From contig CAVSNY010000007.1 in assembly GCA_963729605.1 (NCBI GenBank), positions 768,001 through 832,000 of the forward strand: DNA of 64,000 nucleotides, written 5' to 3'. How positions within the stretch are numbered: position 1 is the stretch's first letter; every line of letters starts with the position of its first letter. This document shows positions 1 to 64,000 of the stretch, in pieces. Made by a program: the position numbers and the translations under genes. The notes under the pieces are model-generated. The model ran no database searches and was not told the DNA's origin. It saw only the letters and a list, made by a program, of their open reading frames with translations. The DNA comes from an uncultured Gammaproteobacteria bacterium (GTDB taxonomy: Bacteria; Pseudomonadota; Gammaproteobacteria; DRLM01).

Positions 1-2
1 AA

Positions 3-425
3 CACCTGGTGCTGGCGCCGCAGCCGTTGACGGTGCTGGTGCTGGGCAAGATCGCAGCCCATTGGCTGGTCAGCGGCCTGCCGCTGGTGTTGATCGCGCC
101 GCTGCTGGGGATACAGTACGGGCTGTCGGCGGACGCGCTGTGGGTGCTGGTGTTGTCGCTGATTCTGGGTACCCCGGTGCTGAGCCTGATCGGCGCGGTG
201 GGCGCGGCGCTCACCCTCGGTCTGCGCGGCGGCGGGGTGTTGGTGTCGTTGCTGGTGTTGCCGCTATACATCCCGGTGCTGATATTCGGGGCGGGGGCGG
301 TGGAGGCGCAGGTGACGGGCTTGGGGCCGCAGGCGCATTTGTCCTTGCTGGGCGCGTTTTTGATGCCGGCGCTGGTGTTCGCACCGTGGGCCGCCGGTTG
401 GGCATTGCGGATTTCACTGGAATAA
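3..425 (+). CDS. ccmB: Heme exporter membrane subunit CcmB (5'-truncated by window edge)
   Basis: Hydrophobic ORF with GAALT..RGGGVL..LLVLPLYIPVLIFG motif; directly upstream of ccmC. Confidence 0.93.
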   Translation, partial: HLVLAPQPLTVLVLGKIAAHWLVSGLPLVLIAPLLGIQYGLSADALWVLVLSLILGTPVLSLIGAVGAALTLGLRGGGVLVSLLVLPLYIPVLIFGAGAVEAQVTGLGPQAHLSLLGAFLMPALVFAPWAAGWALRISLE

Positions 426-440
426 GGGGCGGGGTGTTCG

Positions 441-1187
441 GTGGCGGTAGGGCAGATCAACTGGTTCAAATTTTCGTCGCCGGCGACGTTTTATCCGCTG
501 GCCGGCAAGCTCTTGCCTTATTTCACGGTGCTGGCCGTGGTTTTGACGGCCGTCGGTTTATACCTGGGTTTTTTCGTCGCCCCCACCGATTATAAACAGG
601 GCGAGGGTTATCGAATCATTTTCATCCATGTGCCCGCCGCCTGGATGTCCATGTTGATTTACGTGGTGATGGCGGTGTATGCCGGGATGGGATTGGTATT
701 CAATACCCGGCTGTCCTCCCTGATGGCCTCGGCGCTCGCGCCCACCGGCGCCTTGTTCACTTTTCTCGCCTTATGGACCGGCGCCTTATGGGGCAAGCCG
801 ATGTGGGGGACCTGGTGGGTGTGGGACGCGCGGCTCACGTCGGAATTGATCCTGTTGTTTTTATACATTGGTTTCATGTCCTTGAAGGCGGCCATCGACG
901 ATCCGCGCCGCGCCGCGCGCGCCAGCGGTTTGCTGGCGATCATCGGCGTGATCAATATCCCCATCATTTATAAATCGGTGGAGTGGTGGAATACCCTTCA
1001 TCAAGGCGCCACCATCAAGGCCAGCGGTACGTCGATGGAAACCACCATGTTGACCGCCATGCTGGTGATGACCTTCGCGATGTGGATGTATACCGTCGCG
1101 GTGGTGCTGGCGCGGGTGCGTTGCGAGATTTTGGAAGCGGAGCGCGACACCGAATGGGTGGCGGCGGAGTTGAGTAAATCACGATGA
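441..1187 (+). CDS. ccmC: Heme exporter / heme chaperone loader CcmC
   Basis: WWD domain WGKPMWGTWWVWDARLTS, HVPAAW, WWNTLHQ. Confidence 0.97.
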   Translation: MAVGQINWFKFSSPATFYPLAGKLLPYFTVLAVVLTAVGLYLGFFVAPTDYKQGEGYRIIFIHVPAAWMSMLIYVVMAVYAGMGLVFNTRLSSLMASALAPTGALFTFLALWTGALWGKPMWGTWWVWDARLTSELILLFLYIGFMSLKAAIDDPRRAARASGLLAIIGVINIPIIYKSVEWWNTLHQGATIKASGTSMETTMLTAMLVMTFAMWMYTVAVVLARVRCEILEAERDTEWVAAELSKSR

Positions 1188-1366
1188 ATTGGGGCAGTGC
1201 GGGCGAGTTCTTCGCCATGGGCGGTTACGCCTTTTACGTATGGGGTTCCTTTGGGGTCGCCGCCTTGTTTTTATTGGTGGAGGTGATCATGGTCAGGCGC
1301 CGTAAGCGAACTATTATCCAGCGCCTGGGTCGTAGGAGGCGGATGCAAGCAGAGGTGAAACAATAA
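1184..1366 (+). CDS. ccmD: Heme exporter protein CcmD
   Basis: 60 aa, FFAMGGYAFYVW motif, single TM and basic tail; lies between ccmC and ccmE. Confidence 0.93.
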   Translation: MNWGSAGEFFAMGGYAFYVWGSFGVAALFLLVEVIMVRRRKRTIIQRLGRRRRMQAEVKQ

Positions 1367-1842
1367 TGAAGCCCAGACATAAGCGGCTGGCATTTATTTT
1401 GGTAGGGCTAGCGGGCCTGGGGGTGGCGGCGACTTTGGTATTGAACGCCTTGAAGAGCAACCTGCAATTGTTTTATAGCCCCAGCGAGTTAGTGGCGGGC
1501 GCCGCGCCCAAAGAGCGCACTTTCCGCCTGGGCGGTTTGGTGGAAGAGGGAAGCATCAAACGGGAAAATGACGGGCTCACGGTGAATTTCGTGCTGACCG
1601 ACCGCGCCGAAAACGTCAATGTGATTTTCAAGGGGATATTGCCTGATCTCTTCAAAGAGGGGGAAGGCGCGGTGGCCTTGGGTAAGATCAACGATGACGG
1701 GGTGTTCATGGCGGAGGAAGTGCTGGCCAAGCACGACGAAACCTATATGCCGCCGGAAGTGGCCCAGGCCTTGGAGCAAGCGAAAAAAGCTCAGCCGGCG
1801 ACCGCGGTGCCTATCAATACCAATGGGGGGAGGGACATCTAA
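1366..1842 (+). CDS. ccmE: Heme chaperone CcmE
   Basis: LPDLFKEG and VLAKHDETYMPPEV (heme-binding His). Confidence 0.97.
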   Translation: MKPRHKRLAFILVGLAGLGVAATLVLNALKSNLQLFYSPSELVAGAAPKERTFRLGGLVEEGSIKRENDGLTVNFVLTDRAENVNVIFKGILPDLFKEGEGAVALGKINDDGVFMAEEVLAKHDETYMPPEVAQALEQAKKAQPATAVPINTNGGRDI

Positions 1843-3902
1843 TGGTGCCGGAGATTGGACATTTCGCGCTGATTATCGCTTTATGCATGGCCTTGGTGCA
1901 GGGCAGTTTGCCGATCATCGGCGCCGCGCGCGGAATACCGCGCTGGATGGCCTTGGCCCGGCCGTTGGCGCAAGGCATGTTCGTCTTTGTCGCCGTCGCC
2001 TTCGCCTGTCTCACCTATTCGTTTATTCAAAATGATTTCTCCGTGCTCTATGTGGCGTCGCACTCTAATTCGGCTCTGCCGCTGCAATACCGTATCGCCG
2101 GCGTATGGGGCGGTCATGAAGGTTCCCTGTTGCTGTGGATTTTGATGCTGACCGGCTGGATGCTGGCGGTCAGTATGTTCAGCCGTCATTTGCCCGATGA
2201 AATGGCGGCCCGGGTATTGGGCGTAATGGGCCTGGTGACGGTCGGTTTCCTGGCCTTTACGCTGTTCACCTCCAATCCCTTCGCCCGTTTGTTGCCCGCC
2301 GCGCTCGACGGCCGGGATTTGAATCCGCTGCTGCAAGACTTCGGTTTGATCATCCATCCGCCGATGTTGTACATGGGTTATGTCGGTTTCTCGGTGGCCT
2401 TCGCCTTCGCCATCGCCGCGTTGCTGGGCGGCAGGCTCGACGCCACCTGGGCGCGCTGGTCGCGCCCGTGGACCACGGTGGCCTGGATGTTCCTCACCAT
2501 CGGTATCGCGCTCGGCAGCTGGTGGGCCTATTACGAATTGGGCTGGGGCGGCTGGTGGTTCTGGGACCCGGTCGAGAACGCCTCGTTCATGCCTTGGTTG
2601 GTCGGCACGGCGCTGATCCATTCGCTCGCCGTCACCGAAAAACGCGGCAGCTTCAAGAGCTGGACCGTGCTGCTGGCGATCACGGCGTTTTCGCTGAGCC
2701 TGCTCGGCACCTTCCTCGTCCGATCGGGTGTGTTGACCTCGGTGCATTCCTTCGCCAACGACCCCGAGCGCGGCATGTTCATCCTGATTTTCCTGGTGAT
2801 CGTAGTCGGCGGTTCCCTGGCGCTGTTCGCATGGCGCGCGCCCAAGGTCGGTTTGGGCGGGCGTTTCGAGATGTTGTCGCGCGAGACCATGCTGCTCGCC
2901 AATAACGTGCTGTTCGTGGTCGCCGCCGGCACGGTGTTGATCGGCACCTTGGCGCCGCTGGTGGTGGACGCCATGGCCTCGCTCGGCGTCATCGCGCCGA
3001 CCAATAAGATCTCGGTGGGGGCGCCGTATTTCGACGCGGTATTTATTCCCATCATGGCCGCCGTGGTGTTTTTCATGGGGGTGGGGCCGGTCGCCAAATG
3101 GAAACAAACCACCGTGCCCGAGCTGGGACGGCGGATACGCTGGGCCGCGGCGGTCGCGATCGTCATGGCGATCATTACGCCTTTCGTGATGGGGCACTGG
3201 TCGTGGCTGGTCAGCCTGGGCGCGTTGATGGCCTTCTGGATCGTCGCCACCGTGCTGCTGAGTCTGCGCGACCGCTTGAGCCGGACCCCCGGCGACAAGC
3301 CGTGGCCGGTGCGCCTGGTGAATCTGCCCACCAGTTACCTCGGCATGCAGCTCGCGCATTTCGGGGTGGCGGTGTTCATCCTCGGTGTGATGGGGGTGAG
3401 CGGTTACGAGGAAGGCAAAGACGTGCGCATGGAGATCGGCGATACGGTCGAAGTGTCGGGCTATACCTTCCGTTTCGACGGCGTGATCAATGCCAAAGGC
3501 GCGAACTACGAGGCGCAACGCGGTCTGATCACGGTATTCAAGGGTGAGAAGCCGCTGATGCAGCTCCATCCCGAGAAGCGGGTCTATCGCGTGCAAAAAG
3601 ATGTCATGACCGAAGCGGCTATCGACAGCGGCTTTTTCCGCCACTTGTTCGTGGCGCTGGGTGAGCCGGTGGGCAACGGCGCCTGGAGCGTCCGGGTTTA
3701 TTACAAACCCTTGATCAACTGGATCTGGGGCGGCTGCGGCTTGATGGCCTTGGGCGGCTTGCTCGCGATCAGCGACCGCCGCTACCGCGCCTTGGCGCGC
3801 AAGCAGCGTCAGATGGCCGAGGCGGGCGAAGGGGAAGGCGACGCCTCCGATGCACCGGCCCCGGCCGGCGGTTTCTTGCGCGGTTCGGAGGTGAAGTCCT
3901 GA
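1842..3902 (+). CDS. ccmF: Cytochrome c synthetase CcmF
   Basis: WGGHEGS, HPPMLYMGY, WGGWWFWDPVENAS, SVHSFA. Confidence 0.98.
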   Translation: MVPEIGHFALIIALCMALVQGSLPIIGAARGIPRWMALARPLAQGMFVFVAVAFACLTYSFIQNDFSVLYVASHSNSALPLQYRIAGVWGGHEGSLLLWILMLTGWMLAVSMFSRHLPDEMAARVLGVMGLVTVGFLAFTLFTSNPFARLLPAALDGRDLNPLLQDFGLIIHPPMLYMGYVGFSVAFAFAIAALLGGRLDATWARWSRPWTTVAWMFLTIGIALGSWWAYYELGWGGWWFWDPVENASFMPWLVGTALIHSLAVTEKRGSFKSWTVLLAITAFSLSLLGTFLVRSGVLTSVHSFANDPERGMFILIFLVIVVGGSLALFAWRAPKVGLGGRFEMLSRETMLLANNVLFVVAAGTVLIGTLAPLVVDAMASLGVIAPTNKISVGAPYFDAVFIPIMAAVVFFMGVGPVAKWKQTTVPELGRRIRWAAAVAIVMAIITPFVMGHWSWLVSLGALMAFWIVATVLLSLRDRLSRTPGDKPWPVRLVNLPTSYLGMQLAHFGVAVFILGVMGVSGYEEGKDVRMEIGDTVEVSGYTFRFDGVINAKGANYEAQRGLITVFKGEKPLMQLHPEKRVYRVQKDVMTEAAIDSGFFRHLFVALGEPVGNGAWSVRVYYKPLINWIWGGCGLMALGGLLAISDRRYRALARKQRQMAEAGEGEGDASDAPAPAGGFLRGSEVKS

Positions 3903-4426
3903 TGGGTCGGTTTCTAATCCCCCTCGGGGTGTTCGGTTTGTTGGCGGTGTTCCTATTTATCGGGCTCAGTCTCAAGCCCAGTGAGATCCCTTCGCCCTTG
4001 CTCGATAAAGCGGCGCCGGCGTTCGCGTTGCCGCAATTGCATGAACCGGACGAAAACTTCACGCCCGCCGATCTGCGCGGCCAGGTCTGGCTGTTCAACG
4101 TGTGGGCTTCTTGGTGTGTGTCCTGCCGCGACGAGCACCCGTTGTTGTTGGATCTCGCGCGTACGGGCGAGGTGCCGATCTACGGCCTCAATTACAAGGA
4201 TCAACGCCAGGACGCCGTGCGCTGGCTGCAACAGCTCGGCAATCCCTATATCGCGAGCGCCTACGACCTCGAGGGCCAAGTGGGGATCGATTACGGGGTC
4301 TATGGCGTGCCGGAAACCTACGTGATCGATCGCGAAGGGGTGATCCGCCACAAACACATCGGTCCCATTACGCTGAAAGTTTTGACCGATGAAATTCTCC
4401 CCATCGTAAGGAAGCTCAAAGGATGA
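3902..4426 (+). CDS. ccmG: Thiol:disulfide interchange protein CcmG/DsbE
   Basis: WASWCVSC thioredoxin motif, GVYGVPET; position in operon. Confidence 0.95.
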   Translation: MGRFLIPLGVFGLLAVFLFIGLSLKPSEIPSPLLDKAAPAFALPQLHEPDENFTPADLRGQVWLFNVWASWCVSCRDEHPLLLDLARTGEVPIYGLNYKDQRQDAVRWLQQLGNPYIASAYDLEGQVGIDYGVYGVPETYVIDREGVIRHKHIGPITLKVLTDEILPIVRKLKG

Positions 4427-4905
4427 AGCGGCTGGTATTGGTTTGGCTGCTGCTGGTCGGCGGCATGACGGCGGGTGTGGCCGCGGCCAAAGAAGCGGTG
4501 CCGGTGATGGGCGACGCCGTCATGCAGGCGCGGGTGATGAAACTCTCCGCCGAATTGCGCTGCCTGGTGTGCCAGGGGCAATCCTTGGCGGATTCCCACT
4601 CCGATTTCGCCATCGACATGCGCAACAAGATCATGGCGCTCATGAATGAGGGGATGAGCGATCGGGAAGTGAAAGCGTATCTGGTCGATCGCTACGGCGA
4701 ATTCATTTTGTATAAACCGCCCTTCTCCGGCATTACCACCATGGTGTGGCTGGGTCCGCTGGCGTTGTTCGCCATAGGCTCGGGGATATTGTTCTTCAAC
4801 CTCAAGCGGCGGCGTAAGACCGTGGCCGAGGCCACCTTGTCGCCGGAAGAACTGAATCGGGTACACAGCCTGTTAAATAAAGAGCCAGGGGATAAACACG
4901 CATGA
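4423..4905 (+). CDS. ccmH: Cytochrome c biogenesis protein CcmH (CcmL)
   Basis: LRCLVCQGQS motif, RYGEFILYKP. Confidence 0.95.
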   Translation: MKRLVLVWLLLVGGMTAGVAAAKEAVPVMGDAVMQARVMKLSAELRCLVCQGQSLADSHSDFAIDMRNKIMALMNEGMSDREVKAYLVDRYGEFILYKPPFSGITTMVWLGPLALFAIGSGILFFNLKRRRKTVAEATLSPEELNRVHSLLNKEPGDKHA

Positions 4906-6146
4906 TGATTTTTTCCGTGGTCGCGGCGCTGTTGCTTGCCGCGGCGTTGTTGTTCATCGTCCCTTCGTTATGGCGCCGGCACGGCCGTCAAGGCGTGCAA
5001 CGCGACCGTTCCAATCTGGAAATATACAAGGATCAGCTCGCCGAGCTGGAGGTCGATCTCAACGCCGGTACCTTGAGTCAAGAACAATTCGAGCATGGCC
5101 GGTTGGAGTTGGAGCGGCGTTTATTGGACGATGTCGCGCAGCAGCCCGCGCCGCCGGTGGTCGACGATAAAGACGCGGGACGCGGCGCGGCGGTGAGCCT
5201 GGCTTTGTTCGTCCCCCTGCTCGCGGTGTTGATCTATCTCATTCAGGGTGCGCCCGATGGCATTTCGCCGGAAAAGACGGCAGCCATGGTTGCGGGAAAT
5301 GGCGAACAACCCAGCCATGAAATCACCATGGACCAAATCCAGAACATGGTGGCGAAGCTGGCCGAACGCATGGAAACCAATCCCAACGATATCGAAGGCT
5401 GGTTGATGTTGGGCCGCTCCTATAGCGCCTTGGGACGTTACGCCGAGGCCGGCGCCGCGCTGGAAAGAGCGGTGGCCTTGCAGCCGGATAACGCCGACCT
5501 GCTGGTGGATTACGCCGACGTGCTCGCCATGGCCAGCGGTGAAACCCTGGAAGGCAAACCCGCCGAGTTGATCGCGCGGGCCTTGAGTCTCGATCCCAAT
5601 AATCAAAAGGGCTTGTGGCTTGCGGGGACCGCGGCCTTCGATCGGGGTGATTACAACCGCGCCATCGGTTATTGGGAACACTTGCTGGGGCAATTGCCGC
5701 CCGGTTCGCAAGAGGCCCAGGCCATGATCAATAATATCGCCGAGGCCCGCGCTCAGCGTGGGCAAGGCGGACCGGCGACGGCCGCCACGCCGGCGGCGGA
5801 ACAGATGGAGATCCAGGGTACCGTGCGCCTCAAACCGGAACTGGCGGGACGCGCCGCGCCCACCGATACGGTGTTCGTGTTCGCCCGCGCCGTGCAGGGG
5901 CCGCGCATGCCGCTGGCCATCCTGCGGGTGCAGGTCAAGGATCTGCCGCTGCAATTCAATTTGAACGATTCCCAGGCCGTGACGCCGATGGCGCGTTTGT
6001 CCGGTTATACCGAGGTGGCGGTGGGCGCCCGCATCTCCAAGAGCGGCAACGCCATGCCGGAGAGCGGCGACTTGGAAGGCATCGTCAATGCCGTGCAGGT
6101 GGGCAGCAGCGGCATCAACGTGATGATCGATACGGTCGTGCCTTGA
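4902..6146 (+). CDS. ccmI: Cytochrome c biogenesis protein CcmI (TPR plus C-terminal Ig-like domain)
   Basis: N-terminal TM, IYKDQLAEL, TPR repeats (GWLMLGRSY), GPRMPLA/ARISKSG C-terminal domain. Confidence 0.93.
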   Translation: MMIFSVVAALLLAAALLFIVPSLWRRHGRQGVQRDRSNLEIYKDQLAELEVDLNAGTLSQEQFEHGRLELERRLLDDVAQQPAPPVVDDKDAGRGAAVSLALFVPLLAVLIYLIQGAPDGISPEKTAAMVAGNGEQPSHEITMDQIQNMVAKLAERMETNPNDIEGWLMLGRSYSALGRYAEAGAALERAVALQPDNADLLVDYADVLAMASGETLEGKPAELIARALSLDPNNQKGLWLAGTAAFDRGDYNRAIGYWEHLLGQLPPGSQEAQAMINNIAEARAQRGQGGPATAATPAAEQMEIQGTVRLKPELAGRAAPTDTVFVFARAVQGPRMPLAILRVQVKDLPLQFNLNDSQAVTPMARLSGYTEVAVGARISKSGNAMPESGDLEGIVNAVQVGSSGINVMIDTVVP

Positions 6147-6213
6147 CCGGTGGAGCACGGCCGGCGGTTTCCGCCATGGAGAGTAATGGCCTATGATCCT
6201 GAAAAAGCGGTTG

Positions 6214-6340
6214 ACCACGGAGGGCGCGGAGTTCTCGGAGAAAAAAATCGGGGACTTCACGCTTGGATCGAACCCGCTCGACGGGGGAGTTCGCCCAATG
6301 CCCATTCTGACGTTCCGCGTCCTCCGTGATTTCCGTGGTT
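6214..6340. repeat. Intergenic inverted repeat built from periodic (A)CGGAG units (REP-like)
   Basis: ACCACGGAGGGCGCGGAGTTCTCGGAG (6214-6240) is an imperfect reverse complement of TTCCGCGTCCTCCGTGATTTCCGTGGT (6313-6339). Confidence 0.6.
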
Positions 6341-6359
6341 GGTATCCGCGGTTTTTAGG

Positions 6360-6920
6360 ATGAAGGGGATGAAGACCCGCCAGTGGGTTACGGGCTTGCT
6401 GGTCGTCTTGTTGATCGCGGGCTGCGGCAAGGCGGCGGCGCCGACCGATAAAATGATACTCGGCGAGCCTTTTCCATCCCTCCAGGTGACGACTCTGGAT
6501 GGTGAGGTGTTGCCCCTGACGGCGGCGCGCGGCAAGCTGGTGGTGCTGAATATCTGGGCGACTTGGTGCGGCCCCTGCCGGAAAGAACTGCCGAGTCTGC
6601 AGCGTTTGAGCCAGGCCTTGGATGCGCGGCGTTTCGAGGTGCTGGGCGTGGCCCTCGACGAAGACGCGCATATCGTGCGCGAGTACCTCATCGATAAGGG
6701 CGTGATCTATCCCAATTGGTTGGACCCGGCCTTCAAGGTGGCGGATGACGTGCTGGGCATCACCGCCTATCCCTACACCTTTTTCATCAGCCCCGAGGGC
6801 CGCTTGTTGGGCCGGGTGGTCGGCATCGCGGAATGGGACGATCCCAAAGTGATCCAGGCCTTGGAAGCGGCGTATCGCGGCGATACCTCCGGCTTGGCCG
6901 GTTTGTCCCGTCATTCGTGA
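6360..6920 (+). CDS. TlpA/ResA-family thiol-disulfide oxidoreductase, probable lipoprotein
   Basis: WATWCGPC motif; lipobox LIAGC; start at ATG 6360 or 6369. Confidence 0.88.
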   Translation: MKGMKTRQWVTGLLVVLLIAGCGKAAAPTDKMILGEPFPSLQVTTLDGEVLPLTAARGKLVVLNIWATWCGPCRKELPSLQRLSQALDARRFEVLGVALDEDAHIVREYLIDKGVIYPNWLDPAFKVADDVLGITAYPYTFFISPEGRLLGRVVGIAEWDDPKVIQALEAAYRGDTSGLAGLSRHS

Positions 6921-7044
6921 ATTGGCGCGATACCGCCGACACGCCGCGCTGTTGTACGGTACCGTCTTCTCAGTCCCGGCGCCGCTTGTTACTATTGCGC
7001 ACCGCCGCGGTGCTCACTGGGACAATAACCTTGAGGATGACACT

Positions 7045-7377
7045 ATGAACACCTTGTTTCGCAGCACACGCCGCAGCGCGATCGCGGCCATGGCGATCGC
7101 CTTGTGCATCGGCGGATGGACCGGTGTCGCGCAGGCGGCGGATCCCAAGAACGGCGCCACCTTGTATAACCAACATTGCGTCAACTGCCATGGCCAGCGC
7201 GGCGTGCCGGTGATGCCCGGCGTGCCCGACTTCTCCCGCCGCGAACGGCTGATGCAATCGGACCTGGATTTGATCAAGGCCATTTCCCGCGGCAAAGGCA
7301 TGATGCCCGCTTATCAAGGCCTGCTCAGTGAAAACGACATCCTGGATGTCATCTCCCATTTAAGAAACCTGCGGTGA
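7045..7377 (+). CDS. Small monoheme class I cytochrome c (c6/c553-like)
   Basis: GAGG RBS, signal peptide ending AQA, CVNCH, distal Met in GKGMMPAY. Confidence 0.9.
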   Translation: MNTLFRSTRRSAIAAMAIALCIGGWTGVAQAADPKNGATLYNQHCVNCHGQRGVPVMPGVPDFSRRERLMQSDLDLIKAISRGKGMMPAYQGLLSENDILDVISHLRNLR

Positions 7378-8504
7378 AGATCGGTTTCGGCATGCGCTGG
7401 GCCTTGGCCGCGCTGAGCGTGTTGCTCAGCGGCGGTTGCAGTTCCTCGGAAAAGGGCGGCGAATTTTCCGCGAAATCCGCCCTCGCCAACCGCGTCCCGC
7501 TCGCGGTGTTGGAATCGTTCGGGGTGGGCGACGACGTCTACGTCCGTTCCCTCGCCGTCGATCGCGCCGCCAACAGTGTGTGGGTCGGCACCTCGGTCGG
7601 GGTGCATGAAGTCGATTTGACCAGCCGCGATCCGCGCCAGACCTTCACCCGCAAGGAAGGCCTCGCCAACGAATACGTGTTCGCGATCCTGGTGGATGGC
7701 CAGGGCAATAAATGGTTCGGCACCAACGGCGGCGGGGTGTCCCGTTACCGCGACGGCCAATGGCAGACTTATTTTCCCATGCACGGCCTGGCCGATTACT
7801 GGGTGTACTCCTTCGCCGAGCAGCCGGGCGGCACCTTGTGGATCGGCACCTGGGCCGGCGTCAACCGTTTGGACACGGCGGACGGCAAGTTCACCACCTA
7901 CGTCAAAGAGCTGGTCAACGAATGGGTGTATGGCGCCGCGGTGGACGCCCGGCAGCGGGTGTGGTTCGGTACCGAGGGCGGCGTGTCGATGTTCGACGGC
8001 AAGGAGTGGCGGAGCTGGACTCATGCCGACGGGCTGGGCGCGCCCAACACCGACAATCTCCCCATCAGCCTGAACACCGGGCTCGGCACCCGTTCCCGGC
8101 ACGACTTGAACGTGCTGGCGGAGGGCGAGCCCAGCTACAACCCCAATTACGTCTTTTCGATGAAAGTGGCGGCGGACAACGCCGTATGGGCCGGCACCTG
8201 GGGCGGCGGGGTCGGCCGCTACGACGGCAAGGCCTGGAAAAATTACACCACTCAGGACGGCTTGGCGGGTAATATCGTCTTCAGCATCGCCCAGGCGCCG
8301 GACGGCGCGATGTGGTTCGGCACCAATCAGGGCGTGTCCCGTTTCGACGGTAAACACTGGCAGACCTTGCGGCGCGGCGACGGTTTGTTCGCCGACAGCG
8401 TTTACGCGGTGGCGGTGGCCCCAAACGGCGAGGCTTGGGTGGGCACCCGGCGCGGGGTGTCGCGCATCGGTCCCGCCAGCGCTAAAGAGGTAATCGACAA
8501 GTGA
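7374..8504 (+). CDS. Beta-propeller lipoprotein (two-component regulator propeller-type repeats)
   Basis: Lipobox LSGGC; repeated blades GL..xVxxI..D..G.xW(F/I)GT.GG. Confidence 0.8.
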   Translation: MKIGFGMRWALAALSVLLSGGCSSSEKGGEFSAKSALANRVPLAVLESFGVGDDVYVRSLAVDRAANSVWVGTSVGVHEVDLTSRDPRQTFTRKEGLANEYVFAILVDGQGNKWFGTNGGGVSRYRDGQWQTYFPMHGLADYWVYSFAEQPGGTLWIGTWAGVNRLDTADGKFTTYVKELVNEWVYGAAVDARQRVWFGTEGGVSMFDGKEWRSWTHADGLGAPNTDNLPISLNTGLGTRSRHDLNVLAEGEPSYNPNYVFSMKVAADNAVWAGTWGGGVGRYDGKAWKNYTTQDGLAGNIVFSIAQAPDGAMWFGTNQGVSRFDGKHWQTLRRGDGLFADSVYAVAVAPNGEAWVGTRRGVSRIGPASAKEVIDK

Positions 8505-9727
8505 AGATCGGTGTTACGGGAATCGCGATCGGCCTGATCGCCGTAAGCGGCGCGCTGGTGGCGGCCTATCAATTCGGCACTCAGCGCCAGTCAGACGGTT
8601 TGAATGCCGGCGCGGCGGGTTTGGCGCAGCGTGCCGCCGCGCCCGGCGGTGTCATGCCGGCCAATCACCCCGCGACGGCGGGCGTCGGCGGATCCGTCGG
8701 CGACAATAAATTCGCCCACTTCCGGGTCGGCAACCGCAATGTGAAGAGTATTTACGCCGACGGCGGCGTGGTGTGGATCGGCACCTCGGGCGGGGTGATC
8801 CGCTATGATGTCGCGACGGATAAACACCAGCTGTTCGACAATCAACTGACCGGCCTGCTCTCCAACGGGATATTTCATGTCAGCCGGGTCGGCCGACGAA
8901 TGGTGGTGGGCACTTACGGCGGTGGTCTGTCGGTGTTCGATCCGGCCAAGGACGCCTGGCGCAACTACAATATCCCCGACGGTTTGGCCGACCAGTTCGT
9001 CTACGACGTGCAGCAGGTGCGCAACGGTGATGTGTGGATCGCCACCTGGTCCGGCGTCAACCGGGTGCGCGGCGGGGCCTTCGAAGATCCCAGCCAATGG
9101 GAAACCTTTACCGTTGAGAACACCGGCGGCGGTCTGCCCAATCCCTGGGTCTATGCCCTGGACGAAGGCAAGAACGGCGAGATGTGGTTCGCCACGGAAT
9201 ACGGCCTGGCCCGCTACCAGAACGGCAAGTGGGACCATTGGCAACACGCCGACGGTTTGGGCGCGCCCTACGAGCAGGTCAAAGAGGCCATCCAATTCAC
9301 CAGCGATCCCGGCCAGTCGTCGTCCCACCACGCCCAGCAGAAAGTCGAGCAGGGCTTGCAGGACGTCAACGTGGCCTATAATCCCAATTACATCATCTCC
9401 CTGGCGGTGACCGACGATGGAGTCGTGTGGTGCGGTACCTGGGGCGGCGGCTTGGCCCGTTTCGACGGCAAAACCTGGCGTAACTTCACCACCCAAGACG
9501 GCCTCCCCGCCAATCACATTTTCATGTTGTACAAGGGACCGGACGGCCAGTTGTGGGCCGGTACCAGCCGGGGTTTGGCGCGGCTCAATACGGACGGCAA
9601 GGGATTTACGGTGCTGACGACCCGTGACGGATTGTTCGCGGATAATGTCTTTTCCATGGCCCATGCCCAGGACGGCAGTGTATGGGTAGGGAGTTTTGGC
9701 GGCGTGGCCCGGCTCAACGGCTTATAG
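8501..9727 (+). CDS. Second beta-propeller protein, N-terminally anchored or exported
   Basis: N-terminal hydrophobic segment; same blade repeats as upstream paralog. Confidence 0.8.
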   Translation: MKIGVTGIAIGLIAVSGALVAAYQFGTQRQSDGLNAGAAGLAQRAAAPGGVMPANHPATAGVGGSVGDNKFAHFRVGNRNVKSIYADGGVVWIGTSGGVIRYDVATDKHQLFDNQLTGLLSNGIFHVSRVGRRMVVGTYGGGLSVFDPAKDAWRNYNIPDGLADQFVYDVQQVRNGDVWIATWSGVNRVRGGAFEDPSQWETFTVENTGGGLPNPWVYALDEGKNGEMWFATEYGLARYQNGKWDHWQHADGLGAPYEQVKEAIQFTSDPGQSSSHHAQQKVEQGLQDVNVAYNPNYIISLAVTDDGVVWCGTWGGGLARFDGKTWRNFTTQDGLPANHIFMLYKGPDGQLWAGTSRGLARLNTDGKGFTVLTTRDGLFADNVFSMAHAQDGSVWVGSFGGVARLNGL

Positions 9728-9964
9728 CGTCTCATCTCTCTGCCTGAGCGACGCTAGCCTGGGGTTTTTCCTGGGTTTTTAGTCCAGTTCCGCGAAATGC
9801 TGCCGATAACCCTGTGGGGCTTATACCGGCCCCGCAGAGAGACATATGCCACAAACACTGGGTGTGTATCATCATTTTTCCGCTCCGAATGCGGCTTGTT
9901 CTCGTCCTTTGCGAAGCCGGGGTAAGCAGGTATTTGTCGGCTTGCCGGCGACCGGGATGCGGTC

Positions 9965-12436
9965 ATGAGGAGTCTCGGTACCCGCTTGGCCCTGGTGATC
10001 TCGGCGGTGTTGTCGCTGCTGGTCTTGTTCGCCGGCATGTGGCTGGAGCGGCAAGTCACCGAGACCATGCGCGCCGAAGAGGTGCGCCAGGCCAAATTGC
10101 ACGCCGGTACCTTGCTGGGCAGTTTGCAGACCTTGATGCTGAACGGCCAGGGCACGCTGGCCCGTTCCTGGCTGGACCGCATGCACGGTGAAGCCGGCAT
10201 CGTAGATATCGAGGTGCTGCGCCGGGACGGCGTGGAGGCCTTCACCGATTTGTCCACGGTGAAGGCCGTGAATGAGTATCTGGGCTACCCGCGTTTTCAG
10301 CGGGAACCTTCACTATCCCGCCATGGCCCTGACGTCAACAAGCCCGCCTTCAAACAGGCCTTGCAGGGCGAGTTGTCGGTGGATTGGGCCACGCCCGGCC
10401 AGATGTCTTTATACATGCCCATCGAGAGGCGCGGGGAATGTATCGCCTGTCATGGTTATGAAGATGATCCCATGCGCGGCGTCTTGAAGCTGGCCTTGTC
10501 CACCGTGGCGGCGGAAAACCGCATCGACGCCATGCGTCATCGGGTGTGGGTGATGTCCGCCGGCCTGGTGTTGCTGCTGGGCGTGGCGATGTGGGTGGCC
10601 TTGCGGGTCAGCGTGCTGGGGCCGATCGCCCATTTGCGCGATGCGATCAAACGGGTGGGCGAAGGCGACCGCGACGCCAAGCTGCCGGTCGGACGCCGCG
10701 ATGAGGTAGGCGAGGTGTCCGAGGTCTTCAACCGCATGCAGGACCAGTTGGTGGCAAGCGAGGTGCGGATCCGCGCCGTCATGGACAACGTGCTGGACGC
10801 CATCATCACCTTCGATGGAAAAGGTACGATCGAGTCGGCCAATCAGGCGGTGCGCAATGTGTTCGCATGCAGTCCCGAGGAACTGCTCGGCCAGAATCTC
10901 AAGATGTTGATGCCGGAACCTTACCGCGGCGAATACGAGCGCTTTCTGGCCCATTACATCGAAAGCGGCGAGCCGCGCATCCTCGGCGTGGGCCGCGAGG
11001 TGATGGGCCAGCGCAAGGGCGGCGGCATCTTCCCCATGGATTTGGCGGTGAGCGAGATGTGGGTGCACGGCCGGCGTTATTTCATCGGCATCATCCGCGA
11101 CATCACCGAACGCAAAGAGCAGATGGCGGCCATCGAATATCAGGCACTGCACGACGCCTTGACCGATTTGCCCAATCGCTCCCTGCTCTCCGATCGCCTG
11201 CACCAGGCGATCCTCAACGCGATCCGCGACAAGACGCCCCTGGCCTTGATCATCATGGATCTCGACCACTTCAAAGAGATCAACGATACCCTCGGCCATC
11301 ACAACGGCGACTTGATTTTGAAACAGGTGGCGACCCGGGTGCGCGGCGTGTTGCGTGAATCGGACACCGTGGCCCGCCTCGGCGGCGACGAGTTCGCGGT
11401 GCTGTTGCCCACCGCGGATTTGATCGACGCCACCCGCATCGCCAAGAAAATTCTGAGCGCCCTCGACCAGCCCTTCGATCTGGAAGGACAGTCCTTCCAC
11501 GTCGGCGGCAGCCTGGGCATCGCGCTGCTGCCCGAACACGGCCGCGACGGCACGGCGCTGATGAAGCGCGCCGACGTCGCGATGTACGAGGCCAAGCGCG
11601 GCAAGACCGGTTTCGCTTTATACGATCCTTCCAAGGATCAACACAGCCTGCGCAATCTGTCCTTGATGGGCGATTTGCGCTCCGCCATCGAACAAAACCA
11701 GTTGGTGCTTTACTATCAACCCAAGGTCAATATGCAGACCGGGCGGGTCAGCGGCGTGGAGGCCCTGGTACGCTGGCAACACCCGCAACATGGCTTGATG
11801 TATCCCGACGACTTCATCCCGCTCGCCGAGCAGGCGGGTTTGATCCGCCAGGTGACCTTGTGGGTGTTGGAAAAGGCCCTGGCCCAACACACCGATTGGT
11901 TGCAGATGGGTATCGACTTGAGCATGGCGGTGAACCTGTCGGCGCGTAACCTGCAGGACAATGTCTTCCCCGACGAGGTGGGCGCCCTGCTGCGCGGTTA
12001 TCACCATACGCAATTGTCGCGACTGCGTTTCGAGATCACCGAAACCGCGATGATGGCCGACCCCGGCCGCGCGGCGGAGATACTCAACGCCCTCGGCGCC
12101 ATGGGTATCCGGTTGTCGATCGACGATTTCGGCACCGGCTATTCCTCCTTGGCGTACCTCAAGCAATTGCCGGTGGCGGAATTGAAGATCGACAAGTCCT
12201 TCGTGCTGGGCATGAGCACCGACGACAACGACGCGGTGATCGTGCGTTCCACCATCGACCTCGCCCATAACATCGGCATGCGGGTGGTGGCGGAAGGTGT
12301 CGAGGATAAAAAGACCTACGACATGTTGGCCACGCTGGGTTGCGACGTGGTGCAGGGTTATTTCATCAGCCGGCCGGTGACGCCCGAGGAATTATTGCGC
12401 TGGTTGCAGAATCCGCCCTGGGGCCTGCAGGTATAA
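9965..12436 (+). CDS. Membrane c-di-GMP enzyme: periplasmic CxxCH sensor-HAMP-PAS-GGDEF-EAL
   Basis: Two TMs flanking a region with CIACH; HAMP (RRDEVGEV); PAS; RESD I-site plus GGDEF; EAL plus DDFGTGYSSL. Confidence 0.93.
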   Translation: MRSLGTRLALVISAVLSLLVLFAGMWLERQVTETMRAEEVRQAKLHAGTLLGSLQTLMLNGQGTLARSWLDRMHGEAGIVDIEVLRRDGVEAFTDLSTVKAVNEYLGYPRFQREPSLSRHGPDVNKPAFKQALQGELSVDWATPGQMSLYMPIERRGECIACHGYEDDPMRGVLKLALSTVAAENRIDAMRHRVWVMSAGLVLLLGVAMWVALRVSVLGPIAHLRDAIKRVGEGDRDAKLPVGRRDEVGEVSEVFNRMQDQLVASEVRIRAVMDNVLDAIITFDGKGTIESANQAVRNVFACSPEELLGQNLKMLMPEPYRGEYERFLAHYIESGEPRILGVGREVMGQRKGGGIFPMDLAVSEMWVHGRRYFIGIIRDITERKEQMAAIEYQALHDALTDLPNRSLLSDRLHQAILNAIRDKTPLALIIMDLDHFKEINDTLGHHNGDLILKQVATRVRGVLRESDTVARLGGDEFAVLLPTADLIDATRIAKKILSALDQPFDLEGQSFHVGGSLGIALLPEHGRDGTALMKRADVAMYEAKRGKTGFALYDPSKDQHSLRNLSLMGDLRSAIEQNQLVLYYQPKVNMQTGRVSGVEALVRWQHPQHGLMYPDDFIPLAEQAGLIRQVTLWVLEKALAQHTDWLQMGIDLSMAVNLSARNLQDNVFPDEVGALLRGYHHTQLSRLRFEITETAMMADPGRAAEILNALGAMGIRLSIDDFGTGYSSLAYLKQLPVAELKIDKSFVLGMSTDDNDAVIVRSTIDLAHNIGMRVVAEGVEDKKTYDMLATLGCDVVQGYFISRPVTPEELLRWLQNPPWGLQV

Positions 12437-12673
12437 TCCCGGCGGGCGCCATTCCCGCTGCTCGCGGCGTAGAGATACAACAAGGGTTAACGAAGATTGC
12501 GCTATACGAGGCGATACCTCGTAGCGTGCGCCGCACGGAAAGGCGGCTTACGCGCGCACGGCGCACATTGTGGCTGGCGCCATTACTATAATCTCCCACC
12601 CGTGTGATTCTCCCTTTGATCTGGCGCGGGGAGAACGCAGCGAGGGTAGCTTCCCGTGCGCAGTCAGGCCCCT

Positions 12674-13816
12674 TTAACGCGCCGGCGCGGTCGGCGCCGT
12701 GGTTGCCCAATCGTCGGGCGCGCGGCGCACCGGCCGGAAGATATCGATCTTGCGAAAATATTGATCGGCTATATATACCCGCCCCGTTTCGTCCACCGCC
12801 ACCCCGGCTGGCAAATAAAATTTGCCCGGCTTGCTGCTCTCGTCCCGATTGCCGATGTGCATCAGGATCTGGCCTTGCGGGTTGAAGAGCTGGACATTGC
12901 CGAAGGCGGCGTCGGCCACGTAAATGGTACCTTCGGCGTCGGTGGCGATGCCTTTGGGTCGGGCGAATTGGCCGGGGAAACGCCCCACTTCGCCGAAGGC
13001 GAGGCGAAAACTCCCGTCGGCCGCGAAGCCCTGCACCCGGAAATTGCCGCCGTCCACCACGTACACGCTGCCGTCCGCGGCGGTGGCGGCCTGCAACGGC
13101 AGATTGAATTGGCCGTTGCCGGTGCCGCGGGTGCCGATGGTTTGCAGCAAGGCACCGCTGCGCGGATCGAGCACATGGACGTGATGCTGCTCGCTGTCCA
13201 CCCCGCCCACATCCACCACGTAAAGCCGCTGGCCGTCCGGGCTGAGGGCGACCCCCGAGGGCCGGCGCAGCTCGGCGTCGCTGCCGAGGACGCGGAGGTG
13301 CTTGCCGCCGGCGTCGTAGACCTGCACCCGCCGCGCGCTGACGTCGGCGACGTAGATTTCGTTATCGGGCGACAAGGTGATGCCGATGGGTTTTTGCAGC
13401 CGGCCCGGCTCGCTTTGGCCGAACTGGAGGAAGCGCTTGCCGGCGATGTCGAACAACAACACCGCGCTTTGCGCGGTGTCGGTGACGTAGACCCGCCCGC
13501 CGCGGGCGGCGACGCCGTAGGGTTTCACCAGGCCTTTGACTTCCTCGCCGCGGCCGGTGGCGAGTTCGCGCCAGCGGGCGAAGCCGCTCAACTGCTCGAC
13601 GTCTTCGTTGATGCGCAGGGTGCGTTCGTAGATGAAACGCGCCTCGTCGGGCGGCGGCGGATAGACGGGCGGTTCAAGCCGCGGGGCGGGCGGGGCGCTG
13701 GCGCAGCCGGTCAACAGGCCCAGCACGCATAACGCGACCAGACCCGGCTTTAGGGCGCCTCTAAAAACCCGCTGAAACCGCGATGGCGGTGTTGGAAACG
13801 TGCTCAAAATACTCAT
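12674..13816 (-). CDS. NHL-repeat six-bladed beta-propeller lipoprotein
   Basis: Lipobox LLTGC; repeats F..P.G(I/V)A.D..G.(I/V)YVAD; VYPPPPDEARF N-terminal motif; start uncertain because it lies inside a MITE. Confidence 0.85.
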   Translation of the reverse strand: MSILSTFPTPPSRFQRVFRGALKPGLVALCVLGLLTGCASAPPAPRLEPPVYPPPPDEARFIYERTLRINEDVEQLSGFARWRELATGRGEEVKGLVKPYGVAARGGRVYVTDTAQSAVLLFDIAGKRFLQFGQSEPGRLQKPIGITLSPDNEIYVADVSARRVQVYDAGGKHLRVLGSDAELRRPSGVALSPDGQRLYVVDVGGVDSEQHHVHVLDPRSGALLQTIGTRGTGNGQFNLPLQAATAADGSVYVVDGGNFRVQGFAADGSFRLAFGEVGRFPGQFARPKGIATDAEGTIYVADAAFGNVQLFNPQGQILMHIGNRDESSKPGKFYLPAGVAVDETGRVYIADQYFRKIDIFRPVRRAPDDWATTAPTAPAR

Positions 13817-13891
13817 GACTCCGTGTGCAGCGCGCTTTTTCGCCCATTTCCGCCTTGCCTTCGCGCCTTGATCGAATTTTTAGAGGCGCCC
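13753..13891. mobile_element. 139-bp MITE-like element
   Basis: Perfect 15-bp terminal inverted repeats GGGCGCCTCTAAAAA / TTTTTAGAGGCGCCC; TTTA direct repeat on both sides (13749-13752, 13892-13895). Confidence 0.75.
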
Positions 13892-13892
13892 T

Positions 13893-14690
13893 TTATTTGA
13901 TATGGCATGTTTCACACAGGCGATCGGCGCGGGTGCGCAGCAGGAGCGTCACGTCGGGATCGTGGACGTTGTGGCAGGTGGCGCACTCGACTTTGCCGTC
14001 ATAAAGTTTGATGCCGTTGTCGAAACCGTAGGGGCTGTCGGGCGTGCGAAAATCCTGGTCGTTGTTGTTGAGGCCGGCATAGGTCATCGAGATGGCGTGG
14101 TCGTTGGTGAGATCGGTGCCGATGTGTTTGATGGCGATGCTGTGCGCCACCCGGCCGTCATGGCATTTGCCGCAGCTCATTAAATCGTTGCCGCCGTTGA
14201 GGCGCAAATGCAGCGCCGCGTCCTCGCTGCTCTGCCAGCCGTCGGGTTTGAACACCGTCATGTCCACGCCCATGGTGCCGTCGTGGCAGGACAGGCACAG
14301 CAGGCTGATCGGGCTGGGCGTGCGCACCTTGTTGTCGAGGGTGCGGGTATCGTAGATGTCATAGGCGCCGGTGGCGGGGACGAAACGATTCCAGCCCGGA
14401 ATGCCGCCTTGTCCGGCGCTGTCCTGCTCGGGCCGTTCGGGGGGCAGATGGCAATAGACGCAGGAGTTGCCGTAATCGGAGAAGGCCACTCCGGGCATGG
14501 CCACCACGCCGGCGCGCTGGTTGAGTCCGGTGAAGTCGTGTTTGGTGCCGAGCAGGGTGCCGGCCAGGGCATTCGCGCCGAGCAGCAGCGCGGCGATGAT
14601 GGCCGCGGCGCCGGCGATACGGGTGGCTGACGAGGCGCGCTCATGCGAACGCATCGGTGCGGGTGCGCTGTGCTGTGCTGGGCGTGTCAC
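13893..14690 (-). CDS. Pentaheme cytochrome c
   Basis: Five CxxCH motifs (CVYCH, CLSCH, CGKCH, CATCH, CETCH); signal peptide ending ALA; alternative ATG start at 14654. Confidence 0.88.
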   Translation of the reverse strand: MTRPAQHSAPAPMRSHERASSATRIAGAAAIIAALLLGANALAGTLLGTKHDFTGLNQRAGVVAMPGVAFSDYGNSCVYCHLPPERPEQDSAGQGGIPGWNRFVPATGAYDIYDTRTLDNKVRTPSPISLLCLSCHDGTMGVDMTVFKPDGWQSSEDAALHLRLNGGNDLMSCGKCHDGRVAHSIAIKHIGTDLTNDHAISMTYAGLNNNDQDFRTPDSPYGFDNGIKLYDGKVECATCHNVHDPDVTLLLRTRADRLCETCHIK

Positions 14691-14877
14691 TGCGTGCAGA
14701 ACCTTTCCGCTTGATTTTGGCCGGGAACGGCAGTCTAGTTATGACTGGTCCAAGAGTAGCGCAATTCATTTATTTGCGCCACAATGATGCCCGCCCCGGA
14801 GAATATATGCCCGCCGCTGCGGCGGTCCGGGTCATATGCGAATGTCTTAACCCAGCGGAACATCCGACAGCCTCACG

Positions 14878-15924
14878 ATGACTATGCGCGCCGCGGCCTT
14901 CGCCGCCCTTACAGTCTTGACCGTGCTGATCGCCACCCCGGCCTCCGCCGCGGTGGACGGCGCGGCGGTGTACGTCGAGCATTGCCAGGTCTGCCACGGC
15001 GACAAAGGCGACGGCAATACCCGCGTGCGGCGGGGTTTGACGCCGCCGCCGCGCGACTTCACCAGCGCGCGGGCGCGCCAGGAGTTGAGCCGCGAGCGCA
15101 TGATCAATTCGATTGCCCACGGCCGGCCCGGCACCGCCATGGTGGGATTCGGTCAGCGCCTGTCGGAAGAGGAGATCGCCGCGGTGGCCGATCACATCCG
15201 CGCCAGTTTCATGACCGCCCGTGACGGCAAGGCCGAGCCCCGTCCTGCCAAACTGGTGTTGGGCGAACAATTGTACGTGCGCAATTGCGCCGTGTGTCAC
15301 GGCGACAAGGGCAGTGGCGCGATGTGGACCCAGTCGAGCCTCAACCCGGCGCCGCGGGACTTCACCTCGCCGGCGACCCGCGAGGAATTGAGCCGCGAGC
15401 GGATGATCAACTCGGTGACCTTCGGCCGGCCCGGTACGGCGATGATGTCCTTCAGCAAACGGCTTTCTCCCGCCGAGATCGAGACGGTGGTCGACTATGT
15501 GCGCGCCACCTTCTTTTTGAAGGAGCCCGCCCTGCCGCCCGAGCACGCGCAGCGGGTCCAGGCCGACATGGCGCAGCCCTTTCCCAACGGTTTGCGCGGC
15601 GACGCCGCTTGGGGACGGGAGTTTTACGAACACAATTGTTTCACCTGCCACGGCAAGGAAGGCGACGGCAAAGGGCCGCGCTCGAAATTCATCAATCCCA
15701 AGCCGCGTAATTTCCTCGAAACCGATTCACGCGCGCGGTTGAACCGGCCCGCCCTGTTCGACGCGGTGCGCGACGGGCTGCGCGGCACGGTGATGCCGGC
15801 CTGGGGCAAGGTGCTCAGCGAACAGGAGATCGCCAACGTGGCGGAATATGTGTTCACCGCCTTCGTCCATCCGGCCGCCGCCTCCGCCCCCCCGGCGGAT
15901 AAAAAAAAACTGAACGCCCCGTAG
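14878..15924 (+). CDS. Triheme cytochrome c of three tandem class I domains; N-terminal part of a frameshifted gene
   Basis: Signal peptide; CQVCH, CAVCH, CFTCH, each followed by PxPR(D/N)F and G..GT.M. Confidence 0.9.
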   Translation: MTMRAAAFAALTVLTVLIATPASAAVDGAAVYVEHCQVCHGDKGDGNTRVRRGLTPPPRDFTSARARQELSRERMINSIAHGRPGTAMVGFGQRLSEEEIAAVADHIRASFMTARDGKAEPRPAKLVLGEQLYVRNCAVCHGDKGSGAMWTQSSLNPAPRDFTSPATREELSRERMINSVTFGRPGTAMMSFSKRLSPAEIETVVDYVRATFFLKEPALPPEHAQRVQADMAQPFPNGLRGDAAWGREFYEHNCFTCHGKEGDGKGPRSKFINPKPRNFLETDSRARLNRPALFDAVRDGLRGTVMPAWGKVLSEQEIANVAEYVFTAFVHPAAASAPPADKKKLNAP

Positions 15925-16868
15925 CCGCCAGCGCCGCGCAAATCGCCCGCGGCAAGCAGGTCTATAACGAACGCTGTTATTTCTGTCACGGCTACAACGG
16001 CGACGCCAAGACCTTGGCCGCCAGCTATCTGTCACCTCCGCCGCGGGATTTCACCAAGAGCGATCCCGCCAGGCTGAGCCGGGAAAAAATGATCGCCGCC
16101 GTACGCGACGGCCGGCCCGGCACGGCCATGAAAAGTTTCTCGACGCTGTTGAACGAGCAGGATATCGCCGCCGTGGTGGACTTCGTCCGTGCCACCTTCA
16201 TCGACCAGCGCGGTATCAACACTTATTACCATACCGTTGAAAACGGCTGGCCCGATCATCAACGCTACGCGGCGGCCTTTCCGTTCGCCTTGGGCGAGAT
16301 CGCGCTGGACACGCCGTGGGAGGAATTGACCCCGGCCCAGCAGGCGGGCAAACGTTTGTTCATGTCGAGTTGCATCAGTTGCCACGACCGGGCGCGGGTC
16401 AACGACGAAGGCGTGGTGTGGGACCCGCGCTCGGTGTCGTTTCCGCGCGGGGGCTACCGGCATGATGTCGAGCAGGATAAAAAAGTGGACGCGGTGAGCG
16501 GGGCGACACCCTACGCCAAACACGATAAGCCGCCCAAGCTGGAAAAGGCCACGGCGCAGGAGCGGCGCGGCGAACAGTTGTTTCAGGCCAATTGCGCGTT
16601 CTGTCACGCCGCGGACGGCACGGCGCGCAATTGGATCGGACGGTTTCTCGAGCCCCATCCCCGCGACCTCACCGACGCCGCGGCCATGAAGGGGATGGGG
16701 CGGGCGGAAATCAAAGAGGCGATCCGCGAGGGTGTGCCGGGCACGCCGATGTCGGCGTGGAAGCATGTGCTGCCGGATCAGGACATCGACGCCATCGTCG
16801 CCTATATCGTTCGGGTCTTTCATCCGCTGCCGGCGGTTCCCGATCGGCCTCCCGCCCCCCGGCCTTGA
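15903..16868 (+). CDS. Cytochrome c continuation in the -1 frame with three more hemes and no own start or signal peptide
   Basis: Frame is open from 15903 and reads KKTERPVAASAAQIARGKQVYNERCYFCHG. CYFCH lies upstream of the first start codon (TTG 16014). Further CISCH and CAFCH follow. Confidence 0.85.
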   Translation, partial: KKTERPVAASAAQIARGKQVYNERCYFCHGYNGDAKTLAASYLSPPPRDFTKSDPARLSREKMIAAVRDGRPGTAMKSFSTLLNEQDIAAVVDFVRATFIDQRGINTYYHTVENGWPDHQRYAAAFPFALGEIALDTPWEELTPAQQAGKRLFMSSCISCHDRARVNDEGVVWDPRSVSFPRGGYRHDVEQDKKVDAVSGATPYAKHDKPPKLEKATAQERRGEQLFQANCAFCHAADGTARNWIGRFLEPHPRDLTDAAAMKGMGRAEIKEAIREGVPGTPMSAWKHVLPDQDIDAIVAYIVRVFHPLPAVPDRPPAPRP

Positions 16869-16916
16869 TATTCGCGCTTTCGCTTTGCGGCCGCGATCCT
16901 TATCATCGGTATTTAA

Positions 16917-17062
16917 GGACGCGCTGGATAATTACACCTGGAATTTTCAGAGCAAGGGCAGCAAGAAGGCGATTTTCGCCGCCTTTCATGTTCAACGGTT
17001 AACACCCATGAACAGGCGGCACATTCATCTGCCGCAGGCCCTTTGAATAAATCAGCGGTTCC
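16917..17062. mobile_element. 146-bp MITE-like element (homolog of 51470-51620)
   Basis: TTAA on both sides; imperfect TIRs GGACGCGCTGGATAATT / rc GGAACCGCTGATTTATT; internal similarity to the second copy. Confidence 0.65.
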
Positions 17063-17103
17063 TTAAGCTTATCGGATTGAATGACCAGCGAGGCGGTTGA
17101 GAC

Positions 17104-18132
17104 ATGATCAAGGCGGGTATCGTGGGGGGCACCGGTTACACCGGCGTCGAGTTGTTGCGTTTGCTGGCCGGCCATCCGCAGGTGGCGTTGACGGCGATCA
17201 CCTCGCGTTCCGAGGCGGGCATGGCGGTCAGCGAGATGTTTCCCAATCTGCGCGGCCATGTGGCGCTGGCCTTTTCCGAACCGGATCCGGCGACGCTGCG
17301 CGGTTGCGACGTGGTGTTTTTCGCCACGCCCAACGGCACGGCCATGACCATGGCCCGCGAGTTGTTGGAGGCGGGGGTGCGGGTCATCGATCTCGCCGCC
17401 GACTTCCGGCTGACCGAGCCGGCGCTGTGGGAGCAGTGGTACGGCAGTCCCCACGCCTGCCCCGACCTGCTCGGTGAGGCGGTGTACGGCCTGCCCGAAG
17501 TGAACCGCGCCGCGCTGCGCGGCGCGCGGCTGGTGGCCAATCCCGGCTGTTATCCCACGGCGGTGACCTTGGGCTTTTTACCCTTGCTCGAGGCGGGGGT
17601 GGTCGACCCGGCGCATCTCATCGCCGATGCCAAATCCGGGGTGAGCGGCGCCGGGCGCAAGGCCGGCGTCGGCAGTTTGTTGTGCGAGGCCGGCGACAGC
17701 TTCAAGGCCTACGGCGTGCCGGGTCACCGGCATTGGCCGGAGATCCGGCAAAACCTCGGCCGGGTCGGTGGCGGCGAGGTCGGGCTGACCTTCGTACCCC
17801 ATCTCACCCCCATGATCCGCGGCATCCACGCCACGCTGTACGCACGTTTGACGCGCGAAGTGGATTTGCAAACCTTGTTCGCGGAGCGTTACGCCGGCGA
17901 GCCTTTCGTCGACGTCATGCCCGCCGGCGCCCATCCGGAGACCCGCAGCGTGCGGGGCGCCAATCTGTGCCGGATGTCCGTGCACCGGCCGCAGGGCGGT
18001 GATATGGTGGTGGTGCTGTCGGTGATCGACAACCTGGTTAAAGGCGCCGCCGGCCAGGCGGTACAGAATATGAATATCCTGTTTGGTCTGGAGGAGACCG
18101 CGGGGTTGACGGGGATCGCCCTGCTGCCGTGA
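17104..18132 (+). CDS. argC: N-acetyl-gamma-glutamyl-phosphate reductase
   Basis: GGTGYTG Rossmann motif, ANPGCYPT active site, [14 protein letters not shown]. Confidence 0.97.
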
Positions 18133-18200
18133 GACGGGCGGGTTCCCGTGAGTGCCCTCGGCGCCGCCATGCCGGCGAGGGCCCCCGCCACTAAATCCGC

Positions 18201-32763: not shown

Positions 32764-32882
32764 TGCCTGGTGGCCATAGCGAGCGGGAACCACCCGATCC
32801 CATTCCGAACTCGGAAGTGAAAACGCTCAGCGCCGATGATAGTGTGGGAGTATCCCATGTGAAAGTAGGACACTGCCAGGCT
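32764..32882 (+). rRNA. rrf: 5S ribosomal RNA
   Basis: TGCCTGG...CCGAACTCGGAAGTGAAA...GCCAGGC. Confidence 0.96.
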
Positions 32883-32890
32883 TCTATTCC

Positions 32891-32926
32891 AAACTCCCGG
32901 TACCTCAGGTGCCGGGAGTTTTTTTT
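32891..32926 (+). terminator. rrn terminator T1
   Basis: AAACTCCCGGTACC-TCA-GGTGCCGGGAGTTT followed by a T run. Confidence 0.88.
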
Positions 32927-33047
32927 CGACGCCGGATTGGTTTTGCAGCAAATCAACCTCATTACATTAAGTGAGCGGCTGGCGGTTTGATCCGCGAGTT
33001 TGCTTGCTGTTGAAGTTCTTCTATACAGGCCTTTCTAAGGCTGGTTT

Positions 33048-33081
33048 CTGTCCGGGCGACTCCGCCCGGACAGTTTTTTTT
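33048..33081 (+). terminator. Second rho-independent terminator (rrn T2 or end of a small RNA)
   Basis: Perfect 11-bp stem CTGTCCGGGCG-ACTC-CGCCCGGACAG followed by T8. Confidence 0.85.
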
Positions 33082-33299
33082 CACTTCGAGCTTTCGTAGC
33101 GTCGTGCATGGGGCTGATCCGTGATCCCGTGCCGCGTACTTATCTCTCCCCGTCGGAATTTGTCTTTTTATCTCACGGCCACCGACCGCTCGAAGGCATG
33201 ACTTGTCGCCGTTCCCCATCCATGCTTCACTGGGCGGGACGGTTTTTCTCCCTAAGCTCCACCGGTCCGGTTTGCCGGCGATGACGAGGAAACGAGATC

Positions 33300-33740
33300 A
33301 TGGACGCCTATCGAGATATTCTAGTTGCCATCGATTTTTCCCCCGCGGCTGACGGTGTGGCGCGGCGGGCGTTTGATATCGCCGCGCCCAATAACGCCCG
33401 GCTGAGTTTCATTCATGTGGTGGAGTACCTGCCTTTTGTCATGGACAATGAATTGATGATGCCGCCCACGCTGGATGTGGAGGCGCAATTGATGAGCAAT
33501 GCCCGCGCGCAACTCGCGAAACTGATGGCGCGGCTGGGCGGCCCCGCCGCAGCGGAGCAGTTGGTGGAACTGGGTTCCACCAAGGTGGAAATCCTGCGCA
33601 TCGCGACCGAGCGGGCCGTTGACCTCATCGTGGTGGGTAGCCACGGTCGTCACGGCTGGGCGCGGATGCTGGGTTCGACGGCCGATGCGGTTTTGCATGG
33701 CGCCGGCTGCGACGTGTTGGCGGTGAGGGTAGAGGAGTGA
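33300..33740 (+). CDS. Universal stress protein (UspA family)
   Basis: YRDILVAIDFS, DLIVVGSHGRHG..LGSTA..VL. Confidence 0.93.
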   Translation: MDAYRDILVAIDFSPAADGVARRAFDIAAPNNARLSFIHVVEYLPFVMDNELMMPPTLDVEAQLMSNARAQLAKLMARLGGPAAAEQLVELGSTKVEILRIATERAVDLIVVGSHGRHGWARMLGSTADAVLHGAGCDVLAVRVEE

Positions 33741-33800
33741 CGACGTTTTGAATATTGGCGCTGCACCGTCAAAAAAATTAACCGGCACGCGATAGGATTC

Positions 33801-34358
33801 ATGGACTACAGCATCGACTCGGGCTGGCTGATCCCGGCCCGCCACACACCCTCACCCAATCACGATGAGCGGCCGGCCGGCTGCGACATCGATCTGCTGG
33901 TGATCCACGGCATCAGCCTGCCGCCCGGCGAATTCGGCGGACCGTGGATCGACGCCTTGTTCTGCAATGCGCTGGACCCCGCCGCTCATCCCTATTTTCG
34001 CGAAGTGGCCGGCTTGCGGGTGTCGGCCCATGTGTTGATCCGCCGCGACGGCGACGTGGTGCAATACGTGCCTTTCGAGCGGCGCGCCTGGCACGCGGGT
34101 CTGTCGTGTTTCGCGGGGCGGGAACGTTGCAATGACTTTTCGATCGGCATCGAATTGGAAGGCTGCGACGATTTGCCTTATCGCGACGTGCAATACACCC
34201 GCCTCGCCGCGGTGACCCGCGCCTTGCTCGCCGCCTATCCCGCGCTCAACGCGGAACGCATCGTCGGCCACAGCGACATCGCGCCCGGCCGCAAGACCGA
34301 TCCCGGCCCCGGTTTCGATTGGCCGCGTTTTCGCGCGTTATTGCATGTCAACACTTGA
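33801..34358 (+). CDS. ampD: 1,6-anhydro-N-acetylmuramyl-L-alanine amidase
   Basis: VIHGISLPPGEF, RAWHAG, GHSDIAPGRKTDPG. Confidence 0.96.
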   Translation: MDYSIDSGWLIPARHTPSPNHDERPAGCDIDLLVIHGISLPPGEFGGPWIDALFCNALDPAAHPYFREVAGLRVSAHVLIRRDGDVVQYVPFERRAWHAGLSCFAGRERCNDFSIGIELEGCDDLPYRDVQYTRLAAVTRALLAAYPALNAERIVGHSDIAPGRKTDPGPGFDWPRFRALLHVNT

Positions 34359-34390
34359 ATGTTGCCGCCGTAGCCTGGACACTTAAGCCC

Positions 34391-35281
34391 ATGGTGTTAT
34401 TTGCGATCCTCTTTTCTTTGCTTATCGAACGCGTCTGGGACACGGTGACGGATCTGCGTTCGCCCGTCTGGTTCGAGCGTTACGCCGATCGTATGCGTCA
34501 CCGCCTGGGTGCGGATCGCCTGTGGGACGGACCGCTCGGCGTCTTCCTGATTTTGCTCTTCCCCTTGCTGGCGGTGGCCTTGGTTCAGCTCGCCCTGGCG
34601 GCGATGCTGGGCCTGCTGGCCTTCGTGTTCGCGGTATTGGTGTTGTTGTTTTCTCTCGGTCCGCGCGATTTGGAAAGCGACGTGCAGCGTTTTCTCGCCG
34701 CTTGGGAACAGGGCGATCAGGCTCAAGCGCGCGCCGCGGCCCGTCATATCACCGGCCTGTCGTTCGAACCCGCCGACCCCGCCGCGTTGGGCAAAGCGGT
34801 GGTGGAAGGCATTTTGGTCGCGGCGCACGAGCGCATCGTCGGTGTGATTTTCTGGTTCGTGGTCCTCGGTCCGGTAGGCGCCTTATTGTTTCGTTTGAGC
34901 TGCGTGTTGAAAGATAAATATCCGTACGCCGGCGAGACCGGCGGTTTCGCGCAGGCGGCGTTGGTCTTGCACGGCGTGCTGAGCTGGCTGCCCTGCCGCC
35001 TCACCGTGTTGGGTTACGCACTCACCGGCAGTTTCGGCGATGCCATGCACCGCTGGCGCGATGAAGCCCCCGGGTGGGCGCGCGACTGGCTGGCCGGCAA
35101 CCGCCAAGTGCTGGTGGCCGGCGGTTTGGGTGCCTTGCAGGTCGAGCAGGAATTATCGGAAGAGGAAACCGGCGGCGTGTCCACCCAGTTGGTGCGCGCC
35201 GCGCTGGCCTTGGTATGGCGCACGGTGTTGTTGCTGGTGGTGGTGATCGCGGTGATCACCCTCGCCAGTTGGGTCTCGTGA
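34391..35281 (+). CDS. ampE: AmpE-like inner membrane protein (CobD/CbiB-related family)
   Basis: Polytopic; LLFSLGPRDL, VIFWFVVLGP, WLPCRL...ALTGSF; directly after ampD. Confidence 0.72.
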   Translation: MVLFAILFSLLIERVWDTVTDLRSPVWFERYADRMRHRLGADRLWDGPLGVFLILLFPLLAVALVQLALAAMLGLLAFVFAVLVLLFSLGPRDLESDVQRFLAAWEQGDQAQARAAARHITGLSFEPADPAALGKAVVEGILVAAHERIVGVIFWFVVLGPVGALLFRLSCVLKDKYPYAGETGGFAQAALVLHGVLSWLPCRLTVLGYALTGSFGDAMHRWRDEAPGWARDWLAGNRQVLVAGGLGALQVEQELSEEETGGVSTQLVRAALALVWRTVLLLVVVIAVITLASWVS

Positions 35282-35315
35282 GTCAACCGCTACACGCGCA
35301 TTTCCCGGAGAGAGT

Positions 35316-35915
35316 GTGGAACACACCACTTGGGTGGATTTAATCCGCCACGGCGAACCGGTGGGCGGTCCGCGCATCCGCGGCCAGTCCGACGATCCGT
35401 TGACCGAACTCGGCTGGCAACAAATGTGGCAGGCGGTGGGCGAGGACGCGGCGTGGCAAGTCATCGTCAGCTCGCCGCTCACGCGCTGCGCGGCCTTCGC
35501 CCGCGCCTTGGCGGATAAACACGGTTTGCCGCTGCACGTCGAGCCGCGTTTCAAAGAGATCGGCTTCGGCAGTTGGGAAGGCCGCGGCCACGACGACTTG
35601 GCGCGCCGCGAGCCCGAGCGTTATCCGCGCTTTCGCGACGACCCTTTGCGCTACATGCCGCCGGACGCCGAGCCCGTGCCGGCCTTCATGGCGCGGGTGG
35701 CGGAGGCCTGGGGCGAACTGCTCGCCGCGCACGCCGGCCGCCGGGTCTTGGTGGTCTGTCACGCCGGGGTGATTCGCGCCGTACTCGCCGCGGTGTTGGG
35801 CGCCGGGCCGGAGCATCTCTTTCGCGCGCAAGTGGACTACGCCAGCCTGACCCGCTTCGCGGCGCCGCCGCACCGTCCGCCCAGCCTGATTTCACACGCC
35901 GCGCCGCTGACATGA
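35316..35915 (+). CDS. Histidine phosphatase (CobC/alpha-ribazole phosphatase-like)
   Basis: LIRHGE, SSPLTRC, EIGFGSWEG, VCHAGVIR; coupled to btuF. Confidence 0.85.
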   Translation: MEHTTWVDLIRHGEPVGGPRIRGQSDDPLTELGWQQMWQAVGEDAAWQVIVSSPLTRCAAFARALADKHGLPLHVEPRFKEIGFGSWEGRGHDDLARREPERYPRFRDDPLRYMPPDAEPVPAFMARVAEAWGELLAAHAGRRVLVVCHAGVIRAVLAAVLGAGPEHLFRAQVDYASLTRFAAPPHRPPSLISHAAPLT

Positions 35916-36799
35916 AAACCTTGATCGCGCTGTGCGCCTTGCTGAGTTACGCGCTGACGGCGCAGGCCCGGCTGGTTCTCAACGATGACGAAGGCCGTCA
36001 ACTCAATTTAAACGCGCCCGCCGCGCGCATCGTTTCGCTGGCGCCGCACGTGACGGAATTGCTGTTCGACGCCGGCGCCGGCGACAAACTGGTTGGCACG
36101 GTGGAATACAGTGATTATCCGCCCGCCGCGCGCGCCGTGGCGGTGGTGGGTGACCATGCGCGTCTCGATGTGGAACGCATCGTCGCCTTGCGGCCGGACC
36201 TGGTGGTGGCCTGGGGCGGCGGCAATTCCCCGGCCGACATCGCGCGCTTGCGGCGGCTGGGTGTGCCGGTCTTCGTCATCGTGCCGCATCATTTGGACGA
36301 CGTGGCGCGCCATCTCGAACTACTGGGACAACTCGCGGGCAGCGCGGCGGCCGCGCGGCCGGTGGCGGCGGCGTATCGCCGCGAGTTGGCGGCGCTGCGC
36401 AAACGCTACGCCGACCGGTCGCCGGTGACGGTGTTCTTCCAGGTGTGGCATACGCCCTTGATGACGGTGGGCGGCGATCAACTCATCAGTGAAGTGATCG
36501 CGTCGTGCGGCGGGCGCAACATCTTCGCCGGCCTGCGCAACCTGGCGCCGACGGTGTCGGTGGAGGCGGTGCTGGCGGCGGACCCCGAGTTGATCGTGAC
36601 CGGTTCGGAGCAACCCGCCGCCGAAGTCCTCGCCCACTGGCGGGCCTGGCCGCAACTGCGCGCGGTGCGCACCGGACAACTCGCCGCCATCGCCCCCGAC
36701 GATCTCCATCGCGCCACGCCGCGGGTGCTGCGCGGCGCGCGCGCGTTGTGCGAGACCTTGGAAGGCGCGCGCGCTGTGCGCGGAAAGAAAGGGCCGTAG
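35912..36799 (+). CDS. btuF: Periplasmic cobalamin-binding protein
   Basis: RIVSLAPHVTELLF, YSDYPPAA, CGGRNIF...VSVEAVL, RATPR....LC; ATG overlaps the upstream stop codon. Confidence 0.85.
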   Translation: MKTLIALCALLSYALTAQARLVLNDDEGRQLNLNAPAARIVSLAPHVTELLFDAGAGDKLVGTVEYSDYPPAARAVAVVGDHARLDVERIVALRPDLVVAWGGGNSPADIARLRRLGVPVFVIVPHHLDDVARHLELLGQLAGSAAAARPVAAAYRRELAALRKRYADRSPVTVFFQVWHTPLMTVGGDQLISEVIASCGGRNIFAGLRNLAPTVSVEAVLAADPELIVTGSEQPAAEVLAHWRAWPQLRAVRTGQLAAIAPDDLHRATPRVLRGARALCETLEGARAVRGKKGP

Positions 36800-36912
36800 C
36801 GGCTGTATCCGTTAGACTCGTCCACGCCCACATGAAAAAATTTACATCCGGTCTGGGTCAATTTAACGTGCATTTCTAGCCGATACTCAAACTGGCATGG
36901 CCCGGGGGGCGA

Positions 36913-37006
36913 TTGATCAAACTACTACACGCCGCTGATTGGCAAATCGGCACACTCTTCGGGCAGTTCGAGCCCGACGAAGCGGCGCTACTCGCGGAGG
37001 CGCGGC
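36913..37006 (+). pseudogene. 5' remnant of an SbcD/Mre11-like DNA repair nuclease
   Basis: MIKLLHAADWQIGTLFGQFEPDEAALLAEARL resembles metallophosphoesterase motif I of SbcD-like proteins; similarity ends where the convergent porin gene ends. Confidence 0.65.
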
Positions 37007-38524
37007 TCAGAAGCGATAAGAAATTTCCAGACCAAGTTTTTCCGCGGTCTCGCCGCGGCGTTCGCCGAAGGCCGCGCCGGCGCGGAAACGCGAAGCCACG
37101 AGTTCGAGCTGCCAATTGGTGAGTTCTTCGATACCGAGCACGAGGTTGATCTCGCTGCCGATGTCGGTGTCGATGCCGTCCGGGTCGTAGTCGAGGCGGG
37201 CGTTGCGGATCTCGTCCATGGGCTGGAGCTGGCGGTAAGTATGAAACACCAGGTCGAGTGAGTTTTTGCCGAGAAAGCGGAAACCGGCGGCCAGTGTGCT
37301 GATCGCGATGTTAGACAACTCCGGCCGCAGCAAATCGCCGTAATAGCGAAAGCCGGTCACGCCGCGGAATTTGTCGTCGTTGTCCTGCAGGCCTGACTGG
37401 CGGTAATTGCCATCAACGCCGTCGTCGGGATCATCGTCACCGCTGCCGATCGCATAACCCGCGGTGAACGTCAGCCGCCCGGGAAGCTCGGTCTGCCAGT
37501 TGACGCCGAGGTCGATGGCCGCGCCGCGCACGCGCCGGCGCTCCACGCCATCGACGATACGGTGATCGGCGTCGACGGCGGGGTCGTAATCGATGACGCG
37601 TTCTTCGCCCCATACCACACCGCTGTCGAGCCAATAATAGAGACGGTCATCGTTCGGAAGTTTCCAGCGCCCCTGCGCGCGCCAGCCCAGCCAGAATGCG
37701 TCGAGATCGCTTTCATCGCGGAACTCGCTGCGCACCAGCGTGCCGGCGCGTTCGGTGTCGGAGTGGTCGTATTGCGCGAGCAGAAATAAACTGCGTTCGT
37801 TGCGGCTGTCGATTTTACGCGTGGCGCTCGCGAGCAGCCGCAGCAGTTCATCCTCCTCGGGAGCGAGACGAGTTTCCCCGGTACCGGTGCGCGCGAGTTC
37901 CTGAGCCAAGGCGACCTCAATGCTCAGGTCGTTGCTGTTGTAGTGCACGCGTACCGCATCGAGATCGTCGGCCCACCACCATTCGCGGTCGTCATTGAAA
38001 TTCTGACGGCCGATCTGGTAACTCACACTATTGTTTAACCAGCCGCCGCTGTAAAACCACATCTCACCGCGCCGCCACTGCGCATCGCCGTCGCGATCAC
38101 CGCTCTCGGGTTCGTAGTCGCGCCGGCCGGTAGTCTTTGCTTCGATGAAGACTGCGCGCTGCTCGGCGTATTCGTAGAGCAATTCCAGATCCAGCACGCC
38201 GTCAATGCGGTCGAGACTGTCAGGCTCAACGTCGAATTCGAAATCGCGCCGCCGTTCGAAACTGGCCTCCAAGCCGCCGCCCACGGTGAGGGGCCGGCCG
38301 AATATGTCGACGATGATTTTTTTATCCGGCTGTTTTTCGTCCGGGCGTTGCGTGAGCAGTTGGGCGCGTTCAGTCGGCGCGACTTCGCTAAGGCGTTGGT
38401 CATTACTGGCGTTCGCGGTGCCGTTGTCAGACGGGGCTGAGAACGCCGCGAAGACCGGCAGGAATAACAGGCACAAGGCCTCGCTTACCCGATGCCGCGC
38501 GAATCGTAAATAGCGTGACTTCAT
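37007..38524 (-). CDS. Alginate-export (AlgE-like) outer-membrane beta-barrel
   Basis: Signal peptide; GRQ...REWWW.DDLD, YAIGSGD, RQSGLQ.N, ELSN motifs; C-terminal YRF barrel signature. Confidence 0.78.
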   Translation of the reverse strand: MKSRYLRFARHRVSEALCLLFLPVFAAFSAPSDNGTANASNDQRLSEVAPTERAQLLTQRPDEKQPDKKIIVDIFGRPLTVGGGLEASFERRRDFEFDVEPDSLDRIDGVLDLELLYEYAEQRAVFIEAKTTGRRDYEPESGDRDGDAQWRRGEMWFYSGGWLNNSVSYQIGRQNFNDDREWWWADDLDAVRVHYNSNDLSIEVALAQELARTGTGETRLAPEEDELLRLLASATRKIDSRNERSLFLLAQYDHSDTERAGTLVRSEFRDESDLDAFWLGWRAQGRWKLPNDDRLYYWLDSGVVWGEERVIDYDPAVDADHRIVDGVERRRVRGAAIDLGVNWQTELPGRLTFTAGYAIGSGDDDPDDGVDGNYRQSGLQDNDDKFRGVTGFRYYGDLLRPELSNIAISTLAAGFRFLGKNSLDLVFHTYRQLQPMDEIRNARLDYDPDGIDTDIGSEINLVLGIEELTNWQLELVASRFRAGAAFGERRGETAEKLGLEISYRF

Positions 38525-39567
38525 GTCAACACCGGCAATGGTTTTACATTCGCCAGAGGATCTTTCAATTCGGCCGCGGCGCGCTGTTCGCACAGCGCCA
38601 GCAAGGCCTCACTATATTGTTGGCGTTCTGCATGTAGGGTGCTGAGATAGATGTGACGCATGAGAGTAAGCAAAGTATAAACACGGATGGCGGTCCGCGT
38701 CTCATCGCCGGCGAGCGCGGCGTAATGTTCGACCAGCGTATTCTCAACCTCCAGCAGCGCCGCGGGATCGCCGGATGCACGCAGGCTTTGTTCGGTGATA
38801 TGGCCGACGAAGTTACCGATATCGAGTCCAGGGTCTCCCGCGCAATAGAGATCGAAATCCAGCAGCCACAGCCGTTCACCGTCGATGATGATTTGATCGG
38901 CATAGAAGTCGCGGTGGATACCGCAGGTGCGTGACGGCGTGAGCGCCATGCCGATACGGGTGGCGGCGTGTTTCAGCCGCTCGAGACGTAAACACCACGC
39001 CGGCCGCTGCCGGGCCACGTCGTCGAGCCGCGCGCGCAGGATGCGCAGTTCGTCGATCATGCCGTGGCGGCGCCGGGGCGCGATGTCCGCGCGGTGGATC
39101 TTGTAAGCCGCCTCGGCGATACGCCGCGCCAATTCCACGCCGCGTTTCCCCGCGAGCAATTGCGTGGCCTCCATGCCCGTCACTTTGCATTGCAGATTCA
39201 GGCGCAGCGGTTTGATATGAGCAATAGGCGCGGGTACCAAGATATGATCCAGGCTGTCTTCATCGAAGCCGTGCCGCTGAAAATTTTTCAGCAGTTCAAA
39301 GGCGCTGCGGCCCGAGCGCTGTCGGCGGATCTTGCCGATCAGCAGACATATCTCGTTACACGCGTGATTTTCGAACGCGTATTCGATGACGGCGCGGCGG
39401 CCAACTTTGTGGCGTACCAGCGTAACCTCCACGAGTGGCAAACGCAGCACGGGATGGAGTTCGCCATGCTCCTGAAAAATCTCGGCGGCCACGGCCGGAT
39501 TTAATGCGCAGCCTAAAGTGGGCAGCGCCGGGTCATCGGGGAGCGCCGCGCTCAAGCGGGCTGGCAT
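38521..39567 (-). CDS. Aminoglycoside phosphotransferase-like kinase
   Basis: HRDFYADQ catalytic loop, LLDFD, GDPGLDIGNF. Confidence 0.8.
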   Translation of the reverse strand: MPARLSAALPDDPALPTLGCALNPAVAAEIFQEHGELHPVLRLPLVEVTLVRHKVGRRAVIEYAFENHACNEICLLIGKIRRQRSGRSAFELLKNFQRHGFDEDSLDHILVPAPIAHIKPLRLNLQCKVTGMEATQLLAGKRGVELARRIAEAAYKIHRADIAPRRRHGMIDELRILRARLDDVARQRPAWCLRLERLKHAATRIGMALTPSRTCGIHRDFYADQIIIDGERLWLLDFDLYCAGDPGLDIGNFVGHITEQSLRASGDPAALLEVENTLVEHYAALAGDETRTAIRVYTLLTLMRHIYLSTLHAERQQYSEALLALCEQRAAAELKDPLANVKPLPVLT

Positions 39568-40637
39568 TGCCGCACGACCTCCTGCCACACCGCCATTAGC
39601 GCATCGACTTGCGCCTGCACCGAAAAACGCCGCAGCGCCGTCATGCGGGCGGCCGTACCCATCTGCCGCGCGCGTTCTGGATCGGCAAGTAACCGCGCGA
39701 GGACTTCGGCGACGCGTGCCGGCGCGTCGGCGGGGACTACATAACCGTCATGTCCATCGTTGATCATCTCGGGAATGCCGCCGACCGCCGTGCCCACTAC
39801 CGGCACGCCGCAGGCCATGGCCTCCATCAGGCTCACCGGCATGCCTTCGGAACGGCTGGTGAGTACGCCGACCGCCGCGCGCTGCCACCACTCGCATACT
39901 TGGCTTTGATCGGCGGCGCCGGCCAAGAAGACCGACTCGTCGAGACCGAGCCTGCGCCGCTCGATTTCAATCAACGGTCGCGCATCGCCTTCGCCGATGA
40001 TGGCGCAGCGAAACGCCAAGCCGCTATTACGCAGCAAGGCGCAGGCTTGTAATAGCATGGGCAGATTCTTCACGGGGTGGAGGCGGGCGACGCATATGAT
40101 CCAAGGCGGTGTCTCAGTGGTGCGCGGCCCGGGCGCGAACTGGCGGGTATCGATTCCACAGGGAATCACGTGGAGTTTTGCGCGCGGCGCGCCGAGTGAG
40201 CTAGTCATGTAACGGGCATTGGCTTCGGCGACGGTGATCACCGCCGCGGCGGCGTGGCAGCGCGTAGCAAAGTCCGCGGGCGGGCGGTCGTAAATATCGT
40301 AGCGATGTGCTGTAAAAGTGTAGGGCAGCCCTGTGGCGGCAGCGAGTGTTCGCGCGGTTTCGGTGGCGCGTGTCGCGAAATGCGCGTGTATGAGCTGAGG
40401 GCGGAATTGCCGCAGTGCGGCTTCAAACTCCGCGGGATCATAACAGGCTATGTTTTCAAGGCCGTTCTCTACCACCACGGCATGGCGCAAGGTCTCGGCG
40501 GGACGACGGCGCGATAATATCTGCACCTCCACGCCACGGCGGCGCAGCTCGGCGATCTCGTTGGCAATGAAGGTCTCGGAAAATTTCGGGAAGACGTTCA
40601 CCACGTAAGTGATGCGTCGTAGACTGGAACCGTTCAT
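39552..40637 (-). CDS. Glycosyltransferase family 4
   Basis: FPKFSETFI, HAHFA, EGMPVSLMEAMA. Confidence 0.9.
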   Translation of the reverse strand: MNGSSLRRITYVVNVFPKFSETFIANEIAELRRRGVEVQILSRRRPAETLRHAVVVENGLENIACYDPAEFEAALRQFRPQLIHAHFATRATETARTLAAATGLPYTFTAHRYDIYDRPPADFATRCHAAAAVITVAEANARYMTSSLGAPRAKLHVIPCGIDTRQFAPGPRTTETPPWIICVARLHPVKNLPMLLQACALLRNSGLAFRCAIIGEGDARPLIEIERRRLGLDESVFLAGAADQSQVCEWWQRAAVGVLTSRSEGMPVSLMEAMACGVPVVGTAVGGIPEMINDGHDGYVVPADAPARVAEVLARLLADPERARQMGTAARMTALRRFSVQAQVDALMAVWQEVVRQCQPA

Positions 40638-41872
40638 CGCAAACCCTCGATGATCTCGGTCACGCGTCTGGCATTACCGTCCCAGGTGTACTGCGCCAAA
40701 ATCGTGTGAGCGGCCGCCATGCCGAGGCGATCCTGAAAAGTGGGGTCGAACAGCAGCCGCTGGCAACAATCGACGAGACCGTCGAGATCGCCTGCGCGGT
40801 AAAGCAAACCGTTTTTGCCGTGTTGCACGAGCTCGCCGATTTGGCCGACGTCGGAGGCCACCACGGCGGCGCCGCAGGCCATGTATTCGAACAGCTTGAG
40901 CGGCGAGAAATAGAAATCGTGCTTGAGTTGCGGATAAGGCGCCAGCGCTACATCGAATTCCCGGATCACGGCGGCGATGTCGCGATGTCCCAGTGCACCC
41001 GTGAACACCACCCGTTCCGCCAAGTCGAGCTCGGCGAAACGCAATTGCAGCGGCGCGCGCAGCGGGCCTTCGCCCACTACTATTAGTTGCACGCCCGGAA
41101 AATCACCGACCACGCGCTGTAGTAATTCGGGCAGGCATTCGACGCCATGCCATTGCCGCAGACCGCCAACGAAACCCAGTACGGGCCCGTCGCCCACGCC
41201 TAGCCTGGCGCGCAGTTGCGGCGAGCGCGGCCCAGGCTGGAACAGCTCAGGATCGACGGCATTGGGCACGACGTGCACGCGCTCTTCGGCGACGCCGCAA
41301 CGGTAGGCATGTTCTGCCAATGGTCGCGATACCACCAGCACCGCGTCGGCTTCGCGCAATAAACATTGTTCCGCGCGTGCCGCGAGGTCATCGGCGGCGC
41401 CGGCGCGATAGGTGGCGTGTTCTTCGGCAAGCGGCGCATTGAGTTCGACCACCAGCGGCCGGCCGGTGGCTTTGCTTAAGGCCACCGGCGCGAGCGAATG
41501 CAGCGCGGCGCGCGCGTAGATGCAGTCGGGCGGCACCCGCGTGTAGCGCCGCAGCAGATGAGTCGCGAGGTGGCGGTCGTAGATAATGCGGCGCAGGTCT
41601 TTTGCGAGCGAGCTCTGGCTCTCGAGCAATTCACCGTACGCCTCGACGGTGTCAACGCAAGCAAGCAGTTCGTCGCTGGCCGGAAAATGCACGAACTTGG
41701 CGGCGAGCGGCTCGGGGGTATCCCAGCCGCTCGCCGTGGCCATCGGCGAAATCAGTACGACCTGGTGCCCCGCGCGGCCGAGCGCCGCGACCATGCTGCG
41801 CACATGCACCGCCGCGCCTTTATGGCCCAGTACCGGGATGCCGTAGTCGGGCGAGAGATAGAGTATTTTCAT
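40634..41872 (-). CDS. Glycosyltransferase family 4
   Basis: KGAAVHV, ELNAPL, YFSPLKLFEYMA. Confidence 0.9.
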   Translation of the reverse strand: MKILYLSPDYGIPVLGHKGAAVHVRSMVAALGRAGHQVVLISPMATASGWDTPEPLAAKFVHFPASDELLACVDTVEAYGELLESQSSLAKDLRRIIYDRHLATHLLRRYTRVPPDCIYARAALHSLAPVALSKATGRPLVVELNAPLAEEHATYRAGAADDLAARAEQCLLREADAVLVVSRPLAEHAYRCGVAEERVHVVPNAVDPELFQPGPRSPQLRARLGVGDGPVLGFVGGLRQWHGVECLPELLQRVVGDFPGVQLIVVGEGPLRAPLQLRFAELDLAERVVFTGALGHRDIAAVIREFDVALAPYPQLKHDFYFSPLKLFEYMACGAAVVASDVGQIGELVQHGKNGLLYRAGDLDGLVDCCQRLLFDPTFQDRLGMAAAHTILAQYTWDGNARRVTEIIEGLR

Positions 41873-43311
41873 AAGCGTGCGTCCGAGACCGGTCGGTTGG
41901 CCAGCGGCGGATACCGGCCAGGCAATTCCGTTTCGGCTATGAGCAAATGCGGAAACATATCCGGATTGGCCAGATCTATGGCCGCGGCGGTGTGCGCCAG
42001 GCGATGTACCCACATCGCCCAGCCCGGCCGCTGGTGTTCGAACACGCTCACCGCGGTTTTCAGCAGCCACCAGGCGTAGCAGCCAGGCAGATTGCCGAGC
42101 CAGCCGCGCGGTACCTGACTGCGGTAACTTTCATAAACGTGCGCGGCAAACTGCCGCGCGTGGTGGTCCGGCGCCTGATAAAGGGCCTGCGCATAACACA
42201 GCCGCGCAAGCAGGCGCGAGAGATCCAGCATCGGGTCGGCGTTGGCGGCGGACTCGAGGTCGATGAATGTCACTTCACCGGCAGCGAAGAAGATATGGTC
42301 GGGCTTGAGATCGAGGTGGGCGGGCACGAAGACACCTTCGGTCCACGCCTGGCGGATGCCGTTGAGTGTGGCGGCCACCGTATCATGCAGATAAGGCAGG
42401 GCCGCGCTCAGACTGCGCGCCACTTTTTCCATGGCGGTGGTCAGGTCGATAAACGCTAGGCGGCGATTAAGTGTCGCACCGCTGAGGTGCCAGTCCGCAA
42501 GTACCGTGGCGAGCCGCACGGCCTCGCCATGATCGGCGCATTGTTGCATGAGAAGACTGAGCAGAGGTGTACCCGTCGCGGCGCGCTGGATCTCGATGCC
42601 GCCGACCGCATCATGAAACACGGTGTCCACCACCTTCTTGAACGGTGGAGCCGGCGCTGGCGCATAGCCAGGCGGCGCGACCAAGCCGGCGCTGGCGGGT
42701 GCGTAGACCTTCACATAAAACCGGCGTTCGGCCTGCTCGCCGCTTTGCTGCTCGCCGCGCACGCGTGCTCGCATGACGGCGGAGAGTCCAGCGCGCCAGC
42801 GCACCGGTTCCCAGCTAATGTCGAGCATGCGCCATTCCTCCGCGCCAAACACGGCCGCGCAGCGTGATCCGAATATGCCGGGCAGGTCCGCGGTAATTTT
42901 GCACAAGGCCGGCAGCGCGTGATCGGTCGGGAAACGGGTGACCAATATGGCGAGTTCGTCGAGGAATGCGTAGCGCGGCATGGGTATTTGTTCGTCATGC
43001 GCTGCGCCGAGCATATCCAGGCGACGCTGCCGCGACCGCAATTTTTTCTGGTCGGCGTATAAATACGCCATCAGCCATACCACCTGTTCCGCCCCATCGG
43101 CATGGCGGCGCAAGTTGATTTCGTAATGCAGGATGCAGCGAGTCGCGCGGCGGTAGCGCAGTCGTTCGAGCCGGCAGGCTGTGAGCCGCCACTCTTCCGG
43201 CGCGCTCAGCAGCCCTTCGAAGTAACGCGCCATGCGCTGGGCATCGACGGCAACCGCGAGACTCGGAAACAGCGGGTCGTCGAGATAGAAAAGCGCGGTG
43301 GTGTTTTTCAT
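41869..43311 (-). CDS. APH-like phosphotransferase with N-terminal extension
   Basis: HLDLKPDH, FIDLE, ADPMLDL; D(D/H)xLFPSL/LPAL segments similar to the other kinase. Confidence 0.7.
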   Translation of the reverse strand: MKNTTALFYLDDPLFPSLAVAVDAQRMARYFEGLLSAPEEWRLTACRLERLRYRRATRCILHYEINLRRHADGAEQVVWLMAYLYADQKKLRSRQRRLDMLGAAHDEQIPMPRYAFLDELAILVTRFPTDHALPALCKITADLPGIFGSRCAAVFGAEEWRMLDISWEPVRWRAGLSAVMRARVRGEQQSGEQAERRFYVKVYAPASAGLVAPPGYAPAPAPPFKKVVDTVFHDAVGGIEIQRAATGTPLLSLLMQQCADHGEAVRLATVLADWHLSGATLNRRLAFIDLTTAMEKVARSLSAALPYLHDTVAATLNGIRQAWTEGVFVPAHLDLKPDHIFFAAGEVTFIDLESAANADPMLDLSRLLARLCYAQALYQAPDHHARQFAAHVYESYRSQVPRGWLGNLPGCYAWWLLKTAVSVFEHQRPGWAMWVHRLAHTAAAIDLANPDMFPHLLIAETELPGRYPPLANRPVSDARL

Positions 43312-45158
43312 TAGGCCACCGCCCCACGCGCCAAGGTTTGCTCATCGGCCGGCGACGGTTCGCTCTGCCATAACTTGCGGTAAGCTCCATGGCCGCGCAA
43401 CAGCTCGTCATGGCCGCCCACCGCGACGACACGGCCTCGCTCCAGCCATATCACGCGGTCGGCGGCGGCGGCGCTGCCTGCGTCATGGGTAATGTGCAAG
43501 GTGCTGCGGCCCTTGCGCAGTCGTTCGAGCGCTTTGCGCACCAGGCTGCGGCTCTGCGCGTCGAGGCCCGCCAGCGGTTCGTCGAGGATTAAGATGGGCG
43601 CATCGCGTACGACCGCCCGCGCGATGGCGATACGCTGGCGCTGGCCGCCGGACAAGGTTTTGCCGCGCTCGCCGGCTGGTGTGTCGAAGCCCTGCTCCAA
43701 TTGCTCGATGAACCCGCGCGCGTCGGCGAACTCCGCCGCGCGCAGGATCGCCGCGTCGTCGGCATCGAGGCGGCCATAAGCGATGTTGTCGCGCAGACTG
43801 CCCTCGAACAACACGGCCTCCTGTGGCACGACGGCGATCTGGTCGCGCAGAGAATTTAGCGTGTAATCGCGGAGGTCGCGGCCGTCGACCAGCACGCGGC
43901 CGACCGTAGGGTCATAGAAACGCAGCAGCAGATGGGCCAAGGTCGATTTGCCGGCGCCGCTCGCACCGACCACCGCGACGTGTTCACCGGGCGCGATGAC
44001 AAGGCTGACGCCGTCCAATATTATGCCGCCGCGCGCATACGCGAAACCTACTTCTTCGAAACGGATTTCGCCGCTCAGCCGCGGCGCGGTGACAGCGTGG
44101 GGGAGATCACGGATCTCGGGTTCGGTCTCGAGCACCTGGATCACACGCTCGGTACAGACGCCGACGCTCGCGAGTTTGGTGGTAATGTCCGCCATCTTCT
44201 GTATCGGTTTGTGCATTGAGCGCAGATAAGCGACGAAGATCAGCAGATCGCCGGCGGTGATTGCGCCGCTCTGCACCCGCGTCACGCCGAACCACAACAC
44301 AGCGCAGGTACCGATACCGAGGATAACCTCGACGATACGCGTGAGCCGCGCCTCGAGCCGCGCGGCCTTGAGGCCGGCTTCGAGATTCTGCTGCTCGTGA
44401 TCGACATAGCGCGCCTCTTCATGAGATTCGCGCGTAAAGGCTTGCACAAGCTTGATGGCCCCGATGCGTTCGTTGAGCCGGCTCGCCAGCCGGCTCTCCT
44501 GATCGCGCTGGCGGCGATTGACGCTGCGGATCCGCCGCGCGAACAGTTTGCCGCAGACCGCGAGCAGCGGCAGCACGGCCATCGCCACCAGGGCGAGTTG
44601 CCAGTCCAGCCATAACATGATAGCCAGCATGCCGAACAGGAATAGACCGCGTTCGCCGAGGGTCACTATGGTTGAGACTAACAATTCACGCAGAGTGCGA
44701 ATGTCGGCGGTGAGGCGCAGCAATAAATCACCTGACTGATTCTGGTCGTGGAAGGAATGTGAAAGGCGCTGGATGTGGGTATAAAGCTGGCGACGTATAG
44801 CTGCCACCACCCGTTGGCCCACGCTCTTGAAAATATAGGTGTGGCCGAAGCCGAGTACGCTCGCCAAGGCAACGATCACCAATATCGAAAGCGCGATCAC
44901 TGCGAGCAGCAAATCATTGCGGCCCGCCAGTTGCGGAAACCATTGCAGCAGCCAGACATCAGGTACCGGCATCAGCAGAGTGTCGAAAACCAGCTTGAGC
45001 GGCCAGGGCTTGAGCAGTTGCAGCATCGCCACCGCGGCGAGACAAAAACCACCTACGGCGAGCAGCCGCCAATAGGGGCGGAAGTAGCGGCCGAAGTGGT
45101 GTCTGGCTTTGCGTAACAGGATCAGCCGGGTGGGTGGTTCTGCCGGCACGATGTTCAT
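43311..45158 (-). CDS. ABC exporter, fused TMD-NBD (MsbA-like)
   Basis: GASGAGKS, LSGGQRQR, LILDE; N-terminal TM domain. Confidence 0.93.
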   Translation of the reverse strand: MNIVPAEPPTRLILLRKARHHFGRYFRPYWRLLAVGGFCLAAVAMLQLLKPWPLKLVFDTLLMPVPDVWLLQWFPQLAGRNDLLLAVIALSILVIVALASVLGFGHTYIFKSVGQRVVAAIRRQLYTHIQRLSHSFHDQNQSGDLLLRLTADIRTLRELLVSTIVTLGERGLFLFGMLAIMLWLDWQLALVAMAVLPLLAVCGKLFARRIRSVNRRQRDQESRLASRLNERIGAIKLVQAFTRESHEEARYVDHEQQNLEAGLKAARLEARLTRIVEVILGIGTCAVLWFGVTRVQSGAITAGDLLIFVAYLRSMHKPIQKMADITTKLASVGVCTERVIQVLETEPEIRDLPHAVTAPRLSGEIRFEEVGFAYARGGIILDGVSLVIAPGEHVAVVGASGAGKSTLAHLLLRFYDPTVGRVLVDGRDLRDYTLNSLRDQIAVVPQEAVLFEGSLRDNIAYGRLDADDAAILRAAEFADARGFIEQLEQGFDTPAGERGKTLSGGQRQRIAIARAVVRDAPILILDEPLAGLDAQSRSLVRKALERLRKGRSTLHITHDAGSAAAADRVIWLERGRVVAVGGHDELLRGHGAYRKLWQSEPSPADEQTLARGAVA

Positions 45159-46468
45159 GACGCTACCCGCAGTGACGGCATTGCCGTGCGACGCGGTATT
45201 TGCAGATGTGCCGCGGCAAATTCGCCGATGCGCTGCAAGCCGTGCATGTCAATTAAGCGCCGCGCATGGCTGGTTGCGCCGGCTGGGAGCGCAGCCATCC
45301 AGGCGCCCAGATTGTGAGCGGTGAGCTGGTCGGGATGCAGCATGTCGATGACGCCGAGTGCATGTAGTCGTTCTGCGCGAATGAGCTGCTCGCGCCGCGG
45401 TACGACGCGCGGCACCACCAGCGCGGGTTTTTCAAAAGACAAGACTTCACCCACCGTGTTATAGCCGCCCATGGTGATGACGAAAGCGGCGTCGCGCAGC
45501 AGCCCGGCCGGCTCGCTGATGAACTCGATCACTTGCAACGCCGGTCGTGTTGCGGCGATAGCGTGCAACCGTTCGCGGCTGGCCGTCTCCATGTAGGGAC
45601 CAGTGATGAGAATTGCGCTGGTAGCGTCGGGATAAGACGCTTGCGCGAAGGCGAGCGCGAGCGCTGCGCCGTCCTGGCCGCCACCCACCAGGCACAGCCC
45701 GTAGCGGCCTTGCGGTTTGATTTTCTCATGGCTTTCGCCGCCGTCGCGCGCCGGGTTTAGCAGGCGCGCACGCTGGTCGAGATAACCGGTGAAGCGGAAT
45801 TTGGCCGCGATGTCGTCGGGCAGGCAGTATTCGCTGCGCGGATCGTAGACGCGGGAATCGCCGTAAACCCAAACCTCGTGATAATAATTGCGCAACGCCT
45901 CGTAGCAATGCGCCCGTTCCCACTCGCGCCGCACGGCGGCGGGCTCATCGCGGATGTCGCGCATGCCGAGCACGCAGCGGGTACCGCCGTTATCGCGCAA
46001 ATAGCGCAGAGCCTGATCGAGTTCACCATTGATGCCGCGCACTACATTGTCGATGATCAGCAGATCCGGGCGGAAAGATTTGACGGTGGTGAGCACCATC
46101 TGCGAACGCAGCGCGACGATTTCACCAAGCGGCAACGAAAGGTGACGCGCGCCGTAAGCACCATCGGCATTTTTACTCAGTGCCGGCAGCACCACCACGT
46201 CGCAACCGCGCGGCAGTTGGAAACGACCCGCTTCACGCGCGCCGGTGATTAGCAGCACGTCGGCCGCGAGGTCGCCCGAGGACAATGCCTGCGCCAGCAA
46301 AATATTGCGGCGGATATGTCCCAGTCCCATGGTGTCGTGTGAATAAAGCAGGATGCGGGGTTTGCTGCGCTGATCGCGTGGTCGCTGCCATTCATGTAGT
46401 CCGCATTGCGCCACGGCGGAAACAGGTTTGGTCAACAGGCTGAGCCAATCATCGCTATTCTTATACAT
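45155..46468 (-). CDS. GT-B glycosyltransferase (GT28 C-terminal-like)
   Basis: LLYSHDTMGLGH, VGGGQDG, MGGYNT, VPR...EQ.IRA; RBS AAGGAAAG before ATG 46468. Confidence 0.85.
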   Translation of the reverse strand: MYKNSDDWLSLLTKPVSAVAQCGLHEWQRPRDQRSKPRILLYSHDTMGLGHIRRNILLAQALSSGDLAADVLLITGAREAGRFQLPRGCDVVVLPALSKNADGAYGARHLSLPLGEIVALRSQMVLTTVKSFRPDLLIIDNVVRGINGELDQALRYLRDNGGTRCVLGMRDIRDEPAAVRREWERAHCYEALRNYYHEVWVYGDSRVYDPRSEYCLPDDIAAKFRFTGYLDQRARLLNPARDGGESHEKIKPQGRYGLCLVGGGQDGAALALAFAQASYPDATSAILITGPYMETASRERLHAIAATRPALQVIEFISEPAGLLRDAAFVITMGGYNTVGEVLSFEKPALVVPRVVPRREQLIRAERLHALGVIDMLHPDQLTAHNLGAWMAALPAGATSHARRLIDMHGLQRIGEFAAAHLQIPRRTAMPSLRVAS

Positions 46469-46513
46469 CCCGAGCTTTCCTTGTTGGATGAATTTGATGG
46501 GACGAAGTGACAG

Positions 46514-46529
46514 AGCAGAGACCATGCCA
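46514..46529 (-). promoter_or_regulatory. Sigma54 (-24/-12) promoter of the glycosyltransferase operon
   Basis: Minus strand TGGCATGGTCTCTGCT = GG-N10-GC, about 45 bp upstream of ATG; a sigma54 activator gene is adjacent. Confidence 0.68.
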
Positions 46530-46683
46530 GGGTCGGCGATGCACCCGGCTTTTTGAAATTCTTGAATTTTTCTGGGTGGAGGCAATAACGCGCGCGCAAT
46601 CGCCCATGAAGACGGGTGATATGCCCCACCCAATTGGGGTGACTACACCCAGTTCAGCAATTACCCGCGAGATACAAAACCAG

Positions 46684-47061
46684 TTACGGCAGGCGTTGGT
46701 TCGATAGCGCGTAGCTGATCGTCTGCGCCAGCGTGGGTAACGGAAAAGGTTTGATCAGGCAGGCGGCGGCACCGGCGCGCTGCAGCTCGTATTCGCAACG
46801 TAACGAGCTGTCGGCGGTGATGGCGATAACGGTGATGCCGCGCACCGCGAAGTTTCGCACTAAGCTGAGACCGCTGGCGTCAGGTAATTGCATATCGACC
46901 AGCAACAGGCGGGGAGTGTGGCGAGCGAGCACGCGCTGCGCTTCGGCCGCGGTCGCGACGGTGATGATGCCGAGTCCGCGCCGCGTCAAGTAACGCTGCA
47001 CCACTTTGCGTAAGATACAGTTGTCGTCAATCATGAGGATGTCGGTATTGTGCATGTGCAT
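46684..47061 (-). CDS. Single-domain response regulator
   Basis: ILMIDDN, LLVDMQLPD, CLIKP; start uncertain. Confidence 0.82.
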   Translation of the reverse strand: MHMHNTDILMIDDNCILRKVVQRYLTRRGLGIITVATAAEAQRVLARHTPRLLLVDMQLPDASGLSLVRNFAVRGITVIAITADSSLRCEYELQRAGAAACLIKPFPLPTLAQTISYALSNQRLP

Positions 47062-47188
47062 AACCCGTCGGATTTCTGCCTCAGGAAGCAGGCCACCGCT
47101 CACACAAGTGTCAATCATTCATGCCCAGCTAGATTTTTTAACGAATGGATTGCTGTTGCGTAACCCGCGGGTGAAATGGCCGCATCGG

Positions 47189-48604
47189 TCAATTGACCGC
47201 ATTGATACCGTATTTTTCCATGCGGTAGCGCAGCGTGTCGCGTGTGAGGCCTAGCAGTTCGGCGGCGCGTGTGACGTTGCCGTGGGTGCGTTGCAATGCC
47301 TCTATCAGCAGGCGCTTTTCCATTTCGCCGAGGTTGAGAGTCCCGGCGGCCGGTGCGGATTGGTCAGTTGCGGTAGTGGACGAGGGCGCGATGAATTGGG
47401 TCGGCAGCCCGCTGTCGATCGGTAGTTGCGCGATGTCGATTTCCGCGCCCGAAGTCATGAGCACCAGCTGTTCCATCATGTTGCGCAGTTCACGCACGTT
47501 GCCGGGCCAGCTATAAGCACGTAATGCGCGTTGCGCGGCTGCGCTGAGCCGCATTGGCGGTTTGCGGTAACGGCCGGCATGTTCCTGAAGCATGTGCTCG
47601 GCCAAAGTGATAATGTCGTCGCCGCGCTCACGCAGAGGCGGCAACCGGATTTGCACGACTCGTAGCCGAAAATAAAGATCCGCACGGAATTTGCCTTGCG
47701 CCACCAGTTGTTCGAGCTGGCAATTGGTAGCGGCGATGATGCGGGCGTCGACCTGTTTGTCACGCAGACCGCCGAGCCGTCGCACGCTGCGGCTTTCGAG
47801 CAGCTTGAGCAGTTTGGTTTGCAGGACGGGTTCCATGTCGCCGATTTCGTCGAGGAACAGCGTGCCGCCGTCGGCGGCCTCGACCAGCCCCATCTTGCGT
47901 TCGCGTGCGTCAGTGAAAGCACCGCGTTCGTAACCGAACAGCTCGGCTTCCAACAGGTGGGCCGGAATGGCGGAGCAGTTGACCTCGATGAATGCGCCGC
48001 CGCGGCGTGGCCCGTCGAAATGGAAGGCGCGCGCGACCAGTTCCTTACCGGTGCCGGTCTCGCCGGTGATCAGTATCGAGGCCGGCACGCCGTCGGTGAG
48101 ATCACGTTCGGCCTCGAGCAACCGGGTGATCTGCCGCTTGAGCGCGAGCATGGGCGGCGATTCGCCGCGCAGTTTGGCCAGGCCGCTGCTTTCGGCCTGT
48201 TTATGCCGGTAATAATCGAGCGCGCCCTCCAACCTTTCGTGGCGGGCGACTTTCTCGAGCATGAGCCTGAGCTCCTTGAGCTCCACCGGTTTGGTGAGAT
48301 AGTCGTAGGCGCCGGCTTTCATCGCCTGCACCGCGATCTGGATGTTGCCTTCGCCCGTGATGATGACGATGCGCACGCCGTTGTCGATGCGGCGGATGCG
48401 GCCGATGAGTTCGACGCCGTCGCTGTCGGGCAGGCGGTAGTCGAGCAGGATGACGTCGGGCTTGAAGTCTTCGAGTTCGGCGAGCGCGGCCTTGCCGGAA
48501 TTCGCGGTGTGGACGTCGAAGCCGGCGTTTTGCAGAAAAAGCCGCATGTTCTTGGCAAGGGTCGGCTCGTCTTCGATGATGAGGATAGCCGGTAACGAAC
48601 TCAT
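47189..48604 (-). CDS. Sigma54-dependent response regulator (NtrC/AtoC family)
   Basis: Receiver domain, GETGTGKE, GAFTDA, WPGNVREL, Fis-type HTH. Confidence 0.95.
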   Translation of the reverse strand: MSSLPAILIIEDEPTLAKNMRLFLQNAGFDVHTANSGKAALAELEDFKPDVILLDYRLPDSDGVELIGRIRRIDNGVRIVIITGEGNIQIAVQAMKAGAYDYLTKPVELKELRLMLEKVARHERLEGALDYYRHKQAESSGLAKLRGESPPMLALKRQITRLLEAERDLTDGVPASILITGETGTGKELVARAFHFDGPRRGGAFIEVNCSAIPAHLLEAELFGYERGAFTDARERKMGLVEAADGGTLFLDEIGDMEPVLQTKLLKLLESRSVRRLGGLRDKQVDARIIAATNCQLEQLVAQGKFRADLYFRLRVVQIRLPPLRERGDDIITLAEHMLQEHAGRYRKPPMRLSAAAQRALRAYSWPGNVRELRNMMEQLVLMTSGAEIDIAQLPIDSGLPTQFIAPSSTTATDQSAPAAGTLNLGEMEKRLLIEALQRTHGNVTRAAELLGLTRDTLRYRMEKYGINAVN

Positions 48605-49995
48605 GGACGTGCCTCCGTTGGGAAACGCAGGTGCACGGTGGTGCCCTTGCCGATGTCGCTGATAATGGTAATGTGAGCGCCGTGACGGTCGGCGATGCGT
48701 TTGACCAGCGCCATGCCGATGCCGAGGCCACCGCGTTTGGTCGTGGAACGCATCTCGAAGATCTGGTCGAGCCGTTCGCGGGGGATGCCGTATCCGCTGT
48801 CGCTGATCGAAATCTGCACGGCGCGGCCAGCGTCGGTGCGCGCGCCGCGCACCGTAAGCCGGCCGCCCTCCGGCATGGCTTCGAAGGCGTTGGCGAACAG
48901 GCTGTTGAACATCTGCGTAAGCAGCCGTACATCGCCGTTGATCTCGGCCAGAGCTTCGAACTCGGTGTCGAGTTGCACGCCCTGGCGCTGCATGCAGCGG
49001 CTGAAGCCGCTTAAACATTCTTCGAGCACGGCTTTGAGCTGCGCCGGCTGGAAATCGCCCGCGCCCGGTTGCGAGAAGATCAACAGTTCACGCACCCATT
49101 GCGCCAGGCGATCGGTCTCGGCGATGACGTCTTCGGCGATCTCACGGGCGCCGGCATCGGCGGAGGTTTCCAGCGAGAGCTCGGCGCTGGAACGAATCGC
49201 GGCGAGGGGGTTGCGGATGCTGTGGGCGACCGCCGAGGCCATCTCACCGACCGCCGCCATAGTTTCGGTCTCGACGAGTTTTTCATGCTGATGATGGATG
49301 AGTCGGTTGGCGCGGAATACGATCCAGAACAGTGAAATGTATAACAGCAGACCCGCCAGCACCGCACCCGTCCAGACCAGCTTGCGGCCCTCTTCGATAG
49401 TGTCGAACAAGTCCGTCGGCGATCTATAGATCTCAACCACGCCGATTACGCGGCGGTGGTCGCGATCCCAGATCGGGAGATAATTTTCGACCGCATGGTT
49501 GTTGGCGTCGAATTGTATGTGCTCGGCCTTAATTCCCTCGTTGAGCTTCTGGACTTCGAAAACCAGCTGGCCGCGCAGGGCCCGGTCCAATTCATGGTTA
49601 TCGCTGAATCGCTTGCCGACGAGCTCGCGGCTGGTCGACCAAGCCACGCGCCATTCCGGCGTGTAGAAATTGACACGCAGCACGTCAGGCATGGCGGCGA
49701 TGTAACTGAGGTCGAAGGGATTGACGGGGTTCAGATCGACAGGCGGGACGACGGACAGATTGAGATCACCTTTGGTATTGAAGATGCTCTGCAGAAAATG
49801 CTGTAAATCCGCGGCATCGCGTGCGAGTAGATTCTTGGCGAGAAAGTCGCTGATGAAGGTGGCGGAAATCGCTCCGCTGGTGAAAATCACTACGAAGCTC
49901 AGCAGGGCGAATGATCTCAGCAGATTAAAATGCCTGCCCGCGAGACCGCTGCCAGCGCTCCCATCGTGGCTATGGGAGAGTACGTCTGCCGTCAC
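48601..49995 (-). CDS. Membrane sensor histidine kinase
   Basis: Two TMs, AHSIRNPL H-box, NAFEAM N-box, DSGYGI and GLGIG G-boxes. Confidence 0.93.
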   Translation of the reverse strand: MTADVLSHSHDGSAGSGLAGRHFNLLRSFALLSFVVIFTSGAISATFISDFLAKNLLARDAADLQHFLQSIFNTKGDLNLSVVPPVDLNPVNPFDLSYIAAMPDVLRVNFYTPEWRVAWSTSRELVGKRFSDNHELDRALRGQLVFEVQKLNEGIKAEHIQFDANNHAVENYLPIWDRDHRRVIGVVEIYRSPTDLFDTIEEGRKLVWTGAVLAGLLLYISLFWIVFRANRLIHHQHEKLVETETMAAVGEMASAVAHSIRNPLAAIRSSAELSLETSADAGAREIAEDVIAETDRLAQWVRELLIFSQPGAGDFQPAQLKAVLEECLSGFSRCMQRQGVQLDTEFEALAEINGDVRLLTQMFNSLFANAFEAMPEGGRLTVRGARTDAGRAVQISISDSGYGIPRERLDQIFEMRSTTKRGGLGIGMALVKRIADRHGAHITIISDIGKGTTVHLRFPTEARP

Positions 49996-50161
49996 GGATT
50001 ATTCTCCTTAATTCTGTGCTAGACCAAGCTGCCGCCCACAAGAGCCACCGCCCGGGGTCCTTGCAGGCATCACGTGTATTTCATTGTATGGCATAGTAGA
50101 GACGATTCCAGTTGATTCTTGCATACTTCCCAGAGCACGGTTGATATATTAGGAATCCGGA

Positions 50162-51067
50162 ATGCTTAGATGCGGAATCGATCTCGGCGGCACCAAAATA
50201 GAAGGCATCGCCTTGGACGAACGAGGTGCGGTGTCAGCGCGCAAACGCATCGCCACGCCGAGCGGCGATTATCGGGCGACGCTCGCTGCCATCGCCGACT
50301 TGGTGGCGGAGTTGGAGCGAGGCGCGGGCGAGCGGGCCACACTGGGCATCGGCACACCGGGGGCCTTGTCGCGGGCCAACGGTCTTTTGAAAAATTCCAA
50401 CTCGGTGTGTTTGAACGGCCGGCCCTTGGATAAAGATTTGTCCGCGTTATTGAACAGGCCGTTGCGGATCGCCAATGACGCCGATTGTTTCGCGCTGTCG
50501 GAGGTGGTGGACGGCGCCGCCGCCGGCGCGGCGGTGGTGTTCGGCGTGATCCTCGGTACCGGGGTCGGCGGCGGCGTGGTGGTGCACGGCCGGTTGTTGC
50601 AGGGTCCCAACGGCATCGCCGGGGAATGGGGCCACAATCCCTTGCCCTGGCCGCGCGACGATGAGCGTCCCGGTCCGGCCTGTTATTGCGGTAAATACGG
50701 TTGTATCGAAACCTGGTTGTCCGGGCCGGGTCTGGCGCGCGATTTCGCCGCGGTGAGCGGGCGGTCGCTCACCGCCGAGCAGATCGCGCAACTCGCCGCG
50801 GAGGGCGATGCGGCTTGCGCCGCCGCGCTGGCGCGTTATGAAGACCGCTTGGCGCGGGCCTTGGCGAGCGTGATCAATATTCTCGATCCGGAGGTGATAG
50901 TCCTGGGCGGCGGGCTTTCAAAGCTGAAGGGTCTTTATCAAAACGTGCCCGCATTATGGGGGCGCTATGTATTTTCCGACCGGGTCGATACCCGTCTGGT
51001 GCCGGCGCAACATGGCGACGCCAGCGGCGTGCGCGGCGCGGCGTGGCTGTGGGAGAACGGGTCGTGA
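50162..51067 (+). CDS. ROK-family sugar kinase (fructokinase Mak/YajF-like)
   Basis: GIDLGGTK, GEWGHNPLP, CYCGKYGCIE, HGDASGVRGAA. Confidence 0.92.
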   Translation: MLRCGIDLGGTKIEGIALDERGAVSARKRIATPSGDYRATLAAIADLVAELERGAGERATLGIGTPGALSRANGLLKNSNSVCLNGRPLDKDLSALLNRPLRIANDADCFALSEVVDGAAAGAAVVFGVILGTGVGGGVVVHGRLLQGPNGIAGEWGHNPLPWPRDDERPGPACYCGKYGCIETWLSGPGLARDFAAVSGRSLTAEQIAQLAAEGDAACAAALARYEDRLARALASVINILDPEVIVLGGGLSKLKGLYQNVPALWGRYVFSDRVDTRLVPAQHGDASGVRGAAWLWENGS

Positions 51068-51462
51068 AATTTCGTGGGGCGCGGCGGCCGCTGCGCTGGT
51101 TCGATCTGTGGCGTGGTTTAGGGTGGTCGATGATCGCCGCGGTGCTGTATCTCTCTTTGATGCCCAATCCGCCCAGCCTCGATGTCAGCGCCGGCGACAA
51201 ATGGAGTCACGCGGCGGGTTATGCCGGATTGATGCTGTGGTTCGCGCAACTTTACGCGCGGCCGCTGCACTGGCGTTTGGCGGCGGGGCTGATCGGCCTG
51301 GGCGTGTCGATCGAATTCGCTCAAGGCATGACCGATTACCGCAGCTTCGAATACCTCGATATGCTGGCCGACGCGAGTGGCGTGTTCATAGGCTGGTGGC
51401 TGGGCGGCACGAGATTCGGCGCAATATTGCAACGCGCCGAGCGTCTGGTCCTCGCGCGATAA
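51064..51462 (+). CDS. VanZ-family membrane protein
   Basis: DKWSHAAGY, IEFAQ...R.FEYLDMLAD; GTG overlaps the upstream stop codon. Confidence 0.82.
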   Translation: MKFRGARRPLRWFDLWRGLGWSMIAAVLYLSLMPNPPSLDVSAGDKWSHAAGYAGLMLWFAQLYARPLHWRLAAGLIGLGVSIEFAQGMTDYRSFEYLDMLADASGVFIGWWLGGTRFGAILQRAERLVLAR

Positions 51463-51469
51463 CATTTAA

Positions 51470-51620
51470 GGAAGCTCTGAAAAATCCATCACTGGATTTT
51501 CAGAGACGAAAGCCAAAAAATGTGATTTTTGTTTTTCTTCATTTTCTCGAACGCGTACGGGTTCGAGTAAGGGCGGCGCATCCCTGTGCCGCAAGGAATC
51601 TCTGATAAATCACAGCTTCC
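51470..51620. mobile_element. 151-bp MITE-like element between convergent genes
   Basis: TTAA on both sides; TIRs GGAAGCTCTGAAAAATC / rc GGAAGCTGTGATTTATC. Confidence 0.7.
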
Positions 51621-51625
51621 TTAAG

Positions 51626-52477
51626 CTACGCCTCGGCGACGATATAGGCGACCCAGCCTTCTTGATTCTCGGCTCGCAGCGTGTCGCGGTAAGTGCCGGT
51701 GCCCTCCCACTGTTCCTCGTCATCGTCGTCGCCCGGGCTTTTCTCGAACTCCTCCCAATAAACATGCACGCGCGAGAACCCCGCCTCCTGCAAGAGTTCG
51801 CGCAGTTCCGGCAAGGTCCATAGCCGCCATTCGTAGGTGAAGGCCTTGCGCAGCATCGAACCGTCGGAAAAACGAAAATGGATGTGGCAGAGGAAATCGT
51901 GGGTGATGGGATTGAACTTGGCCTGATCCCAGATGTAGATAAAATCCTGGTCTTCGATCTCGCGCTCTTCTTCCAGCACGCTCATGGTCTCGGTACCGCC
52001 CAGCAGGTCGAGTACGAACAGGCCGTCCTCCTTCAAACCGGCGCGCACCGTCTCGAAATAATGGCGCAACGCGCCGCGCTGTTTGAACACGCAGTAGCTG
52101 AAATTCATGGCGCAGGTGACGTCGGCCTTGACCGCCAACGGGTCGAGCACATTGGCGTGATGTAGAGCAATCCTATCGCTTACCGCGCGCCCCGCCGGCT
52201 TGAGATTGTGTCGCGTGCCCCAGGCCAAGGTGTCCTGGCAGAGATCGACGCCCACCGCCGTGCGTTTCGGATGCGACTTGACCCACTCCACGCAGAGCAG
52301 CGCCGTGCCGCAGAAATCCTCGCGCAACACGCGGGGTTTTTTGCCGCGCAATTCCTGATAGCGGTCCACGAAAAACTCCACCTCGAAGTCCGCCGCCTGC
52401 ACCGAGTGCTGATAAAGCACATGACGGTCGGCGCGCTGAGCCAGGGTGGCGCCGCGTTTTTTGGGATGTTTTGCCAT
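51626..52477 (-). CDS. Class I SAM-dependent methyltransferase
   Basis: LYQHSVQ, LREDFCGTA, GVDL, AMNFS. Confidence 0.8.
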   Translation of the reverse strand: MAKHPKKRGATLAQRADRHVLYQHSVQAADFEVEFFVDRYQELRGKKPRVLREDFCGTALLCVEWVKSHPKRTAVGVDLCQDTLAWGTRHNLKPAGRAVSDRIALHHANVLDPLAVKADVTCAMNFSYCVFKQRGALRHYFETVRAGLKEDGLFVLDLLGGTETMSVLEEEREIEDQDFIYIWDQAKFNPITHDFLCHIHFRFSDGSMLRKAFTYEWRLWTLPELRELLQEAGFSRVHVYWEEFEKSPGDDDDEEQWEGTGTYRDTLRAENQEGWVAYIVAEA

Positions 52478-52752
52478 GGTGATTGCGCTATGTTGTCGAA
52501 GGTCCGCCATTGTATCGGCGCCGGCGCGGCGCGTCCACGCGGCCGCCGCGCGTTGGGCTGGACCGCCGCCATGGTGCGGCGCCTCTTGCCCGCGGGGTGT
52601 CGGCCTTGTAAAAAGAGGGAGGATGCGGACGCGGAAATTTGCCCTGGAAATTCCCCGTGGGTTGTCGTGGGCGCCGGGCGAGGATTATTACGCGCGCATC
52701 GCGCTGCGCGTGCAATCGTACCATTTGATCGGGCAAGCTTGAGGGCGGAAAA

Positions 52753-53409
52753 ATGAATCGGGATTTTTGGCAGGCACGCTGGGACGAAGGCCGCATCGGC
52801 TTTCATCAAGATGAAATCAATCCTTATCTCGAACGCTATTGGCGGGACGTGAACGTCGCGGCGGGCGGTCGGGTGTGGGTGCCCTTGTGCGGCAAAAGTA
52901 AGGACATGTTATGGCTGCGCCGCCAGGGTCACCCGGTGCTGGGCGTCGAGATCGTTCCTCGCGCCGTGGAGGCCTTTTTCGCGGAGAATGATTTGATCGC
53001 CGAGACCCGCCAACAGGGCGCTTTTACGGTATGGGAAAGCGAGGGCTTCACCCTTTATTGCGGCGACGTTTTTCAACTGACGGCGGCGGACGTGGCCGAC
53101 GTCGCCGGCGTCTACGACCGCGCCTCGCTGATCGCCTTGCCCCCCGCGCTGCGCGAGCGGTATGCCGCCCACCTGCGCGCGATCCTGCCGGCCGCCGCGA
53201 ACATTTTATTGGTGACCATGGATTATCCGCAGGCCGAGATGCAGGGCCCGCCCTACGCCGTGACCGAGCAAGAGGTCGCGGCACTGTACCAAAAATATTT
53301 CGACATTGAACAAGTGCGCGCCGAGGATATCCTGGCGGCCGAACCGCGCTTCCAAGAACAGGGGCTGACGCGTTTGCAGGAGAAGGTGTACGTGCTGAGG
53401 GCGCGTTGA
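52753..53409 (+). CDS. tpm: Thiopurine S-methyltransferase
   Basis: FWQARW..G.IGFHQ, VPLCGKS.D, YDRASLIALP, GPPY. Confidence 0.93.
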   Translation: MNRDFWQARWDEGRIGFHQDEINPYLERYWRDVNVAAGGRVWVPLCGKSKDMLWLRRQGHPVLGVEIVPRAVEAFFAENDLIAETRQQGAFTVWESEGFTLYCGDVFQLTAADVADVAGVYDRASLIALPPALRERYAAHLRAILPAAANILLVTMDYPQAEMQGPPYAVTEQEVAALYQKYFDIEQVRAEDILAAEPRFQEQGLTRLQEKVYVLRAR

Positions 53410-53737
53410 CACCTCGGCGGTGCGCGTCCGGCTATGCGCGGCCCCGCCGTTTGCTTTGCTGATTTGCGGTGGTCGCGCACAGCCAAATAGCTTGTTGCAC
53501 ACCGTTTGCGTGAGTCCGCAAGGATGCTGTCTTTGATGTCGTCTTCCGGGCCGATCGTCGTCATCTTCAGGACGAACGCTAATTGCTTTTTGCGCGGCGA
53601 GGTCACTCGCGGGCGCCGCGATGTGTGGCCCGGCGTGCGTTGAGCCGGCAGGTGGCGCCTATTCGCGGTCGCCGGGCTCGGCTGAGTGGTGTGACGAAGA
53701 CCAAGGGCATGATGCAGGCGCCGGCGATGCCGGGCGA

Positions 53738-54115
53738 TCACGCCTCGTGGGTGCGTGCGCCGCCCAGCCGGAGGGCCGCGATGGCCAGGGCTAGGCATAG
53801 GCCCGCGGCGGTCCAGAGCACACCGCCGAGGTGTATCGTCGCGAGCCAACCGAAACCCGCGCATGCCATCGTTAAAAGAATCGCACTGAGCCAGGGATAA
53901 ACACGCGACAGCGCAACGCCGCCGCCGGTGATCACCGCGAGCAATAACTCGAGTGAGGCCGCGCCTTGCAGCAGCGCATCTTTGTTGGCACGCGCCTCGA
54001 GGTAGAGGGCATAGCCGTGCCAAACCATGAAGATCACGGTGGCGACGCCTGCGAGCGCCAGCCAGCGTCGCGCGTGCGGCATCCATCGGCCGGTATCGGC
54101 TGCCGTCTTGTTCAT
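53738..54115 (-). CDS. Small four-TM hypothetical membrane protein
   Basis: Hydrophobic ORF coupled by ATGA overlap to the upstream gene. Confidence 0.55.
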   Translation of the reverse strand: MNKTAADTGRWMPHARRWLALAGVATVIFMVWHGYALYLEARANKDALLQGAASLELLLAVITGGGVALSRVYPWLSAILLTMACAGFGWLATIHLGGVLWTAAGLCLALAIAALRLGGARTHEA

Positions 54116-54426
54116 GGCCAACGCCACGCGAGTGCGCCCAACAAGCCGAGCAGCGGCCCGAACACCCTGGTAGCGCGCACCCAGTTCTTGGAATACCCGC
54201 CGAGCAGCGTGCACGCGGCGCCGCACAACATCAGCAGGCCCAGGCCGATGCCCGCGCTCAGCAATAAACCCAATGCGGCCCATAACAGCCCGAAGCCTGC
54301 CGCGAGGCAGCATAGGCCGAGCGCGCGGCGCAGTCTGACGGAAGGCAGCAGTGTGCCCGGTTCATAAAACCAGGCGATGCCCGCGCTCAGCCAGCCGCCG
54401 CTCGCAATCAGCAGCCAGCCGGTCAT
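54112..54426 (-). CDS. Small membrane protein (DUF3325-like, common after PepSY-TM genes)
   Basis: Hydrophobic, LRR.LG..CL motif; ATGA overlap with the PepSY gene. Confidence 0.55.
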   Translation of the reverse strand: MTGWLLIASGGWLSAGIAWFYEPGTLLPSVRLRRALGLCCLAAGFGLLWAALGLLLSAGIGLGLLMLCGAACTLLGGYSKNWVRATRVFGPLLGLLGALAWRWP

Positions 54427-55907
54427 GCGTTCGACTCCTGTAATGAGGCTGCATGCGGCGACCCGCGGCGTCGCCGCCACGCCAGCGCGATCAGCGCCGC
54501 GCCGCCGGCATAGCCGGCTTCGACGCCGGTGAAGACGCCGTTGAATGCAACACCGGCGATGACGGTGGCGGCGCAGATCAAGGCCGCGACGCCGAGGCCT
54601 AGCCGCAAGGCCGTGCGCGGCGAGGTCACGGCCAGCGCCGCGGCGCCGAGCCCCCACACGACGAGGAAACAGGTGAACAGCGCATCGGCCGGTTCCCGTT
54701 CGACGCCCGCCAGCGGCGGCCATTGCACGTGAAGCAAGGCCGCGAGCGGCAGCGCGAGCATGGCGAGGGCACCGCCGCCGCCGAGCCCGGCGACCATGCG
54801 CGCGGGCCAGCCGGCGGGCGCGCCGAACAGTCCGGCGTGGCGCGTGCGCCGCTCCGCCCACAGCGACAATCCCGACAGCATCAACGCTGCGGCCGCCAAC
54901 CCAAGCAACGCATAAATCGCTTTGAGGAGTGATCCGCCCCAATCGCCGAAGTGCAGCGGCATCATCATGTCGTGCAGGCGACCGGCGGCATCGTACTCGC
55001 GCGGATCGAGTGTCGCGAGCAGCGCACCGTTCGCAAAATCGAAATCGGCGCCGGCGCGATGGCGCTGCACGAGTTCCCCCGGCAGATCGCCGCGCACCTG
55101 CACGACGACCGGCTGTTTCTTGGGGCGGTGCAAGTCGATGAACACGGGCTGCAAGCCCGGCACCGTGGCTTGCGCTCGCGCGAGCAGCGCATTCAGCGTG
55201 GTGGCGCCGCCGTTGGCGGCCGACGGCGCGTGTGTCTGCTCGGCGACCGCAACGCCGCGCTGGTGTTGAACGAATTCATAAGCGGGAATGATGAGTCCAT
55301 AAAGCCCCAGCCAGACGCCCGTCAGTGCGATGACGAGGTAAAAAGGCAGACCCCACACCGCGAGCGTCTTGTGCGCATCGGACAGCGCGAGCCGCACGCT
55401 GCGGAACCAGCGCTGCGTGAACATTTCGCGCAGAATTTTTTTGTAGAACAGGATACCGCTCAGCAGCGACGCGAGCATCGCGAAGCCCGCGACGCCGATC
55501 AGCCAGCGGCCTTCGTGCCCCATGAACAAACGGGTATGCAGGTTGACGAAGAAATCCGCCAGCAGGCTGTTGCCGGCGCTGACCGTGCGGCCGCAGCGGT
55601 CTATCGCAAGACGCGAGCCGTCCTGCAAGCGGAACAGGTAATGGCCGTGCTCATGTTCGGGCAGCGTGATGCGCCGCAAGGCCTTCACGTCCGCCATTTG
55701 GCTGAACCGCGCGAACACGGCGTCCGCGTCCAGATCACAGCGCTCCGTCTGTGCCTGGACGCGGACCTCCGACCACCGGTTGAGCTCATCCTTGTACACC
55801 GCGAGCGCGCCGCTGACACACAGCAGGAACAGCAGCAGTCCCAATGCGATCCCGCACCAGGTGTGCAATTGATAATGCCGCCGCACGGTGTGTCCTTCCA
55901 TGGCCAT
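54423..55907 (-). CDS. PepSY-associated TM helix protein (iron-regulated, putative heme b reductase)
   Basis: LHTWCG, LHTRL, DAHK, PLHFGDWGG: four conserved His. Confidence 0.88.
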   Translation of the reverse strand: MAMEGHTVRRHYQLHTWCGIALGLLLFLLCVSGALAVYKDELNRWSEVRVQAQTERCDLDADAVFARFSQMADVKALRRITLPEHEHGHYLFRLQDGSRLAIDRCGRTVSAGNSLLADFFVNLHTRLFMGHEGRWLIGVAGFAMLASLLSGILFYKKILREMFTQRWFRSVRLALSDAHKTLAVWGLPFYLVIALTGVWLGLYGLIIPAYEFVQHQRGVAVAEQTHAPSAANGGATTLNALLARAQATVPGLQPVFIDLHRPKKQPVVVQVRGDLPGELVQRHRAGADFDFANGALLATLDPREYDAAGRLHDMMMPLHFGDWGGSLLKAIYALLGLAAAALMLSGLSLWAERRTRHAGLFGAPAGWPARMVAGLGGGGALAMLALPLAALLHVQWPPLAGVEREPADALFTCFLVVWGLGAAALAVTSPRTALRLGLGVAALICAATVIAGVAFNGVFTGVEAGYAGGAALIALAWRRRRGSPHAASLQESNA

Positions 55908-55921
55908 GATGCAAGGTCGGC

Positions 55922-57115
55922 TTAATCCGCCGCCGCGACTTTATTGGCGGGGATGGCCTCCGCCTGCGCGAGCGCGCGGTTCAGTAGCTCGACGGCCTTG
56001 TCCTGATTCTTCATGTCCAGGTGTTCGGAGGCGAGCTTGCGCAGCACGATGGCTTGCAGATAAGGGTCCTTGATCTCATTCGCCAATGCCGTGGTCTTCG
56101 CGACGAGAGCCTGCGCGTCATCCTGCCGCTTCATGCGGTACATGTTTTTGGCGATGCGGATATAGCCTTCGGCGCGGTGATAGGGGTCGGCGATGGCGTC
56201 CGCCGCCGCGATGCCCTGCTCGAAGCGATGGCTCTGGCCGAAATTGCGCGCGATCTCGCTCTGCACCGCATAGGCCTCTTCGCCGGCCGGCAGTCTTTGG
56301 GCGATCTTGACGCCGCGTTCCAAGGCCTGCGCGGCGCGCTCGCGTTCACCTTTTTCCGCCTGTTCCCCACCGAGCATCGCGAGTGCCTTGGCCTGTTGCA
56401 GTGGATTGTCGATGCGATCGACGAGCTGTGCGACTTCATCGAACACGGCGAGCGCCTTGTCGCGATGGCCGACATCCATCAGATGGGCGCCGGCCTCGTT
56501 GAACATGATGGCGCGCTCATAAGGATCGCTGAGGCTTTGCGCGATGCCGTAGGCCTCGTAGACCAGTGGCACCCCTTCGGCGCGCTCGAGGTAGCGGTAG
56601 CCCGCGCCCGTGCCCGACAGCAGCTCCGAGCGCAGCACCAGGTCTTCGACGCGGTGAGAGCGCTCCGCACTCTGCACGAGCAGCTTGCGTGTTAGTTCCG
56701 GCTGTTTGGCCTTGGCGGTCTTGCTCGCGAGCTTCCACGCGGTCTTCACCCATATCTCGGTATCTTCGATGGTGTCGAGCAGCGCGATGGCGCGTTCGAA
56801 ATCACCCGTGGAGGCGATCTCGTTGGCGGTGTGGCCGATGACGTATTCACGCACGTATTTGTCCTTGATGCCGTTCGCAGCCTCCTTCGACCGCTTGAGT
56901 AGCTGCCGGCTCTTCTCTTCCTGCCCCACGCTTTGGTAAAGATTGGCGAGCTGGGCTAACAGCGAGGCCTCTTGGTAAGAGCGGCCGGTGCCGGCGGGGT
57001 CGGCGGCGAGCTGGGTCTCGAGCCTCACGTCTTCATGCGCGAGCAGCGCGGTCGGTTGCAGCAGGCCCAGTGCGCCCGCGATACCGAGCGCCAGCAATAA
57101 GGGTTTTTTCTTCAT
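55922..57115 (-). CDS. Exported TPR-like helical repeat protein
   Basis: Signal peptide ending LLA-HED; ~40-aa repeats A..(I/L).DPY.RA. Confidence 0.75.
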   Translation of the reverse strand: MKKKPLLLALGIAGALGLLQPTALLAHEDVRLETQLAADPAGTGRSYQEASLLAQLANLYQSVGQEEKSRQLLKRSKEAANGIKDKYVREYVIGHTANEIASTGDFERAIALLDTIEDTEIWVKTAWKLASKTAKAKQPELTRKLLVQSAERSHRVEDLVLRSELLSGTGAGYRYLERAEGVPLVYEAYGIAQSLSDPYERAIMFNEAGAHLMDVGHRDKALAVFDEVAQLVDRIDNPLQQAKALAMLGGEQAEKGERERAAQALERGVKIAQRLPAGEEAYAVQSEIARNFGQSHRFEQGIAAADAIADPYHRAEGYIRIAKNMYRMKRQDDAQALVAKTTALANEIKDPYLQAIVLRKLASEHLDMKNQDKAVELLNRALAQAEAIPANKVAAAD

Positions 57116-57169
57116 CGTCGGATTCTCCTTTGGTTAAAAATGCATGTCTCTATTGGCCCGCCGGGGCCG

Positions 57170-59644
57170 CTAGAGCTTCCCTTCCAGCGTCAGGAAGAAC
57201 GAGCGCGCCGAGCCCTCATCCTCCTGTTCGAAAAACACCAGGTTGCCCGCCGCGTCGTAGGTGTGGCGCGGCCGGTTTTTCTCGATCTCGAGCAGATTGA
57301 CCGCGCTCAGGCGCAGGTTGAGCCGTTTGTTCACGCGATGCGCGAGATAGAGATCGAGATAATGCGAGGGCTCCTGACTCTGCACGCGGCGGTTGGCGCC
57401 GACGATGTCGTGCTTCTGCATGGGGCCGACGCGGTTGTAGTTGACGCCAATGTTGCTGCGCCAGGGCTGGTGTTCGTAATCGAAGCCGAGATTGAGGATG
57501 TACGACGGCTGCTCGTTGATGCGGCGTTTCTCGCCCGTGACGCGGTCGCGCGTCGACGAGGCCAGCCACGAGTAGTTGCCGCGCAGCGTGAGGCCGCGGA
57601 GCCCGGCGTCGTCGAGCTTGCGCGAGCCGTCGAGCTCGGCGCCCCACAGCTCGCCGCTGTCGATGTTGACCGGATGCTGTTCCCAGCGGTCGTTGCCGGC
57701 GTTGAACCGGGTCTCCTTCTCGACCAGATCGGTGAGATGGCGATAGAACAGATTCAATGAGGCGACGCCGCGTTTCTCCGCGAAAAACCGCTCCACACTG
57801 GTCTCGATTCCCAGCGCGGTTTCCGGTTTCAGTTCTGGATTCCCGACCTTGTCGGGGTCGTCCTCGGTGCCGCTCTTGATCTCGGAGAACGGCACGAGGT
57901 CGTCGTATTTGGGTCGGCGAATGCTGCGCGTCACGCTCGCGCGCAGATTGGTGGTATCGGTGAGATTGTGCAGGCCGTGCAGCGAAGGTCCGACATGCAG
58001 GTGATCGGCGAGGTCGCGCTCGACGCCGTCATAGTTGCTGTGGCCCTGCACGTATTCGAGCCGCAGCCCCGGCGTGATCACCGTCTTCGGACTGTAGATA
58101 TATTCGTCCTGGATGTAGACGGCGTATTTGTGTTCGCGCACCTCGGCCCGCCGCTCACTGAGGTCACTTTCGTCGAGCCGCTTCCAAGTGCGCTTGGTCT
58201 GATCCCAGTCCGACAGTGTCCACTCGACGCCGCTTTCGAGCGAGTGTTTGCCGCCGATCACCCAGAGGCCCGATCCGCGCGTGCTGATGCCGTGTTCGTA
58301 GGTGCGGTCGAGCGCGCCCGCGGCGAAACTCAGGTCCTGCACCGCGTCGCCGCGCCTGCCCTTGTAGTCTTGCTGGTCCTTGCGCTCGTCCTTGTATTGA
58401 ATCTCGGTGCCGAGCTTGTAACGCGTGTCGGCGTCGGGGCGGTGTTGCCATTCGAGATCGGCCCCCGCGTACTGGCGCACCTTGACCGCGTTCATGAACT
58501 CCTGGTCGCCGAGATTGGCCTTTTTGTGGCGGTTGCGATCCTTGTCCTCTTCGGAATAGAACAGCTTGGGGTCGACGCGGAAGGTGTTGCGGGAGGAGGG
58601 CGTCCATTTGAGGCGCGAGCCCAGTGAATATTCCACGTGTTCGCGCACCTCGAAATCCTGTTCGCGGTTTTTGAGGGTGCCGAGATCGGCGCCATCATAG
58701 TCGCGCCGGTCTTTGGTGCGGACGCCAAAGCGATTCTGCAGGCTGCCGTTCACGGTATAGCCGAAGCGTGGCCCGCTCTCGCCGTAGGAAAAGGCCGCAT
58801 TGCCCATCTTGCCGTCGCCCGGCGCCTCCGGCATGACCCCCGCGCCGAGCTTCCAGGTGACGGTGCGCTCGGTGGGTATTTTTTTCAGCACGATGTTCAC
58901 GGCGCCGGCGATGCCTTGGGCGTCCATGTCCGCGGTCGGCGTGCGGATGATCTCGATGCGCTCGACCTGGCTCGCGGGGAGCTGGTCGATGGCGAACTCG
59001 CGGCCGGTGACGGGACGGCCGTCGAGCAGGATCTGGGTATAGTCCTTGTGCAGGCCGCGGAGGCGGGCGTCGTTGTTCTCGCCGGGCGGTCCGCCGAAAC
59101 TCACGCTCGGCATGCGCCGTATCACCTCGCCCATGCTGACATCGCCGAACTTCTCGATCTCGCCGGAGCCGATGATGATCTTCGCCGCGGAGAGGCTCTG
59201 GCGCTCGTCCATTTCATCGAAGGTACTGCGTACCATGATCTCCGGCATGACCAAGGCCGGATCGGTGGCGCGCGCCTCGATGGCGATGGTGCCGTTCGCC
59301 GTCACGCGGTAACTCAGGTCGGTGCCGATCAGGAGCAGGCGCAGCGCCTGTTCGACACTGTAGTTGCCGCTGAGGCCCTGGGTATGCCGGTCGCGCACGC
59401 TCGCGAGATCGAAACTGATCGCGAGGCCCATTTCCTGTTTGAGCCGCAACAGGGCGGCCGCCAGCTCACCGGGCGGGATGTCGAAGCTTTTGGTCTCCGA
59501 CGAAAACTGGAGCTGGCTGGCGCCGCTGTCGCGCTGCGCGAGCCGCAAATCCTCGGCGAACGCCGCCGACCACGGTAGACACGAAATGAAGACGAATGCA
59601 CTGGCGGCCGAAGAGCTCCGCGGCCTGAATACTCCCTTGGTCAT
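57170..59644 (-). CDS. TonB-dependent receptor with N-terminal STN signalling domain
   Basis: FDIPPG.L..AL...GL.G....ALR.LL.GT.L (STN); VERIEIIR plug; GNPELKPE; beta-barrel C-terminus. Confidence 0.92.
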   Translation of the reverse strand: MTKGVFRPRSSSAASAFVFISCLPWSAAFAEDLRLAQRDSGASQLQFSSETKSFDIPPGELAAALLRLKQEMGLAISFDLASVRDRHTQGLSGNYSVEQALRLLLIGTDLSYRVTANGTIAIEARATDPALVMPEIMVRSTFDEMDERQSLSAAKIIIGSGEIEKFGDVSMGEVIRRMPSVSFGGPPGENNDARLRGLHKDYTQILLDGRPVTGREFAIDQLPASQVERIEIIRTPTADMDAQGIAGAVNIVLKKIPTERTVTWKLGAGVMPEAPGDGKMGNAAFSYGESGPRFGYTVNGSLQNRFGVRTKDRRDYDGADLGTLKNREQDFEVREHVEYSLGSRLKWTPSSRNTFRVDPKLFYSEEDKDRNRHKKANLGDQEFMNAVKVRQYAGADLEWQHRPDADTRYKLGTEIQYKDERKDQQDYKGRRGDAVQDLSFAAGALDRTYEHGISTRGSGLWVIGGKHSLESGVEWTLSDWDQTKRTWKRLDESDLSERRAEVREHKYAVYIQDEYIYSPKTVITPGLRLEYVQGHSNYDGVERDLADHLHVGPSLHGLHNLTDTTNLRASVTRSIRRPKYDDLVPFSEIKSGTEDDPDKVGNPELKPETALGIETSVERFFAEKRGVASLNLFYRHLTDLVEKETRFNAGNDRWEQHPVNIDSGELWGAELDGSRKLDDAGLRGLTLRGNYSWLASSTRDRVTGEKRRINEQPSYILNLGFDYEHQPWRSNIGVNYNRVGPMQKHDIVGANRRVQSQEPSHYLDLYLAHRVNKRLNLRLSAVNLLEIEKNRPRHTYDAAGNLVFFEQEDEGSARSFFLTLEGKL

Positions 59645-59668
59645 GCTGTCCCCCCGGAAACTATTGTT

Positions 59669-59716
59669 GTTAACGATTCTCATTATCATTATTTACTAAC
59701 TGAGAATTATTATCAA
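59669..59716 (-). promoter_or_regulatory. Fur-box array upstream of the TonB receptor operon
   Basis: Minus strand GATAATGAGAATCGTTAAC matches GATAATGATAATCATTATC at 16/19; a second site TGAGAATTATTATC is adjacent. Confidence 0.85.
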
Positions 59717-60009
59717 TAGGCGGGGACGAATTTGGTGTAAATAACCGCCGTTGGCTGTCATGGTCGGGAAGGGACGCTGACAGGAGCGGAGGGCACGTGG
59801 ATCGGATGGAGGGAATGACCCGGAGGCGAGGCATCGACCGCGGGCGGCCGCGCGGCTGCCATCCCACTCGTAGAGGTCAGATGCCGCTGGATTTCATGAC
59901 CGCGTCCGGCCGGCGCCTGGAGTCGCGGTCTACTCGGGTCTCGCGGAGGTGGTTACGGCGCGCCTCGACGGCGGATCGGCTGCGAGGCGGCTAGGCCCGT
60001 CACCTTTGC

Positions 60010-60780
60010 TTATCGGCCATATTGACGTTGGATCTCGCGCAGCCGCGGCACGGCGAGCCCCGCCGCGTCGGCATGAGCCAGCGCGCGTTGCAGCCGCGCC
60101 GGCGCCGTGCGGCCCATGCACTTGTGTTCGGGGTCGGCGGCGAAGGCCTCGAGCATGCCGTCGATCAGCCGGGCGCGCGGCAGCTCGCGGCCGGTGAGCC
60201 ACGCCTGTATGTCCATGACGTCGTCGGCGAGCGCGCGGGCGAGGGTCTCGTGGTTGCGCCACAACTCGCTCACGGTGCCGCCGGTGACGAGACCGGCGAT
60301 GTTGATGGTGAGGATGTAGACGTTCTTGCGCACGAGTTCGTATAGCAGCTCGTCGTCGCTCGCGAGCGTGCGGGCCGGAATGCCGACCGCCGTCAACGCG
60401 TCGCTGATGGTCGCGGCATGCGGACCGGCGGCCGGCGACGGCAGCAGCACCTTGCTGTCCATGCCCTTTTTCTTTTCGAACCACACGGCGATCACGGTGG
60501 GATCGGCGATGTCGTGGGCTTGCCAGTCGCGCGGCAGCAGTTCGTTTTGCAGCAAACAGAGACGGTCGCGCCACGCCGGCGGGATCGCGGCGAGCGTCGC
60601 GTGCAAATCGTCTTCGGCGACCGCGACCAACACAAGCCGTGGTGCAGGCATCTGCGCGGCGGCGCGCGTCATGTCCATGCCGCGGGTGATGGGGTAGACC
60701 GGATGGCCGCCGCGGAGGAAACCGCGGGCGAATACGTTGCCCAGTTCGCCCAAGCCGATGATGACGACCGGTTGTTGCAT
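60010..60780 (-). CDS. Rossmann-fold protein, ketopantoate reductase-like
   Basis: IIGLGELG, LVLVAV, LLQNEL; RBS AGGAG. Confidence 0.65.
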   Translation of the reverse strand: MQQPVVIIGLGELGNVFARGFLRGGHPVYPITRGMDMTRAAAQMPAPRLVLVAVAEDDLHATLAAIPPAWRDRLCLLQNELLPRDWQAHDIADPTVIAVWFEKKKGMDSKVLLPSPAAGPHAATISDALTAVGIPARTLASDDELLYELVRKNVYILTINIAGLVTGGTVSELWRNHETLARALADDVMDIQAWLTGRELPRARLIDGMLEAFAADPEHKCMGRTAPARLQRALAHADAAGLAVPRLREIQRQYGR

Positions 60781-60945
60781 GATGACTCCTTAAGTTTAAA
60801 TTTGTCGTGTTGCCGCGCGCAGTGAGTGCTTTACGCAGGCGCGAATTTAAACACGCGGATTAGTTGTTACGCGATGGTGAAATAATCTGTTTGGAAACCG
60901 GTTCAAAATTTAAATACATCCCAAGCGGAACTGATGCGTCATTCT

Positions 60946-61067
60946 CCCTCTCCCGCGGGCGGGAGAGGGTAGGGGTGAGGGCGCGGCGATGATGCCCATC
61001 ACTACCTGAGAGTGTCTTTCTTCTCTCTTCCCTCGTCATGGCCCTTTCCTGCTGGCGGGAGAGGGGA
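60946..61067. repeat. BoxC-like palindromic repeat pair
   Basis: CCCTCTCCCGCGGGCGGGAGAGGGTAGGGGTGAGGG and a degenerate CCCTTTCCTGCTGGCGGGAGAGGGGA. Confidence 0.7.
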
Positions 61068-61134
61068 CGCGTTTCCTTCCCGCGAAAGCGCAACCGGTTT
61101 TCAGGGCGTAGTGGATACGCGCAACGCGGCGCGT

Positions 61135-61683
61135 TCAGTTCCAACTCCGTTGCCAGAGGGTTTCTTGTTTACCAAGCTCGCGGGTAATCACTCGCGCCAG
61201 TACGAATAATAAATCCGAAAGCCGGTTGAGATAAATCAGGGCGTGTCCGTTGATGCTGGAGTGCCGCTGCAGGGCGACCACCCGCCGTTCGGCGCGCCGG
61301 CACACGGCGCGGACGAAATGGCAGGTGGTCGCTTCCAAGCCGCCGCCGGGCAGGATGAATTCCTTGAGGTGGGGCAGGTCGGCGTTGTAGTGGTCGATGA
61401 GTCGCTCCAGCCGTTCGATGTCGGCCGGGCTGATCATGCTATGGCCCGGGATGCACAGCTCGCCGCCGACGTTGAATAAATCGTGCTGAACGCGGATGAG
61501 ATGGCCGTGGATGGCGTCGGGCAGTTTGTACGACAGGAGTACGCCGAGCGCGCTGTTGAGTTCATCGACGTCGCCGTAGGCCTCGACGCGGGGATCGTCT
61601 TTGCCGACGCGGCTGCCGTCGCCGAGCCCGGTGTCGCCGGCGTCGCCGGTGCGGGTGTAGATTTTGGAAAGGCGGTTGCCCAT
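61135..61683 (-). CDS. pduO: PduO-type ATP:cob(I)alamin adenosyltransferase
   Basis: KIYTRTGDAG.T, GDVDELNS, FILPGG, RRAER, YLNRLSD. Confidence 0.93.
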   Translation of the reverse strand: MGNRLSKIYTRTGDAGDTGLGDGSRVGKDDPRVEAYGDVDELNSALGVLLSYKLPDAIHGHLIRVQHDLFNVGGELCIPGHSMISPADIERLERLIDHYNADLPHLKEFILPGGGLEATTCHFVRAVCRRAERRVVALQRHSSINGHALIYLNRLSDLLFVLARVITRELGKQETLWQRSWN

Positions 61684-61690
61684 GTCGACC

Positions 61691-62353
61691 TCAACTGTCC
61701 GTCAAGCGGTATTCGATGGGCAGCACCATATCAAAATGGCCGTTTTCCAGCCAGCCGCCGATGTCGTCGAGGCGGGGAATGTCCCGCAGGGTGCGCAACG
61801 CGGCGCGGTCGATGAGGCCGTGACCCGACGAGGCGAGGAGATGGATGCCGCTCAGCCGGCCGTCGATCTCCACCCGCAGCGCGACGGTCACCTCGCCCTG
61901 CCAGCCCTGGCGTCTCGCCAGCGGCGGATAGACGAAATAAGGCGCGAGCGCGTCGCGCAGCCGCGCTTGCAGGCGTTGTTGTAACACGTGATCGTCGCGC
62001 GGGGGTGGGACGAATGCCGCGCCGGCAGCGGCGGGCAAATCATCGGCCATGATTGCGGACGACGGCGCGTCGGCGGACGTGCTGGCAATTTCCGGATCGG
62101 CCGGCATGGCCGGGACGGTTGCAACGGAGACTGCGGTGTTCGATACAGGCCGGGGTTTGATAATGGCGGGCGACGGAGTCGGTGCGGCGGCGCTGGCCGG
62201 TTCTGAAGACGGCGGCGGCGCCAAAGAAGTTAAGCTCACCGTGAGCGGCCTCACCCCGGCGGGGTGAGGCGCATCATCGAGGATTAAATAGGCGAGCAGC
62301 CCGCCGTGCAGGGCGACGGAGAGTAATAAAAAGCGGGCTGAATGCGGGGTCAT
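61691..62353 (-). CDS. tonB: Energy transducer TonB
   Basis: TM with SVALH motif, Pro/Ala-rich linker, YPPLARRQGWQG, SSG...IDRAA. Confidence 0.85.
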   Translation of the reverse strand: MTPHSARFLLLSVALHGGLLAYLILDDAPHPAGVRPLTVSLTSLAPPPSSEPASAAAPTPSPAIIKPRPVSNTAVSVATVPAMPADPEIASTSADAPSSAIMADDLPAAAGAAFVPPPRDDHVLQQRLQARLRDALAPYFVYPPLARRQGWQGEVTVALRVEIDGRLSGIHLLASSGHGLIDRAALRTLRDIPRLDDIGGWLENGHFDMVLPIEYRLTDS

Positions 62354-62360
62354 GATTCCA

Positions 62361-64000
62361 TCATAGCGTTGGGCTGTAGCGCGCTTCGATGAAGACGGCG
62401 CGGCCCGCGCTGTTGAAGCCGTCGGCCAGTTCGTAACGTTTGTCGAAGGCATTTTCGAGCTTGCCGATCAAACGCCAATCTTTTTGCACGCGCCATTGCG
62501 CGCTCAGATTCACCAGGCCGTAACCGGCGTTGTAGGTATCGGAAAAGGCCGAATCCTTGCGCTTACTTTGTAGAATCAGATCGGCGCCGACTTGATACGC
62601 CGTTTGCTCGTACACCAGCGAGGTGGTGAGGCTGCGTTTCGCGCGGCGCGGCAGCGGTTCGCCGCTGGTTTCGTTCTTGGGATCTTGCACGATGCCTTCC
62701 ACGCGCAGGCTGACGGGTTGCAGGTTCAGGGCGTAACTCAGTTCCACGCCGCGGATGCGGGCCTTTTCCACGTTTTGATTGGCGCCCTGGATGGGGCCGA
62801 GAAAACCGTCCGGATCGGTGAATTCGATGAGGTCTTCGATGCGGTTGTCGAAGAGATTCACCGCCACGGTTTGGCGTTGGCCGATGCGCTGGCGCGCGCC
62901 GACTTCAAGATTGCGCGAGGTCTCCGGCTTGAGGTCGGGGTTGCCGCCGAAACCGAAACGGTCGGTGGCGTCCGGCGCGCGGAAGCCGGTGCCGGCCGCG
63001 GCGGTGAAGCGGGTGGCCGGCGACAATTTAAAACCATATTCCACGTTCCAGGTGCCGTGGCCGCCGAAGCTGTCGTGATCGGTGTGGCGTCCCGCCAGCA
63101 GCAGATGATGTGCACCCCATTTGATGTCGTCTTGCAAGTAAACGGCGTTGACGTCGGTGGCCTCGTCGAAGCCGGTGCCGAACACGCTGGAGGAGGCCTT
63201 TTCCCGCGACAGCATCAAGCCGGCGGTGAGCAATTGCCGCGCGTCGAGTTGCACATCGTTCTGCCAGTCGAGTTGATTGCGGCGGGTGTGCGCGAAATCG
63301 TCGCCTTGGTTTTGATCGATCTCGTCGCTGGCCTGGCTGAGCCGCAAGGTGCTGACCCACGCGTCGCGTGGCGCGGCTTTGAGCGCGAGGCTGGTGGCGG
63401 TGTTTCTGAAATCCTGGTCCAAAGGCGTGAGGAAGAAATCGAAATATTCGGTATTGCCGGCGCTTTGCCAGCGGCGCAGCTCGACGTCGAGCGGGCCGAA
63501 CTCGCGCCCGGCGTAGAGATTGAAGCTGAGATTGTCATGGCCGCGCGCTTCGCTGGCGTCCTGGCGGGTGGCGAAACCGTCGCTGGCGTAGGCGCTGGCG
63601 TCGATGCCGGCGCGGCTGGTGCCGTCGCCGAAATGGACGCCCAGGTCGTGACTGCGGGTGCCGTAGCGCCCGGCGCCGAACGCGAAATAACCGCGCGCGC
63701 CCTCGGCCGCCCGGCGGGTGATGATATTGATGACGCCGCCGATGGCGTCGGAGCCATAGAGGCTGGAGCGCGGGCCTTTCACCACTTCGATGCGTTCGAT
63801 CAGATCGGGACGGATGTTTTGCAGGGCGGCGCCGCCGATGGTGCCGGGGTTGATCTTGACGCCGTCAATCATCACCAAGGTGTGATTGCTCTCGGTACCG
63901 CGCAGAAACAGCGAGGCCGGTTGACCGGCGCCGCCGTTGCGGCCGATATCGAGCCCGGCGTGCAGGCGCAACAAATCCGCCACATCGACGGCGGCGCTGC
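62361..64000 (-). CDS. btuB: BtuB-like TonB-dependent cobalamin receptor (5' end beyond window)
   Basis: RGTESNHTLVMIDG, IERIEVVKGPRSSLYGSDAIGGVINIIT, GNPDLKPE; next to tonB and pduO. Confidence 0.8.
   Translation of the reverse strand, partial: SAAVDVADLLRLHAGLDIGRNGGAGQPASLFLRGTESNHTLVMIDGVKINPGTIGGAALQNIRPDLIERIEVVKGPRSSLYGSDAIGGVINIITRRAAEGARGYFAFGAGRYGTRSHDLGVHFGDGTSRAGIDASAYASDGFATRQDASEARGHDNLSFNLYAGREFGPLDVELRRWQSAGNTEYFDFFLTPLDQDFRNTATSLALKAAPRDAWVSTLRLSQASDEIDQNQGDDFAHTRRNQLDWQNDVQLDARQLLTAGLMLSREKASSSVFGTGFDEATDVNAVYLQDDIKWGAHHLLLAGRHTDHDSFGGHGTWNVEYGFKLSPATRFTAAAGTGFRAPDATDRFGFGGNPDLKPETSRNLEVGARQRIGQRQTVAVNLFDNRIEDLIEFTDPDGFLGPIQGANQNVEKARIRGVELSYALNLQPVSLRVEGIVQDPKNETSGEPLPRRAKRSLTTSLVYEQTAYQVGADLILQSKRKDSAFSDTYNAGYGLVNLSAQWRVQKDWRLIGKLENAFDKRYELADGFNSAGRAVFIEARYSPTL

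Follow-up and report, generated by a model that had tools for sequence, protein, structure and literature searches.

The nine reading frames that follow the cytochrome c maturation (ccm) operon in the window, the 64,000-nucleotide stretch of DNA that was analysed, are a composite of three modules: a sensor module, an OmcE-like module and a putatively recoded cytochrome. Our best reading of this block, held with moderate confidence, is that it would encode a periplasmic redox-sensing and electron-relay system whose three modules travel together, whose output would be c-di-GMP, and in which slippage on a run of nine adenines (A9) would set the ratio between a three-heme and a six-heme cytochrome.

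The gene list of the preliminary description was borne out by ORF calls, Pfam and NCBIfam, which placed all nine frames and their domains at the positions given in Table 1 and confirmed a total of 13 CxxCH motifs across the block (1 + 1 + 5 + 3 + 3). Equally well founded was the statement that the cluster has no recognisable catalytic subunit, porin or quinol oxidoreductase, as Pfam and NCBIfam gave no match between any of the nine products and a family of Mo, Cu or flavin enzymes, porins or quinol oxidoreductases. What had been described as a 3+3-heme cytochrome does carry three CxxCH motifs in each half, but the halves are two frames joined at A9 and not one ORF. Upstream, ccmC, ccmE, ccmF/nrfE, dsbE and the CcmI domain all scored above their NCBIfam cut-offs, and the ccm genes in this position are kept in most related loci. 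The block does not form a single co-directional operon, since the genes for the NHL protein and the pentaheme are encoded on the minus strand and diverge from the triheme gene.

Table 1. Features of the ccm operon and of the block behind it (positions in the window)
Feature	Position	Strand	Basis
ccmC, (ccmD), ccmE, ccmF, ccmG, ccmH, ccmI (System I cytochrome c maturation)	441-6146	+	NCBIfam
TlpA/ResA-like periplasmic thiol:disulfide oxidoreductase, CGPC	6339-6920	+	Pfam AhpC-TSA/Redoxin
Monoheme class-I cytochrome c, CVNCH	7045-7377 (ORF from 6922)	+	Pfam Cytochrome_CBB3/Cytochrom_C
prop1, stand-alone Reg_prop seven-blade propeller, probable lipoprotein	7374-8504	+	Pfam PF07494
prop2, stand-alone Reg_prop propeller	8501-9727	+	Pfam, alignment, model
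HAMP-PAS-GGDEF-EAL membrane c-di-GMP enzyme, periplasmic CIACH	9965-12436	+	Pfam, NCBIfam
NHL-repeat beta-propeller protein, predicted lipoprotein	12674-13816	-	Pfam NHL
Five-heme OmcE-family cytochrome (pentaheme)	13893-14690	-	PDB sequence matches, alignment
Triheme class-I cytochrome c, signal peptide, zero-frame product 348 aa	14878-15924	+	Cytochrome_CBB3 x3
A9 run, putative recoding site	15901-15909	+	Frame junction
Second triheme half (tri2), -1 frame	15903-16868	+	ORF calls

Cytochrome, propellers and adjoining transducers

The first protein of the block is TlpA-like, with NCBIfam matches to TlpA/ResA that fall below the equivalog cut-offs, and is probably a lipoprotein, judging by eye from the sequence LIAGC; its gene is found no more than 6 kb upstream in 50 of 91 loci. 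Behind it comes a trio composed of the monoheme cytochrome and the two propellers. The cytochrome has a likely start at 7045, a Sec signal peptide and a Met-Pro that is conserved in an alignment of 36 orthologs. Its stop is overlapped by the start of prop1 by 4 nt, and prop2 overlaps prop1 by the same length. The order of the trio is tightly kept: in 105 of 115 loci the cytochrome gene immediately precedes prop1, and prop2 follows prop1 in all 113.

The propeller proteins, 376 and 408 aa long and 41% identical, consist of one propeller apiece and no further domain, and each matched PF07494 (Reg_prop) with an E value of 1e-24. Of 401 genomes sampled from the class, 40 had an ortholog of prop1 (58-93% identical), and the PDB sequence matches of prop1, 3V9F and 4A2L, are both sensors of hybrid two-component systems (HTCS). 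In prop2, an N-terminal membrane helix and a linker precede a seven-blade propeller with a conserved helical insert bearing an invariant His276-His277, and the top folds found with its structure model (pLDDT 85) were BT4663 (E 3e-18), BT3049 and BT4673. The sequence matches and the modelled fold thus assign the propellers to the sensor type, like those of the Bacteroides HTCS.

The c-di-GMP enzyme that follows is built as a transmembrane helix, a periplasmic, putative c-heme PAS-like domain with the CIACH motif, a second transmembrane helix, HAMP, PAS, GGDEF (Pfam E 3e-48) and EAL (E 6e-79). Its motifs are intact in the translation (RESD...GGDEF with the RxxD site, EAL, DDFGTGYSS and KIDKSF), and C159, C162, H163 and M58 are invariant across 35 orthologs. 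The suggestion that its CxxCH domain is a sensor gained support at the level of fold, in that a model of the periplasmic domain (pLDDT 86) had as its best PDB matches the c-heme PAS sensors GSU0935 and GSU0582, with 3B42 (E 4e-6) and 3B47 at ranks 1, 2 and 6. The further proposal of a single dedicated module was not supported, the block being a composite: 31 of 94 loci have the GGDEF-EAL gene immediately behind prop2, and the other 63, about two thirds, are without it, and c-di-GMP output is therefore not intrinsic to the trio. Two Rhodocyclales loci (L007 and L162), the flanks of which were scanned with Pfam, have a histidine kinase gene and a sigma-54 regulator gene next to the trio in its place, and one of the two has a Tll0287-like heme protein near the trio. 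The kinase of L007 contains no heme motif, and its similarity to the sensor domain of the window is limited to HAMP.

The OmcE-related pair and the company of the modules

The pentaheme cytochrome aligns over its full length with the OmcE filament structure 7TFS (E 7.7e-15, residues 32-265 against 11-232), and it also matched 9YUQ (E 9e-12); according to the available parts of PMC12954529 and PMC13712944, these are the OmcE of G. sulfurreducens and of D. soudanensis, respectively. The alignment of the pentaheme contains five CxxCH motifs and five conserved distal His. It retains all four CxxCH positions of OmcE, and the fifth stems from an inserted CGKCH. As given in the part of PMC13712944 available, four CxxCH motifs and four further heme-ligating His are conserved in OmcE proteins; three of these distal His align here (KHD, NDH and VHD), the His of CH-T-P-H, which in both OmcE structures comes after the first CxxCH, is absent, and two other His, H161 and H183, are conserved. 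Directly downstream on the same strand is the NHL protein (Pfam NHL, 4 repeats, E 1e-30), which would be a lipoprotein if the LLTGC lipobox, judged by eye, is real, and its gene is at most 10 kb from prop1 in 32 of 82 loci.

No outer-membrane barrel was found among the ORFs between ccmI and argC, every one of which was accounted for. Elsewhere, the genome has a second omcE-type cluster, which is complete and includes a family-less candidate barrel of 622 aa as well as ResB- and CcsA-like genes. Because the CH-T-P-H His is missing from the pentaheme and the cluster is without a barrel, nanowire-like behaviour is doubtful. A clear match to a characterised complex, which the preliminary description had set against its module, was obtained in part: the pentaheme/NHL pair is clearly related to the known omcE cluster, but the outer-membrane barrel that defines the latter is missing.

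Homologs scattered without a common location, the other finding that had been set against it, were not what was seen, as co-location is strongly conserved. Among 69 unique related loci with long flanks, 20 repeat the whole gene order, and the arrangement is far beyond chance. The loci behind this and the other order counts were selected for their likeness to prop1 and are not a random sample. At the genome level, tri2 occurs in 36 of 40 prop1-positive genomes versus none of 360 prop1-negative ones, and the pentaheme in 29 of 40 versus 1 of 360, a contrast that overstates independence because the genomes counted are kin. The co-occurrence of the modules persists in genomes in which they are unlinked and lie on different contigs.

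It is possible, though we think it unlikely, that the TlpA-like protein, the small cytochrome and the propellers are not sensors but accessories for the maturation or quality control of cytochromes c, serving the adjacent multiheme clients as holdases, as a thiol-reducing relay or in heme delivery. One reason to consider this is the ccm genes: ccmI is found no farther than 7 kb upstream in 60 of 86 loci, 54 of 71 loci have some ccm gene at a distance of up to 10 kb, and the trio keeps to them through rearrangements such as that in Aromatoleum, where the ccm operon runs on the other strand and there is a second ccmC-like gene upstream. Such lasting linkage fits a role in maturation as well, as do the additional TlpA/ResA-type reductase beside the trio, the near-perfect co-occurrence with tri2 as a client-like cytochrome, the ResB- and CcsA-like genes mentioned above, and the heme-maturation genes that adjoin the omcE clusters of Desulfuromonadia in the available part of PMC13712944. 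However, Reg_prop propellers are known solely as ligand-sensing domains, a signal transducer adjoins the trio in both architectures, and 17 of the 71 long-flank loci have no ccm gene within 10 kb. We also know of no maturation system that uses such parts.

That the propellers would instead be catalytic partners, as had been proposed as one option, and form a new periplasmic redox enzyme that passes electrons via the small cytochrome to the multiheme proteins, appears improbable. Their identity across families (58-78%) does exceed that of ccmH or ccmI in the same loci, their conserved inserts hold invariant residues (R240, R242 and H243 in prop1, H276 and H277 in prop2), and there are enzymes among the seven-blade propellers with a similar fold, such as virginiamycin B lyase at fold ranks 16-19. 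Nevertheless, Pfam and NCBIfam revealed no cofactor-binding family, Cys or metal motif, or above-cut-off enzyme family in the propellers, and their closest relatives by both sequence and fold, the HTCS sensors, go against the proposal. The carriers, moreover, follow lifestyles as varied as those of Ramlibacter, Dechloromonas, Gallionella, Rubrivivax and Thiohalobacter, which points to no shared substrate.

Still less probable, in our judgement, is that the three modules are unrelated neighbours held together by descent and without a shared function. The trio stands alone in 30 of the 69 long-flank loci, and an order of ccm, module and argC could be plain inheritance within related lineages. 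Yet the modules share genomes even when on different contigs, and NHL/OmcE-like pairs and tri genes also occur next to the trio with a different order and orientation (L010, L072, L086, L100, L152, L157 and L178).

Two triheme frames joined at a run of nine adenines

The first triheme frame encodes three Cytochrome_CBB3 domains and three CxxCH motifs (Pfam and translation). The second half, tri2, is in the -1 frame and lacks a signal peptide as well as any start codon ahead of the CYFCH at 15975, the first of its CxxCH motifs, and so it seems, from the sequence, to be expressed only as a fusion, in a six-heme product of about 665 aa. Across 29 unique loci, whose proteins are 43-93% identical to those of the window, the junction is a run of nine A's in 25, ten A's in 3 and an in-frame fusion in 1; in other words, the frame downstream of the run is -1 in 28 of 29, and in all 28 of these an A_AAA_AAA is in phase. 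The junction loci that have genome handles span at least nine GTDB families. The downstream frame is complete with three CxxCH motifs in 27 of 28 relatives and runs off the end of its locus in the 28th, and its substitutions show a third-position excess. Signal peptides are absent from all 28 linkers, 15 of which also have no start codon before the first CxxCH. In addition, 13 natural in-frame six-heme proteins were found, and in four cultured relatives the halves are separate genes, every second half having its own signal sequence.

Within the 3.48-Mb genome, the A9 of the window is one of only three A/T runs of at least nine, and assembled contigs from three independent runs cross it without indels. 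A stretch of nine A's caused 40% frameshifting when tested with a reporter in E. coli (PMC3711429, in the part available). A conserved stimulatory RNA structure was not found at the junction.

It is very improbable that the junction is unprogrammed, whether it came from an error in sequencing or assembly, marks a pseudogene or switches the six-heme form on and off by phase variation in the DNA. Homopolymers do attract errors, and their length can change when DNA is replicated (PMC3711429, same part), Lys-Lys-Lys is kept at the junction in some in-frame relatives, and chance suffices for such runs given the size and composition of the genome (about 2.3 expected, 3 seen), but the 28 of 29 loci out of frame, from many separate assemblies and no fewer than nine families, argue against phase variation, in which case some would be in frame, and against errors, which would not recur, and to these are added the indel-free contigs and a downstream frame that is under purifying selection with all of its heme motifs retained.

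Proposed working and known counterparts

The analysis shows which genes are present, their folds and homologies, that their order is conserved and the modules co-occur, and that the A run and the frame are conserved. That the parts bind one another, which way electrons flow, what the sensor detects and that cytochromes of both sizes are made we infer. In the redox-sensing and relay system that we prefer, a His/Met cytochrome c and two membrane-tethered propellers, made in fixed proportion from their overlapping genes, would act beside the TlpA-like thiol reductase and supply the input to a transducer in the membrane. In the window, this role would fall to the HAMP-PAS-GGDEF-EAL enzyme, whose periplasmic c-heme PAS would read the redox or ligand state and set c-di-GMP, and in the Rhodocyclales loci the trio would be paired instead with the histidine kinase and sigma-54 regulator. 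The OmcE-family pentaheme, the NHL lipoprotein and the class-I multiheme cytochrome would together be a carrier module, i.e., a periplasmic electron path with no barrel of its own. A single locus would yield the class-I cytochrome in two sizes: with normal decoding, translation would end just past Lys-Lys-Lys and give the three-heme protein, and a one-base slip on A9, either by RNA polymerase adding an A or by a -1 ribosomal shift on A_AAA_AAA, would lead into the second frame and give the six-heme protein. The efficiency of the slip would then fix the ratio of the two. A bolder version, to which we give little credence, is a self-contained periplasmic "redox-stat" in which a receptor of cytochrome and double propeller, along with the c-heme PAS, gauges the charge of a dedicated OmcE-like/six-heme wire and reports it through c-di-GMP, with the composition of the wire, three-heme or six-heme carrier, set by slippage of RNA polymerase on A9.

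If true, this would make the junction the first known case of recoding in a c-type cytochrome of respiration, and growth conditions may tune the three-heme/six-heme ratio. A literature search returned no paper describing the frameshift or the propeller trio. The word "cytochrome" is absent from the main text of PMC3711429, and in the available part of the 2016 review PMC5009743 it is used only for mitochondrial genes.

The propellers have the Reg_prop family and seven-blade fold of the Bacteroides HTCS sensors BT4663, BT3049 and BT4673, and in both systems paired propellers lie side by side in the periplasm. An HTCS, however, unites two propellers, Y_Y_Y, a membrane helix and a kinase/receiver/DNA-binding output in one chain, whereas here there are two genes, each for a single propeller with its own membrane tether, no Y_Y_Y, no cytoplasmic output, a coupling to a cytochrome c and a conserved insert in each propeller. 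The heme sensor domain resembles those of the Geobacter chemoreceptors GSU0935 and GSU0582 (3B42 and 3B47) in its PAS-like periplasmic fold and in having one CxxCH between two transmembrane helices, followed by HAMP, but has no detectable sequence similarity to them, and its output is GGDEF-EAL in place of a chemoreceptor. A Tll0287-like c-heme sensor (PF11845), which in the Dechloromonas-type architecture stands alone between ccmI and the TlpA-like gene, matches it in position and theme, but such a protein is absent from the window and is without sequence similarity to the sensor domain.

Like the omcE cluster of Desulfuromonadia, as far as the available part of PMC13712944 describes it, the cluster here has an OmcE-family subunit, a beta-propeller lipoprotein, two more multiheme frames and heme-maturation neighbours. 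The differences are that OmcE has four hemes per subunit and the pentaheme five, with filament formation here only conjectural; that the omcE cluster has a large outer-membrane barrel and this one has none; that the accompanying cytochromes are of the c7 type there and of the class-I His/Met type here; and that maturation is by ResB/CcsB there and by System I (ccm) here. Lastly, the junction is like those of known poly-A recoding, as in Thermus thermophilus dnaX (at A9), two-ORF dnaX genes and IS transposases, in that a run of 9-10 A's links two frames and a short and a long product result, the pair being predicted in the present case. It is set apart from them by its periplasmic c-type cytochrome and by a shifted product that would be the longer of the two, with three hemes added.

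Gene content of the block behind the ccm genes

The gene inventory in the preliminary description of this DNA was borne out by the ORF list, the translations and the Pfam and NCBIfam scans (see the table), and its count of 13 CxxCH motifs over the block was correct. Its statement that the block has no molybdenum, copper or flavin subunit, porin or quinol oxidoreductase also agreed with the family scans, no product of the block having matched molybdo-, copper- or flavo-enzyme, porin or quinol oxidoreductase families in Pfam or NCBIfam. Two of its readings required revision. The genes had been read as one set behind ccmI, but two of them, for the NHL-repeat lipoprotein (NHL) and the pentaheme cytochrome, sit on the minus strand, and the "3+3-heme cytochrome" does have six hemes' worth of motifs, but in two reading frames, not one. 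The two Reg_prop propellers, prop1 and prop2, are 41% identical to each other, and together with the small monoheme cytochrome they are referred to here as the trio. Past argC there is a 242-aa ORF with no NCBIfam match, the position of which is kept in several related loci (33-92% identity).

Features of the block and its flanks, with coordinates in the window
Feature	Position	Strand	Basis or remark
ccmC-E-F-G-H-I	441-6146	+	ORF list, Pfam and NCBIfam scans
TlpA/ResA-like thioredoxin, CGPC	6339-6920	+	ORFs, Pfam, NCBIfam
Monoheme class-I cytochrome c	ORF 6922-7377, likely start 7045	+	ORFs, Pfam
Reg_prop propeller prop1	7374-8504	+	4-nt overlap with preceding gene
Reg_prop propeller prop2	8501-9727	+	4-nt overlap with preceding gene
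HAMP-PAS-GGDEF-EAL protein, CIACH in periplasmic domain	9965-12436	+	Pfam/NCBIfam
NHL protein	12674-13816	-	after the pentaheme gene
Pentaheme cytochrome	13893-14690	-	upstream of the NHL gene
Triheme cytochrome (first frame)	14878-15924	+	
Further triheme frame	15903-16868	+	
argC	starts 17104		after the triheme frames
242-aa ORF	18201-18929	+	past argC

The propeller trio, its transducers and its companions

Among genomes of the order to which the window belongs, 10 of 12 had a prop1 ortholog at a relaxed threshold of E 1e-60; of 401 genomes drawn evenly from the class, 40 had one at E 1e-80 or better (58-93% identity), and a pattern scan brought in at least 579 confirmed relatives as species-level loci. 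Among the matches listed, the trio is carried by Ramlibacter, Ideonella, Piscinibacter, Hydrogenophaga, Rhodoferax and Rubrivivax, and further by Dechloromonas, Aromatoleum, Gallionella MAGs, Tepidiphilus, Pelomicrobium and Thiohalobacter, with cultured carriers in Ramlibacter, Dechloromonas, Hydrogenophaga and Aromatoleum. Three loci labelled as Anaerolineales, Litorilinea and Chitinophaga pinensis MAGs (L005, L114 and L173) hold a proteobacterial trio at 64-70% identity to the window and are probably mis-binned contigs. Our literature searches turned up no paper on the trio; the papers that came up for Reg_prop together with a cytochrome were on unrelated subjects, judged by title and opening of the abstract.

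Gene order was counted in 120 unique loci that had been picked by their likeness to prop1, so that the counts describe the family and are not those of a random sample. The order within the trio is highly conserved: prop2 follows prop1 in 113 of 113 loci, and in 105 of 115 the gene ahead of prop1 is that of the small cytochrome. Upstream, ccmI lies within 7 kb of the trio in 60 of 86 loci and a TlpA-like gene within 6 kb in 50 of 91. The strongest rival to the reading that we favor draws on this persistent ccm linkage, and gives both the TlpA-like protein and the trio a role in cytochrome maturation. The main reason for reading the trio as an input device is that a transducer adjoins it in each of the two architectures in which it occurs. 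In the architecture of the window, the GGDEF-EAL gene comes after the trio (31 of 94 loci) and the NHL, pentaheme and triheme genes come next; the complete set in this order was present in 20 of the 69 loci with long flanks. In the second type the TlpA-like gene and the small cytochrome are separated by a gap of some 4 kb. Pfam scans of the flanking genes at two loci of this type, in Aromatoleum toluvorans (L007:5924-8933) and Dechloromonas hankyongensis (L162:4246-8931), showed that the gap encodes a histidine kinase of the membrane and a sigma-54 response regulator; at the latter locus, ccmI and the TlpA-like gene are also separated by the gene of a stand-alone Tll0287-like c-heme protein. 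By tblastn a comparable gap exists in many Burkholderiales loci, the gap genes having been annotated in the Aromatoleum and Dechloromonas loci.

In both sequence and fold, the propellers matched PDB entries for the periplasmic parts of three hybrid two-component systems of Bacteroides, BT3049, BT4663 and BT4673, and on these grounds the propellers are of the sensor type. In the model of prop2 (pLDDT 85), a disordered linker connects a membrane helix to a seven-blade propeller that contains a helical insert. This insert (residues about 250-297) contains an invariant His276-His277 and that of prop1 (about 222-258) invariant Arg240, Arg242 and His243; the inserts could be ligand, heme or partner sites. 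Both conserved inserts end in Tyr-Asn-Pro-Asn-Tyr.

The periplasmic sensor domain of the GGDEF-EAL protein gave no useful match in Pfam at E values up to 10 or in a sequence search of the PDB, and BLASTP against the Tll0287-like protein of D. hankyongensis and the kinase of A. toluvorans gave no similarity beyond HAMP. A model built from 35 orthologs (pLDDT 86) was closest in fold, among PDB entries, to the c-heme PAS-like sensor domains of two chemoreceptors of Geobacter, GSU0935 and GSU0582 (3B42, E 4e-6; 3B47), and C159, C162, H163 and M58 are invariant in those orthologs. The translation has an intact GGDEF motif with an RxxD site as well as intact EAL signature residues.

That the trio, the triheme genes and the pentaheme belong together was supported by their distribution in the class sample. 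The second triheme half (tri2; E 1e-50 or better) was found in 36 of the 40 prop1-positive genomes versus none of the 360 scored prop1-negative ones, and the pentaheme (E 1e-40 or better) in 29 of 40 versus 1 of 360, the single exception (G245) being at 47% identity. Three of the four prop1-positive genomes without tri2 (G036, G219, G278 and G351) are in 200-470 contigs, and in the fourth the locus is at a contig end. In several genomes (e.g., G222, G040, G354 and G387) the trio is on one contig and the pentaheme and triheme genes sit together on another. The co-occurrence of the modules goes beyond inherited adjacency, and, kin not being independent, it does not amount to statistical proof. 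In a genome of the same genus as the window (G003), neither prop1 nor tri2 nor the pentaheme was found, but nor were ccmI and ccmF; the whole region is missing from that assembly, and no co-loss can therefore be claimed.

On the observed parts, folds, order, co-occurrence and recoding signal of the block, a mechanism can be proposed in which the small cytochrome and the two propellers would make up a receptor in the periplasm whose signal goes to the neighbouring transducer, and in which the heme PAS domain of the window's transducer would read redox state or a gas ligand and set c-di-GMP. If this reading is right, sensor-type propellers tied to the redox chemistry of a cytochrome would constitute a new kind of periplasmic input device.

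A nine-A junction between the two triheme frames

The first triheme frame ends in Asp-Lys-Lys-Lys-Leu-Asn-Ala-Pro-stop, and its Lys codons are a run of nine A's (A9) at 15901-15909, within which the second frame opens at -1 relative to the first. The first heme motif of the second frame, CYFCH, comes 24 codons past this opening, with no ATG, GTG or TTG and no hydrophobic stretch before it. Related loci gathered by peptide-pattern scans, whole-genome searches in the order and class and fetched flanks yielded a sample of 29 unique loci with both triheme halves adjacent on one strand, with 43-93% protein identity to the window and, for those loci with genome handles, from at least nine GTDB families. 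The run is A9 in 25 of the 29 and A10 in three, the second half always being in the -1 frame, and the last locus (L101) has both halves in one continuous reading frame and no A run. In all 28 loci with a run, the heptamer A_AAA_AAA is in phase, the zero-frame stop comes 1-12 codons past the run, and the 21-56 residues that link the run to the first CxxCH never include a hydrophobic run longer than 5; a possible start codon is absent from this linker in 15 of them. The downstream frame is complete in 27 of the 28 (299-358 aa, three CxxCH each) and runs off its locus in the other, and its substitutions relative to the window are concentrated at third positions (e.g., 15/22/68 by codon position in L001).

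How the frame would be changed at the junction can be considered from the element itself. In E. coli reporters described in PMC3711429, nine A's gave 40% shifting and seven A's 10%, and within 60 nt after the run no conserved stimulatory RNA structure was found (mean z -0.33, with 1 of 28 below -2). RNA polymerase slippage appears somewhat more likely than a -1 ribosomal shift, since the element is nine to ten A's rather than seven and has no conserved stimulator. None of sequencing error, a pseudogene or phase variation is easily squared with 28 assemblies that show one common out-of-frame state and with purifying selection on the downstream frame. The A9 run is genuine DNA, crossed without an indel by contigs from three independent runs (wetland, groundwater and mud). 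On the RNA side, a metatranscriptome covered about 15473-15783 and ended short of the run. Runs of A or T reaching nine occur only three times in the 3.48-Mb genome, and the other two A9 runs (contig positions C6:118045 and C7:67513) do not have the look of frame junctions. Our literature searches brought up no paper describing the A9 frameshift, although the supplementary frameshift-cluster lists of PMC3711429 might contain the gene family; the available text of PMC5009743 uses the word cytochrome for mitochondrial genes only, and the other papers that came up on slippage are, by their titles, on viruses, mitochondria or eukaryotes.

The junction is one of three states in which the halves exist. 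The protein collection has 13 natural in-frame six-heme proteins of 622-785 aa, and four cultured relatives, Dechloromonas hankyongensis, Hydrogenophaga sp. RWCD_12, Ramlibacter monticola and R. lithotrophicus (loci L183, L184, L185 and L186), have adjacent separate genes, with a signal peptide or lipobox of its own on the second half and with no A run. The first half in R. monticola still ends in Lys-Lys-Lys, with the codons AAG AAG AAG, from which the A9 run may have arisen. Within a single GTDB family (f62), one locus (L096, genome G370) has the A9 frameshift junction and another (L101, genome G244) the in-frame fusion without an A run, and the switch between the recoded and in-frame states therefore seems recent. 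Evolution thus offers all three states for comparison, with the halves as separate genes, as a recoded fusion or fused in frame, which is an argument for joint action of the two halves and for a real six-heme product. Slippage, the somewhat likelier mechanism, would fix the ratio of the short to the long carrier, and the junction would then be a clean example of slippage that yields two respiratory proteins from a single gene.

The host, its OmcE-like pentaheme and a canonical-looking omcE-type cluster

Judged from its genes, the window's organism is an uncultured autotroph: its genome carries two RuBisCO large-subunit genes (G000:C6:407914-408840 and C2:179971-180897). Its electron donor is not obvious, as SoxB, DsrA and the NirS d1 domain gave nothing over the cut-off in the genome. 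Contigs close to the window's stretch were assembled from wetland and groundwater runs, and the system may have a bearing on electron uptake or disposal in such bacteria.

The pentaheme cytochrome aligns over its full length with PDB entries 7TFS (E 7.7e-15) and 9YUQ (E 9e-12), which are OmcE filament structures from G. sulfurreducens and D. soudanensis (PMC12954529, PMC13712944). Its fifth motif, CGKCH, is inserted at a gap in OmcE, and five CxxCH motifs and five other His residues are conserved in 27 orthologs; unlike both OmcE structures, it is without the His of CH-T-P-H. We infer that an electron path in the periplasm is made up of the bis-His OmcE-like protein with its NHL lipoprotein and of the class-I His/Met cytochromes with three and six hemes.

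The same genome has a second, canonical-looking omcE-type cluster on the minus strand (L182; G000:C6:432001-446332), encoding an OmcE-like tetraheme protein of 272 aa and a 622-aa barrel candidate that belongs to no family, together with two c7-type trihemes, two lipoproteins (one of 539 aa and one of the NHL type), an 895-aa cytochrome with 11 hemes, ResB-like and CcsA-like System II genes and a TPR protein. The periplasmic path proposed for the window would perhaps link this barrel-containing cluster to the inner membrane.

As outlined in the available text of PMC13712944, minimal omcE clusters comprise OmcE, two multiheme cytochromes, two beta-propeller lipoproteins and a large beta-barrel, adjoin heme-maturation genes and have homologs in Pseudomonadota. 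The window shares with them a subunit homolog, a propeller lipoprotein, further cytochromes and neighbouring maturation genes, but it is without a barrel, and the block was therefore not filed as an omcE nanowire cluster. If the proposed reading of the block is right, a barrel-less, five-heme relative of OmcE raises the question of what role cytochromes of the nanowire family have inside the periplasm.

What the first reader, a model, noticed from the sequence alone, without database searches (positions are those of the whole stretch)
14878..16868. Candidate programmed frameshift or transcriptional slippage at A9 giving triheme and hexaheme cytochrome c isoforms
Seen: ORF1 ends GAT AAA AAA AAA CTG AAC GCC CCG TAG (A9 at 15901-15909). 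The -1 frame is closed by TAA at 15900-15902 and then open for 321 codons. It encodes a linker and a complete fourth cytochrome domain (RGKQVYNERCYFCHG...PPPRDF...GRPGTAM) homologous to domains 1-3. Its CYFCH precedes any start codon and there is no signal peptide, so it can only be made and exported as a fusion. The frame change must fall in 15903-15921, which contains the A-run. One extra A, or a -1 shift on A_AAA_AAA, gives a 663-aa six-heme protein. The break sits in an Ala/Pro inter-domain linker, so both products would be intact. A GCCGCG/CGCGGC hairpin lies at 15933-15953. Known: runs of 9 or more A support RNA polymerase slippage, and A_AAA_AAN heptamers support -1 ribosomal frameshifting. 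Inference: recoding sets the ratio of short to long electron carriers. Alternatives are phase variation or a homopolymer sequencing error.
Basis: partly seen in the sequence, partly recalled or inferred. Interest (0 to 1): 0.88.

Follow-up and report, generated by a model that had tools for sequence, protein, structure and literature searches.

The report
Conserved A9 recoding site in cytochrome
A run of nine A's joins two out-of-frame halves of a periplasmic cytochrome c gene, and because the same run is kept in dozens of bacterial species it looks like a deliberate way to make both a three-heme and a six-heme protein from one gene.

Summary
ORF1 (14878-15924) has a signal peptide and 3 CxxCH motifs. 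It ends 12 nt after an A9 run (15901-15909). The -1 frame opens at that run and encodes 3 more heme domains up to 16868, with no start codon or signal peptide before heme 4.

The split is neither an error nor decay. Of 81 unique orthologous loci, 56 carry an A run of 8 or more at the junction (52 A9, 3 A10, 1 A8). ORF2 lies in the -1 frame in 54 of the 55 where ORF1 is visible. The 0-frame stop follows within 12 nt in 46 of 55. ORF2 is under purifying selection (dN/dS 0.20, dS about 1.3).

The 25 loci without the run show the alternative. Of these, 23 give ORF2 its own start codon and signal peptide; the other two are cut by a contig end.

In-frame six-heme fusions also exist, and one keeps an in-frame A9.

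No conserved downstream RNA structure or upstream Shine-Dalgarno-like motif was found. I therefore favour RNA-polymerase slippage over -1 ribosomal frameshifting. No RNA reads cover the run, so the mechanism is not shown.

I found no report of this site in the literature searched. I rate it a new member of a known kind.

The parts
14878..15924 (+). ORF1, the product of standard decoding. It is a 348-aa precursor with an N-terminal signal peptide and three class-I cytochrome c domains: CQVCH 14983-14997, CAVCH 15286-15300, CFTCH 15637-15651. It ends ...ADKKKLNAP*.
   Evidence: PF13442, 3 stretches, E 1.6e-42. The signal peptide is read from the sequence (MTMRAAAFAALTVLTVLIATPASAA); no predictor was run.
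15901..15909 (+). A9 run, the proposed slippage or shift site. It reads AAA AAA AAA (KKK) in the 0 frame.
   Evidence: It is kept as A9 in 52 of 56 run-bearing unique loci, as A10 in 3 and as A8 in 1. It is gap-free in contigs of runs X1 and X13.
15900..15902 (+). TAA that closes the -1 frame immediately 5' of the run. The frame change must therefore happen at or after 15903.
   Evidence: The same T-AAAAAAAAA arrangement occurs in all 10 split loci of the family.
15922..15924 (+). 0-frame stop TAG, 12 nt after the run. It defines the C-terminus of the short isoform.
   Evidence: The 0-frame stop lies within 12 nt of the run in 46 of 55 loci, against about 0.16 for off-frame stops inside ORF2.
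15911..15913 (+). TGA in the third frame, 1 nt after the run. Transcripts with A8 or A11 would also end at once.
   Evidence: The third-frame stop lies within 30 nt in 33 of 55 loci, against a null of about 0.31-0.35. This is a weak hint.
15903..16868 (+). ORF2 in the -1 frame: 321 codons plus a stop, consisting of a linker and three more heme sites (CYFCH 15975-15989, CISCH 16371-16385, CAFCH 16593-16607). It has no start codon before heme 4 and no signal peptide, so it can only be exported as a fusion to ORF1.
   Evidence: dN/dS 0.20.
15933..15953 (+). GCCGCG...CGCGGC inverted repeat. It is probably incidental, since it overlaps conserved Ala/Arg-Gly codons.
   Evidence: z 0.02. One search gives a 6-bp stem with a covariation term of -0.06, starting 23 nt after the run.
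13893..14690 (-). Divergently transcribed 265-aa five-heme cytochrome (5 CxxCH motifs), a conserved neighbour.
   Evidence: A homologue lies upstream on the opposite strand in 57 of 81 loci (in a 58th locus the homologue lies downstream).
12674..13816 (-). NHL-repeat beta-propeller protein, a conserved neighbour.
   Evidence: PF01436, E 1.3e-30. It is present in 54 of 81 loci.
9965..12436 (+). HAMP-PAS-GGDEF-EAL protein with a CIACH motif in its N-terminal sensor part.

Best explanation
This is one gene for a modular periplasmic class-I cytochrome c, decoded in two ways at a conserved A9 run in an inter-domain linker.

Standard transcription and translation give a 348-aa three-heme precursor that stops 4 codons after the run. 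In a fraction of transcripts RNA polymerase slips on the nine A:T pairs, a length that matches the RNA:DNA hybrid. It adds one A or drops two. The downstream -1 frame is then read as a continuation, giving a 663-aa six-heme protein that uses ORF1's signal peptide for export and heme attachment. The slippage frequency would set the ratio of free three-heme carrier to six-heme carrier.

What is shown here: the anatomy, its conservation, selection on both halves, and the lack of an independent export route for ORF2.

What is inferred: that the shift happens at the RNA level rather than on the ribosome, its frequency, and the physiological role of the ratio.

My odds that some programmed recoding at the run produces the fusion are about 0.9. 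The 0.6 given below is for transcriptional slippage as the main mechanism.
For: (1) Conservation. In the window's own order, 10 of 11 genomes that carry the gene have NNT-A9-C (one has A8), with ORF2 at -1 and a 0-frame stop 4-15 nt after the run. Across 81 unique loci with the ORF2 signature, 56 have a run of 8 or more: 52 A9, 3 A10, 1 A8. ORF2 is at -1 in 54 of the 55 with ORF1 visible. The GC content of these loci ranges from 0.42 to 0.74. Flanking positions carry at most 0.67 bits upstream (that alignment is anchored on the run).

(2) ORF2 is a working protein. dN/dS is 0.20 against 0.175 for ORF1, with dS about 1.3. There are no stops in any of the ORF2 frames.

(3) ORF2 cannot stand alone. 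In 38 of 56 run-bearing loci there is no ATG/GTG/TTG between the run and heme 4. None has a hydrophobic stretch there: the maximum 11-residue Kyte-Doolittle mean is 1.88 or less.

(4) Natural control. All 25 loci without the run are of the two-gene type. In 23 of them a start codon is visible and is followed by a signal peptide (hydrophobicity 2.05-3.37), often with a lipobox. In the 21 of these where ORF1 is also visible, that start lies within -4 to +40 nt of ORF1's stop. The other 2 loci are cut by a contig end.

(5) Termination looks selected. The 0-frame stop is within 12 nt in 46 of 55 loci against a null of about 0.16. The third frame also closes early, within 30 nt in 33 of 55 against about 0.33.

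(6) Points favouring slippage over ribosomal frameshifting. The full 9 A's are kept although 7 would suffice for a heptamer. No downstream structure is conserved: median z is -0.35 and 7 of 56 loci fall below -2. An upstream Shine-Dalgarno-like 4-mer occurs in 6 of 56. L036 has A10 with ORF2 at +1, a frame that a -1 ribosomal shift cannot reach. L101 keeps an in-frame A9 while its relative L102 has A11 at -1.

(7) Literature. Nine is the A/T run length at which selection against such runs in coding regions becomes evident in a large proportion of the bacterial genomes analysed, and Thermus thermophilus dnaX uses an A9 (passages of PMC1088944). Poly-A cassettes of 11, 9 and 7 A's gave 63, 40 and 10% frameshifting in reporters (passage of PMC3711429).

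(8) The run is not an assembly slip. Gap-free A9 is seen in contigs of two other runs.
Against: No RNA reads or proteomic data cover the junction. The RNA-library contigs laid (X18, X19) stop short of the run. Every phase of an A9 contains an A_AAA_AAA heptamer, and 52 of 55 loci have the same phase. A -1 ribosomal shift would give the same DKKKT junction and cannot be excluded. The kept phase and run length could partly reflect shared ancestry rather than selection, because related genomes are not independent. The early third-frame stop is only modestly enriched, and its null was taken from coding sequence, not from linkers. L036 is a single locus and its A10 could be an assembly error. Run length does change over evolution (A9 in-frame, A10, A11), so a DNA-level contribution is possible.
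Confidence: 0.6

Rival explanations
1. Programmed -1 ribosomal frameshifting on A_AAA_AAA within the run. The mRNA is a faithful A9 copy, and a fraction of ribosomes slip back one base with the two Lys tRNAs. This gives the same six-heme fusion.
For: A slippery heptamer is present in every locus and phase. The relation is -1 in 54 of 55 loci, and the phase AAA AAA AAA is kept in 52 of 55. A-rich heptamers are known shift sites (passages of PMC3711429, and PMC4066793).
Against: No conserved downstream structure or upstream Shine-Dalgarno-like element was found. The family hairpin starts 23 nt after the run and has no real covariation. Nine A's are kept where seven would do. L036 needs a shift into the +1 frame. 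An in-frame A9 is kept in L101.
Confidence: 0.25
2. DNA-level phase variation. The run is a contingency locus, and cells switch between A9 (short product) and A10 (long product) by replication slippage.
For: Homopolymers are mutable. Related lineages differ in run length and frame: L101 has an in-frame A9, L102 has A11 at -1, and L036 has A10 at +1. In-frame fusions with KKK at the junction exist.
Against: 52 of 56 species-level genomes have the same length, and 54 of 55 have the same out-of-frame state. Two further assemblies of close strains also give A9. Only 17 longer (fused) proteins were found, against 2874 near-length homologues (both searches scored only the 8000 candidates sharing most words). 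The protein is a periplasmic redox carrier, not a surface antigen.
Confidence: 0.06
3. Sequencing or assembly error, or a decaying pseudogene. The true gene is an in-frame A10 fusion, or ORF2 is dead.
For: Homopolymers are error-prone on some platforms, and G000 has few contigs (7), so it may be a long-read assembly.
Against: The same state is seen in dozens of independent assemblies, many with short-read assembler contig names. ORF2 has dN/dS 0.20 and no stops. The 0-frame stop sits right after the run far more often than chance.
Confidence: 0.03
4. ORF2 is translated on its own by re-initiation after the ORF1 stop.
For: The two-gene relatives do exactly this, with overlapping stop and start codons.
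Against: In the window the first start codon (TTG at 16014) lies after heme 4, and the region before it is conserved as protein. No signal peptide is present, so no heme could be attached in the periplasm. 38 of 56 loci have no start codon at all in the linker.
Confidence: 0.01

Closest known systems
Thermus thermophilus dnaX (tau and gamma made by transcriptional slippage at A9)
   Same: It has a run of nine A's in the sense strand of a cellular gene. The mRNAs vary in run length. Stops lie nearby in the alternative frames. Two isoforms differ by their C-terminal domains (passages of PMC1088944, and PMC5009743).
   Different: In dnaX the long product is in frame and the short one needs slippage. 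Here the short product is standard and the long one needs the shift in 54 of 55 loci. Only L101 has the dnaX-like in-frame arrangement. The protein family is unrelated. Slippage has not been shown here.
Shigella flexneri mxiE and spa13 (slippage joins two ORFs to give the longer product)
   Same: Two out-of-frame ORFs are joined at a homopolymer, and the fused, longer protein is the recoded product (passages of PMC1088944, and PMC5009743).
   Different: Those are plasmid-borne type III secretion genes of one genus. This one is a chromosomal respiratory-type cytochrome kept across many gammaproteobacterial lineages.
GeneTack poly-A clusters, for example Mg-chelatase (-1 frameshift at poly-A, tested in reporters)
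   Same: It is a chromosomal, non-mobile gene with an A-run at a -1 junction. Efficiency rises with run length: 11 A's gave 63%, 9 A's 40% and 7 A's 10% (passage of PMC3711429).
   Different: It is a different protein. The word cytochrome does not occur in that paper's main text. Its supplementary cluster lists could not be seen.
E. coli dnaX-type -1 ribosomal frameshift cassettes
   Same: They give two isoforms from one gene at an A-rich slippery site.
   Different: Those cassettes pair the heptamer with an upstream Shine-Dalgarno-like element and a downstream stem-loop. That description is my recollection, apart from the heptamer and stem-loop mentions. Neither element is conserved here.
'Two tri-heme cytochromes' of the secondary c-type cytochrome cluster of Candidatus Tenderia electrophaga (bioRxiv 10.1101/2022.05.06.490989)
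   Same: The described neighbourhood matches the window. It has a heme-containing c-di-GMP phosphodiesterase, an NHL protein, a pentaheme cytochrome and then two tri-heme cytochromes (section 11 read; window genes).
   Different: The preprint treats them as two separate proteins, and the word frameshift does not occur in it. I did not compare sequences, so orthology is a resemblance by description only.

Membership tests
Programmed transcriptional realignment (slippage) genes | Homopolymeric A or T run of about 8-9 nt or more exactly at the frame junction | tested here: met
   A9 lies at 15901-15909, between the -1 frame TAA and the 0-frame TAG.
Programmed transcriptional realignment (slippage) genes | The run is conserved among orthologues beyond what synonymous drift allows, and both ORFs are under purifying selection | tested here: met
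   52 A9, 3 A10 and 1 A8 in 56 loci. dS is about 1.3, and dN/dS is 0.175 for ORF1 and 0.20 for ORF2. Lys codons outside the run are 51% AAA.
Programmed transcriptional realignment (slippage) genes | mRNA population with run lengths that differ from the DNA | not testable with these tools
   Only contigs were available. The RNA-library contigs do not reach the run.
Programmed transcriptional realignment (slippage) genes | Trans-frame protein product detected | not tested
   No proteomic data were accessible.
-1 programmed ribosomal frameshift cassette | X_XXY_YYZ heptamer in the 0 frame with the downstream ORF at -1 | tested here: met
   A_AAA_AAA is present in every phase. The relation is -1 in 54 of 55 loci. 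L036 is at +1.
-1 programmed ribosomal frameshift cassette | Conserved stimulator: a downstream stem-loop or pseudoknot a few nt after the site, and/or an upstream Shine-Dalgarno-like element | tested here: not met
   Downstream median z is -0.35, and 7 of 56 loci fall below -2. A Shine-Dalgarno-like 4-mer occurs in 6 of 56. The family stem starts 23 nt downstream and has a covariation term of -0.06.
Phase-variable contingency locus | Run length, and hence ON/OFF state, varies among close relatives or strains | tested here: not met
   52 of 56 loci share one length. X1 and X13 strains are A9. Variation is seen only between more distant lineages (L101, L102, L036). Raw read heterogeneity was not testable.
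Class-I c-type cytochrome, Cytochrome_CBB3/Cytochrom_C domains | CxxCH heme-binding motif inside a Pfam PF13442/PF00034 domain, plus an export signal | tested here: met
   PF13442 scores E 1.6e-42 for ORF1 and 9.6e-32 for ORF2. There are six CxxCH motifs. The signal peptide is on ORF1 only and was read from the sequence. No NCBIfam model reaches its cut-off.

The most novel reading that the evidence does not exclude
The A9 run is an old, tunable junction that works somewhat like alternative splicing. The slippage frequency of RNA polymerase, possibly responsive to growth rate, nucleotide pools or transcription factors, would set the stoichiometry between a free three-heme shuttle and a tethered six-heme wire in the periplasm. 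Over evolution the same module has moved between three architectures: two genes each with a signal peptide, a recoded fusion, and an in-frame fusion that still keeps the run. The run, rather than any one frame relation, would be the selected element.
Probability: 0.2. Interest if true: 0.85.

Novelty: new member of a known kind. Interest (0 to 1): 0.72.

Why it matters
Confirmed cellular, non-mobile and non-viral uses of slippage or frameshifting to make two protein isoforms in bacteria are few. This candidate is kept in at least 56 species-level genomes over a GC range of 0.42-0.74. It also comes with a built-in natural control: relatives that solved the same problem with two genes and two signal peptides, or with an in-frame fusion. 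That makes it a good system for asking why recoding is chosen over ordinary gene arrangements.

It also corrects annotation. Public protein sets hold ORF2 as leaderless cytochromes, some lacking heme 4 (P0020, P0026, P0063, P0105). Such proteins could not mature. Models of periplasmic electron transfer in lithotrophs and electrode-oxidising bacteria that count two tri-heme cytochromes may really be dealing with one three-heme and one six-heme carrier.

Tried and rejected
RNA evidence. The look-up of sequencing runs gave 24 runs, all kept as Logan contigs. Read laying on X1, X13, X18 and X19 showed that the two RNA-library runs cover only 15473-15702/15750-15783 (X18) and 14997-15268 (X19). They do not reach the run. 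They show neither expression level nor run-length heterogeneity, so I draw nothing from them. X13 is labelled RNA-Seq but may be DNA.

Structure. AlphaFold2 of ORF2 with the 10-row alignment A1 gave mean pLDDT 59.1 and pTM 0.39. That is too poor for a fold search, so none was run.

PDB by sequence. This gave only generic hits to CcoP and cytochrome c552 domains (best E 1.7e-07), with no specific relative. NCBIfam gave no model above its cut-off.

Rfam. No known frameshift element or other family was found; the only hit is a chance miRNA match at E 0.95.

Promoter and terminator scan. No promoter-like site was found, and there is no terminator-like site on the + strand between the run and ORF2.

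An upstream nascent-RNA hairpin is not conserved either: upstream median z is -0.10, and 3 of 55 loci fall below -2.

Tree (FastTree, unrooted). The run-bearing state is scattered: 8 changes are needed, of which 3 are forced by well-supported branches. 23 of the 25 two-gene rows form one group. I could not decide which architecture is ancestral.

Literature.
- (transcriptional slippage + cytochrome c + frameshift): 13 papers, none on a bacterial c-type cytochrome, judging by titles and abstracts.
- (programmed frameshift + c-type cytochrome): 0 papers.
- the GeneTack papers have 0 occurrences of 'cytochrome'.
- none of the 15 papers listed holds both 'transcriptional slippage' and multiheme, hexaheme or triheme.
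- 0 papers.
- The Atkins 2016 review has only mitochondrial cytochrome mentions in the first 300,000 characters held.
- Sharma et al. 2011 (PMC3199440) is not held.
- Supplementary tables of the GeneTack papers are closed, so a listed cytochrome cluster there cannot be excluded.
- PMC5371394 has nothing on this gene pair.

Rows dropped. Of 91 loci examined (L001-L011 and L021-L100), 7 are duplicates of the same genomes. L010, L080 and L094 lacked the heme-4 or signature motif and were left out of the counts. That leaves 81.
Full report
**What is in the window**

ORF1 (14878-15924; 348 aa) begins with a hydrophobic N-terminus. It carries three CxxCH motifs and ends GAT AAA AAA AAA CTG AAC GCC CCG TAG.

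The A9 run is at 15901-15909. The -1 frame is closed by TAA at 15900-15902 and is then open for 321 codons up to 16868. It holds three more CxxCH motifs; the first, CYFCH, is at 15975-15989. The first possible start codon in that frame is TTG at 16014, downstream of that heme site.

Pfam finds Cytochrome_CBB3 and Cytochrom_C domains in both halves. Residues 8-103 of the -1 product match each of the three ORF1 domains, at E 6e-22 to 1.4e-16.

One extra A, or a -1 shift, would give 344 + 319 = 663 aa with six hemes. The third frame has TGA one base after the run.

**Is the A9 real?**

Contigs of two other public runs from different studies cross the run without any gap: X1 record 6 (15301-16765) and X13 record 9 (14878-16240), both. 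The genome (3.48 Mb, GC 0.61) has only three A/T runs of length 9 and none longer. That number is about what base composition predicts (2.3 expected). The argument therefore rests on conservation, not on rarity.

**Conservation in the window's own order**

The order holds 12 species-level genomes, and 11 have the gene. Ten of those show the same split: a codon ending in T, then A9 followed by C (A8 followed by C in L011). The -1 frame opens at the TAA formed with the run. The 0-frame stop lies 4-15 nt after the run. ORF2 identity to the window falls to 58%. The eleventh genome (L010) has an out-of-frame deletion that joins domain 3 to domain 4 and has no run.

Pairwise dN/dS is 0.175 for ORF1 and 0.20 for ORF2, with a median dS of about 1.3. 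Both halves are therefore kept as proteins while silent sites are saturated.

**Conservation beyond the order**

A scan of one genome per species found 447 relatives and kept the best 80. I removed 7 duplicates and 3 loci that lacked the motifs. That leaves 81 unique loci.

- **With a run:** 56 loci have an A run of 8 or more in the junction (52 A9, 3 A10, 1 A8).
- **Frame relation:** among the 55 with ORF1 visible, ORF2 is at -1 in 54 and at +1 in one (L036, A10).
- **Phase:** the run reads AAA AAA AAA in the 0 frame in 52 of 55.
- **0-frame stop:** it follows at a median of 9 nt and within 12 nt in 46 of 55. Off-frame stops inside ORF2 occur within 12 nt only about 16% of the time.
- **Taxonomy and composition:** the loci are labelled Gammaproteobacteria where a label exists (45 of 56). 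Their GC content ranges from 0.42 to 0.74.
- **Linker:** the ORF2 linker between the run and heme 4 varies from 16 to 63 residues. The bases flanking the run carry little information (anchoring on the run makes the run itself uninformative in that plot).

**A natural control**

The 25 loci without a run are labelled Betaproteobacteria (19), Hydrogenophilia (1) and Gammaproteobacteria (1); 4 have no label. In 23 of them ORF2 shows a start codon followed by a signal peptide, often with a lipobox. In the 21 where ORF1 is also visible, that start lies within -4 to +40 nt of the ORF1 stop. The other two loci are cut by a contig end. The maximum 11-residue hydrophobicity is 2.05-3.37.

In the 56 run-bearing loci the same measure never exceeds 1.88. 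In 38 of them there is no ATG, GTG or TTG at all between the run and heme 4. A c-type cytochrome must be exported to receive heme. This is established knowledge of cytochrome c maturation and was not tested here. ORF2 of the run-bearing genes can therefore only function as a fusion to ORF1.

**In-frame fusions**

A search for longer proteins gave 17 hits, 14 of them six-heme-type fusions of 567-785 aa. Several have KKK or KK at the junction. One (P0009) reads ...DLKKTES..., which is what a two-A deletion of the window-type site would give.

DNA was recovered for one lineage. L101 has an in-frame AAT AAA AAA AAA GGA, while its relative L102 has A11 with ORF2 at -1. The run therefore persists in different frame states. 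This fits a site whose job is to generate length heterogeneity.

By contrast, 2874 near-length homologues were found at E 1e-60 or better. Both searches scored only the 8000 candidates sharing most words. Gene callers have filed run-type ORF2s as leaderless proteins: P0020 (284 aa) lacks heme 4, and P0026, P0063 and P0105 start inside the linker.

**Mechanism**

Both candidate mechanisms give the same DKKKT junction, and every phase of an A9 contains A_AAA_AAA. I favour RNA-polymerase slippage for five reasons.

1. Nine A's are kept where seven would do for a ribosomal shift.
2. No downstream structure is conserved. Median z is -0.35, and 7 of 56 loci fall below -2, compared with 0 of 56 control windows. 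Shine-Dalgarno-like 4-mers occur upstream in only 6 of 56.
3. The third frame also closes early, within 30 nt in 33 of 55 loci against about one third expected. That frame matters only if transcripts of several lengths exist. I treat this as a weak hint.
4. L036 (A10, ORF2 at +1) cannot be served by a -1 ribosomal shift.
5. There is precedent. Nine is the run length at which selection against A/T runs appears in many bacterial genomes, and T. thermophilus dnaX uses A9 (passages). Poly-A cassettes of 11, 9 and 7 A's gave 63, 40 and 10% frameshifting in reporters (passage).

None of this is direct evidence. No RNA reads cover the run.

**Other rivals**

Phase variation is unlikely because 52 of 56 genomes share one length and 54 of 55 share one out-of-frame state. 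Error or decay is excluded by the number of independent assemblies, the selection on ORF2 and the placement of the stops. Independent initiation is excluded by the conserved heme 4 upstream of any start codon and by the missing signal peptide.

**Context and function**

Upstream and divergent lie a 265-aa five-heme cytochrome and an NHL beta-propeller protein. Homologues of the cytochrome occur in 58 of the 81 loci (57 upstream on the opposite strand) and homologues of the NHL protein in 54. Before them lies a HAMP-PAS-GGDEF-EAL protein with a CxxCH motif in its sensor part. A semialdehyde-dehydrogenase-family gene follows downstream, and a homologue of it follows ORF2 in 40 run-bearing loci.

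A preprint on the order Tenderiales describes a cluster of the same composition. It has a heme-containing c-di-GMP phosphodiesterase, an NHL protein, a pentaheme cytochrome and 'two tri-heme cytochromes', with no mention of a frameshift. I did not compare sequences, so this is a lead only.

The likely role is periplasmic electron transfer. What the short-to-long ratio achieves is inference.

**Novelty**

Five literature searches and passages of the main recoding reviews and surveys gave no report of this site. Supplementary cluster lists and Sharma et al. 2011 could not be seen.

I file this as a new member of a known kind: programmed slippage or frameshifting that makes two isoforms. It is unusually broad in conservation, and its alternative architectures can serve as natural controls.

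Noticed in passing
window 9965-14690: A conserved redox neighbourhood. It holds a HAMP-PAS-GGDEF-EAL protein with a CIACH motif in its sensor part, an NHL beta-propeller protein and a five-heme cytochrome, transcribed divergently from the split gene. The cytochrome and the NHL protein recur in 58 and 54 of 81 loci.
   Followed up: partly
G000 C6:118045 and C7:67513 (outside the window): These are the only other A/T runs of length 9 in the genome. Both seem to lie outside long open frames or near gene starts. No frame split was obvious.
   Followed up: partly
L010 (G009:C30:62230-66015), about 1495-1850: The orthologue has lost the run and heme 4 through a deletion that joins domain 3 to domain 4 out of frame. 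It is either a pseudogene or a collapsed assembly of the repeated domains.
   Followed up: no
L036 3317-3326: An A10 run with ORF2 in the +1 frame and a TAA in the -1 frame. It is the only run-bearing locus that needs loss of one A or gain of two.
   Followed up: partly
L101 2584-2592 and L102 2563-2573: Related metagenome contigs differ in run state. One has an in-frame A9 and a single 698-codon six-heme open frame. The other has A11 with the gene split at -1. L101 also has a second A9 at 2906 inside ORF2; it is a lower-GC sequence.
   Followed up: partly
L035-L100, two-gene type loci: Where ORF2 is a separate gene, its signal peptide usually ends in a lipobox-like L-A-(A/G)-C. The second module is then probably a lipoprotein, whereas the fused form has ORF1's ordinary signal peptide.
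   Followed up: no
proteins P0020, P0026, P0063, P0105: Public gene calls for run-type ORF2s start at internal GTG, TTG or ATG codons. This gives leaderless cytochromes, one of them without heme 4. It is likely a systematic mis-annotation across many metagenome proteins.
   Followed up: partly
L080 (Candidatus Methylophosphatis record), ORF2 frame 3282-4268: ORF2 has the downstream signature, but no CxxCH was found where heme 4 should be.
   Followed up: no
G002 (same genus as the window): No orthologue was found at E 1e-30 or better in a genome rated 99% complete, although the other 11 genomes of the order have the gene.
   Followed up: no
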